Assembly (NCBI GenBank): GCA_046724795.1
Contig: JBKOXF010000043.1
Location: 1-35,777 of the forward strand
DNA length: 35,777 nt
Source of the DNA: Actinomycetota bacterium
Lineage (GTDB): Bacteria; Actinomycetota; UBA4738; JACQTL01
Direction of reading: 5' to 3'
In this document: piece after piece, positions 1 through 35,777 of the stretch
Numbering within the stretch: position 1 is the stretch's first letter
Layout: every line of letters starts with the position of its first letter
Position numbers and translations under genes: made by a program
The notes under the pieces: generated by a model
The model's input: the letters and a program-made list of their open reading frames with translations, nothing else
Told to the model about the DNA's origin: nothing
The model's database searches: none

Positions 1-1265
<1,265 letters not shown>

Positions 1266-1269
<4 letters not shown>

Positions 1270-2342
1270 GCCGGGCGCTCGGCTCGCTCGCGCTTCAGTC
1301 GCTCGATCGCGCGGATCGGCGCCGGGTCGAGCCCTCGAAGCAGCGCCAGATAGACGCTGGCCGCGCCACCCAGGAGGACGAGCGAGAGCTCTCCGGCCAA
1401 CGGCGAATCCCCCTCGGCGCGGACCTCGAGAGCCTCCAGCCCGCCCTCGGATGCGATGGCCGCGGAGTCTCGGATCCGCGCGGCCAGCTCCGGATGCTCG
1501 CTCTCGTGGCGCAGCACGATCAGCGTGAAGCGGTCTCTCGCCTCCCCCCATCCCTCTCCCCACGGGACGATCTCGTTGTGATCGAGCTCGGGGAACGACG
1601 CCGAAAACGCCGGCGTCTTCGCGTTCTCCTGGAACTCCGCCCGCCACCGCGCGGCGGCGACGGACCCGACGCCCTCCGCGCCCCAGATCACGGGCATCCG
1701 ATCACCGATCGCACGGGCGAGTTGCTTCGCGTCGTTTCGGTCCTCGGGGGTGCCCGGCGCCACGCTCGCGGCCGTACGGTCCAGGAGGGCAGCGGCGGAT
1801 TCCACCTCTTCCGCGAGCACGGGGACGACGCCCATCGCCTCCATGGCCCCGAGCGTCGACAGCAGGAGCGATCCCAGCGCCGTCCGGGGCGCCGGCGGAT
1901 CGCCGGGGATCACCAGGACGGGCACACCTGCCGACTCGGCGCGAGCCAGCAGCTCGCCCCCGGAGCAGACGGCGACGAGTCGGCAACCACGATCGAGCGC
2001 TTGCGCGAAACAGCCGAGCGTCTCCGTCGTGTTCCCCGAGAACGACGAGCAGACGACCAGCGAAGAGGGCGAGCAGTGCTCCGGGATCGCGACGTCCTTC
2101 ACGACGTCGATCGGGATCCGCAGCCGGTCCCGGTACAGCGCGTGGATCACGTCGCCGCCGATCCCCGAGCCTCCCATCCCGCACAGGACGATCGACCCGA
2201 CCCCGGACCCATCGGGCAATGGTTCGTGCGAGCGGCCGATCTCGTATCCGCGGCGACACTGCTCCCCCAACCCCAGGATCGCGGGGAGGATCCCCGAGGG
2301 GTCGGCCGCGGCAACGGCCGCTGGATCGTCGAGGTCGATCAC
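1266..2342 (-). CDS. SIS-domain bifunctional phosphoglucose/phosphomannose isomerase-like protein
   Basis: Track ORF 1266..2597 trimmed to GTG 2342..2340, 5 nt after the Trm112 stop. The sequence (VIDLDDPAAVAAADPSG..., CGMGGSGIGGD, SFSGNTTET) matches the SIS isomerase that sits between manB and manA in actinobacteria. The Rv3256c-type synteny is recalled from memory. Confidence 0.8.
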
Positions 2343-2347
2343 CGCCG

Positions 2348-2524
2348 TCAGGACGAAGGCTTCTCGGCCTCGTCGATCAGCATGACGGGGATGTCGTCCC
2401 GCACCGGGTACCGGTACCGGCACTCGCCGACGCACACGATGACCTGCTCGTCCTCGCGGTACTCCACGTCGCCCCGACAGTTCGGGCACGCCAGGATGTC
2501 GAGCAGCTGCTGGTCCACGCTCAT
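2348..2524 (-). CDS. Trm112-family small zinc-ribbon protein (58 aa)
   Basis: Below the track length cutoff, so hand-translated: MSVDQQLLDILACPNCRGDVEYREDEQVIVCVGECRYRYPVRDDIPVMLIDEAEKPSS. It carries the CPxC...C signature and the IPVML motif of Trm112/DUF343. ATG 2524..2522 overlaps the manB stop (ATGA). Confidence 0.75.
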   Translation of the reverse strand: MSVDQQLLDILACPNCRGDVEYREDEQVIVCVGECRYRYPVRDDIPVMLIDEAEKPSS

Positions 2525-3873
2525 GACTCCTCCCCCCTGATCTCACGAAGGACTTCCGCGGTCTTCTCCTCGAGCAGCTCCTTCGTTCGCGCCTCAACGT
2601 TCAGTCGCAGCAGCGGCTCCGTGTTCGATGGGCGCACGTTGAACCACCAGTCCTCGTACTCGACGGTGAGCCCGTCGAGACGGTCCTGCTTGCCGTCCGT
2701 AAACTGCTCGGCGAGCGTCTCGATCCTGCGCTGCTGATCCTCCACGGTGGAGTTGATCTCCCCGGACGACACATACCGGCGGAAGGGCGCCAGCAGCTCC
2801 GACAGCGGCTTCCCTGCCTTCGACATCTCCTGGAGCACGACGAGCCCCGCGATGAGCCCCGAGTCCGCGCGGTAGTGCTCCCGGAAGTAATAGTGGCCCG
2901 AATGCTCTCCGCCGAACACGGCGTCGGTCTCCGCCATGACCTGCTTGATGAACGAATGTCCGACCCGCGAGCGCACCGGCGTGCCGCCGTTCTCCCGGAT
3001 CACTTCGGGGACCGCCCACGAGCAGATCAGGTTGTACACGATGTTCGCGCCGGGGTATTTCTGGAGCATCGACTTCGCGACCAGTGCGGTGATCAGGGAT
3101 CCGCTCACGGCCTCCGCATGCTCGTCGACGAAAAACACACGATCGGCGTCGCCGTCGAACGCCATCCCCAGGTCCGCGCCGTGCTCGCGCACCGCGCGGA
3201 TGAGGTCCCGCTGGTTGTCCGGGTCGATCGGATCGGCTGGGTGGTTCGGGAACGACCCATCCAGCTCCGGATAGAGCATCACGAGCTTCACCGGCAGGCG
3301 GGCGAACACGGCCGGCACGACCAGCCCGCCCATTCCGTTCGCCGTGTCGGTGACCACGGTGAGCGGTGACAAAGCGTCGGCGTCGATGAACGACAACGCG
3401 TGCTCGACGTAGTCGTCGAGGACATCGCGCTCGCTCACGGCCCCATTCCTCGGCGCGGGCACATATTCGTCGCGCTCGGCGAGGGCCCGGATGTCGCGCA
3501 AACCCGTCTCCTCTCCCACGGGCGCCGCGCCGGCCCGGCAGAACTTCAGCCCGTTGTAGTTCGGGGGGTTGTGGCTCGCCGTGATGACCACGCCCGGCAG
3601 GGAGAGCTTGCCCGAGGCGAAGTACAGCATGTCGGTGGCGATCAGACCGAGCTGCACGACGTCGACGCCGCGGCTCGTCGCCCCCTCCGTGAACGCGTCG
3701 GCGAGCGCGGGAGACGAATTCCGGCAGTCCCAGCCCAACAGGAGCTCTCCGGAGTCCACCCACTCGGCGAACGCTGCGCCGATCCTCCTCGACGCGTCCT
3801 CGTCGAGGTCGTCGGGATAGACCCCACGAACGTCGTAGGCCTTGAAGATGCGCGCGAGAGCGTCGACTGCCAC
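2521..3873 (-). CDS. manB: phosphomannomutase/phosphoglucomutase
   Basis: 450-aa ORF with the KAYDVRG N-terminus, the active-site loop TASHNPPNYNGLK, the metal loop FDGDADR and GEHSGHYYF. The start is GTG 3873..3871. Confidence 0.92.
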   Translation of the reverse strand: MAVDALARIFKAYDVRGVYPDDLDEDASRRIGAAFAEWVDSGELLLGWDCRNSSPALADAFTEGATSRGVDVVQLGLIATDMLYFASGKLSLPGVVITASHNPPNYNGLKFCRAGAAPVGEETGLRDIRALAERDEYVPAPRNGAVSERDVLDDYVEHALSFIDADALSPLTVVTDTANGMGGLVVPAVFARLPVKLVMLYPELDGSFPNHPADPIDPDNQRDLIRAVREHGADLGMAFDGDADRVFFVDEHAEAVSGSLITALVAKSMLQKYPGANIVYNLICSWAVPEVIRENGGTPVRSRVGHSFIKQVMAETDAVFGGEHSGHYYFREHYRADSGLIAGLVVLQEMSKAGKPLSELLAPFRRYVSSGEINSTVEDQQRRIETLAEQFTDGKQDRLDGLTVEYEDWWFNVRPSNTEPLLRLNVEARTKELLEEKTAEVLREIRGEES

Positions 3874-3885
3874 GGGTCGGTCGGA

Positions 3886-3891
3886 ATCCTA
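3886..3891 (-). promoter_or_regulatory. candidate -10 element TAGGAT upstream of manB
   Basis: The minus strand reads gggTAGGATtccgaccgacccGTG. The TANNNT hexamer lies 12 nt before the manB GTG. The same TAGGATTCCG decamer recurs at 23647..23656. Confidence 0.3.
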
Positions 3892-3974
3892 CCCGGGCCG
3901 GCAGTGAACGAACGGGCACGGACTGAGGACCGAAGTGGGACGGCCGGAACCCGAGGGTGTCTCCTCGGGGGATC

Positions 3975-4013
3975 CGGCCTGGGGGGGCCTTCCATGCGGC
4001 CTGGGGGGGCCTT
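3975..4013. repeat. perfect 17-nt direct repeat CGGCCTGGGGGGGCCTT x2 (22-nt period)
   Basis: Copies at 3975..3991 and 3997..4013, separated by ccatg. Each contains a G7 run flanked by the self-complementary GGCC...GGCC. The repeat sits between the stop of the 60-aa ORF (4021) and the manB promoter region. A 7-bp hairpin, CCCGAGG/CCTCGGG, lies at 3950..3969. Confidence 0.8.
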
Positions 4014-4020
4014 GTTGCGG

Positions 4021-4203
4021 CTACTTGCGAACGACGCCGATCACCGATGCCAGCGGCACCAGCTCACCGTCTTTGAACCACCACTTCGCCTCGCACATGT
4101 GGCATGTGGTGAAGGCGAGGTCGTTCTCGCCCACTGCCATCGCGATCGTGATGAGGTCTCCGGACCTGCACGCGGGGCAGCTGAGCGATGATGAAATCCT
4201 CAT
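4021..4203 (-). CDS. hypothetical 60-aa zinc-ribbon-like protein (CxxC...CxxC)
   Basis: Track ORF 4021..4482 trimmed to ATG 4203..4201: MRISSSLSCPACRSGDLITIAMAVGENDLAFTTCHMCEAKWWFKDGELVPLASVIGVVRK. It has two CxxC pairs and is in the same orientation as its neighbours. No clear SD, so both the start and coding status are uncertain. Confidence 0.45.
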   Translation of the reverse strand: MRISSSLSCPACRSGDLITIAMAVGENDLAFTTCHMCEAKWWFKDGELVPLASVIGVVRK

Positions 4204-4302
4204 AAACAAATGGTCGGCCTTTGCCGGCTTCCAGGCCATAGCACGAGGTGTCCATTTTCCGTGTGGCTCAAGGGGGCCATGCCACTCGGCCATGTGTCCC
4301 AT

Positions 4303-4321
4303 CCCCGTCCCCCGGACGGGG
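4303..4321 (-). terminator. GC hairpin CCCCGTCC-ggg-GGACGGGG downstream of the 96-aa ORF
   Basis: Perfect 8-bp stem about 35 nt after the stop at 4355. There is no U-tract, so this is at best a U-less hairpin terminator or an RNA stabiliser. Confidence 0.3.
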
Positions 4322-4354
4322 CTGGAAGGCGGGGGATGACGCCGGGAATGGCCC

Positions 4355-4645
4355 CTAGGACGGGGGGCCGGGAGTGTCGGGGAGCTGCTTGCCGATGTAT
4401 CTCGACCGGAGGCGTCCGTCCTCCCTCCAGTAGGCGTACCAGTACGGCCCGTGGGGGCACTTGGTGCACTGTTCCCGCCCACACCTGACGTGCTCCTGGC
4501 GATAGGTGACCTTGGTTTCGTGCCTCGGATCCGGTGCGGTCCCCTCTCGCGCCGCCAGCAGCCCGCCCACGAAGATCAGCAGGCGCCGGAGGTCGAACTC
4601 GTCGAGGGTCCGGATCTCTCTCATGAGCTCGCGATCGACAGGCAT
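4355..4645 (-). CDS. small Cys-rich protein with C-terminal CGxxxCxxCxxGxxHGPYWY motif (DUF6788-like)
   Basis: ATG 4645..4643 was chosen over the track's TTG 4666, which lies inside the predicted promoter spacer. MPVDRELMREIRTLDEFDLRRL...VRCGREQCTKCPHGPYWYAYWREDGRLRSRYIGKQLP resembles the DUF6788 motif as I recall it. Confidence 0.6.
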   Translation of the reverse strand: MPVDRELMREIRTLDEFDLRRLLIFVGGLLAAREGTAPDPRHETKVTYRQEHVRCGREQCTKCPHGPYWYAYWREDGRLRSRYIGKQLPDTPGPPS

Positions 4646-4655
4646 CTTATGTGAC

Positions 4656-4683
4656 AGAGTACCCAAGAACGGAAATCAAGCAA
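4656..4683 (-). promoter_or_regulatory. candidate sigma-70-type promoter (-35 TTGCTT, 16-nt spacer, -10 TACTCT)
   Basis: The minus strand reads TTGCTTgatttccgttcttgggTACTCTgtcacataagATG. The -10 element lies 10 nt before ATG 4645, implying a very short leader. Confidence 0.35.
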
Positions 4684-4722
4684 AGGCGGGCGATGCGCCT
4701 AAACGCTTGCCTTGCAGGGGAT

Positions 4723-4968
4723 TCAGGCAGTTGTCGCGTCCGCGGTGCGGAGGTCCGTGAGCTCCCACCCCAATGGAACGGACAGACCGTCGGCATGCGG
4801 GCCGCACAGTTCGAGCAGATTGGGGTTCCGCTCGCGCTCGAGATCCACCACCACGACCTCCTTCGGGCCGTACCGGAGGGTCACCGTCGCTTCCGCGTTC
4901 GCCTGGCAGCCGTTCTTCGAGCAGATCCGCACGAGAGCCGATGCTAGGCGACCCTGAGTCGGAGTCAA
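4723..4968 (-). CDS. DUF3499-like protein
   Basis: VRICSKNGCQANAEATVTLRY...LCGPHADGLSVPLGWELTDL matches the DUF3499 pattern (C..GC...TL.Y....LC..H.....P.GWE) found near whiB/manB in actinobacteria. The start is ambiguous: TTG 4968 or GTG 4932. Confidence 0.7.
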   Translation of the reverse strand: MTPTQGRLASALVRICSKNGCQANAEATVTLRYGPKEVVVVDLERERNPNLLELCGPHADGLSVPLGWELTDLRTADATTA

Positions 4969-5057
4969 GCATCGTGGCCAGAGTGGTCTTACCCAACGCT
5001 CCGGTGCTACCTAAGAATCAAGACCCGGAGGGGCCGACCCGCTCGGATCGGCGCCTG

Positions 5058-5096
5058 AAAAAGCGCACGTCGGGGGCCTCTTTCGGCCTCCCGACG
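5058..5096 (-). terminator. hairpin plus T5 run, candidate terminator for ldt or an sRNA
   Basis: The minus strand reads CGTCGGGAGGCC-gaaaga-GGCCCCCGACG tgcgc TTTTT. The stem is 11 bp with one A.C mismatch on the minus strand (G.U on the plus strand). The T-run starts 5 nt after the stem. Confidence 0.35.
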
Positions 5097-5171
5097 CATA
5101 AAAGATGTACCCCCAAGTGGCGTCCGGGTCACCCCTTCAACCTCTTGGGAGTACCCGAAAATCATATACCG

Positions 5172-5200
5172 GCGCGGCACCGCCGCGCAAGAGTTTTTTT
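5172..5200 (+). terminator. hairpin GCGCGGC-acc-GCCGCGC followed by T7 run
   Basis: Perfect 7-bp GC stem at 5172..5188, then aagag, then TTTTTTT at 5194..5200 on the plus strand. No annotated plus-strand gene lies upstream. Confidence 0.3.
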
Positions 5201-5242
5201 GCTTCGGTCGTCAACTTGGAGGTGGCAGGCTGCTGGCCGGGA

Positions 5243-6385
5243 TCAGGTACCGGTCGTCGAGTCGAAGTTGATGTTCCCCCAGGGCGGGGCGCCGTAGATG
5301 ACCACCTTCGTTCCCACCGGGACGAGGGGATACAGGGCCTCCGAGTCCGTGATGTGCATCCGGATGCACCCGTGCGACGCGTACGTCCCGATCGAGTAGT
5401 CCGACGGCGTTCCGTGGATCCGGATGCCTGGCGCGTCGAGGTACAGCGCCCTGGTCCCGAGGGGGTTGTCGGGCCCGGGCGGGATCGTGGCCGGCTCGCT
5501 GGCCGCCCAGCATCCAGGCTGCCCCAGACACGGGTTCACCCACGTGGGGTTCTCCACCTTGTTCACGACGTGCCACTGCCCGATGGGGGTGGTGAACCCG
5601 AACATCGCCGTGGCCACGGGGTACGTGCGGACCACGTGAAACCCGTCCCACAGTCGAAGCGTGTTCGTGGTCTCGTCGACCGTCAGCGTCAGCCCGAGAG
5701 AGGCGTCGGTCACCTCCGGTTGCACGGTCTCAACCGGCAGCCGGACCGACGAACGGCCCTTCTGGATCGCCGCGACGATGGCGTGACCCGCAGCTGTGAG
5801 CGGCATCTCCGCGCCGACCTGTGCGTGGCGCATCACGAGCTGGTTGCCATCGATGGTGAACTCGGCCGAGCGCGACGTCGCCGCCACGGCCGGGGCGGCC
5901 ACGTCCGCGACGAAGTGCTGCACGTCCGCCCGCGGATACGCCACAGGCATATCGATCGAGGCGTTGACCGAGTGGTGCGTGAGCCGGTGATACACCCTGG
6001 ACATCCACGACAGCGACGCCGACAGCTGGAACGCTCGGGTCACCGCCTTCTGCGGGCGCATCCTCATCCCCAGATCGGTCATCGAGAGCCTCCAATGCTG
6101 ATCGCCGGCCTGGACGACCACCGTTCTCGCCAACCCCGCCCTCACCACGGGCTGCAGTGCCCGGAGTGCCTGGTCCCTCGTCATGCCCGAGACGTCGACC
6201 CCGGCGATCCGCACCCCCGGAAGGATCCGGTCCGTGGTGGCACGGTCGTACGCGTAGGAGGCAGCGGCCGTCGCCCCGATCACGACGGCAATGGTCGTGA
6301 GCACCACGATGAGCCACACGGGAGGCCGTCCCAGCCGCGGCAGCTGGTACCACCGTCGTCGGGCGGCGTGCTTCGGCTGGCTCAA
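5243..6385 (-). CDS. L,D-transpeptidase (YkuD domain) with N-terminal membrane anchor
   Basis: 380 aa. The TM segment is PPVWLIVVLTTIAVVIGATAAA and the catalytic motif is IRIHGTP...SHGCIRM. TTG start at 6385 with GGAAGGA 5 nt upstream. Confidence 0.9.
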   Translation of the reverse strand: MSQPKHAARRRWYQLPRLGRPPVWLIVVLTTIAVVIGATAAASYAYDRATTDRILPGVRIAGVDVSGMTRDQALRALQPVVRAGLARTVVVQAGDQHWRLSMTDLGMRMRPQKAVTRAFQLSASLSWMSRVYHRLTHHSVNASIDMPVAYPRADVQHFVADVAAPAVAATSRSAEFTIDGNQLVMRHAQVGAEMPLTAAGHAIVAAIQKGRSSVRLPVETVQPEVTDASLGLTLTVDETTNTLRLWDGFHVVRTYPVATAMFGFTTPIGQWHVVNKVENPTWVNPCLGQPGCWAASEPATIPPGPDNPLGTRALYLDAPGIRIHGTPSDYSIGTYASHGCIRMHITDSEALYPLVPVGTKVVIYGAPPWGNINFDSTTGT

Positions 6386-6424
6386 CGGTGTCCTTCCCCC
6401 ACGTGATTCCTCTCGGTGTCGATC

Positions 6425-6430
6425 ATCATA
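6425..6430 (-). promoter_or_regulatory. candidate -10 TATGAT upstream of ldt
   Basis: The minus strand reads gcaacTATGATgatcgac, about 40 nt upstream of TTG 6385. No convincing -35 element. Confidence 0.25.
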
Positions 6431-6476
6431 GTTGCTCGGGTCCGATTCGAGGCGATGGAGCCCTTCGATCGGCCGG

Positions 6477-7844
6477 TCACCGTCCGATCGAAGCGATCCA
6501 CTGAGCCGGGACGGGTTCGCCCATCGACACGGCGTACCCCGACACGTCTCGGGTGAAGGACGTCGCCATCGGCACGAAGGTTCCCGACGACGCTACCGCC
6601 ACCACCGCACCCTCCGGCGCGGGCTTCGTGAGCGACACCCCGACGAGCACGGTGCGCCCCGCTGGGACCTTCACCTCCTGCGGCTTCGCGGCCTGGCCCT
6701 TCGGGCCGAGCAACCTGAGGTGCACCTGCGCGGGAACCGTGCCGGGGTTCGCGAGCGAGAGCTTCCAGACGCCGTTCGATGACGTGGTGCCGGCCGGGAT
6801 CACCCACGCGGTGGCCGGGATGGCTCCGACGGTGGCCCCGGTGTCGCCCTGCGGCCCGAAGGTCCGTCGCGCGACCGCGATGCCCGCCTGCGAGGTCACC
6901 GCAAGCTGGATCGTGGAGGTCTGGTCGGTGGAGACCTCGTACGTCACGGCCTGCTCCGATCCGAGGCTCTCTCCGTTCAACTGTGAGATCGGTTGGGATC
7001 CGTCGGTCCGATCGAGCATCCCGCGATACGTGGCCTTGCCGCCGCCCGGGTTCGCCACCACGAGCTCGGATCGGCCCGCGTCCGGTCCTCCGGGGAGCGT
7101 GACCGAGTGCACCGCGGCCGGGATCCCGGCGGCCGCACGGACACCAGCCTGGGCGCTGAGCCCGATGCTGGCCACCGCCACCCGCCCGATCTTCGCCTGC
7201 ACCACGGCGGACACGGTGCGCTTGTCGAGCTTGTACGTGGACAGCTCGAACGCAGCGGTCCGGCCGGGCCGAAGCACCACGTCGGACCAGGGGCCGGGCT
7301 CGGTGACGGCCTGCTCCGTCAGCAGCCGGATCCCGAAGATCGCGTCCGCGGCCGTGGGATTCATCACCACGATCCACCCCCCCTCGCCGCGGACGGTGGT
7401 GCCGTCCGGGACGATCCACGTCCGGGAGAGCGCCGGCTCGCACTCCTCGGCAGCGATGCCCGACTGATCACCGCCGGCCACGGAAGACCACGCGGCGCCG
7501 ACCCACCCGTCGAAATACTCCACCTGGGTTCCCGTCTCCATGGCCGAGCTGTCGACCGCCACCCTGATCGATGAGCTCGACGGCACGGTGATGGTTCGCT
7601 CCGCCGTCCGGCCACTCGCTCCGCTATCGATCACCTGAGCCGTCACCGGATCCGAACCGGGATTCGTGAGCGACAGCTCGCCGCGCCAGCCCTTCCCGCC
7701 GCCGTGCGGACAGAACCACGACCCCGCCGAAGCCCCGAGCGGGGCGGCGGTGCCGAGCGCCTTGGGGTGCACCGATTGCAGCAAGGTCGCGCCGAGGACG
7801 ATGGCGGCCACAGCCGCCACAGCGAGGATGGCACGAGCCCTCAT
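6477..7844 (-). CDS. secreted/anchored protein of unknown function (DUF5719-like)
   Basis: Track ORF 6477..8030 trimmed to ATG 7844..7842, which forms an ATGA overlap with the GT2 stop. The N-terminal signal/anchor is MRARAILAVAAVAAIVLGATLL. The body is long and beta-rich with repeated 'LxNPG' strands (LSLTNPG, VVMNPT, VVANPGG, LSLANPG). The family assignment is recalled from memory. Confidence 0.6.
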   Translation of the reverse strand: MRARAILAVAAVAAIVLGATLLQSVHPKALGTAAPLGASAGSWFCPHGGGKGWRGELSLTNPGSDPVTAQVIDSGASGRTAERTITVPSSSSIRVAVDSSAMETGTQVEYFDGWVGAAWSSVAGGDQSGIAAEECEPALSRTWIVPDGTTVRGEGGWIVVMNPTAADAIFGIRLLTEQAVTEPGPWSDVVLRPGRTAAFELSTYKLDKRTVSAVVQAKIGRVAVASIGLSAQAGVRAAAGIPAAVHSVTLPGGPDAGRSELVVANPGGGKATYRGMLDRTDGSQPISQLNGESLGSEQAVTYEVSTDQTSTIQLAVTSQAGIAVARRTFGPQGDTGATVGAIPATAWVIPAGTTSSNGVWKLSLANPGTVPAQVHLRLLGPKGQAAKPQEVKVPAGRTVLVGVSLTKPAPEGAVVAVASSGTFVPMATSFTRDVSGYAVSMGEPVPAQWIASIGR

Positions 7845-10800
7845 GTCCGGGACGACCTCCTGGTGACCCAGAGCGCGACGAGCCACGCCAGCGCGATGAG
7901 GACGATCTCCACTCGACGTGGAGTCTGGGGAGGCTGTTCGACTCGCACCGAGCCCGCTCGTTCCACCGGGAGCCGCATGGCCCACCCGAACACGCGGTCC
8001 GGCGACGACCCGTTCCCCGCGACACGCCATCCTCCCGCGAATTGATCGGCTACCAGCGCGGTGCCCGCTCCCGTCGCGGCTCCCTCGAACCCGCCGTTGA
8101 CCGGACGCAGCACCCTCCCCTCGTTCGGGGGGAGGCCGCTCGCGGAGGACGGATCCGCGAGGGATGACTTCACGAGCTCTGGTTGCTCCGTGGCCGTGGC
8201 CTGGTGCCAGGCTTCTCGATCCCTGTAGATCGTGAGGCCCATGGCGGGAACCCGGTCGATGTCCACCTGCCGGGCCAGACCCTGCTCGAGAGCGGGCGGA
8301 AGATCGCCCGGCGCCGACACCACGTACCGGATCCCGAACGGCGCGAGCAGCGCGCCGGCGTGATCCGTGGACCCGGTGGTGAGATCCGCGATGACCTGCT
8401 CGAGCGCCCCGTACCCGTGCCCTCGCTGGTCGCGCCCGGTGTCGAGGGCGGTCGCTCCGATCTGGTCGGTGAGCGCGTACCGGAACGACACCCCGCCCGC
8501 GCGCAACGTGTTCACCGGGTCTCCGCCGGGCGGGACGAGCGGCTCCCCTGTAAGCCCTCCCAGGAACAGCACCCGGAACGCATTCGATCCGGTGTCACCG
8601 ACCAGCGTCCACGCAGCCGGAAGCCGGTCGCGGCCGACGGACCAGTCCCCTTTCGCCGCGAGCACCGCCTGCAGCGTGAGTCCCCCGCCGAGGAGCGCGA
8701 TCACCGCGACGACGGCGACCTGACGGTATCCGAACGAGAACTGGCCCATCCTCGGCAGGACCGAGGCCAGGCCGTAGACCACGAGCGCGGAGTACCCCAA
8801 TGCCGCCACGGCCAGGTACGCGACGGGGTTCGTGAGCACCCAGGGCAAGTCTCCCCCTGCGGAGGCCCACGCCAGGAACACACCGACCACCGCGACGACC
8901 AGGTACCGCGTCGCCGGTCGGGCCGAGCCCTGCACCAACGTGTACGAGAGGAGTGCGGCGATCGGGAGGAACCAGGCCACCGCCCACGATCCCGGTCCCC
9001 CGTCGGGCGCGAGCCGCGCGAGTGACGAGAAGGACGGGCGCCCCACCAGCGATGCCAGTCCGTGGCCGCCACCGGCGGCAAGATCGATCGACTGCGGCAA
9101 CAACAACACGCCCGCCGCGACGACGCCGGCGAGCAGCATCCCGGTCGCCTTCGGCCAGGATCGGGCTCGAGCGGCAGCAGGTCCGGGAGCGGCCAGTGCG
9201 GGAACCAACAACAGCGCGGCGGCGAGGGCCGTCCCGGGGAAGAAGGCGATCCCGGCCGCGAGGACGATCCCTGTGGCGGCGATGAATCGCACGGGATGCA
9301 CACCCCGCCGCTGAAAGGCCAACGAGATCCGACCGGCGAACGCGGGGAGCACCGCGAGCATCACCAGGACCGGGATCCGCCCCTCCGAGAACGCCCACAG
9401 GAGGGCGGCCGACAACCCGTAGCAGGCGGCACCCACGACCGCCGGACCACGTTGCCCGGTCTCTCGAGAGAACGTCCGGTAGAACGTCCACCCCGCGGCC
9501 GGGGGCAGCAGGATCAGGAGCGCCTTCACCGCGAGCCACGTGCTGGCCCCGAGCACGAAGGACAGCACCCCCAGGAACCCAAGAGCCGGGCTTCCCGGCT
9601 GGGCCCCGCCGAGGCCGGTGGTCCTGGCACTCGAGAGGAGCTCGCGGAAGTAGTCGGACGGCGAGGACGGCGGTGCGGCGAGCGCGCCACCCGAAAGCGG
9701 GCTGCTCCCGACGAGGAACCGGTCGGCGAACGCGCCCACCACGAGGAGCAAGAGCAACGCCGTGGCGATGGGATGGGCGCGCGCAAAGGACAGGGCCCGC
9801 CGGCCAAGGGGCGCGGGTTCCTCGAGTGAGTCGATATCGCCCAGGCTCTCGAGGTCGGCGCTTGTGCGTTCCCCGGCGCGGCGTCCGAACAGCACGCCGG
9901 ATCCCGCTTCCGTCCACCGCCGCAGCCGCGCGGTGGTCGGTGCCATGTACCGTCGGACCGACCGATCGGGCACCGCGCGGACCGACTGCGCCCGGACGCG
10001 ACGACGGAGCGTCCCCGGCAGATGCCCGAGGTTCCACACCCACGCCTGGACCGTCTGCCACACGTCGTCGAAGTGCCGGGAGAATGCCCACAGCACCGTC
10101 TTCCCGATGGTCTGGATCATGTACAGGGGCAACACCCACAACAGGGAGAGCAGGCCGTAGTTCTTGAGCAGGGCCGCGAGACGGGCGCGCTCGGCCTCGT
10201 ATCGCCCGCGATCGCGGCCTCCCTTCGTCGACAAGGTGCGCTCGCCTCGAGCAGTTGCCCCGCGGTGTCGGGCTCTGGCCAGCGGCGTCATGACCACACG
10301 GAACCCGGCGATCCTCGCTCGCCAGCAGAAGTCGAGATCCTCGCGCGAGGATGCGAATCGCTCGTCCGGCGGACCGGCGCGCTCCAGCGCGGCGCGCGAG
10401 ACGAGCATCGCGGCCGAGGACACGAACAGCACCTCGCGGACGCGGTCGTACTGACCTTGATCGATCTCGTCCTCTTCCAGAGGCGAGTAGGGGTAGCCGA
10501 ATCGGTCTGTGGAGAGGCCGACCTCGCGGAGGATGTTGGGGTCGTCCCAGTCGACCACCTTCGGACCGACGACGCCCACTCCTTCGATGCGGCGGGCGAC
10601 CTCGACCATCCGCAGGATGGCTTCAGGATCCAGGGCCACGTCGTCGTGCAGCACGAGGAAGAAGTCCGCTCCCCGCGCAGCGGGGATCGACAGCGCGTCC
10701 TGCACCGCTGCGGGCAAGCCCGGGTTGTCGGGCCGCGACACGACCCGTTCCGGTCCGAGCGAGCGACGTAGGAGGTCGAGGGAGCCGTCGGTGGATCCGT

Positions 10801-10972
10801 TGTCGACGGCGATCACCCCGAGGCGTGGATACGTCTGAGTCGACAGCGCGCGGAGACATTCACGGAGCCACGCGGCTCCGTCCTTCGACACGAGGACGAC
10901 GAGCACGGCCGGGGCTCGCCCCGCAGTGGGGCGCGGCGAACGATCGGATGGTCGGGTCGGAGTTCCTACCAA
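7841..10972 (-). CDS. large GT2-family glycosyltransferase fused to a polytopic membrane/extracytoplasmic region (1043 aa)
   Basis: The N-terminus has the GT2 signature VLVVLVSKDGAAWLRECLRALSTQTYPRLGVIAVDNGSTDGS...LHDDV...EDLDFCWR. Residues ~260-800 contain many hydrophobic helices, followed by a soluble C-terminus and a final TM. The TTG start at 10972 is uncertain; GTG 10906 is an alternative. Confidence 0.85.
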   Translation of the reverse strand: MVGTPTRPSDRSPRPTAGRAPAVLVVLVSKDGAAWLRECLRALSTQTYPRLGVIAVDNGSTDGSLDLLRRSLGPERVVSRPDNPGLPAAVQDALSIPAARGADFFLVLHDDVALDPEAILRMVEVARRIEGVGVVGPKVVDWDDPNILREVGLSTDRFGYPYSPLEEDEIDQGQYDRVREVLFVSSAAMLVSRAALERAGPPDERFASSREDLDFCWRARIAGFRVVMTPLARARHRGATARGERTLSTKGGRDRGRYEAERARLAALLKNYGLLSLLWVLPLYMIQTIGKTVLWAFSRHFDDVWQTVQAWVWNLGHLPGTLRRRVRAQSVRAVPDRSVRRYMAPTTARLRRWTEAGSGVLFGRRAGERTSADLESLGDIDSLEEPAPLGRRALSFARAHPIATALLLLLVVGAFADRFLVGSSPLSGGALAAPPSSPSDYFRELLSSARTTGLGGAQPGSPALGFLGVLSFVLGASTWLAVKALLILLPPAAGWTFYRTFSRETGQRGPAVVGAACYGLSAALLWAFSEGRIPVLVMLAVLPAFAGRISLAFQRRGVHPVRFIAATGIVLAAGIAFFPGTALAAALLLVPALAAPGPAAARARSWPKATGMLLAGVVAAGVLLLPQSIDLAAGGGHGLASLVGRPSFSSLARLAPDGGPGSWAVAWFLPIAALLSYTLVQGSARPATRYLVVAVVGVFLAWASAGGDLPWVLTNPVAYLAVAALGYSALVVYGLASVLPRMGQFSFGYRQVAVVAVIALLGGGLTLQAVLAAKGDWSVGRDRLPAAWTLVGDTGSNAFRVLFLGGLTGEPLVPPGGDPVNTLRAGGVSFRYALTDQIGATALDTGRDQRGHGYGALEQVIADLTTGSTDHAGALLAPFGIRYVVSAPGDLPPALEQGLARQVDIDRVPAMGLTIYRDREAWHQATATEQPELVKSSLADPSSASGLPPNEGRVLRPVNGGFEGAATGAGTALVADQFAGGWRVAGNGSSPDRVFGWAMRLPVERAGSVRVEQPPQTPRRVEIVLIALAWLVALWVTRRSSRT

Positions 10973-11009
10973 AGAGGCTGAACCGCCTTCGAGGCTCGGC
11001 GGGTGGGCG

Positions 11010-11019
11010 AGCCTAGCAC
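11010..11019 (-). promoter_or_regulatory. candidate extended -10 GTGCTAGGCT upstream of the large GT2 gene
   Basis: The minus strand reads cGTGCTAGGCTcgcc, 37 nt upstream of TTG 10972. The identical decamer occurs upstream of fbiC (14561..14570), and GTGCTAGGGT occurs upstream of the SpoIID gene. Confidence 0.35.
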
Positions 11020-11043
11020 GCGACGGGGCCGTTCACCGGAGGC

Positions 11044-11080
11044 CGAACAGCAGAAAGGGGGGCAGATCCCTGCCCCCCTT
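11044..11080 (-). terminator. intrinsic terminator after the whiB/basic-protein operon
   Basis: The minus strand reads AAGGGGGGCAG-ggat-CTGCCCCCCTT followed by TCTGCTGTT. The 11-bp stem is perfect (11055..11080) and begins 16 nt after the stop at 11097. Confidence 0.7.
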
Positions 11081-11096
11081 CCGGCCCTGAGATGAG

Positions 11097-11450
11097 CTAC
11101 CGCTTCCTCGCTGCGGTCTTCCTGCGAGCGGTGCTCTTGCGAGCGGTCGACTTCCGACGAGCCGGCGCCTTCTTGGCCGTCGACTTCCTCCGAGCGGTCG
11201 ACTTCCTCCGTGCAGGAGCCTTCCTCGCGGTCGTCTTCCGAGCGGTGGACTTCCTCCGAGCGGTCGACTTCCGACGTGCCGGCGCCTTCTTCCTCGCGGT
11301 CGTCTTCCGAGCGGTGGACTTACGGGCCGTCGACTTGCGTGCGGTGGACTTGCGCGCAGTCGACTTCCGAGCGGTCGACTTCCGACGTGCCGGCGCCTTC
11401 TTGGCCGTCGACTTCTTCCTCGCGCTGGATTTCTTCCGGGCGGTGGCCAT
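11097..11450 (-). CDS. ultra-basic low-complexity repeat protein (STARK/APARRK repeats), histone-H1-like
   Basis: 117 aa built only from M, A, T, S, P, K and R. By my count 53 residues are K/R and none are D/E. The ATG at 11450 is preceded by AAAGGGGGTGA. It lies 21 nt downstream of the whiB stop, with a terminator just after. The opposite-strand ORF 11092..11559 is its mirror image and was rejected. Confidence 0.7.
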   Translation of the reverse strand: MATARKKSSARKKSTAKKAPARRKSTARKSTARKSTARKSTARKSTARKTTARKKAPARRKSTARRKSTARKTTARKAPARRKSTARRKSTAKKAPARRKSTARKSTARRKTAARKR

Positions 11451-11471
11451 GTGTCACCCCCTTTCAGCCTG

Positions 11472-11705
11472 TCATGACGCCATGCGTTTCAGGCGTCGCC
11501 GTTCCCGTTCGCTCATCCCTCCCCACACGCCGTATCGCTCGTCGCGACGGAGCGCGTAGTTCAGGCACTCGATCCGAACGGGGCAGTCCGCGCAGATGCG
11601 CTTGGCTTCTCGGGAGGAGCCGCCCTTCTCGGGAAAGAAGACTTCCGGATCGAACTCTCGACACCGGGCCCGTTCTTGCCAAGGGATGAAGTGATGCACC
11701 GCCAT
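11472..11705 (-). CDS. whiB: WhiB-family Fe-S transcription factor (WhiB/WhiB2 orthologue group)
   Basis: 77 aa: ...WQERARCREFDPEVFFPEKGGSSREAKRICADCPVRIECLNYALRRDERYGVWGGMSERERRRLKR. It has four Cys in the C-x22-C-x2-C-x5-C pattern, the GVWGG turn and a basic tail. It is close to S. coelicolor WhiB as I remember it, and its synteny with fbiA/fbiB matches M. tuberculosis whiB2. Confidence 0.93.
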   Translation of the reverse strand: MAVHHFIPWQERARCREFDPEVFFPEKGGSSREAKRICADCPVRIECLNYALRRDERYGVWGGMSERERRRLKRMAS

Positions 11706-11860
11706 CCCCTCCCCTCGGAATCACATGCGTGTAATTCTGAGGCATGGGACGACGATTTGGCAAGAGGGAATTCCGCGAAGACGCTCCTCCCGACATCGCA
11801 AGAAGAAATCCTTGCAACACCAGCAGGGCTGTTCAAGAGGTTTTGGGGAAAAAGTTGCTG

Positions 11861-11898
11861 GTCAAGAAGCTTGACGATAACGGTCAATCATCTTGACC
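11861..11898. promoter_or_regulatory. two adjacent inverted repeats built on GTCAA/TTGAC
   Basis: GTCAAG-aag-CTTGAC at 11861..11875 and GGTCAA-tcatc-TTGACC at 11882..11898. They lie in the AT-richer whiB upstream region, 156-193 nt upstream of the whiB ATG. Confidence 0.5.
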
Positions 11899-11949
11899 GA
11901 AACGGCGTCACAGCGCGCGATCGGGGGGTGGAAGGCGCGACAGAACCGC

Positions 11950-12061
11950 TGTGGAGAACGTGAGGACAGTGTGAAGAAGGTGAAGGATCGTGTGGAGAAC
12001 GTGCGCGATGCTGTGGAGAACACCGTCGATGTTGTGGAAAACTCTCGATGCTGTGGAAAAC
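11950..12061. repeat. iteron-like array of TGTGGA(G/A)AAC repeats (reverse complement GTT(C/T)TCCACA, DnaA-box-like)
   Basis: Strong copies start at 11950, 11991, 12012 (all TGTGGAGAAC), 12033 and 12052 (both TGTGGAAAAC). All are in the same orientation, with 41, 21, 21 and 19 nt between starts. A degenerate copy, TGTGAAGAAG, at 11970 fills the 41-nt gap. The last three units share the longer form CGATG(C/T)TGTGGA(G/A)AAC. The final copy abuts the fbiC stop codon (12061..12063). Confidence 0.75.
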
Positions 12062-14553
12062 TAGCGGGGCGTCACGGACGATCGATGCACTCGACCGTAC
12101 GTCGTCGTTCGTTCCACCGGCGTGCGACCGACGGCGCGGATCGCGTCGACGAGCTCCTGCGGCTCCTTGCGTATCCCCCATTCCGCCCCGGCCATACGAC
12201 TGATGGTCTCCTCCATCAACGTGCCGCCGAAATCGTTCGCCCCTCCCCGCAAGAGCAGCTGACACGCCTCGATCCCCATCTTCACCCACGACACCTGCAC
12301 GTTGCGGATCCGCCCGTGCAACAGGATCCGCGCGATCGCGTGCATCCGGCGGTTGTCGTCGTGCGTCGGGCCGGGCCGCGCCTTGCCGGCAAGGTAGATC
12401 GGTGAGCTCTGATGGACGAACGGCAGCGGCACGAACTCCGTGAACCCGCCCGACTCGTCCTGGATGCGACCGATGCGCCGGATGTGGGCGACCCAATGAG
12501 GCGGCGCGTCGACGTGGCCGTACATGATGGTGGAGGAGGACGGCAGACCCACGGAGTGGGCCGTCTTCACGATCTCCTCCCATACGTCCGCGGGAAGCTT
12601 GCCCTTCGTCAGGACCCAGCGGACGTCGTCGTCGAGGATCTCAGCCGCGGTGCCGGGGATCGATCCGAGCCCGCGCCGCTTGCACTCCTCCAGGAACTCG
12701 CGGAAGGAGATGCCGAGGCGCGCCGACCCGTTCAGCACCTCCATGGGGCTGAAGGCGTGGATGTGCATGTCGGGGACCCGCGCCTTCACGGCGTCGAGGA
12801 GCTGGAAGTAGAACTCCCCCGGGAGCGAGGGATGCAGCCCGCCCTGCATGCACACCTCGGTGGCTCCGTATCGCCAGGCCTCCTCGGCGCGGTCGGCCAC
12901 CTCGTGGAGCCGGAGCGTGTAGGACTCCGGATCGACCTCCCGCTGGGCGAACGCACAGAACCGGCACCCCGTGTAGCAGACGTTCGTGAAGTTGATGTTC
13001 CGGTTCACCACGTACGTGACGTCATCCCCCACGGCGTCGCGCCGAAGGTCGTCGGCGATCGCGCACATCGCCTCGAGAGCTGCCCCCTCCGCCTCGAACA
13101 TGGCGACGGCCTGGGCCTCGGTGATGTCGTCTGGGCGCCCGGCCGTGGCTTTCTTCAGCGCGATCTCGATCTGACGGTCCAACCTGGCACGGTCGCGCGG
13201 ACGGGCGTACCACTCGCGCGTCGCCGTGACCTCGATCGCGTCCCAATCGCCGTAGACGTCGAGCGTGTCGTCCCGAAGGGACCCGTTCGGGCCCTTCGAG
13301 AAGGTGAGCGCGATGTGCCGAGGTTTCCACTGCACGTCCGGGTCCTGCCACGCGATCGGTGCGGGCTTCGTCCCCTCGCGGGCCAGGCCGTCCTCGGCAG
13401 CGAGCGCGGCGACCGGCTTCTGCATCTTGCCGGCGATCCACGGATCCGGTCGCCGCGCGAACTCGGGCTGCGCCGCGAGCCGCTCCCGGAGCGTGAATCC
13501 CCGCTCCCCCGTCGCCACTGCCAGGCGGTAGAGCTGCGGCCAGGCCTTCTCCGGGTTCACGTGATCGGGCGTGAGCGGCGAGACGCCGCCCCAATCGTCG
13601 ATACCCGCGTCGAGCAGACGCGGATACCGCTCGTCTGAGAGGTTCGGTGGGGCCTGGACGTGCATCCTCGGACCGAACGCGATCCGGGCCACGGCGATCG
13701 CGGCCAGGTATTCGTTCTCTGATGGCGGGCTCGAGCGATGCATCGCCGTGCCCGGCTTGGGCACGAAGTTCTGGACGATGACCTCCTGAACGTGGCGGTA
13801 CTTCCGATGGAGCTCGCGGATGGCGAGGAGCGACTCGGCGCGCTCCCGCAGCGTCTCCCCGATGCCGACCAGGATGCCCGTCGTGAACGGGATCGACAGA
13901 CGGCCGGCGTCCTCGATCGTGCGCAGTCGAGCCGCGGGGACCTTGTCCGGCGAGCCGAAGTGCGGACCGCCCTTCTCCGACAGCCGGTCCGACGACGTCT
14001 CGAGCATCAGTCCCATCGACGCGCTGACGTGCTTGAGACGGGCCATCTCCTCCCACGACATCACGCCGGGGTTCAGGTGCGGCAGCAGGCCCGTCTCCTC
14101 AATGACACGAATGGCTGCGGCTCGGACGTATTCCAGCGTGGAGTCGTAGCCGCGCGCGGCGAGCCACTCTCGCGCTTCGGGGTACCGCTCCTCGGGCCGG
14201 TCTCCCAGCGTGAACAGCGCCTCCTTGCACTCGAGCTCTCGGCCGCGCGTCGCGATGTCGAGGACCTGCTCCGGCGTGAGGAACGGCGCGGCCAGCTTCG
14301 CCGGTGGCTTCGCGAACGTGCAGTAATGGCAGTGGTCGCGGCAGAGCATCGTGAGCGGAACGAACACCTTTCGCGAATACGTCACCGTCGTTCCGTGACC
14401 GAGCTCGCGAAGGCGACGGGCGATCCCCAAGAGGTCATCGAGCGCGCCGCCCGTCGCCCCCAACATGGCCTCGAGGTCGTTCACCGAGAGCGCCTTGCCG
14501 GCGTCGGCCCGCGCGAGCGCTCGCGAGAGGGAATGGTCGACCGCCCTGCCCAT
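12061..14553 (-). CDS. fbiC: FO synthase (7,8-didemethyl-8-hydroxy-5-deazariboflavin synthase), CofG+CofH fusion
   Basis: Two radical-SAM clusters, CRDHCHYCTF and CYTGCRFCAF, in one polypeptide of about 830 aa. The track ORF 12061..15078 is over-extended. I prefer ATG 14553 because it has a -10 element exactly 7 nt upstream (leaderless geometry). ATG 14586, with AAGG 3 nt upstream, is the alternative. Confidence 0.92.
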   Translation of the reverse strand: MGRAVDHSLSRALARADAGKALSVNDLEAMLGATGGALDDLLGIARRLRELGHGTTVTYSRKVFVPLTMLCRDHCHYCTFAKPPAKLAAPFLTPEQVLDIATRGRELECKEALFTLGDRPEERYPEAREWLAARGYDSTLEYVRAAAIRVIEETGLLPHLNPGVMSWEEMARLKHVSASMGLMLETSSDRLSEKGGPHFGSPDKVPAARLRTIEDAGRLSIPFTTGILVGIGETLRERAESLLAIRELHRKYRHVQEVIVQNFVPKPGTAMHRSSPPSENEYLAAIAVARIAFGPRMHVQAPPNLSDERYPRLLDAGIDDWGGVSPLTPDHVNPEKAWPQLYRLAVATGERGFTLRERLAAQPEFARRPDPWIAGKMQKPVAALAAEDGLAREGTKPAPIAWQDPDVQWKPRHIALTFSKGPNGSLRDDTLDVYGDWDAIEVTATREWYARPRDRARLDRQIEIALKKATAGRPDDITEAQAVAMFEAEGAALEAMCAIADDLRRDAVGDDVTYVVNRNINFTNVCYTGCRFCAFAQREVDPESYTLRLHEVADRAEEAWRYGATEVCMQGGLHPSLPGEFYFQLLDAVKARVPDMHIHAFSPMEVLNGSARLGISFREFLEECKRRGLGSIPGTAAEILDDDVRWVLTKGKLPADVWEEIVKTAHSVGLPSSSTIMYGHVDAPPHWVAHIRRIGRIQDESGGFTEFVPLPFVHQSSPIYLAGKARPGPTHDDNRRMHAIARILLHGRIRNVQVSWVKMGIEACQLLLRGGANDFGGTLMEETISRMAGAEWGIRKEPQELVDAIRAVGRTPVERTTTYGRVHRSSVTPR

Positions 14554-14570
14554 CGCGGCGAGCCTAGCAC
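14554..14570 (-). promoter_or_regulatory. candidate extended -10 GTGCTAGGCT positioned for a leaderless fbiC mRNA
   Basis: The minus strand reads GTGC-TAGGCT-cgccgcg-ATG. The TANNNT hexamer is at 14566..14561, followed by a 7-nt discriminator and then ATG 14553. Confidence 0.4.
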
Positions 14571-14625
14571 CCGCGACGTGAAGCATGACCTTGCCGCCGT
14601 CAAGCCCAGCAAGGAGACTGGCCAC

Positions 14626-15954
14626 GTGCAACCTCCCGAGACGCGGTACGCGAAGAGCGGCGACGTCCACGTGGCCTACCAAGTGCTGGGCCACGGCCCG
14701 ACCGACCTCGTGCTCATCCCCGGGTTCATCTCGCACCTGGAGCACCAGTGGGAGGACCCCGGGCTGGCGCACACCCTGACGCGGCTCGCGTCGTTTTCGC
14801 GACTGATCATGGTCGACAAGCGAGGAACCGGGCTGTCGGATCGCGGGGTTGGTCTCCCCACGCTCGACGAACGCATGGATGACGTCAGGGCGGTGATGGA
14901 TGCGGCAGGCTCGGACCAGGCCGCGCTGTTCGGGATCTCCGAGGGCGGATCCATGGCCATGCTCTTCACCGCGACGTACCCGGAGCGCACCCGCGCGCTG
15001 ATCCTGTGGGGGGCCTACGCCCGGCTGCTCAAAGCGCCCGACTATCCGGCGGGCGTCTCGCCCAAGCTGTTCGAGCAAACGGCGCCGTACATCGAGCCCC
15101 GGTGGGGTACCGGAGTCGGGTTCGGGGCGTGGATGCCGAGCTGCGCGAAGGACGAACGCGCGAGGGCCTGGTTCGCGAAGGCGCAGCGGCTTGCGGCGAG
15201 CCCGGCGGACGCCGTCGCATTACTCACGACGTACAACCTCATCGACGCGCGGGACGCGCTTCCGATCATCTCCCGGCCCACGCTCGTTCTGCATCGGGTT
15301 GGAGACAGGATGATCCCGGTCGAATTGGCCCGCTACGTCGCAGATCACATCCCCGGAGCTCGGCTCGTCGAGTTCCCCGGCGAGGACCACATCCTGATGC
15401 GCAACCAGGACCCCGTGCTCGACGAGATCCAGGAGTTCATCACGGGCGTCCGGCCGCAGGCAGAGCCGGATCGCCTGCTGTCCACAGTGCTGTTCACCGA
15501 CATCGTGGAATCGACGCGTCTCGCGGCTGAGGCCGGCGACCGGCGGTGGCGGGAGATCCTCGAGCGACACGAGGACGTGGTCCGTCGAGAACTCGAGCGG
15601 TACCGGGGACGGGCCGTCAAGACGATGGGCGACGGATTCCTCGCGACGTTCGACGGGCCGGCTCGCGCGGTCCGGTGCGCCGAGGCCATACGCGGCGAGC
15701 TTCGGCTCGACGGCGTCGAGATCCGCGCCGGGCTGCACACGGGCGAGATCGAGGTGATGGGCGAGGACGTCGGCGGGATCGCCGTGCACATCGCGGCGCG
15801 GGTGGCCGCGATGGCGGGGGGCGGCGAGACGCTCGTGTCCTCGACGGTGAAGGACCTCGTCGTGGGCTCAGGGATCGAATTCGAGGATCGGGGCGCGCAC
15901 GAGTTGAAGGGCGTGCCGGGCGAGTGGCGGGTCTTCGCGGTGACGTCGGCGTGA
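14626..15954 (+). CDS. alpha/beta-hydrolase / class III adenylate-guanylate cyclase fusion protein (LipJ-like), paralogue 1
   Basis: GTG 14626 with AAGGAG (14611..14616) 9 nt upstream. The N-terminal hydrolase fold has the nucleophile elbow GISEG plus HRVGDR and GEDH. The C-terminal cyclase homology domain has FTDIVEST, KTMGDGFLATF, GLHTGE and AVHIAARV. The upstream 296 codons of the track ORF run antisense to fbiC and were rejected. Confidence 0.85.
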   Translation: MQPPETRYAKSGDVHVAYQVLGHGPTDLVLIPGFISHLEHQWEDPGLAHTLTRLASFSRLIMVDKRGTGLSDRGVGLPTLDERMDDVRAVMDAAGSDQAALFGISEGGSMAMLFTATYPERTRALILWGAYARLLKAPDYPAGVSPKLFEQTAPYIEPRWGTGVGFGAWMPSCAKDERARAWFAKAQRLAASPADAVALLTTYNLIDARDALPIISRPTLVLHRVGDRMIPVELARYVADHIPGARLVEFPGEDHILMRNQDPVLDEIQEFITGVRPQAEPDRLLSTVLFTDIVESTRLAAEAGDRRWREILERHEDVVRRELERYRGRAVKTMGDGFLATFDGPARAVRCAEAIRGELRLDGVEIRAGLHTGEIEVMGEDVGGIAVHIAARVAAMAGGGETLVSSTVKDLVVGSGIEFEDRGAHELKGVPGEWRVFAVTSA

Positions 15955-17285
15955 ACGCTCCCGAGACGCAGTACGCGAAGAGCGGCGACGTCCACATCGC
16001 GTACCAGGTGGTCGGTCAGGGGCGGCGAGACCTCGTGATCGTCGCCGGATTCGCTTCACACGTCGAGCTGGCTTGGGAACTGCCGTCACTGAACCATTTC
16101 GCGTCACGCCTCGCGTCCTTCGCCCGGGTGATCCTGTTCGACAAGCGGGGGACGGGGCTGTCCGATCCGGTCTCGGACGTCCCGACGCTCGAGACGCGGA
16201 TCGACGACGTGCGGGCGGTGATGGATGCGGCCGGCTCGACCAGCGCCGCCGTGTTCGGCTCGTCCGAAGGAGCGCCCATGGCGCTCCTGTTCGCGGCGAC
16301 CCACCCCGAGCGGGTCACGGACCTCGTCTTGTTCGGGGCAATGGCACGTTCCACCGAGGCCGAGGACTACCACCTGGCCCTCCCAGCCGATGCCTACCGC
16401 GAAGCATCCAGGGAGTTCATGGGTCCCTATTGGGGTCGAGGGTACGGGGTCGAGATCTTCGCTCCGAGCCTTGCCGAGGATCCCGACAATGCGAAGTGGT
16501 GGGGGCGGATGGAGCGATCAGCGGCGAGTCCAGGGATGGCCGCGAAGCTCTCGGAGATGTTCCTCGACATCGACGTTCGATCGATCCTGCCGGCGATCCG
16601 TGTCCCCACGCTCGTCATGCACCGGCACGGCGACCGTGTGGTCGACGTCCGGGCCGGGAGGTGGCTGGCGGATCGGATCCCCGGCGCGAGGTTCGTGGAG
16701 CTTCCGGGTCGCGACCACGTGCCGTTCGCCGGCGATCCTGACCGGGTGGCCGACGAGATCGAGGAATTCCTCACGGGGACCAGGCCCATGGCCGAACCGG
16801 ACCGGGTGCTGGCCACCGTGATGTTCACCGACATCGTGGACTCGACCAAGCGAGCGGCGGAGCTCGGAGACCGGCGGTGGCGTGAGCTCCTGGAACGGCA
16901 CCACGACCTCGTCCGAGGCGAGCTCGAGCGGCATCGAGGGCGCGCGGTCAAGACGACCGGCGACGGATTCCTCGCGACGTTCGACGGGCCGGCCCGAGCG
17001 ATCCGGTGCTCCTGCGCGATCCGAGACCACCTGCGGGATCACGGGGTCGAGGTCCGGGCGGGCCTGCACACAGGCGAGATCGAGGTGATCGGCGAGGACG
17101 TCGGGGGGATCGCCGTGCACATCGCGGCCCGCGTTGCGGCGATGGCGGGGGGAGGCGAGACGCTCGTGTCCTCGACGGTGAAGGACCTCGTCGTGGGATC
17201 GGGCATCGAGTTCGAGGACCGGGGCACCCACGAGCTCAAGGGCGTCCCGGGCGAATGGCATCTCTACTCGGTGGCGAAGGCATGA
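15951..17285 (+). CDS. alpha/beta-hydrolase / class III adenylate-guanylate cyclase fusion protein, paralogue 2
   Basis: GTG 15951 overlaps the stop of paralogue 1 (GTGA). The N-terminus, VNAPETQYAKSGDVHIAYQ, is collinear with VQPPETRYAKSGDVHVAYQ of paralogue 1. It has GSSEG, HRHGDR and GRDH, plus the same cyclase motifs. Confidence 0.85.
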   Translation: MNAPETQYAKSGDVHIAYQVVGQGRRDLVIVAGFASHVELAWELPSLNHFASRLASFARVILFDKRGTGLSDPVSDVPTLETRIDDVRAVMDAAGSTSAAVFGSSEGAPMALLFAATHPERVTDLVLFGAMARSTEAEDYHLALPADAYREASREFMGPYWGRGYGVEIFAPSLAEDPDNAKWWGRMERSAASPGMAAKLSEMFLDIDVRSILPAIRVPTLVMHRHGDRVVDVRAGRWLADRIPGARFVELPGRDHVPFAGDPDRVADEIEEFLTGTRPMAEPDRVLATVMFTDIVDSTKRAAELGDRRWRELLERHHDLVRGELERHRGRAVKTTGDGFLATFDGPARAIRCSCAIRDHLRDHGVEVRAGLHTGEIEVIGEDVGGIAVHIAARVAAMAGGGETLVSSTVKDLVVGSGIEFEDRGTHELKGVPGEWHLYSVAKA

Positions 17286-18223
17286 GGGTCACGGCGCTGG
17301 CAGGCGGGGTCGGCGCCGGCAAGTTCCTGCGCGGCCTGGTCCGGGCCGTCCTGCCCGAGGACGTCACGGTGATCGTGAACACCGGGGACGACATCGTGCT
17401 GCACGGGCTCCACGTGTCGCCCGACGTGGACTCCGTCACGTACTGGCTGGCCGGGGTGGCCGACCGAGAGCGGGGCTGGGGCGTGGCCGGCGAGACGTTC
17501 CGCGCCGGGGAGAAGCTTCGCGAGCTCGGGGCGCCGGGCTCGTGGTTCAGCCTCGGAGACCTTGACCTCGCCACGCACCTTTTCCGCACCGACCTCATGG
17601 CGCTGGGCATGTCGCTCTCCGAGGTCACGCAGCGCATCACCGATCGGTTCGGCGTCCAGACGCTCGTCCTGCCGATGACGGACGACACCGTGACCACGAG
17701 GGTCCAGGCCCTGGACGAGTCGGGCACCGTCCTCGACCTTCACTTCCAGGAGTACTGGGTGCAGCGCGGCGCGGAGGACGAGGTCCAGTCGATCCGATAC
17801 GAGGGAGCGGAGCAGGCGACGCCGGCCCGCGGCGTGATCCCGGCCATCGAGGAGGCGGACGTCGTGGTGATCTGCCCGTCGAACCCGGTCGCGTCCATCG
17901 GGCCCATCCTCGCGGTGCCGGGCGTTCGCGCGGCGGTGGCCGAACGCGGGGAGCGCGTCGTCGGTGTCTCCCCCATCGTCGGTGGCGCACCGCTCCGGGG
18001 GATGGCCGACAAGCTCCTGCCCGTGGTGGGGATCGACGTCGACGCAGCCTCAGTGGCCTCGTATTACGACGGGCTGGTCCACCGCTGGGTCATCGACCGG
18101 CGCGACACCGACCTCCTCGAGCGAACCGCGGCCCTCGTTCCGGTAGCCGGCGTGTTCGACACGGTCATGGACACCGACTCGCGCGCGGAGGCCCTGGCCC
18201 GGTATGTGCTGGACCAGGCATGA
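17282..18223 (+). CDS. fbiA: 2-phospho-L-lactate (EPPG) transferase CofD
   Basis: ATG 17282 overlaps the stop of cyclase 2 (ATGA). MRVTALAGGVGAGKFLRGL...VIVNTGDD...ICPSNP are CofD/FbiA hallmarks. 313 aa. Confidence 0.92.
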   Translation: MRVTALAGGVGAGKFLRGLVRAVLPEDVTVIVNTGDDIVLHGLHVSPDVDSVTYWLAGVADRERGWGVAGETFRAGEKLRELGAPGSWFSLGDLDLATHLFRTDLMALGMSLSEVTQRITDRFGVQTLVLPMTDDTVTTRVQALDESGTVLDLHFQEYWVQRGAEDEVQSIRYEGAEQATPARGVIPAIEEADVVVICPSNPVASIGPILAVPGVRAAVAERGERVVGVSPIVGGAPLRGMADKLLPVVGIDVDAASVASYYDGLVHRWVIDRRDTDLLERTAALVPVAGVFDTVMDTDSRAEALARYVLDQA

Positions 18224-19500
18224 ACGTGGAGGTCGTCCCCGTCGAGGGCCTCCCCGAGATCCGGCCTAGCGACGACTTGCCTGCGCTCGTATCCGGGGCG
18301 CTGCGCGACCTGCGATCCGGCGACGTGCTCGCCGTCACGCAGAAGATCGTGTCGAAGGCTGAAGGCCGGATCGTTCCGGAGGCCGACGGTCATGACACCT
18401 GGGTGGCGCGCGAGACCCGCCGCGTGGTCGCGCGTCGGGGCGACGTCGTGATCGCGGAGACCCGTCACGGTTTCGTGTGCGCGAACGCTGGCGTCGACGC
18501 CTCGAACGTGGAACTCGGATCGCTGGCGCTGCTGCCCGTGGACCCCGACGCCTCGGCCGAGGCGATCCGAGCGCGCATCGCGGAGGACCACGGCGTGGAC
18601 GTCGGGGTCGTCGTCACCGACACCTTCGGCCGGCCCTGGCGGCGAGGCGTGGTCAATGTGGCCATCGGCTGCGCCGGCCTGCCCTCGCTGGTCGATCTCC
18701 GTGGGGCGAAGGATCACGTCGGCCGCGTGCTGGAGTCCACGATCGTCGCGCTGGCCGACGAGATCGCCGCCGCGAGCGGACTCGTGATGGGAAAGGACGC
18801 CATGGTCCCTGCGGCGGTCGTGCGGGGCGTGGTGCCGGTGGGACCGCCGATGGGCGCCGCCGAGATGATCCGCCCACTCGAGGAGGACCTGTTCCGCGAG
18901 TCCCCGCTGCAGTCGATCCAGGCACGACGATCGATCCGGGAGTTCGTCGCGGGTACGGTCCCGCGCGAGGCCATCGAGGAAGCGGTACGAGCCGCGTGCA
19001 CGTCGCCCGCCCCGCATCACACCCGGCCGTGGCTGTTCGTGGCGCTCGAGACCGAACCGGCGAAACGTCGCCTGATCGCCGCGATGGCCGACGCGTGGGT
19101 CCGCGATCTTCGCGCCGACGCCACGCCGCAGGACGTGATCGACAATCGCGTGGCCCGATCGCACGCCCTGCTCGGCCGGGCGCCCGTGCTGATCGTTCCC
19201 GCGGTCTCGCTACGCGGCGCCGACACGTTCGTAGAAGGACGTCGCGCGTCCGCCGAGCGGGAGACGTTCCTCCTCTCGGCCGGTGCCGCCGTCCAGGGTC
19301 TGATGCTCGCGCTCCACGCCCAGGGGCTGGCCTCGTGCTGGGTATCCTCCACGCTCTTCTGCAAGGACGAGACCCGCGGTGCGCTGGACCTCGAGGACGA
19401 ATGGGAGCCGATGGGCATCGTGGCCTGCGGGCGGCCCCTCCCCGGATCACCGCCGCCGCGGCCGGACCTGGACGTGTCCGCCTTCCTGCGTTTCACCTAG
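18220..19500 (+). CDS. fbiB: bifunctional F420-0:gamma-glutamyl ligase (CofE) / dehydro-F420-0 reductase (nitroreductase domain)
   Basis: ATG 18220 overlaps the fbiA stop (ATGA). The N-terminal CofE region reads VTQKIVSKAEGR...CANAGVDASN...VTDTFGRPWR. The C-terminal nitroreductase-like region reads SIREF...SPAPHHTRPW. 426 aa. Confidence 0.92.
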   Translation: MNVEVVPVEGLPEIRPSDDLPALVSGALRDLRSGDVLAVTQKIVSKAEGRIVPEADGHDTWVARETRRVVARRGDVVIAETRHGFVCANAGVDASNVELGSLALLPVDPDASAEAIRARIAEDHGVDVGVVVTDTFGRPWRRGVVNVAIGCAGLPSLVDLRGAKDHVGRVLESTIVALADEIAAASGLVMGKDAMVPAAVVRGVVPVGPPMGAAEMIRPLEEDLFRESPLQSIQARRSIREFVAGTVPREAIEEAVRAACTSPAPHHTRPWLFVALETEPAKRRLIAAMADAWVRDLRADATPQDVIDNRVARSHALLGRAPVLIVPAVSLRGADTFVEGRRASAERETFLLSAGAAVQGLMLALHAQGLASCWVSSTLFCKDETRGALDLEDEWEPMGIVACGRPLPGSPPPRPDLDVSAFLRFT

Positions 19501-19504
19501 CTCA

Positions 19505-19529
19505 CCGAGGAGCATCCGCCGGTCCTCGG
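19505..19529 (+). terminator. hairpin CCGAGGA-(11 nt)-TCCTCGG after fbiB
   Basis: 7-bp stem starting 5 nt after the fbiB stop, followed by a T-rich stretch, gTaTgcccTTcTaTaTT. It has no clean U-tract. Confidence 0.35.
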
Positions 19530-19540
19530 GTATGCCCTTC

Positions 19541-19546
19541 TATATT
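19541..19546 (+). promoter_or_regulatory. candidate -10 TATATT for the small membrane protein gene
   Basis: TATATT lies 31 nt upstream of ATG 19578. GAAGGAGGA at 19562..19570 serves as the SD. Confidence 0.3.
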
Positions 19547-19577
19547 CGGTCGGACCAGCTCGAAGGAGGAACGACGT

Positions 19578-19925
19578 ATGGACGATCGACCGCAGGCCCC
19601 AGAGCCACCCCAGGACCCCACGCGTTCGCAGGTCCCGATCGTCGAGGCAGCGCGCGCCGCGAACAGGTTCACGCGCGAGTTCACGGCGACGGTGATCGCG
19701 CTGGTCACGACGGCCTTCGGCGTGGTGGTCGCGCTGGCGTGGAACACCGCCCTGTCGAAGGCTCTCGAGAGGCTGTCGCACGGAGCGCAGGTCATCGGCC
19801 TGTTCATCTACGCGATCGTCGTCACCGTGCTCGCGGTCGTGACCATCATCGTCCTGGGTAGACTGGCCGGCCGGATCGGGGCGGACCCGATCCAGTTCAC
19901 GTATCCAGTTGCCAAGAAGGACTAG
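19578..19925 (+). CDS. small two-TM membrane protein (DUF5654-like)
   Basis: ATG 19578 with a strong SD, GAAGGAGGA, 7 nt upstream. 115 aa with two hydrophobic helices, TATVIALVTTAFGVVVALAW and VIGLFIYAIVVTVLAVVTIIVL. The track embeds it in the spurious 18477..19925 ORF. Confidence 0.6.
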   Translation: MDDRPQAPEPPQDPTRSQVPIVEAARAANRFTREFTATVIALVTTAFGVVVALAWNTALSKALERLSHGAQVIGLFIYAIVVTVLAVVTIIVLGRLAGRIGADPIQFTYPVAKKD

Positions 19926-19931
19926 ACACGC

Positions 19932-20723
19932 GTGGCCAAGAAGAAGCGGCGGCGCCGGCCGTCGGGCAGACCCCCGGCAGGTCTGACCGATCGATCGACC
20001 GGCACCCAGACCCGCGAGCGAGGCGTCTCCGAAACCGCCGCGGTCCGCCGCGAGCGAAAGGAGGAGGTTCGGCAGGCCCGCCAGACGGCACTCCGGCGGT
20101 ACCGCCGGCAGCGGATGGTTCGGCGCGGGCTCGTGTGGGGCGCGGGGGCCGTCGCCATCGTGCTCGCCCTCTACTTCCTGCAACGCGGCGGGGCCTCCGG
20201 ATCGGGGTCGCTCACGAAACTCACGACGAACACTGCCGCAGCCGCCGGCTGCACCGCCTTGGAGAAGCCGGAAGACCAGGGCCGGGCCCACATCCCCTCG
20301 GGCGGAAGCTACACGTACCAGCAGCAGCCGCCGACGTCGGGGCCCCACGATCCCTCGCCCCTTCCGGCGGGCGTGTACACGACGCCCCAGCCCGAGACGC
20401 GGGTGGTCCACAGCCTGGAGCACGGCGCGGTGCTGTTCACGTACGAATCATCCGGGCCGAACGCACTGTCCAGCGACGTCGCGGCCGCGTTGAAGAGCGT
20501 CGCGAACGGGAACGGCCGCGTGATCATGGCTCCGACGCAGGAGGCGCTGTCGGCGCCCATCGATGGGAAATCGTTCACGCCCTCGGTCGCCTTCGCGGCG
20601 TGGGACCGACTCATCCAGTGCCCCGGGACCATCACGGCCACGCAGGCGAAGGTCCTGGCCAAGGGCTGGGTCGCGGCATTCGTCAACGCAAGCAGCGCGC
20701 CGGAGAAGGGGTTCCCGCTCTAG
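19932..20723 (+). CDS. DUF3105-domain membrane-anchored protein
   Basis: 263 aa with a basic N-terminus and one TM (LVWGAGAVAIVLALYFL). It then has PPTSGPH...VHSLEHGAVLF...AAWD, the motifs I associate with DUF3105. The start is GTG. Confidence 0.7.
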   Translation: MAKKKRRRRPSGRPPAGLTDRSTGTQTRERGVSETAAVRRERKEEVRQARQTALRRYRRQRMVRRGLVWGAGAVAIVLALYFLQRGGASGSGSLTKLTTNTAAAAGCTALEKPEDQGRAHIPSGGSYTYQQQPPTSGPHDPSPLPAGVYTTPQPETRVVHSLEHGAVLFTYESSGPNALSSDVAAALKSVANGNGRVIMAPTQEALSAPIDGKSFTPSVAFAAWDRLIQCPGTITATQAKVLAKGWVAAFVNASSAPEKGFPL

Positions 20724-20734
20724 CTTGCCTTCGC

Positions 20735-22498
20735 TCAGGGCGACTTCGCCGGCGATTCCGTGCAGGTACTGCCCTTTGCGCACGTCACCAGGATGACGCC
20801 GCCGCCCTGGCCGGAGAACGTCGCGCGGGAGCCACCGGAATCGGTCGTCGTCACGTCGGTGGTCGGGAACCCCAGGTGGCCCTTCGCCGAGCCCGCAGCA
20901 AGGTAGTGCTGGAGCACGGCTCCGTGGAGCTCATGCGCACCGGTGTCCGACCTGAAGTAGATGGACCCCTTCGTGAACCGGGCCTTCGCGCACGCCTTCG
21001 TGCCGCATCCTGGAGGCGCGGTCAGCATGATCACACTTGACAGCGGCGGGCCAAGCAGGCCGGCGGTCTCCTTCACCGCGACGTACTTGTTCTCGATGGG
21101 TCCGCGGAGCCAGACCGTGACACTCGCGCCGGTGTTGCGATACATGGCGCCGACTGCGAAGCGCTGGACGGCCCCGCCGGCCACGGCGCGCTGCGGCGTC
21201 GTGGGCATCCCCGGCGCGCAGTCGAGCTTGTCGTACTTCACACGGATCGGACCGGTGACGTTCTTGTTGTGGCCGATCCAGACCTTGTCGTCGAGGAGGC
21301 CGAGCGCGCCGCGGAACGTGGATCCCGCGAGCGACGCGGAGCCGGTGGTGCCGACCGCCGCGAGCGAGAGCAGTCGTCCGGACACCCCGCGATGGAAGCG
21401 GGCGAACCGCGTGACCGTGCCGATGTTCCCCGTGTAGGGCTGCAGTCGGGACGTCACCTGGGCCGCAGCCAGGCTGACCTGCCAGGCCTTCGCGGGGTTC
21501 GCGGCGTTGTAGTCGCCCGGGTCGCAGACGCCCTGAAGATACGGCAGCGCCGTCCCGCCCCACACGTTCTGGACGTCCTCGGTGTACCCGCCCGACGACG
21601 ACATGTACTGCGCCTCGATGAGCGCGCCCTTGTACAGGACCACCTCCCCTGCCGTGTCGTTCACGGCCTGAACCCACCGCGCGCCGTGGTCCTCGCCTTC
21701 GTGGTTCCACGCGGCGTAGATCTGGTTGCGCGTGTCGTCGTACACGCCGCAGTTGCACCCTGACCGATGCTGCCCGAGGCTCTTGATCAGGAACTCGCCG
21801 TACGTCCGGCCGGCGTCGGCCTGCGCCTGCATGGCCTGCGTCGGCCACGATGACGGAACCTCACCCAGGCCGTACAGGTATTCCTGTGGCGTGACGACCG
21901 CGATCATGCGGACGTGCGCACCGCACATGCGGCATGCCGAGTAGTCATCGAACTCGACGAACCCGCGGTTGTACGTGTGTCCGGCCTCCGGCGAGGTCAG
22001 CCGGGCCTTCGCGTTCACATACGTCGCGTAGATCCGTTGCGAGCCGGGCACGGGCTTGCCGACCCTCGCACCGGTGCCGTCGAACAGCGCGAACCTGCCG
22101 GAGCCTCCCTTGAGGACGCGCGTGGCGCCGCCGGGGATGGTCCAGGCGACGGGTGCCGACTTCGCCGGCGAGCCGATCCTGATCGTGACGGGCCCGTTCG
22201 TCGCCGTGAGGTGCACCGACTGCACGCCATCCACCAATCCCACCCGGATCTTGCTGGGCTCCGTGGAGGATTTCGCCACGGTGGTCCGGCTGTAGTAGTG
22301 CGTGAGGATCCGCTGGTGGGTCCACCCCTTCAGGGCGAGCCCGTACGCCCCCCATTGGGACATCCCGATGCCGTGACCGAACCCGGAGCCATAGAAACGG
22401 AACGTCGCGGTGGAGGCGCCGGATGCGCCGCTGGAGACGACGGGCACGAGCGCCAAGAGCGACGCGAGCGTAAGGACCACTCCAGCTCGTCTGGGCAT
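20735..22498 (-). CDS. SpoIID/LytB-domain protein with C-terminal LGFP-type repeats
   Basis: ATG 22498 gives the signal peptide MPRRAGVVLTLASLLALVPVVSSGASGA. SpoIID features: GHGIGMSQWGA, YLYGLGEVPSSWP, AGRTY and YMSSSGGYTEDV. The C-terminus contains GLLGPP and GHLGFPTTD. Confidence 0.85.
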   Translation of the reverse strand: MPRRAGVVLTLASLLALVPVVSSGASGASTATFRFYGSGFGHGIGMSQWGAYGLALKGWTHQRILTHYYSRTTVAKSSTEPSKIRVGLVDGVQSVHLTATNGPVTIRIGSPAKSAPVAWTIPGGATRVLKGGSGRFALFDGTGARVGKPVPGSQRIYATYVNAKARLTSPEAGHTYNRGFVEFDDYSACRMCGAHVRMIAVVTPQEYLYGLGEVPSSWPTQAMQAQADAGRTYGEFLIKSLGQHRSGCNCGVYDDTRNQIYAAWNHEGEDHGARWVQAVNDTAGEVVLYKGALIEAQYMSSSGGYTEDVQNVWGGTALPYLQGVCDPGDYNAANPAKAWQVSLAAAQVTSRLQPYTGNIGTVTRFARFHRGVSGRLLSLAAVGTTGSASLAGSTFRGALGLLDDKVWIGHNKNVTGPIRVKYDKLDCAPGMPTTPQRAVAGGAVQRFAVGAMYRNTGASVTVWLRGPIENKYVAVKETAGLLGPPLSSVIMLTAPPGCGTKACAKARFTKGSIYFRSDTGAHELHGAVLQHYLAAGSAKGHLGFPTTDVTTTDSGGSRATFSGQGGGVILVTCAKGSTCTESPAKSP

Positions 22499-22532
22499 GG
22501 TTCGGGACCGACCTGCTCCGCGAGGATCGCGC

Positions 22533-22542
22533 ACCCTAGCAC
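22533..22542 (-). promoter_or_regulatory. candidate extended -10 GTGCTAGGGT upstream of the SpoIID gene
   Basis: The minus strand reads ctGTGCTAGGGTgcg, 34 nt upstream of ATG 22498. It lies on top of the track's longer GTG 22534 start, which argues for the shorter ORF. Confidence 0.35.
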
Positions 22543-22610
22543 AGTCGGCGGAGGGGGCCTGCGCCTTGAGTCGGGGTCCCGGGTCGAAGGGCCTAGGCCG
22601 CCGTCAGAGC

Positions 22611-23624
22611 TCAGCCGGCGGCCTCGCCGGGTCCCACCCGGGCACCGTCGACCCGCGCCCCCGGGCGGACGTGCGCGCCCTCGGCGAGCACGGACCCGGT
22701 GAGGACGGCGCCGGCGCCCACGCTCGATCCCGCCCCCAGGATGCTGCCCTCGACGCGCCCGCCGTCGCCCAGGGCGGCGCCCGCGTGCAGCAGCGACCGC
22801 GTGACGGCGGCCCGGGCCCCGACCCGGCACATGTGTCCGATCACGGCGTGGGTGCCGATCTCGGCGGTCTCGTCGACGATCGCGTCCTCCGCAACGAATG
22901 GTGCCGGGAAGCTCCGGCCCTCGAGCCGGCCGTCGAGGACGTCGGCGTGCGCCTGGAGGTACCGCTCCGGAGTCCCGAGATCCATCCAGTACGCGTCGGA
23001 GACGGACGCGTACATGGGCTCCCCACCCTCGATGAGCGCCGGGAACACCTCACGCTCGATCGAGATCTGCCGGCCCCGTTCCCAGCCATCGAACGCGCCG
23101 GGCTCGAGGATGTACGTTCCCGCGTTGATCTTGCCCGGTACGCGCTCGGACGGCTTCTCCCGGAACTCCCGTACGCGGCCGTCCGGTTCGGTGATGACCA
23201 GCCCGTACGGACGGGCGTCGTCCATCGGCGTGAGTGCGATCGTGCCGACGGCGGCGCGCTCCCGATGGAACGCGACGAGCTCCGTGAGGTCGAGGTCGGT
23301 GAGGATGTCGCCGTTCAGCACGAGGAACGCTTCCCCGCCGACGTGTTCGAGTGCGTTCACGATGGCGCCGGCCGTCCCGAGGGGCTCGGACTCGGTGATC
23401 CAGGTCACCCGCGGATCGCCGTGCCGCTCCGCCAGGAACGGCTCGAAGGTCCGCTCCAGGTAGGGCGACGACAGGATCACCTCGTGCACACCGTGCGAGC
23501 CGAGGTGGTCGAGGACCTGATGCAGGAACGGGCGGTCCACCAGCGGGAGCAGCGGCTTCGGGATGGTCTCGGTGAGCGGCCGGAGCCGCGTCCCCTCTCC
23601 CCCCACCAGTACGACCGCCTTCAC
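22611..23624 (-). CDS. manC: mannose-1-phosphate guanylyltransferase / NDP-sugar pyrophosphorylase with C-terminal left-handed beta-helix
   Basis: MKAVVLVGGEGTRLRPLTETIPKPLLPL nucleotidyltransferase signature plus hexapeptide repeats at the C-terminus. GTG start with AGGAG 11 nt upstream. Its position next to wbbL and rmlD matches M. tuberculosis Rv3264c, from memory. Confidence 0.88.
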   Translation of the reverse strand: MKAVVLVGGEGTRLRPLTETIPKPLLPLVDRPFLHQVLDHLGSHGVHEVILSSPYLERTFEPFLAERHGDPRVTWITESEPLGTAGAIVNALEHVGGEAFLVLNGDILTDLDLTELVAFHRERAAVGTIALTPMDDARPYGLVITEPDGRVREFREKPSERVPGKINAGTYILEPGAFDGWERGRQISIEREVFPALIEGGEPMYASVSDAYWMDLGTPERYLQAHADVLDGRLEGRSFPAPFVAEDAIVDETAEIGTHAVIGHMCRVGARAAVTRSLLHAGAALGDGGRVEGSILGAGSSVGAGAVLTGSVLAEGAHVRPGARVDGARVGPGEAAG

Positions 23625-23646
23625 CGGCGTCCGAGCTCCTGACGAC

Positions 23647-23659
23647 TAGGATTCCGGAC
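23647..23659 (+). promoter_or_regulatory. candidate -10 TAGGAT positioned for a leaderless methyltransferase mRNA
   Basis: gacTAGGAT-tccggac-GTG: the hexamer is at 23647..23652, followed by 7 nt and then GTG 23660. The geometry is the same as at fbiC. Confidence 0.4.
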
Positions 23660-24532
23660 GTGTTCGGATCCGCGCGCGCTCGCCTGGCCCGGCGGATCCT
23701 CCGCCTCGGGCTCATCGCGAGGGCCGCCGACCAGCACTCGGGGCCCGTCCCGGACCTCTCCGGGACGGAGAGCGTCGACACGGAATGGGGGCCGCTCTAT
23801 CTCGACGCTCGCGACGAGGTGATCCTGCCCGCGCTGCGCGAACACGGCGTGTGGGAGCCGGGGGAGACGGCGCTCCTCCGCTCGCACCTCCGCTCCAGGA
23901 TGACGTTCCTCGACGTCGGCGCGCACGTCGGCTACTACACGCTCATGGCGGCCCGGCTGGTGGAACCGGGCGGTCTGGTCATGGCGTTCGAGCCCAGCCC
24001 CCGCAACTACGAGCTCCTGCTGGCGAACGTGTGGCGCAACGGGTTGGGCAACGTCCTGTGCCATCCATGGGCGGTGAGCGACTCGAACGGGTTCGTCGAT
24101 CTGTATCTCGACGAACGGAACACTGGCGACAATCGCACGTACCGATCGGCGGAGAACCGGCCGCGAACCCGGGTTCGCACGGTGGCGCTCGATTCCCTTT
24201 CGGCCCTGCGGCCCCCCATCGACGCGGTGAAGATCGACGTGCAAGGGCCGGAGGACGCGGTGATCCGCGGGATGCGACGCCTGCTCGAGGGATCCCCGAA
24301 CGCGTTCATCACGCTCGAGTACTGGCCGTACGGGCTGCGCTCCCTGGGGCGGGACGAGCGGGCCACGCTTCGGTTCTACCGGTCGCTGGGCTACCGGGTC
24401 CAGGTGCAGAACCCGGAGGAGCCGGGGGTCGACGACATGACCGACGACGAGATCATGGCCTACTGCTCGGCGCAGGACGGGCAGCTCCACACGAACCTCG
24501 TCCTGACCCGCGACGCCGGCCGTCGCGACTGA
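23660..24532 (+). CDS. FkbM-family SAM-dependent methyltransferase
   Basis: FLDVGAHVGYYTLMAA...AFEPSPRNYELLLANV...IDAVKIDVQGPE matches FkbM-family motifs. 290 aa. Confidence 0.8.
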   Translation: MFGSARARLARRILRLGLIARAADQHSGPVPDLSGTESVDTEWGPLYLDARDEVILPALREHGVWEPGETALLRSHLRSRMTFLDVGAHVGYYTLMAARLVEPGGLVMAFEPSPRNYELLLANVWRNGLGNVLCHPWAVSDSNGFVDLYLDERNTGDNRTYRSAENRPRTRVRTVALDSLSALRPPIDAVKIDVQGPEDAVIRGMRRLLEGSPNAFITLEYWPYGLRSLGRDERATLRFYRSLGYRVQVQNPEEPGVDDMTDDEIMAYCSAQDGQLHTNLVLTRDAGRRD

Positions 24533-24540
24533 GCCGCGCG

Positions 24541-25395
24541 TCATACGGCCCGGCGCTTCCAGGACGCGAGTGCGGCTCGGACACGGAGCGCCACCCACGC
24601 GAACGGCAACAGGACCTTGCGCCATCCACTCGCGTGATGCTTCGAGAAGTACCGATAGACGCTGCGGGAGTGCTCGCGGATCATGCGCTTGGAGTTGCCG
24701 GTGGACACGCCGCGCACGTGGGTCACCTCGAGCTCCGGGGTGAACAGGACGGTCCAGCCGGCCGCTCGCATTCGGGTGCACAGGTCGGCGTCCTCCGCGT
24801 ACATGAAGTAGCCCTCGTCGAACGATCCGACCCGGTCCAGCGCCTCGCGTCGAAGGAGCATGCACGACCCGCTCACCCACGACACCTCGCGCTCGGAGGC
24901 GCGATCCCAGTCCGACATCGTGTATGCGCGCGAGAAGCGGTTGTCCGGAGCGAACGGATGGAGGAACGCGTGGCCCACGGCCTCACCGATGGAAGGAACC
25001 TTGCGCGCCGAGGGGTAGATGGACCCGTCGGGATCGCGAACGAGCGGCCCGACCACCCCGGCACCTGGGCGCTCTCCCGCGAACTTCACGAAAGCCGCAA
25101 GCGTTCCCGCGGAGACCCAGGCGTCGGGGTTGAGCACGAACACGAACGGCGCGGCTGTGGCGCGTACCCCCTGGTTGACGGCCGTCGCGAACCCCCGGTT
25201 GTCCTGGTTCTCGATGACCTGGATGCCGGCGTGTCCCTCCGCGGCAGCTCGCGAGCTCCCGTCGAGGGAAGCGTTGTCGACGACAACGACGCCGACCTCC
25301 GCGTCACCCGCGTGCTCGAACACCGAATCGATGCATCGCCGCAGGTGTTCGCCCGCGTTGTAGTTCACGATGACGACGTCGATCCCCACCGGCAC
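24541..25395 (-). CDS. wbbL: GT2 glycosyltransferase, WbbL-like rhamnosyltransferase
   Basis: VVIVNYNAGEHL...VVVDNASLDGS...NRGFATAVN...LNPDA...WVSGSCMLLRREAL...FDEGYFMYAEDADLC resembles WbbL (Rv3265c type). The start is set at GTG 25395; GTG 25389 or the longer 25494 are also possible. Confidence 0.8.
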   Translation of the reverse strand: MPVGIDVVIVNYNAGEHLRRCIDSVFEHAGDAEVGVVVVDNASLDGSSRAAAEGHAGIQVIENQDNRGFATAVNQGVRATAAPFVFVLNPDAWVSAGTLAAFVKFAGERPGAGVVGPLVRDPDGSIYPSARKVPSIGEAVGHAFLHPFAPDNRFSRAYTMSDWDRASEREVSWVSGSCMLLRREALDRVGSFDEGYFMYAEDADLCTRMRAAGWTVLFTPELEVTHVRGVSTGNSKRMIREHSRSVYRYFSKHHASGWRKVLLPFAWVALRVRAALASWKRRAV

Positions 25396-25412
25396 GGAGG
25401 AGACTCTACGAA

Positions 25413-25802
25413 CTAGCCGGTGGTCCCGGGGCCGCCGTGCGGCGTCCGGGAGACCAGGATGATCCCGGCTACGATCAGCGCGACCCCCGCCCATCGGAGT
25501 CCGGTGACGGCCTCTCCTCGGACCGCGTCATAGACCACGATCACCACGTACGTGAGCGCGGCGAACGGGTACGCGAACGAGAGCGCCGCCCTGGAGAGCA
25601 CGGCGAGCCAGACCAGCGCGGACAGGCCGAACAGGCCCAGGCCGAGCCAGACCGCTGGGACACTCGCCACGGTCCGGAACGACTCACCGTCGAAGCGGAA
25701 CGCATGCCCCGTTCGGTCGAAGAACTGGTTCATGCCGTGCTTCAGGACGATCTGTGCCGCGGCAGCCAGGGCGACCGACGCGAGGATCAACGAGACCAGC
25801 AT
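25413..25802 (-). CDS. small 4-TM EamA/SMR-like membrane protein (ArnE/ArnF-like candidate lipid-linked sugar flippase)
   Basis: ATG 25802 with GAAGGAGAG 9 nt upstream. 129 aa with four hydrophobic helices. The track ORF 25413..26300 is over-extended. Confidence 0.6.
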   Translation of the reverse strand: MLVSLILASVALAAAAQIVLKHGMNQFFDRTGHAFRFDGESFRTVASVPAVWLGLGLFGLSALVWLAVLSRAALSFAYPFAALTYVVIVVYDAVRGEAVTGLRWAGVALIVAGIILVSRTPHGGPGTTG

Positions 25803-25879
25803 CAGGCGGCTCTCCTTCGGTTCGGGATGGGTGTGTTCGATGCTCCAGTCGTGCTCGGCGCCGCCGGCCGGGGCCTGCC

Positions 25880-26899
25880 TCACGCTCGCGCCTCGATGCG
25901 CGGGACGAATAGCTCGGTCAGCTCGTCGTCGGACCGGAACACGACGTCCCGAGGACCGGCTTGCTCCGGAAGGCCGCCTACCGCGGCCACGGCTGCGGGT
26001 GTCCCGAGCAGTTGCGCTCGGGCCAGTGCGCCCGAGGACCACGAGCGTCGGTACGGGAGCACCAGGAGGTCGGCGGCGGCGATCCACGCGTCGAAGTCCT
26101 CGCTCGAGACGAACCCGTCGAGGAACGTGAGGCCCTCCTCGCCGGTCGCTTCCCGGCGGAGCATGGCCTCGTACGCCAGGTTCGGCGGCGTCCGGTCCCG
26201 GACCGATCCCACGATGACGAGCCTGCCCGGCCGGCCCGCCCGCTTCCACGTCGCGATGGCCCGCTCGAAGCCCTTGTCCGGATGCACGAACCCGGCGCAC
26301 ACGAACAAGGGAGTTCCCTCGGCGACCCCGAGCCGCGTCCTTGCCTCGGCGCGGGCGATGCTCCCCACCCTGACGCCGTCGACGTGCGGGACCAGGGTGG
26401 CGTTCGTCGAGATCCGATACGTGCGCTCGAGTTGACGGCGTTCGGCCTCAGTGTGAAACAGCAACCGGGCTCGCCGGAATGCCCATCGCAGCACCTCGGT
26501 GTCGGGGCGCCACGGCACGGGCGGACCGGCCTCGTGCACGAGGATCTCGGTCTGGGGCCGGCGGACCGTCAGCCACCACAGCGCCAGTGACGTGCACACC
26601 CTCGACACGGGCGCACGCACGCCCAGGCGGTAGTAGAGCGCGGGCTGGAAGTGCACGAGGATGCGGTCGAAGGAGCCGCCGATCCGCGCCGCCCGGAGGA
26701 AGGGTCGCCCGAGGAGGAACGGCACTCGGACATCGCCGTCGCCATCGGGCGGCGACATGACCGTGACGTCCTCGCCGTGCTCGCGAAGCGACTCCACCTG
26801 CACGCGAGCGTACTGGCCGATGCCGCAGTGCCGCGGCGGGTACGACGACACGACGAGCGTGCTCGTTCTTCTGATCGGGGGGCTAACGCTCGGCTTCAC
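25880..26899 (-). CDS. GT4/GT1-type glycosyltransferase
   Basis: 339 aa. The N-terminus, LVVSSYPPRHCGIGQYA, and the C-terminal GT-B region, LVIVGS...DLLVLPY...SGALARAQLLGTPAAV, fit the family. The start is GTG. Confidence 0.8.
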   Translation of the reverse strand: MKPSVSPPIRRTSTLVVSSYPPRHCGIGQYARVQVESLREHGEDVTVMSPPDGDGDVRVPFLLGRPFLRAARIGGSFDRILVHFQPALYYRLGVRAPVSRVCTSLALWWLTVRRPQTEILVHEAGPPVPWRPDTEVLRWAFRRARLLFHTEAERRQLERTYRISTNATLVPHVDGVRVGSIARAEARTRLGVAEGTPLFVCAGFVHPDKGFERAIATWKRAGRPGRLVIVGSVRDRTPPNLAYEAMLRREATGEEGLTFLDGFVSSEDFDAWIAAADLLVLPYRRSWSSGALARAQLLGTPAAVAAVGGLPEQAGPRDVVFRSDDELTELFVPRIEARA

Positions 26900-26951
26900 G
26901 CGCCGATCTCCATGCTCCGTCCGGCCTCGCTCTTGAGCCCCCGGAATCCCC

Positions 26952-28151
26952 TCACAGCTCCTCCACTTCGACGTCGACGGGCGTGTAGACCTCGCCGGGG
27001 TCGTACCCCTCGTGGCGGACCTCGAACGACAGCGCCTGCTCCCACACGTGGTAGATCCTCCGCTCGTCTCGGGAGTGCACCGCGACCGCCACCGAGTACC
27101 GCCCCCGGGTCATGGGCACGTTCCGGAGCCGGAACCGGATCCGCCGCTTGCCCTCGAAGGGCGCGATGTCCACGCCGAGGACGCCGCTGTTCGCCCGGAA
27201 GATCGTCCGGTTCTCGTGGTCGTAGAGGGCGATCACCGCGACGACGTCGTCCACCGGCGATGGCGACCGGACGTCGGCTTGGATGATGATGGTTTCGCCG
27301 GGCGTGACCGGCGCGCCAGGCGCATCGGCCTCCCGGATCAGATCGGTGGAAACGATCTCCATCTCGCGGGTCCCCCACTGCCGCCCCTCCTCGACGGTGT
27401 GTCGGAGGTTTTCCCGACGGAACGCACGCACGACCTCCTCGGGGTTCCCCCGTGCGTGGACCCGCCCGTGATCGAGCATCATGGCCTCGTCGCAGATCTG
27501 CCGGACCAGGTCGACGGCGTGGGTCACGAACACGATCGTGCGCCCTTCCCGCTGGAACTGCCGAACCCGGTCCAGGCACTTGCGCTGGAAGACCTCGTCG
27601 CCGACGGCGAGAACCTCGTCGACGAGGAGCACGGCGGGATCGACGTGAACGGCCACCGCGAAGCCCAGCCGGACGAACATGCCCGACGAGTAGAACTTCA
27701 CTTGGTTGTCGATGAACTCCTCGAGCTCGGCGAAGGCGACCACGTTGTCGAAGATCCGGTCGGTCTCCTTGTGCGACAGGCCGAGGATCGACGCGTTCAG
27801 GTAGACGTTCTCACGGCCGGTGAGCTCGGGATGGAAGCCGGCCCCGAGCTCGAGCAGCGCGGCGATGCGGCCTCGCGAGACCACGCGCCCCTCGTTCGGA
27901 CGGAGGATGCCGCCGATGATCTTCAAGAGCGTGGTCTTGCCCGAGCCGTTGTGGCCGATGAGCCCGAACATCGCGCCCTCGCGGACCTCGAGGTCGACGT
28001 CCCGGAGGGCCCAGAACTCCTCCGACGTCGTGCGGGGCCGGAGGAACCGCTGCTTGACCGATGTGGGCCGCTCGTGGAACAGCCGGAACTTCTTCCCGAT
28101 CCCCGTCGCCTCGATCGCGCAGCCAGGCTTGATGGTCGCCGAGCTCGTCAC
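26952..28151 (-). CDS. wzt: polysaccharide-export ABC transporter ATP-binding protein with C-terminal extension (Wzt/TagH type)
   Basis: Walker A GHNGSGKTT, signature YSSGMFVRLGF and Walker B VLLVDEVLAVGD, followed by a beta-rich C-terminal domain of about 150 aa. The GTG start overlaps the wzm stop (GTGA). Confidence 0.9.
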   Translation of the reverse strand: MTSSATIKPGCAIEATGIGKKFRLFHERPTSVKQRFLRPRTTSEEFWALRDVDLEVREGAMFGLIGHNGSGKTTLLKIIGGILRPNEGRVVSRGRIAALLELGAGFHPELTGRENVYLNASILGLSHKETDRIFDNVVAFAELEEFIDNQVKFYSSGMFVRLGFAVAVHVDPAVLLVDEVLAVGDEVFQRKCLDRVRQFQREGRTIVFVTHAVDLVRQICDEAMMLDHGRVHARGNPEEVVRAFRRENLRHTVEEGRQWGTREMEIVSTDLIREADAPGAPVTPGETIIIQADVRSPSPVDDVVAVIALYDHENRTIFRANSGVLGVDIAPFEGKRRIRFRLRNVPMTRGRYSVAVAVHSRDERRIYHVWEQALSFEVRHEGYDPGEVYTPVDVEVEEL

Positions 28152-29065
28152 AGCTCCTCCGCGAAGTCACCGGAGAGCTTGAAGAAGTGCCGCCAGAACA
28201 GATACAGGAGGAACACCGACCCGATCGCGACAGCGCCGATGACGATCGCCTCCGCACCGACGCTCGCCTGGACGAGCTGGCATTCGCGCGTGGCCCGCAC
28301 CACCGCGCCGGGGCAGACCTCTCCGTAGATCGCGCGCTGGAACCCGATCACGATGTCGGCCATGGGATTCAGGGCGAGGTACCCGTACCAGAGCCAGTCG
28401 CCGTGCGCCTGCAGCCGGTCCTGGAGGAACGCGCTCGCGTACACGATCGGCGTGAACCAGAACCACGCGAGGAGCGCGAGGCTCAACAGGTGCTGCGTGT
28501 CGCGGTACCGGACGTTCAGCGCGCCCACCCACAGCGACAGCGCGCACGTGAAGATGAACAGGGCGATGAACGAGAGCGGGAGCAGCAGGAGGTTCGTCCC
28601 GATCACGAAGTGGCCCATGGCCGCCATGAAGATCAACAGCACGATCGTCTGCAGAAAGAAGTCGACGAGCGAGGCGCCGACGGAGGCGAGCGGCAGGACC
28701 TCGCGAGGCAGGTAGACCTTCTTCACCAGGTTCGCGTTGTCGACCACCGATCGCGCCGAGAGGCCCAGCGCATTGCTGAAGAAGGTCCACGCGAGGAGGC
28801 CGGACAGGAGGTACACGGCGAAGTCGGGCGCCTTGCTCTTCAAGATCACGCCGAACACGAGCGAGAACACCGCGAGGTAGAGCAGCGGGTTCAACATGGA
28901 CCAGATCGCGCCGAGCTTCGAGGAGGTGTACTTGACCTTCACCTCCTTGCGGATGAGGTTCATCAGGATCTCGCGGTACGCCACGAGCTCCTTGATGCGC
29001 TTCCATGCGCTGGGGCGGGCCTCTTCCGACGTTCGGATCTCGTCGAGCTCAGCGGTCGCGTGCAT
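28148..29065 (-). CDS. wzm: ABC-2 type polysaccharide-export permease
   Basis: 305 aa. It has ELVAYREILMNLIRKEVKVKYTSSKLGAIWSMLNPLL, the typical Wzm/TagG N-terminus, and six hydrophobic helices. The ATG at 29065 overlaps the rmlD 3' end by 17 nt. Confidence 0.88.
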   Translation of the reverse strand: MHATAELDEIRTSEEARPSAWKRIKELVAYREILMNLIRKEVKVKYTSSKLGAIWSMLNPLLYLAVFSLVFGVILKSKAPDFAVYLLSGLLAWTFFSNALGLSARSVVDNANLVKKVYLPREVLPLASVGASLVDFFLQTIVLLIFMAAMGHFVIGTNLLLLPLSFIALFIFTCALSLWVGALNVRYRDTQHLLSLALLAWFWFTPIVYASAFLQDRLQAHGDWLWYGYLALNPMADIVIGFQRAIYGEVCPGAVVRATRECQLVQASVGAEAIVIGAVAIGSVFLLYLFWRHFFKLSGDFAEEL

Positions 29066-29888
29066 CGATGAGCTCCTTGAGCGCGATATCGAGCGGCGGC
29101 ATCGGCGCGATCCCGGTCTCGGCGAGGAAGAGTGACACCAACGCCGAGTTGCGCGGACGGGCCGCGGCGAGGCCGAGGTCCTCGACGTACTGTTCCTGCA
29201 CCTCGCCGGGCAGCCCGGCGATGGCCTTGATCCGCCACAGCAGCTCGTGGCGGGACGCGGGATGTGGACCGGCCAGGTGGAACGTGCCGAATCGACCCGT
29301 CAGGACGAGCGGGATCAACCGCGCGGCGAGGTGCTGGACGTACGTCGGCGAACCGATGCAGTCGGCGATGGCCGCCGCGTCCTGGAGGCGTGCCAGCTTG
29401 TCAACGGCTTTCGAGACGTAGTCGTCGCCGGCGCCGAACACGTACGACGTCCGCACAACGACGTGCTCGGGGAGGACGGCGCGGATCCGTTCCTCGCCGC
29501 CGAGCTTGCTTCGCCCGTACGCGCCGAGCGGTGCGGGGGCGTCGAGCTCGTCGTACGGCGTCGCCTTCTCGCCATCGAACACGTAGTCGGTCGAGACGTG
29601 GAGCAGCATCGCGCCGACGCGGCGTGCAGCGAGCGCGATGTTCCACGGGCCGATGGTATTGGCGCGGTACGCCTCGTCCAGCCAGGTCTCGCATCCGTCG
29701 ACGTCCGTCATCGCCGCGAGGTTCAGGATCGCGTCCGGCCGCACGCCGATCACGGCGCGCATCACGGCGTGATGGTCGGCAACGTCCAAGTCCGCGTGCG
29801 TGAGGGCGGCGACGTCGTGATGGCCGGGAACTTGGTCGAGAAAGGCCCTGCCCAGCCCCCCGCCGGCGCCGGTGACGAGAAGCCTCAC
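29049..29888 (-). CDS. rmlD: dTDP-4-dehydrorhamnose reductase
   Basis: MRLLVTGAGGGLG...NLAAMTDVDGCE...STDYVFDG are RmlD hallmarks. The GTG start overlaps the rmlB stop (GTGA). Confidence 0.92.
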   Translation of the reverse strand: MRLLVTGAGGGLGRAFLDQVPGHHDVAALTHADLDVADHHAVMRAVIGVRPDAILNLAAMTDVDGCETWLDEAYRANTIGPWNIALAARRVGAMLLHVSTDYVFDGEKATPYDELDAPAPLGAYGRSKLGGEERIRAVLPEHVVVRTSYVFGAGDDYVSKAVDKLARLQDAAAIADCIGSPTYVQHLAARLIPLVLTGRFGTFHLAGPHPASRHELLWRIKAIAGLPGEVQEQYVEDLGLAAARPRNSALVSLFLAETGIAPMPPLDIALKELIDARDR

Positions 29889-30838
29889 GGCGACACCCCT
29901 TGGCGGACGCGGGTCCGGTACCAGTCCACCGTCTCCGCCAGCCCGTCATCGAACGACGTCTGCGGCTCCCAGCCGAGCGCCCCGAGCTTCGACCAATCGA
30001 GCGAGTACCGGAAGTCGTGGCCGGGCCGATCCGGAACGAATTCGATCAGGGATTCCGGCGCGCCTGCCAAGGCGCACACCCGGGCCGCCAGCTCCAGGTT
30101 GGGCAGCTCGAACCCCCCGCCCACGTTGTAGACCTCGCCGGGCGAACCCGCTTCGAGCACCGCGAGGACCCCGCGGGCGAAGTCGCGGACGAACAGCCAC
30201 TCCCGGCGGTTCGTGCCGTCGCCGTACACCGGGAGGGGGAGCCGGTCCAGCGCGGCGAGCGTGTACACGGGGATGGCCTTCTCGGGATGCTGGCGCGGCC
30301 CGTACGCGTTCGTGCCTCGTGCCACCGTCACCGGAAGCCCGTACGTCACGTGGTACGAGCGACACAGCAGGTCCGCGCCGGCCTTGCTCGCGGCGTACGG
30401 GCTGTTTGGACTGAGCGGGTCCCCTTCGGTGAACCGCCCCTCCCTGCGCGAGCCGTACACCTCGTCGGTCGACACGAACAGGAGCGGTGTCGCGCCGCGC
30501 CGGCACGCCTCCAGCACCACCTGGGTGGCGAGCACGTTCGTCTCCACGAACACTCGCGAGTCGGCGATGCTTCGGTCCACGAAGGACTCGGCGGCCGCGT
30601 GGATCACGTGATCTGCCTCGGCCACGAGCGGCTCGACGAGCGACGGGTCCGCGACGTCGCCAAGCACGAAACGGAACCGCCCATCGCGCTCGTGGTTCCG
30701 GAGGTTCTCGCGGGTTCCCGCGTACGTCAGCTTGTCAAGGACGGTGACCCGCGCGTCCCCTTCGAGGAGCAGGTCGACCAGGTGCGAGCCGATGAACCCG
30801 GCCCCGCCGGTGACGAGTACGCGTGATGGGTCGGTCAT
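29885..30838 (-). CDS. rmlB: dTDP-glucose 4,6-dehydratase
   Basis: VLVTGGAGFIGSH, STDEVYG and YAASKAG (the YxxxK catalytic motif), 317 aa. Confidence 0.93.
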   Translation of the reverse strand: MTDPSRVLVTGGAGFIGSHLVDLLLEGDARVTVLDKLTYAGTRENLRNHERDGRFRFVLGDVADPSLVEPLVAEADHVIHAAAESFVDRSIADSRVFVETNVLATQVVLEACRRGATPLLFVSTDEVYGSRREGRFTEGDPLSPNSPYAASKAGADLLCRSYHVTYGLPVTVARGTNAYGPRQHPEKAIPVYTLAALDRLPLPVYGDGTNRREWLFVRDFARGVLAVLEAGSPGEVYNVGGGFELPNLELAARVCALAGAPESLIEFVPDRPGHDFRYSLDWSKLGALGWEPQTSFDDGLAETVDWYRTRVRQGVSP

Positions 30839-30906
30839 GGATCCGGGCCGAGTGTACCCGCCTCACGCACGCGAACCCGCAGGTCACCTTGCGTTTTCGT
30901 GATTCC

Positions 30907-32064
30907 TCAGGCCCGGGCCGCGTCGCGGAGGACTTCGGCGGTGCGCCGGGCCGCGTTCTCCCATCGGAACGCTCCGACCCGGGCCGCCCCGGCCTGGACG
31001 AGACGGTCGCGGAGGGACGCATCGCGAAGCAGCCGATCCATGCCGGCGGCGATCGCCTCGACGTCCGTGGGCGGGACGAGCAGCGCGGCCTCCCCAGCGA
31101 CCTCGGGGAGCGCACCCACGTCGGACGTCAGGACCGGGGTCCGGCAGGCCATCGCCTCGAGCACCGGCAAGCCGAACCCCTCGTACAGCGAGGGGTACAC
31201 GAGCGCCGCCGCCCCGGAGAGCAGTGCGACCTTGTCCTCCTCGCTCACGTACCCGGTCATGACGACGCTCCTCCGGACCTGCTCGGGGAGCTTCGCCAGC
31301 GCTTCCTTGGTGGCGTCCATGCCCTCGGGGTTCCAAGCTACCCCTCCCCCGGCAAGTACCAGCGTCGGGCGGACGTCGGCGTCGACCTCGGCGAACGCAG
31401 CCAACAGCCGAGGGAGGTTCTTCCGTGGCTCGATGCCTCCCAGGTACAGGAGGTACGGGCCGTCCACCCCGAACCGCCTGCGCGCGCGCTCAATCGCGTT
31501 CCCCGATGCCGGACGGAACCGGTCGACATCGATCCCGTGCGGGATCACGACGACGCGCTCGGGCTGCACTTTGGAGAGCTCGAGCAGATCGCGCTTCGTC
31601 GCCTCCGACACGGCGATGATCCGCGTGGCCCGCGGGACCACTTCATCCAACCGCTCCAGCCACCGCCTCGTCCCGTGCGGCGCGGTCTCCGGGAACAGCT
31701 TGAAGGCCATGTCATGGACCGTGATCACGAGGCGACGGGCGTGCGTCGGGGGCGGAAGGAAGTTCGTCGCGAAGAACACGTCGAACCGCACCAGCCACTC
31801 CACCCGCGGTGCGAACCTCGCGGCGCTCCCCTCGAACAACCTTCCCGGGATGGGCGTCCGCCGCTCCCGGAAGTTCGGCCGAGCCTGGAAGAAACGCCGC
31901 GCTCCCAGGACCGCGGACGGGTTCAAGTACCACGCGAGATACGTCGAGTACGGATCGACCTCCGGCAACAGCCGCACAAGGTGCCACGCGTAGAACCCGA
32001 TCCCGGTCTTGCGGTGGCCCACGGCCGGGCGCGCGTCGACCGCGATCCTCGGGCCCGACCTCAC
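30907..32064 (-). CDS. GT4 glycosyltransferase
   Basis: Track ORF 30907..32766 trimmed to GTG 32064..32062, which forms a GTGA overlap with the upstream phosphoesterase stop. GT-B motifs seen: [31 protein letters not shown]. Confidence 0.85.
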
Positions 32065-33452
32065 AATGGATTGCTGGTCGGCGACGGGATGTTCGCGGGC
32101 CACTCCTCGGAATGGCCGATGTACTTGAACGGCGAACCCTCGCAGTTCGTCACGGGGGGCAGCGGGTCCGGCGGCCGCGGCTTCCCCTTGAAGTCGAACA
32201 CGTGCGCGAAGTTGTGCGTGTCTCGGATCCTCGGCGTCAGGTACGACAGCCCCCAGTTGTCCGCGATGAACTTCAGCGGCGACGAGAACTCGCCCTGCGC
32301 GTCGTCGATGTACCCCTTCTTGGCGTACGGCGAGATCACGAGCATCGGCACGCGGAACCCCAGTCCGATGGGATCGACCTCGGGCGGGGCGACGTGGTCG
32401 TAGAAGCCGCCCCACTCGTCCCACGTGATGAAGAGCGCGGTGTGCTTCCACGAGGGGCTCCGCATCAGCGCGTTCACGACCGAGGTCACGTAGTTGTGGG
32501 CGAAGCAGGTGCTCCACGGGGGATGGTCGGACAGCTCGAAGCGCGGCGTGATCCACGTCACGGAGGGCAGGTCGTCCTTCTCGATGTCGGTGATGACCTG
32601 ATCCACCGGACGGGTGTGTTCGTGCCACAGGTCGGTATGGAAGACCTGTCCGATGCCGTTGTACGCGTTCCAGAAGTAGCCAACCTGCCCCGGTTGCGCC
32701 GAGTAGAACGCCCAGTCGATCCCTTTCTCCAGAAGCTGTTCGCCCACCGTCTTGAAGGAGAAACACGTGTCGTGCTTGGTGAGGTAGCCGTGCTCGTCGC
32801 GGACGAACACGAAGACGTCGTCGCCGACGGCGTCACATCCCCAGCTCTTGAACACCTTCTGGCCGTCGACGGTCCCGGACTTGATGTTCTCGGGGTTGTC
32901 GAAGACCCCGCCGGACTGTCCGGCGATGGCGTAGAAGTGATTCGGGTAGGAGGGCCCCAGCGCGGAAGCGAAGAAGTTGTCGCACAGCACGTACTCCCTG
33001 GCCCATTGGTAGTAGTTCGGGATGTCCTGCTCGTCAAACTGCGAATACGCGAAATAGGGTCCGTAGATGCCCACCGCGAAGCCGTCCTGCTTCCCCCCGT
33101 TCAGGTCGGCTACCGCGGAGACGTAGTCGTGCCCGAGATCGCCGGGGAGCCACTGCGGACAGTGCTTGAGCGGAACCTCCTTGCCGTCCATGACCCCGGT
33201 GGTCGAACCGTTCGCGCCGGGGAACTTCCCGAACAGGTTGTCGAAGCTCCGGTTCTCCAGCATCAGGTAGACGACGCGCTTGATCGGCCATTGCGTGTCG
33301 ATCCTGCTGGCGCGGCTGGTGAGTTGGGGATACGGGCTGCCGCCCGTGCACGAGAACAGGACGCCTCCCGCGACCGCCATGGCCGATCGGGTGAGGAACT
33401 CGCGGCGGGACAGCCGTGGGTGAGCTTCTGGCAAGGCGCGGCATCGTATCAA
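32061..33452 (-). CDS. Tat-exported phosphoesterase-family protein (phospholipase C / AcpA-like)
   Basis: Twin-arginine motif [16 protein letters not shown] followed by a possible lipobox, [18 protein letters not shown] is the N-terminal signature of the phosphoesterase (PLC/acid phosphatase) family. The start is TTG 33452 or TTG 33434. Confidence 0.8.
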
Positions 33453-33510
33453 GCAACGCAGGTCTCCAAAGCCGCGTCACCACGATATGCTCCCTGGCGC
33501 ACCCGCAGTC

Positions 33511-33524
33511 ACGAACGCGTTCGT
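33511..33524. promoter_or_regulatory. perfect 14-bp palindrome ACGAACGCGTTCGT
   Basis: It ends 2 nt before ATG 33527 of the lipoprotein gene, in the divergent 74-nt intergenic region. A possible -10 element, TATGCT, lies at 33486..33491. Confidence 0.45.
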
Positions 33525-33526
33525 CG

Positions 33527-34096
33527 ATGCGAAGACTCTCGATCGGATCAATCCTGGCAGCCGCGCTGTTGGCGGCGTGCCACTCGTCGGCCACCCCGCC
33601 ATCGATCTCTCGACAGGCTCCGTCGTCCACCTGCGTCGAAGGATGGTCGACGCCCTCGTCCGCGTCGCCCGACGTGACCACCGCGGTCAAGGTGATCCGG
33701 ACCACGCTCGGCGTGAAGTCTCCACTCAAGGTCGTCGCCACCCGGTTCTTCTCCGGCCCGGAATCCCCGCCCCGGGAAGACAAGGCCTATCTGAAGGTGG
33801 TCGACCGGTGGTACGTGAAGGCGCAGGAGAAGGGCGACCCCTCCGTGGGCGGGAGGTTCCTGGTGGAGCGGCGGCAGTTCGGGATCGGGCTGGTCGCGGC
33901 GGCCCCCCTCGACACGTCCGGCTTCAGCTCGGACGACTGGGTGGGGTTCCAGGGCGAGCCGGGTTCGGTTCCCCAAGCCGTCGAGGGCATCCCCGGGAAG
34001 GTCGCGGCCGTGACCTATGACTTCGTGGACGGCGGGGAGGGCCTCGACATCCCCGGCCTCCCCTCGATGGTGGCCGGCTGCATGAACGGCACATGA
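33527..34096 (+). CDS. putative lipoprotein of unknown function
   Basis: ATG 33527 gives MRRLSIGSILAAALLAAC with the lipobox LAAC. 189 aa. The track ORF begins earlier, at 33416. Confidence 0.6.
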   Translation: MRRLSIGSILAAALLAACHSSATPPSISRQAPSSTCVEGWSTPSSASPDVTTAVKVIRTTLGVKSPLKVVATRFFSGPESPPREDKAYLKVVDRWYVKAQEKGDPSVGGRFLVERRQFGIGLVAAAPLDTSGFSSDDWVGFQGEPGSVPQAVEGIPGKVAAVTYDFVDGGEGLDIPGLPSMVAGCMNGT

Positions 34097-34106
34097 GCGA
34101 GGTCCG

Positions 34107-35777
34107 ATGAGCGAGATCGCGGTGGCCCCCCCCGCCGCGAGGCCGGAGGAGCCATCGCCCAAGGCGTCAGCGCTTCGCCGCGCCGCCACGTTCCTCGCTG
34201 GAGCCTCCGTGGTGATCATCCCCGCGATCATCGTGGCCGGCCTGTTCCTGTCGCTGTACATCTCGCGCCATCAGGTCATCCCCGTCGGGGCCGACACTCC
34301 CCAGTACCTCTGGCGGGCGCGACTTGCCGAGGTCGGCGGGCTGAGCGCGCTCCCTCTGCACCTCCCGAACCCCTTGAACCCCAACGCCGATCGGCCCGGG
34401 TACCCGATCCTGGCGTCGCTGTTCCACGCGGGGACCGGCGTGACGGCCTTCCAGATGTCCTACCTCGTGCCGGCGGTGTTGAGCGTCGTGATCGGGCTTG
34501 CGGGGGCCGCGTTCGCTCGCGGTGGGATGCGTGAGCCGTCGTGGAGCTTCGCCGTGTACGCGGTGCTCATCGGGGCCTCCGTGAACGTCGCGATCACCGC
34601 ATACGGCTACATCGACAACCTCACCATCGACGGCGTCCTCATCGCGGCTGCGCTCATGGCGCTCCTCGCGGCGGATGGTCGGCCCGCCATCGGGGCTGGC
34701 GTGTTCCTCATGGTCGGCGCCGTGGCCATCCACTGGATCTTCGTCGTGTTGGTCGCCGCCCTCATCCTGGGGACTGCGGTGCTCCTCGTCCCGGAGTCGA
34801 TCGTGGCAAGACGCGGCGGAACGAAGCTGTGGAAGACCCCGTCCGGACGGATGGCGACGATGGTCGCGGCCGCCATACCGCCCAGCCTCGCCGTGCTCTT
34901 CCTCGCGCCCGCCCGCCACGGGCCGCCGCACGGGTTGATCCACCACGGACAGGTCGGGAAGCTCGACCGCCAGCTCCCCTACTACCGCATCCCGTGGGTG
35001 TGGCCGTTCGCACTCGGCGGCGCCGTGGCCACCGCGATCCCGCCGAGGCCACAACGGATCCGGGCCCTCCTCATGCTGGGGATCTGGGCCCTCTCACCTC
35101 TCCCCGCCGTGTTCCTGTTGCACCACGGGTACAACGTGCCGTCGCAGCGGATCCTGGGGTTCGCGTACGGGATCCCCCTCCTCGCCACGGCTGCCCTCGT
35201 CGGCGTCGGACGGCTCCTCAGCGCGAAGGTCCGATGGGTGGGGGAACCGCTCGCCGCCGTGGTGGTGCTCGCGGGGATGGCGGCCGGGGTGTTCCTCGCG
35301 CACCAGGCGTGGTACTCGCGGTCGCCCTTCATGCCGACGACGAGCGTCCCGGACCTTCTGACAGCGGCGAAGTACATGGAGCACACCGAGCCCGGTCACC
35401 CGGTCGTGTTCGTGACGAACAACCCGGCGCTCCCGTGGCGGGGGTTCATCCCGGGGTTCCGGCGGCTCCGCGCGTTCGCGCCGCCGGACCACATCGGCGA
35501 CATCTACATGTATCCAGGGAGACTGGCCGACGCGCTCGCGGGCAAGCCCGACGAACCGCCGGACAACACGAAGCTCGCGCACCTCTCCGCGAACGCCTGG
35601 CCGCAGCTGAAGTACGTCATGGCCCAGAACCCGACGCTCGTCGTGATGCGCCTCTATTACCCGAACTTCGACCAGGTGCGCCAGCAGCATCCGGACTGGG
35701 CGATCACCTCTCGGTTCCTCGTCGCGCGGGGGCCGCGGCCACCGGCGAGCGAGCTCCAACCCGGGACGCTCACGCTG
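34107..35777 (+). CDS. large polytopic membrane protein, possible GT-C-type glycosyltransferase or polymerase (3' end beyond the window)
   Basis: Absent from the track because it has no stop. I checked codon by codon that the frame from ATG 34107 stays open for 557 codons to the last base. GAGG lies 4 nt upstream, and the gene starts 10 nt after the lipoprotein stop. It has about 9-11 hydrophobic helices (e.g. FLAGASVVIIPAIIVAGLFLSLYI, GAGVFLMVGAVAIHWIFVVLVAALILG) and then a soluble C-terminal region. The minus-strand track ORFs here are Arg/Gly/Pro-rich shadows. Confidence 0.7.
   Translation, partial: MSEIAVAPPAARPEEPSPKASALRRAATFLAGASVVIIPAIIVAGLFLSLYISRHQVIPVGADTPQYLWRARLAEVGGLSALPLHLPNPLNPNADRPGYPILASLFHAGTGVTAFQMSYLVPAVLSVVIGLAGAAFARGGMREPSWSFAVYAVLIGASVNVAITAYGYIDNLTIDGVLIAAALMALLAADGRPAIGAGVFLMVGAVAIHWIFVVLVAALILGTAVLLVPESIVARRGGTKLWKTPSGRMATMVAAAIPPSLAVLFLAPARHGPPHGLIHHGQVGKLDRQLPYYRIPWVWPFALGGAVATAIPPRPQRIRALLMLGIWALSPLPAVFLLHHGYNVPSQRILGFAYGIPLLATAALVGVGRLLSAKVRWVGEPLAAVVVLAGMAAGVFLAHQAWYSRSPFMPTTSVPDLLTAAKYMEHTEPGHPVVFVTNNPALPWRGFIPGFRRLRAFAPPDHIGDIYMYPGRLADALAGKPDEPPDNTKLAHLSANAWPQLKYVMAQNPTLVVMRLYYPNFDQVRQQHPDWAITSRFLVARGPRPPASELQPGTLTL

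Follow-up and report, generated by a model that had tools for sequence, protein, structure and literature searches.

A cluster of candidate DnaA boxes between fbiC and whiB, conserved in an uncultured clade of soil Actinomycetota

In a 35,777-nt stretch of actinobacterial DNA (hereafter the window), the region between fbiC and whiB carries an array of six repeats that resemble DnaA boxes. Relatives hold one to three boxes at the same spot, and sequence comparison suggests, as the best explanation, that an ancestral two-box module (AGTTTTCCACA, 8–11 nt, AGTTATCCACA) at the 3' end of fbiC has been maintained by selection in an uncultured soil clade of Actinomycetota. This pair became three boxes in one branch and six in the window's species by tandem duplication of a unit of approximately 21 nt. 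We judge the chances to be evenly balanced that the array is a non-oriC cluster of candidate DnaA sites, of the type found at Bacillus subtilis sda, that would modulate whiB.

How actinobacteria link replication of the chromosome with division and sporulation is not well understood. In Streptomyces and mycobacteria, WhiB/WhiB2 is central to the regulation of division, and we know of no DnaA input to it. If the proposed function is correct, the array would represent an actinobacterial counterpart of the checkpoint by which DnaA and sda connect replication to development in B. subtilis, and would for the first time link a Wbl protein to the replication initiator.

Results

Six co-oriented repeats begin at the fbiC stop codon

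The sequence TGTGGARAAC occurs exactly on the + strand at positions 11950, 11991, 12012, 12033 and 12052 and nowhere else in the window; five occurrences compare with 0.06 expected, a contrast that overstates their independence since the copies are tandem duplicates of one unit. A search with TTNTCCACA returned the same five sites, again the only ones in the window (0.14 expected). The independent evidence for the array is instead the conservation across species described below. On the − strand, which is the sense strand of fbiC and whiB, the copies read TT(T/C)T(C/T)CACA and begin right past the fbiC stop codon, and all six boxes are compatible with TT(A/T/C)T(C/T)CACA (Table 1).

A first-pass annotation of this DNA had listed the five strong copies, all in one orientation and spaced by about two helical turns, the last three units sharing the extended form CGATGYTGTGGARAAC. 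Each of these points agrees with the sequence: the six boxes are co-oriented, and their start-to-start spacings are 20, 21, 21, 21 and 19 nt. Together the six boxes occupy 111 bp; their mean spacing is 20 nt and the gaps between them measure 8–12 bp. TRF describes the array as 5.6 copies of a 21-nt period with 73% matches. The copy at 11970, previously called degenerate, turned out to be a good box. A further degenerate copy proposed at 11927 gained no support; it reads CCTTCCACC on the − strand with the final A missing, is not kept in relatives and carries five SNPs in a strain variant.

The six-copy array recurs in four independent metagenome assemblies and in two further sequencing runs and is therefore not an assembly artefact. 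Its copy number is constant among independent samples of the window's species. Within the species, five SNP positions were found across the array (11948, 12005, 12022, 12023 and 12024), all of which lie in spacers, so that the 60 box bases are free of SNPs. Spacers inside the array have decayed, whereas the boxes have not.

Table 1. Features of the fbiC–whiB region (window coordinates)
Feature	Positions	Strand	Description
fbiC (FO synthase, about 854 aa)	12061..14625	-	stop TAG 12061-12063 abuts box 1; Radical_SAM and CofH_C domains; start inferred from gene calls in identical loci
DnaA box 1 (candidate)	12052..12060	-	TTTTCCACA; starts at first base after fbiC stop; homologous to relatives' box 1 AGTTTTCCACA
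DnaA box 2 (candidate)	12033..12041	-	TTTTCCACA; relatives have here TTATCCACA, a perfect consensus box
DnaA box 3 (candidate)	12012..12020	-	TTCTCCACA
DnaA box 4 (candidate)	11991..11999	-	TTCTCCACA
DnaA box 5 (candidate)	11970..11978	-	TTCTTCACA; one mismatch to TTNTCCACA; top 9-mer of the window by the mycobacterial matrix
DnaA box 6 (candidate)	11950..11958	-	TTCTCCACA; closest to promoter; aligns with box 3 of relatives L007 and L008; palindrome 1 starts 52 nt on
Palindrome 1	11882..11898	.	GGTCAAGATGATTGACC; kept across the whole lineage
Palindrome 2	11861..11875	.	GTCAAG-ctt-CTTGAC; kept across the lineage
Distal whiB promoter	11808..11836	-	-35 TTGAAC (11836-11831), 17-nt spacer, -10 AAGGAT (11813-11808)
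Proximal promoter-like site	11734..11763	-	TTGCCA-N18-CAGAAT; counterpart sequence in relatives
whiB, WhiB/WhiB2 type, 77 aa	11472..11705	-	Pfam Whib, E 2e-28

The repeats fit the DnaA-box family

High-affinity DnaA boxes are TTATCCACA in Escherichia coli and B. subtilis and TT(G/C)TCCACA in Mycobacterium tuberculosis and Streptomyces (PMC4285127). Among the perfect boxes of the window and its relatives, variation is found at position 3 alone (T, A or C). This is the position at which the DnaA box is known to be tolerant. We also scored the 71,538 9-mers of the window with a mycobacterial DnaA matrix (PMC7738170, table S10). The array holds the best four of these 9-mers and all six boxes rank in the top 13, the matrix being mycobacterial and the host's box preference being assumed from other bacteria. 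A matrix scan at a threshold of 12 gave no discrimination.

Non-oriC DnaA-box clusters are recognized by several consensus 9-mers packed densely together, none with more than one mismatch, which is what the six putative boxes represent, and by boxes kept in relatives amid diverging non-coding DNA, as is also seen here. Consensus match, restriction of variation in perfect boxes to the tolerant position, top matrix ranks and retention of boxes next to diverging flanks all favor the earlier assignment of the repeats to the DnaA-box family. The array does not contain a double box of the E. coli type (boxes 2–3 bp apart), its gaps being 8–12 bp. A weak box 11–12 nt upstream of the strong ones was likewise absent, except in L007 (TCATCCACA, one mismatch); L008 has ACATCCACA, with two mismatches, at the same spot.

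A box pair at the fbiC 3' end is conserved within one clade

The pair AGTT(T/A)TCCACA, 18–20 bp apart, is found at the same place in eight species-level relatives (haplotypes); only in L091 does the first box of the pair carry a single mismatch, all others being perfect. For seven of the eight two-box haplotypes fbiC was compared, giving 50–65% identity at fourfold sites and 83–92% identity between FbiC proteins. Across the two-box relatives the spacer is 8–11 nt long and variable in sequence, and the flanking DNA is unalignable. The conserved block reaches the AG 5' of the 9-mer (AGTTWTCCACA), and box 1 begins 0–6 nt past the fbiC stop in all clade members. A search of 365 kb of lineage DNA found no second pair of perfect boxes within 100 nt.

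In L026, L028, L046, L060 and L062, which lie outside the clade, the fbiC 3' end also carries perfect boxes, oriented in the same way. This set was obtained by anchoring on the FbiC C-terminus, the fbiC–whiB spacer being anchored on the conserved RTTTY motif of FbiC. An initial count outside the clade, three perfect boxes against 0.25 expected, was discounted, as L028 and L046 are sisters and the box of L053 lies in a different, T-rich promoter element. Recurrent TTATCCACA/TTTTCCACA matches at −450 to −700 in relatives were also set aside as non-regulatory; they fall within fbiC, where they encode G-V-I-H-N / W-V-F-H-I.

Among 60 more distant relatives that share the fbiC–whiB order, the operators and the promoters, approximately 55 have no box, which makes the feature lineage-specific and the boxes dispensable for whiB control. 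Conservation in relatives, which the first-pass annotation had named as a check, thus holds for the eight species-level relatives but not for most of these more distant ones. No cluster was found at 14 other actinobacterial whiB loci, and in a metagenome pattern scan 4 of 13 loci were relevant. In mycobacteria, ChIP-seq and IDAP-seq of DnaA identified five sites, none of them at whiB2 (Hicks et al. 2020, PMC7738170). Since most relatives with the same gene order are boxless and mycobacterial DnaA mapping has no whiB2 site, the array does not point to a circuit common to actinobacteria as a whole.

The array belongs to the upstream promoter region of whiB

In the window, fbiC and whiB are 355 nt apart. 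Besides these two, the genes neighboring the array encode a GT2 protein and a basic repeat protein; none beside it is a clade-specific regulator gene. Conserved fbiC and whiB flanks were seen in about 70 loci, and every locus of the box-bearing clade retrieved by exact-protein look-up (L001–L010) encodes an identical WhiB protein. The two palindromes share the form GTCAA-N5-6-TTGAC, and palindrome 1 is presumed to be the operator of a dimeric regulator. The plan of the distal promoter, TTGMAN-N17-NASGAT, recurs in relatives.

In eight metatranscriptomes, whiB RNA contigs end at 11713–11792 and none extends past 11792, which puts the array in upstream promoter DNA rather than in the whiB leader. 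According to soil metatranscriptomes, the whiB mRNA begins at about 11792–11801. The array lies 150–260 nt upstream of this start, which is far for direct promoter control. From the other side, fbiC RNA contigs run into the array (11971–12169) in one metatranscriptome, X28, with thin coverage of the fbiC 3' end, and no RNA contig covers 11793–11956. No intrinsic terminator was found after fbiC. The array itself gave no credible Rfam match and no RNA structure (fold z = 0.16). The + strand has a GC skew of +0.30 over 11900–12099, and the array adjoins the least GC-rich stretch of the window, the AT-richer stretch being the whiB promoter and leader.

Across lineages, the last box and palindrome 1 are separated by 29, 40, 48, 50–53, 60 or 72 nt. 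These distances fall in a single helical phase (n = 6 partly related lineages, Rayleigh R 0.78, p 0.018, with landmarks picked after seeing the data). The regulatory link to whiB suggested by the first-pass annotation may therefore draw some support from the phasing of last box and operator, but it does not extend to actinobacteria in general.

Discussion

In the mechanism that we favor, DnaA would occupy the boxes, whose spacing of about two helical turns puts them on one DNA face. From 150–260 nt upstream, in phase with the two palindromic operators, it could modulate the distal whiB promoter, either by looping to, or by cooperating with, an operator-bound regulator or RNA polymerase. Expression of the division and sporulation regulator WhiB would then depend on DnaA level or activity. 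We infer that DnaA, rather than another protein, acts on the boxes, and equally that binding would alter whiB transcription, including the direction of such an effect. The more specific proposal, in which DnaA controls whiB directly through an upstream box module kept in operator register and tuned by amplification from two to three to six boxes, we regard as possible but doubtful.

A phased and apparently selectively maintained module of putative DnaA boxes before whiB offers a concrete hypothesis, and one open to testing in a heterologous host. The array would also illustrate how such an input arises in one lineage and then grows via tandem duplication of a box unit. Its value is limited in that only an uncultured clade carries the feature and non-oriC DnaA-box clusters are an established kind of element.

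Another sequence-specific protein might read direct repeats about 20 bp apart, the likeness to DnaA boxes being coincidental; we consider this unlikely, though a serious alternative. Conserved, co-oriented boxes phased with an operator indicate that something binds, not what it is, and the conserved block goes beyond the 9-mer. In addition, the gaps are unlike those of the E. coli double box, and most relatives are boxless though every bacterium has DnaA. However, the match to the DnaA box is exact at eight of nine positions and the variable one is the tolerant one, TTATCCACA itself occurs in seven relatives of the clade and its allies, and the array has no adjoining clade-specific regulator gene that could encode such a protein. 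The motifs of PhoP, GlnR, CRP, BldD and WhiA are not known to fit the boxes. An MtrA site was also rejected: the MtrA motif is a direct repeat of GTnACc-type half-sites with an 11-bp period (PMC6265350), whereas the boxes lack GTnAC on both strands and repeat with a period of 19–21 nt. It is rather improbable that the array is a sink or reservoir that tunes initiation by holding DnaA and has no effect on whiB. Precedents are datA of E. coli and D78 of Streptomyces, which are high-affinity box clusters outside oriC; titration clusters of this kind are known in Bacillus as well. PMC2533591 and PMC4585315 mention these precedents. The array shares with them a non-oriC location and a box cluster that could hold DnaA, the increase from two to six boxes would raise binding capacity, and the promoter is distant. 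Yet the ancestral state, still that of most of the clade, is just two boxes, which would titrate very little, and there is no sign of an IHF site, of DnaA–ATP hydrolysis or of closeness to oriC. Nor would a pure sink be expected to be phased with whiB operators or to be fixed to one intergenic site in several lineages.

We see only a slight chance that DnaA bound past the fbiC stop acts as a roadblock, halting RNA polymerase read-through and thereby insulating the whiB promoters. The constant position of box 1 just past the stop, the lack of an intrinsic terminator and the fbiC contigs that enter the array, with none covering 11793–11956, agree with a roadblock. A precedent is a DnaA box between asnC and mioC of E. 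coli, as cited in PMC11317965 through its references 27–28, which likewise follows the end of one gene and precedes the promoter of the next. On the other hand, the boxes of L026, L060 and L062 lie within the fbiC reading frame, where a block would yield mRNAs without a stop codon; fbiC RNA coverage is too thin to define 3' ends, and a roadblock has no need of operator phasing. Slimmer still is the chance of a neutral minisatellite, in which a DnaA-box-like unit that arose by chance was amplified by slippage and has no function. The repeats are tandem duplicates with a 21-nt period, copy number varies between species and most relatives manage without an array. But the two-box module survives across lineages whose synonymous sites are near saturation, the boxes are intact between decayed spacers and avoided by SNPs, and independent samples of the species agree in copy number. 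We give very little credence to an RNA-level role in which an unstructured 3' UTR, rich in C and poor in G, would terminate fbiC by loading Rho: the skew of the + strand corresponds to a C excess in the RNA strand and both structure and an intrinsic terminator are absent, but Rho loading requires composition rather than an exact 10–11-nt motif shared across species, and this motif is a DnaA box. Least credible are iterons of a plasmid-type or secondary replication origin, a reading that is already contradicted. The geometry expected of iterons is present, with five to six co-oriented direct repeats at a period of 19–21 bp (19–22 bp in plasmid iterons) beside the least GC-rich stretch of the window, so the term 'iteron-like' used in the first-pass annotation stands for the arrangement. 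It does not extend to function: rep, dnaA and dnaN are absent from the window and from all related loci retrieved, the annotation having placed the array far from any dnaA–dnaN signature. The array has no match in 72,556 plasmids, chromosomal gene order is kept in the roughly 70 loci, and relatives have just one to three copies or none. Its core is a DnaA box, and the AT-richer stretch is accounted for by the whiB promoter and leader. The same absence of dnaA, the fbiC and whiB flanks and the low box numbers of relatives speak against an oriC.

As a candidate non-oriC DnaA-box cluster acting on whiB, the array most resembles that of B. subtilis sda. There, a DnaA-box cluster lies upstream of the gene, binding and regulation are proven, and sporulation is tied to DnaA (PMC2533591). 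Of the B. subtilis clusters that proved stable in experiments, the one at sda packs 5 boxes into 85 bp, at a mean distance of 17.3, while the mean distance at thdF is 21 (Ishikawa et al. 2007, PMC2533591). Both sda and the array have several boxes within about 100 bp at similar density, in an intergenic position upstream of a developmental or cell-cycle regulator. The array differs from sda in that its boxes are strictly co-oriented tandem duplicates, its putative target belongs to the Wbl family and its host belongs to another phylum. Patchy conservation among relatives is shared with the thdF and vpr clusters of B. subtilis.

The non-oriC DnaA sites of mycobacteria, at Rv0010c–Rv0011c/crgA, dnaB–rplI and Rv3843c (PMC7738170), are likewise actinobacterial DnaA-box clusters in intergenic DNA away from oriC, and the matrix derived there gives top ranks to the array boxes. 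The crgA site includes a palindromic box pair, whereas the array consists of direct repeats. In E. coli, DnaA in vivo binds nearly only box pairs 2–3 bp apart (Stringer et al. 2024, PMC11317965). Those double boxes lie near the promoter, in contrast to the wider gaps and the upstream distance of the array. Of the strong boxes listed for E. coli, several have the form TTATCCACAg and one the form TTTTCCACAg; both forms are present in relatives of the clade, and TTTTCCACAg is box 1 of the window.

A predicted DnaA-box array between fbiC and whiB

Pfam matches supported both genes flanking the array and their shared strand, in agreement with the placement given by the first-pass annotation, which had also described five strong and two degenerate copies of a repeat. 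TGTGGARAAC was found five times against 0.06 expected, with no further copies in the 35,777 nt, a statistic that overstates the independence of the copies because they are tandem duplicates. TRF returned a period of 21 nt and 5.6 copies. On the transcribed minus strand the boxes read TTTTCCACA (two), TTCTCCACA (three) and, at 11970, TTCTTCACA; the first begins at the base directly following the fbiC stop codon. The five exact copies and that at 11970 were confirmed, but the weakest, at 11927, was dropped: it reads CCTTCCACC, is not conserved and carries five SNPs in a strain variant. Since an identical six-copy array recurs in four independent metagenome assemblies (related whiB loci L003, L004, L006 and L009) and its length is unchanged in further soil runs, the array is real and stable.

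Features of the fbiC–whiB region
Feature	Position	Strand	Remark
Basic repeat-protein gene	11097-11450		downstream of whiB
whiB	11472-11705	-	Pfam
Inverted repeat	11718-11737		8-nt arms
Second promoter-like site, TTGCCA-N18-CAGAAT	11763-11734	-	
Distal promoter, TTGAAC-N17-AAGGAT	11836-11808	-	lineage-wide form TTGMAN-N17-NASGAT
Palindromes GTCAA-N5-6-TTGAC, pair	11882-11898 (palindrome 1) and 11861-11875 (palindrome 2)		shared lineage plan
TGTGGARAAC, exact	11950, 11991, 12012, 12033, 12052	+	
FbiC-type radical-SAM gene, end	12061-12063	-	Pfam

High-affinity DnaA boxes are TTATCCACA in E. coli and B. subtilis and TT(G/C)TCCACA in M. tuberculosis and Streptomyces, and analysed origins seldom differ from them at more than two positions (PMC4285127). 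TTATCCACA is a perfect E. coli/B. subtilis box, and position 3 is the sole position that varies within the perfect boxes of this lineage. With the position weight matrix that Hicks et al. built on mycobacterial oriC boxes defined biochemically (PMC7738170, table S10), assumed to hold for this lineage, the window's four best 9-mers were all array sequences, and each of the six boxes ranked in the top 13 of 71,538.

An exact WhiB protein look-up retrieved, from soil metagenomes, 10 loci in which the gene order is the same, and a pattern scan contributed two extra haplotypes, L091 and L102. Among species-representative genomes, a scan recovered about 65 MAGs with no label beyond 'Actinomycetota bacterium' (WhiB identity 88-97%), nearly all keeping the fbiC-then-whiB order. 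An FbiC tree placed the window inside a well-supported clade (100/99). Across this clade and L102, FbiC proteins are 83-92% identical and fourfold-degenerate sites of fbiC just 50-65% identical, a species-level divergence near saturation. The clade's spacer 3' of fbiC is unalignable save for two islands, AGTT(T/A)TCCACA and AGTTATCCACA, 18-20 nt apart start-to-start with variable sequence between them. There are two boxes in L001, L002, L005 and L102, one perfect box plus one with a single mismatch in L091, three in L007 and L008, and six in the window species. Because box 3 of L007 aligns with the promoter-nearest box of the window, we conclude that the array expanded by internal tandem duplication. 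Two loci with actinobacterial whiB (WhiB identity 88-92%), L055 (JBLMXP010000168.1, also with a neighbouring fbiC) and L073 (CAZOQX010000007.1), are labelled Planctomycetaceae and Candidatus Saccharibacteria, probably through binning contamination of those MAGs.

Beyond the clade, only L026, L028, L046, L060 and L062 carry a perfect, same-orientation box at the 3' end of fbiC. Of 60 related species, about 55 lack a box, yet carry the same operators and promoters. No cluster was seen at 14 whiB loci of other actinobacteria, and mycobacterial DnaA IDAP-seq and ChIP-seq gave five sites, none at whiB2 (PMC7738170). The array is lineage-specific, and basic control of whiB can do without it. A search of 365 kb of lineage DNA turned up no other case of two perfect boxes at most 100 nt apart, and single boxes were mostly two codon-constrained look-alikes within fbiC. 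The perfect TTATCCACA and TTTTCCACA 9-mers about 450-700 nt upstream of whiB in many of the relatives L013-L076 were rejected as such coding look-alikes. They encode conserved G-V-I-H-N and W-V-F-H-I and would mislead a naive DnaA-box scan; at the look-alike position the window's fbiC encodes R-I-R-N, without a box.

Position of the array relative to the whiB promoter

The plan upstream of whiB is common across the lineage: two palindromes, a T-rich element, a promoter and a second promoter-like site. In the window the palindromes read GTCAAG-N3-CTTGAC and GGTCAAG-N3-(A)TTGACC, 6 nt apart, and the pair is present in most of about 20 related whiB spacers read, from diverse lineage branches. Lying immediately 5' of the distal whiB promoter, they are likely tandem operators for a dimeric regulator. 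The T-rich element, CTTTTTCCCCAAAAC, between palindrome 2 and the -35, is a perfect TTTTCCACA in L002 and L053, probably a chance variant of an UP-like element rather than a DnaA box. The inverted repeat, GAATCACA-N4-TGTGATTC, overlaps the proximal -10 (CAGAAT) just 5' of the Shine-Dalgarno and is conserved in most of the lineage, with a single mismatch in the window copy (TGTAATTC) and none in many relatives; it may serve as an operator or form a leader hairpin.

whiB mRNA is readily found in soil metatranscriptomes. In eight soil and rhizosphere metatranscriptomes, whiB RNA contigs ended at 11713-11792 and none reached further upstream, consistent with transcription from the distal promoter beginning at about 11792-11801 and with a leader of about 90 nt. 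The array therefore lies 150-260 nt upstream of the start, outside the whiB mRNA. From the fbiC end, two contigs continue into the array: an RNA contig of metatranscriptome X28 (11971-12169) and a contig of run X51, of unrecorded type (11957-12192).

Sequence between the last box and palindrome 1 is not conserved. Measured from the last box end, the distance is 50-53 nt in six clade members, 40 nt in L102, 29 nt in L091, 48 nt in L026, 60 nt in L062 and 72 nt in L060. These distances fall into one helical phase (Rayleigh R 0.78, p 0.018, n=6, clade collapsed to one value), a result we take as suggestive, since the lineages are related in part and the landmarks were picked with the data already seen. 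Such phasing would be expected if a box-bound protein contacted the operator or promoter complex on one face of the helix.

Interpretation and alternatives

The evidence best supports reading the array as a non-oriC DnaA-box cluster that would act on whiB. The comparisons show the motif match, conservation, mode of expansion, position and phasing, and partly support the interpretation offered in the first-pass annotation; we infer that DnaA would be the binder and that binding would alter whiB transcription. Among six alternatives, a direct-repeat-binding regulator other than DnaA carries most weight. To our knowledge, the motifs of PhoP, GlnR, CRP, BldD and WhiA are unlike the array boxes. 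The MtrA site, in which GTnACc half-sites repeat every 11 bp (PMC6265350), fits neither strand. A pure DnaA sink comes next, then a roadblock or insulator after fbiC; neither would yield box-operator phasing, and termination by roadblock is further disfavoured by L026, L060 and L062, where the box lies within an extended fbiC reading frame.

A neutral minisatellite ranks fourth; against it, the unit tail GCATCG has decayed to CGATCC, CTGTCC and GCGGTT within the window array, with boxes intact, and all five inter-strain SNP positions (11948, 12005, 12022, 12023 and 12024) fall in spacers. Fifth is a Rho-loading 3' UTR. Among RNA-level searches, the array had no Rfam match and no RNA structure (z = 0.16). 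Iterons or a second origin carry least weight, with no similarity among 72,556 plasmids and no dnaA in the window or any related locus fetched (tblastn, M. smegmatis DnaA from PMC7738170 figure S2).

The closest experimentally characterised analogue of our putative DnaA-box cluster is the one upstream of B. subtilis sda, where DnaA binding is required to express the sporulation checkpoint gene (PMC2533591). At sda, five boxes span 85 bp and are on average 17.3 apart (PMC2533591); here six span 111 bp and are on average 20 apart. B. subtilis-type clusters can be kept in some species and missing in others (PMC2533591). E. coli regulatory sites have double boxes 2-3 bp apart (PMC11317965), whereas the gaps here are 8-12 bp and the distance to the promoter is larger. 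Clusters outside oriC are already known; the whiB target is interesting and the tandem-repeat origin unusual, and the significance of these predicted DnaA sites, restricted to an uncultured clade, is moderate.

The basic repeat-protein gene encodes a lysine/alanine-rich product with a weak Pfam HC2 match. Metatranscriptome contigs at 90% likeness include forms missing 90-242 nt inside 11144-11397, so the repeat length of this protein differs among related organisms.

Follow-up and report, generated by a model that had tools for sequence, protein, structure and literature searches.

LipJ (Rv1900c) of Mycobacterium tuberculosis is a bifunctional enzyme, an esterase and a class III adenylyl cyclase, and its gene is not known to lie beside F420 genes in that genome. 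The mycobacterial fbiA-fbiB operon adjoins whiB2 (Rv3260c-Rv3262). The stretch of DNA analysed here (35,777 nt in full, referred to as the window) likewise has a whiB-family gene, fbiA and fbiB near one another, with sugar-nucleotide and glycosyltransferase genes after fbiA/fbiB, and the two F420 genes are coupled through a 4-nt overlap, as in the mycobacterial comparison. Unlike the mycobacterial locus, a divergent fbiC lies between whiB and fbiA, and one or two LipJ-like genes (two in the window) stand ahead of fbiA.

The whiB-family gene (77 aa, positions 11472 to 11705, minus strand) was found by tblastn with the Pfam Whib-annotated gene of a relative, L161; the match is 100% identical over residues 1-77 (window 11705-11475; 11472 includes the stop codon), and the gene marks the window locus as the conserved actinobacterial whiB/fbiAB region. 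fbiC, encoding FO synthase with fused CofG and CofH (12061 to 14553, minus strand), was recognised by two Radical_SAM stretches and CofH_C (Pfam), and is 70-82% identical to fbiC of 20 related genomes. An earlier note on this DNA had placed fbiC divergently upstream of g1, which holds; a CAT conserved in alignments of relatives puts its start at the ATG at 14553 and no further upstream. With this start, the putative divergent control region between fbiC and g1, delimited by comparison with relatives, is 72 nt long (14554 to 14625).

Four plus-strand genes follow: g1 (14626 to 15954) and g2 (15951 to 17285), each encoding a LipJ-like alpha/beta-hydrolase joined to a class III cyclase (Pfam, NCBIfam), fbiA/cofD (17282 to 18223), and fbiB, a CofE ligase with a nitroreductase-like domain (18220 to 19500). 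The junctions are exactly as previously described, a chain of GTGA/ATGA stop/start overlaps in which the GTG at 15951 overlaps the g1 TGA (15952-15954), the ATG at 17282 overlaps the g2 TGA (17283-17285), and the ATG at 18220 overlaps the fbiA TGA (18221-18223). Identification of the last two genes as fbiA and fbiB was borne out by HMM matches above the equivalog cutoffs (fbiA, TIGR01819, 343 bits, cutoff 257; fbiB, PRK13294, 482 bits, cutoff 304, with F420_ligase and Nitroreductase domains); the FbiB C-terminal-domain model TIGR03553 scored 206.5 for fbiB, under its cutoff of 249.55. Overlaps of 4 nt are possible in up to 10 of the window's 24 same-strand neighbouring pairs, counted from rough composition-based gene calls, and at least three of these pairs are clearly outside the g1-fbiB locus. 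Such overlaps indicate an operon, yet they are unremarkable for this genome.

Architecture and predicted activities of g1 and g2

Both products (442 aa for g1, 444 aa for g2) carry Abhydrolase_1 (Pfam; 3.1e-14 and 9.4e-15, residues about 28-259) and Guanylate_cyc (1.2e-11 and 1.4e-12), and share 63% identity (82% in the cyclase domain, 53% in the hydrolase domain), in agreement with the earlier description of paralogous hydrolase-cyclase fusions. They share the two-domain architecture of LipJ (PDB 1ybt, 1ybu) over positions 6-448/449 of its NCBIfam model, NF058673. On these matches, g1 and g2 are paralogous members of the LipJ family, and no further LipJ-like copy was found in the window. Their scores against NF058673 (455.6 bits for g1, 473.3 bits for g2) fall below its 800-bit equivalog cutoff, which, together with the residue at the substrate position, ruled out that they are orthologues of LipJ, itself reported as a characterised esterase (PMC10865251).

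The cyclase domain of LipJ (1ybt) matches g2 with an E-value of 3.7e-49, and when g2 was aligned to it residue by residue, FTDIV, GDGF, RAGLHTGE and AVHIAARV were conserved, with the same motifs in g1. Accordingly, the class III residues are intact in both proteins: the two metal-binding Asp (one in FTDIV), the GDGF motif, the transition-state Arg, which lies in R(A/I)G(L/I)H, and, as in LipJ, a His that unusually replaces the transition-state Asn (AVHI(A/G)ARV). At the substrate position, g1 and g2 have the canonical Lys (VKTxGDG), whereas LipJ has Asn (VNTAGDG). The adenine-specifying Lys/Asp pair, which is conserved in adenylyl cyclases (PMC4215837), is present in both proteins as VKT(M/T)GDG and EDVGG, and from this pair their product is predicted to be cAMP. 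Ranking second among structural matches to the cyclase domain (E 3.6e-28) is a protein that mutational work used as its model adenylyl cyclase (PMC4215837). It combines the Lys/Asp pair with an Ala at the transition-state position; its solved constructs, judged from deposited chain lengths alone (171-210 aa), are without an alpha/beta-hydrolase domain.

The hydrolase domains contain an intact Ser-Asp-His triad, in GISEG (g1) or GSSEG (g2), GDR and (E/R)DH, with every consensus residue shared by 90% or more of 90 family members. They align over about 250 residues with the receptor-type hydrolases RsbQ and D14/KAI2 (E about 1e-10 to 1e-13), a likeness of the general fold only, with ordinary esterases scoring equally well or better (4uhc, 2.4e-15). 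RsbQ and D14/KAI2 couple small-molecule hydrolysis with signalling, and so offer a plausible analogy, in which the hydrolase domain would regulate the cyclase.

Both genes are under purifying selection (dN/dS 0.23 for g1 against its L161 orthologue, 0.10-0.13 for g2). The upstream tandem copy, g1, is evolving faster, and the g2 body type persists wherever relatives within the window's clade bear the insert, with g2 orthologues at 90%, 86%, 71%, 68% and 67% identity all located upstream of fbiA. The earlier note had named catalytically dead cyclases as a finding that would speak against its proposal; instead, the intact motifs and purifying selection predict that both cyclases are functional signalling enzymes.

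Distribution of the insertion and behaviour of the family

The locus was compared with those of the 20 closest species-level genomes and with metagenome contigs. In 17 of the 20 genomes, fbiC, fbiA and fbiB are all present, fbiC directly abuts fbiA, and the slot between them is empty. A LipJ-like gene occupies this slot in the other three and in five metagenome contigs. The eight insert-bearing loci are the window, L163, L161/L162, L169, L009 and L170, which form one subclade, and a second pair, L003 and L010. The number of copies in the slot is 0, 1 or 2, even between close relatives. Collapses are evident: the single gene of L163 is a g1/g2 chimera with its crossover within a 5'-end stretch identical in g1 and g2, and L009 still has an internally deleted remnant ORF of an upstream copy. 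In L170 the LipJ-like gene starts 6 nt behind a TACACT hexamer in the same compact region, at the position that fbiA holds elsewhere. The 4-nt overlap with fbiA is found in the window, L163, L009, L010 and L003; the gap is 13 nt in L161/L162 and L169, and 23 nt, by the gene caller, in L170.

The F420 genes of L003 and L010 group with those of insert-less genomes, and the family tree leaves their LipJ copies out of the clade (94% support) that unites g2 with non-adjacent paralogues. Their junction motifs are common to both and partly to the window (TA[G/T]CACC ... AGACTG). If these insertions were independent, recurrence at one slot would be above chance, since roughly 320 kb of actinobacterial flanking sequence contained no other LipJ-like gene. 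Three observations sit uneasily with the explanation favoured below: a LipJ-like gene persists in precisely this slot although the loci have diverged considerably (to 67% identity for g2 and 76% for FbiC+A+B), L003 and L010, possibly through independent insertions, also bear it, and the 4-nt overlap with fbiA is preserved in five of the eight insert-bearing loci.

Searches for similar proteins returned 7,042 clusters (50% identity) at E<=1e-30, which may include single-domain matches; the best 150 of these are near-full-length. Among 80 homologues from metagenomes, with 55-68% identity to g2, none was flanked by fbiA, fbiB or fbiC. The 112 neighbour genes of homologues matched 137 Pfam families, with no family in more than three neighbours and no F420-related one among the 25 commonest. 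Tightly coupled downstream partners included a transporter, ADH, GNAT, thiolase (2), cNMP-binding proteins (2) and a cation-efflux protein. One contig carried four tandem LipJ-like copies, the complete ones linked by 4-nt overlaps, and homologues 68-70% identical to g2 had another conserved context (MeaB / LipJ-Hexapep-ABC). LipJ-type genes are thus often found in overlap-joined tandem arrays, coupled to unrelated downstream genes. A survey of gene neighbourhoods had been proposed as a check on the cyclase-F420 adjacency; it limits the adjacency to the window's subclade and L003/L010. The arrangement is real, but it is restricted to few lineages and unstable.

Transcription, origin and competing explanations

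In insert-less relatives, two -10-like hexamers, conserved and arranged back to back, lie between fbiC and fbiA, and these are predicted to be leaderless promoters. On the fbiA side, a TACGCT hexamer is conserved 7 nt before the ATG, within a conserved core, GAGC(C/G)TACTACGCT, that is followed by N7 and then the fbiA ATG. The window and the insert-less genomes have in common the GCGAGCCTA core of the 72-nt region. In the window, a -10-like TAGGCT is found on the minus strand (14561-14566), 7 nt ahead of the fbiC ATG, and the plus strand has AAGGAG (14611-14616) / GAGACT (14614-14619), 6-9 nt ahead of the g1 GTG. The TACGCT element is absent, and no TANNNT hexamer precedes the fbiA ATG of the window at the spacing of a leaderless promoter. 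Within g1-fbiB we found no convincing terminator, the one weak terminator-like hit being at the level expected from shuffling, and no internal promoter in a scan for sigma-70 consensus sites, which would overlook GC-rich promoters of actinobacteria. Because fbiA lacks its ancestral -10-like element, co-expression with the cyclases is likely, and g1-g2-fbiA-fbiB probably form one transcription unit. The blind spot of the scan leaves room for a promoter in the 3' end of g2 that drives fbiA-fbiB, the overlaps then being without regulatory consequence, and the 13-nt spacing before fbiA in L161/L162 and L169, with its ribosome-binding site of the GGAGG type, fits such an arrangement; with neither hexamer ahead of fbiA in the window and stop and start codons overlapping in most insert-bearing loci, we consider it quite improbable that the genes are adjacent without being co-expressed. 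Of the obligate co-expression claimed earlier, a single transcription unit is likely; the coupling is not obligate for F420, since 17 of the 20 genomes do without the gene.

The whole arrangement is probably explained by insertion of a LipJ-type gene ahead of fbiA with no dedicated role in F420 biosynthesis. In an ancestor common to a small, uncultured group of soil Actinomycetota, such a gene would have entered the slot between the fbiC/fbiA promoter region and fbiA, and would then have been tandemly duplicated to give g1 and g2, with the -10-like element of fbiA lost during insertion or duplication. The four genes would now be read from one mRNA, most likely starting in the 72-nt divergent region, and at each GTGA/ATGA overlap termination-reinitiation would carry translation into the downstream gene. 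That the cyclases head the F420 operon would then reflect the general habit of the LipJ-type family, which amplifies in tandem and rides before unrelated operons. The restricted and unstable arrangement looks more like operon hitch-hiking than new F420 biology, and we infer that g1 and g2 have no pathway role in F420 biosynthesis.

The earlier note had instead suggested a regulatory link, and a lineage-specific form of it, in which cAMP output tracks F420-tail biosynthesis or the hydrolase senses a metabolite related to FO/F420 status, is possible but unlikely. The adjacency throughout the window's clade and in L003/L010, which insert-less genomes set apart from that clade, the reliance of fbiA on read-through, the selected and catalytically intact domains, and the resemblance to receptor-hydrolases all speak for it. 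Against these stand the empty slot in most of the nearest genomes with a complete set of F420 genes, the dispensability of g1, which was lost twice, and the lack of F420 neighbours around close homologues. The shared junction motifs of L003, L010 and the window may also mean that, instead of convergence, a single insertion was spread or lost through recombination, and none of the 15 best-ranked papers mentions adenylate cyclase alongside fbiA/fbiB/F420. The suggestion is therefore upheld as to a probable operon, motifs and recurrence in the subclade and the second pair, and fails on conservation across genomes and family; a specific cAMP-F420 link is speculative. A stronger version, in which LipJ-like cyclases repeatedly came to lie directly behind the fbiA promoter and were retained by selection, wiring cAMP to the F420 tail-assembly genes or letting the hydrolase sense an FO/F420-related metabolite, appears distinctly doubtful. 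The other proposal, that the hydrolase acts on an F420 precursor or tail, found nothing to tie this domain to an F420 intermediate. That it is a missing or auxiliary F420 enzyme, for instance in tail trimming or precursor processing, is very hard to credit: the adjacency itself and the intact triad are all that favour it, most relatives with the same fbiC/A/B genes have no LipJ-like gene, the nearest paralogues adjoin unrelated genes, and the revised bacterial F420 pathway is not known to require an esterase step.

Implications for F420 operons and the LipJ-type family

If repeated, selected recruitment were true and the hydrolase did sense such a metabolite, the locus would report deazaflavin cofactor status through a second messenger, and a functional link would bear on actinobacterial redox stress and prodrug activation; we know of no earlier case in which F420 cofactor supply is connected to cyclic-nucleotide signalling. 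The locus also advises caution, as a single translationally coupled neighbourhood is poor ground for inferring function. It is a clear example of a hugely expanded signalling-enzyme family spreading by tandem amplification and operon-head insertion, and suggests that such an insertion can seize a compact promoter region and leave a housekeeping-type operon dependent on read-through.

Gene content of the window and condition of the two fusion proteins

The locus comprises four plus-strand genes, with fbiC (FO synthase), identified by two radical-SAM stretches and a CofH_C domain, lying divergently upstream as an earlier note had claimed. The first LipJ-like gene, g1, runs from a GTG at 14626, placed 9 nt past an AAGGAG sequence (14611-14616), to the TGA at 15952-15954, and the second, g2, starts with the GTG at 15951 and ends at 17285. 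The two F420 genes follow, fbiA from the ATG at 17282 to 18223 and fbiB from the ATG at 18220 to 19500. All three 4-nt stop/start overlaps that had been described are present in the sequence, as GTGA between g1 and g2 (15951), and as ATGA between g2 and fbiA (17282) and between fbiA and fbiB (18220). When genes were called roughly by composition, up to 10 of the 24 same-strand neighbour pairs in the window could form such an overlap; these junctions point to an operon but, being of a kind common in this genome, are no anomaly in themselves. Codon-position GC (GC1 ∼0.72, GC2 ∼0.48, GC3 ∼0.86-0.92) favours the plus-strand frames, and because of the same pattern the long minus-strand ORFs of the region were taken as shadow frames.

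Both g1 and g2 carry the Pfam domains Abhydrolase_1 and Guanylate_cyc and are 63% identical, bearing out their description as hydrolase-cyclase fusions, and their alignments to the NCBIfam LipJ model span all of it, scoring 455.6 and 473.3 bits, well below its 800-bit cutoff. They are the sole such genes within the window; two ORFs of 443 and 441 aa (1266-3919), considered as further copies, are the PGI-like and PGM/PMM genes. The identities given to the F420 genes also held, with fbiA scoring 343 bits against the CofD model TIGR01819 (cutoff 257), and fbiB, a CofE ligase with a nitroreductase domain, scoring 482 bits against PRK13294 (cutoff 304). The FbiB C-terminal-domain model TIGR03553 reached 206.5 bits on 18220-19500, under its cutoff of 249.55, while the full-length FbiB model and Pfam Nitroreductase passed.

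The catalytic domain of LipJ (Rv1900c, PDB 1ybt) aligns with the g2 cyclase domain at E 3.7e-49, and the two share an FTDIV motif with the metal-binding Asp, a GDGF motif and the Arg in RAGLHTGE. The Asp...His...Arg arrangement in EDVGGIAVHIAAR is kept in g2 as in LipJ, with His in place of the usual transition-state Asn. The substrate position, in contrast, is the canonical Lys (VKTxGDG) in both g1 and g2, and Asn in LipJ. A Lys/Asp pair is the adenylyl-cyclase signature. The next-best structural relative of the g2 domain, Ma1120, likewise lacks the transition-state Asn, and is a model adenylyl cyclase (PMC4215837). In the hydrolase domain, the GxSxG motif, Asp and His are present, each consensus residue being found in at least 90% of 90 family members. 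Measured against orthologues, dN/dS was 0.10-0.13 for g2, 0.23 for g1 (0.27 for its hydrolase domain alone) and 0.06-0.08 for fbiA. Given these values, both fusion genes appear to be functional, the constraint on g1 being the more relaxed; the catalytically dead cyclase domains contemplated in the earlier note were not found, the cyclase motifs being intact. The near-identity of the C-terminal 55 residues of g1 and g2 reflects family-wide conservation. Recent gene conversion was rejected as its cause, since the block is highly conserved throughout the family and third-position identity within it is only 70-77%.

We take the window to match the conserved actinobacterial region around whiB2-fbiA-fbiB in M. 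tuberculosis. It begins with AdoHcyase, PNP, the PGI-like gene, PGM/PMM and DUF3499, followed by an L,D-transpeptidase, DUF5719 and a GT2 glycosyltransferase; whiB (11472-11705, minus strand) comes next, and then fbiC, g1, g2, fbiA and fbiB. Past fbiB are DUF5654, DUF3105 and a SpoIID/LGFP protein, then an NTP-transferase, a methyltransferase and further glycosyltransferases, and finally a Wzm/Wzt ABC exporter, RmlD and an RmlB-like dehydratase. The interval that separates the GT2 gene from whiB holds a pair of overlapping ORFs: that at 11097-11450 (minus strand) resembles histone-like HC2 at a score under the threshold (35.9 bits, cutoff 40), and that at 11092-11559 (plus strand) has no Pfam match and is called as a gene in the related metagenome contig L161. 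A strong coding signal with no Pfam match was also seen at 33674-34096 (plus strand, 140 aa) and at 34212-35777 (plus strand, >521 aa), the latter running off the window end.

The fbiC/fbiA intergenic region

A scan with FbiA, taking one genome per GTDB species, gave 20 Actinomycetota MAGs (FbiA identity 58-66%), and the divergent fbiC / fbiA-fbiB layout was found in all of them. The next-best FbiA relatives (L021-L080, 45-55% identity) were mostly Bathyarchaeia with some Acidobacteriota, and not cultured actinomycetes, a mixture that the peptide-pattern search may itself have produced. Seventeen of the 20 MAGs have no gene between fbiC and fbiA, and 13 of these 17 share a compact region consisting of CAT (the fbiC start), 6-9 nt, GAGC(C/G)TACTACGCT, ∼7 nt and ATG (fbiA). 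The whole intergenic region of such insert-less relatives is ∼30 nt, as at 7975-8003 in L004 and at equivalent positions in L001, L005, L007, L008, L011-L016, L018 and L019. Its near-palindrome, AGC(G/C)TA-C-TACGCT, provides a TANNNT -10 hexamer on each strand, 7-9 nt from each start codon. Leaderless actinobacterial promoters are known to place a -10 hexamer at such a spacing from the start codon, and the core looks like a pair of back-to-back hexamers that would serve two leaderless mRNAs as a minimal bidirectional promoter.

The window keeps the fbiC-proximal half of this core (GCGAGCCTAGCACC), with TAGGCT on the minus strand 7 nt before the fbiC ATG at 14553; comparison with the relatives led us to this start codon rather than one at 14586 or further upstream. 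The plus-strand TACGCT is missing, and the fbiA start lies inside the g2 stop codon. Therefore, unless some internal promoter has escaped recognition, transcription of fbiA-fbiB is predicted to have to pass through g1-g2. A simple sigma-70 scan of the locus detected no internal promoter, a terminator scan of the locus returned a single weak terminator-like match at the level of shuffled controls, and Rfam gave nothing informative. The overlaps, the absence of the ancestral -10-like TACGCT and the promoter scan all agree with the single operon that had been proposed, in which co-transcription itself is a prediction.

Distribution and history of the insert

The slot between fbiC and fbiA holds one LipJ-like gene in each of the other three MAGs (L003, L009 and L010). 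Contigs encoding the closest g2 homologues also carry LipJ-like genes there: two copies in L161/L162 (86% identical to g2), one in L163 (90%), two in L169 (71%) and one in L170 (67%). The cyclase-fbiA adjacency thus extends to the window's clade, L003 and L010, but not to the 17 insert-less MAGs. In L170, the LipJ-like GTG lies 6 nt past a TACACT hexamer in the compact region, the exact position of the fbiA start in insert-less genomes. L169 (1-3634) is a mosaic, its FbiA being 89% identical to that of the window, the adjoining LipJ-like gene only 71% and FbiB 61%, which suggests recombination within the locus.

The window, L163, L161 and L009, all insert-bearing, form a clade with 100% support in an NJ tree built with bootstrapping from FbiC+FbiA+FbiB. 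L003 and L010 fall in the other major clade, L003 as sister to five insert-less genomes (100% support) and L010 paired with insert-less L011 (72%), and nearest neighbours gene by gene agree with this placement. The motifs at both insert junctions (TATCACC ... GCCGCAGACTGCxxCGGATG) are common to L003 and L010, and the two inserts were therefore taken as one event, whose patchy distribution would imply recombination or loss. This event and the insertion in the window's clade may have been separate, consistent with a family tree that unites the g2 group and non-adjacent paralogues in a clade of 94% support, and leaves L003/L010 outside it. They may instead have had a single origin, since the identity of the L003/L010 LipJ-like proteins (55-59%, vs 68-69% for FbiCAB) lies on the trend of clear orthologues, as in L009 (68% vs 76%), and the junction elements TA(G/T)CACC and AGACTG are also shared. 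An AGACT motif upstream of LipJ-like genes is not general in the family. No mobile-element signatures were found around the insert, the only repeats being those of g1/g2 paralogy.

Copy number is unstable within the window's clade. The FbiC+A+B of L163 are 92% identical to those of the window, and its single LipJ-like gene (1765-3099) is a chimera of g1 and g2, with the g1 promoter region and first 20 nt followed by g2-type sequence from nt 45, the crossover lying within a 5'-end stretch where g1 and g2 are the same. In L009, a mini-ORF (6510-6640; VDIPETQYAKSDGVEIA | GSGEVLVSGTVRDLVAGSGIEF...) overlaps the start of the full-length LipJ-like gene and fuses the first 17 LipJ-like residues to ∼25 residues of the C-terminal cyclase block, and is what remains of an upstream copy after an internal deletion. 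The presence of two copies is therefore old, and has given way to a single copy on two or more occasions, the g2-type body surviving each time. The cyclase domains of g1 and g2 are 82% identical and the hydrolase domains 53%, and the most plausible reading is that g1 arose as a tandem duplicate of g2 and that its hydrolase domain is diverging fast. An NJ tree suggested that g1 was a separately recruited paralogue, but its best non-orthologous matches are the g2 group, and its cyclase identity to g2 and roughly twofold faster evolution also oppose this.

The LipJ-like family and interpretation of the locus

At least 8,000 family matches were scored in a 90%-identity database, and 7,042 clusters at 50% identity had E≤1e-30; the latter count may include single-domain matches, its best 150 being near-full-length. 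The window comes from an uncultured Actinomycetota bacterium, and the only taxon names on close homologues are Solirubrobacterales and Solirubrobacteraceae. In a neighbourhood survey of the kind that the earlier note had called for, fbiA, fbiB or fbiC was found in the flanks of none of 80 metagenomic loci (LipJ-like gene 55-68% identical to g2). Pfam searches on 112 immediate neighbour genes of these loci, picked by a composition-based gene caller used for that only, gave 137 families, none in more than 3 neighbours, and no F420-related family among the 25 commonest. A same-strand downstream partner within 40 nt was present in 12 of the 55 loci with a downstream gene, and the ten scanned were an SBF transporter, a Zn-dependent alcohol dehydrogenase, an FAD oxidoreductase, a GNAT acetyltransferase, a DUF2214 protein, a cation-efflux protein, two thiolases and two cNMP-binding proteins. 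Both thiolases come after tandem LipJ pairs on unrelated contigs (L140 26-3658, L158 4147-8777). The cNMP-binding-domain proteins overlap the LipJ-like stop codon (L127, L143), likely forming cyclase/receptor pairs, and these two partners support real cyclic-nucleotide output from the family. Another contig (L166 1-4490) has four LipJ-like genes in a row and no F420 genes, the complete copies joined by 4-nt overlaps and the first looking degraded or split. Homologues 68-70% identical to g2 occupy another conserved context, MeaB | LipJ-Hexapep-ABC, and one further homologue adjoins RibD_C. The family thus has a general habit of amplifying in tandem and of coupling tightly to downstream genes unrelated to it.

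Outside the slot, the ∼320 kb that flank it in the window and the 20 related genomes contained no LipJ-like gene, and the background density is therefore at most ∼1 per 100 kb. The window's own insert was a selected case and is therefore no evidence; beyond it, L003/L010 can contribute no more than one independent event, set against some ten independent lineages that lack an insert. Recurrence at the slot is suggestive, with a rough p of 0.03-0.1 that vanishes if all insertions share one origin.

The explanation we favour, with moderate confidence, is a lineage-specific event in which a LipJ-type esterase/adenylyl-cyclase gene would have been inserted at the head of fbiAB and then tandemly duplicated. 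Transcription starting in the 72-nt divergent region would cover g1-g2-fbiA-fbiB together, translation of the downstream genes would rely on reinitiation at the overlaps, and the cyclases would be ordinary dimeric signalling enzymes producing cAMP, with no dedicated F420 role. The functional cyclase-F420 link advanced earlier gains from the retention of the insert throughout one clade and from the predicted dependence of fbiA on read-through, but it is made rather unlikely by three points: 17 relatives lack the insert, g1 is dispensable and the family is promiscuous. That the hydrolase domain acts in F420 chemistry, on a precursor or tail, found no support and is very improbable. Among the best-ranked literature matches, none connected an adenylate cyclase with fbiA, fbiB or F420, and the cyclase-fbiAB arrangement, resulting from insertion and duplication in the favoured explanation, therefore appears to be undescribed, but to be a gene-order variant of known parts.
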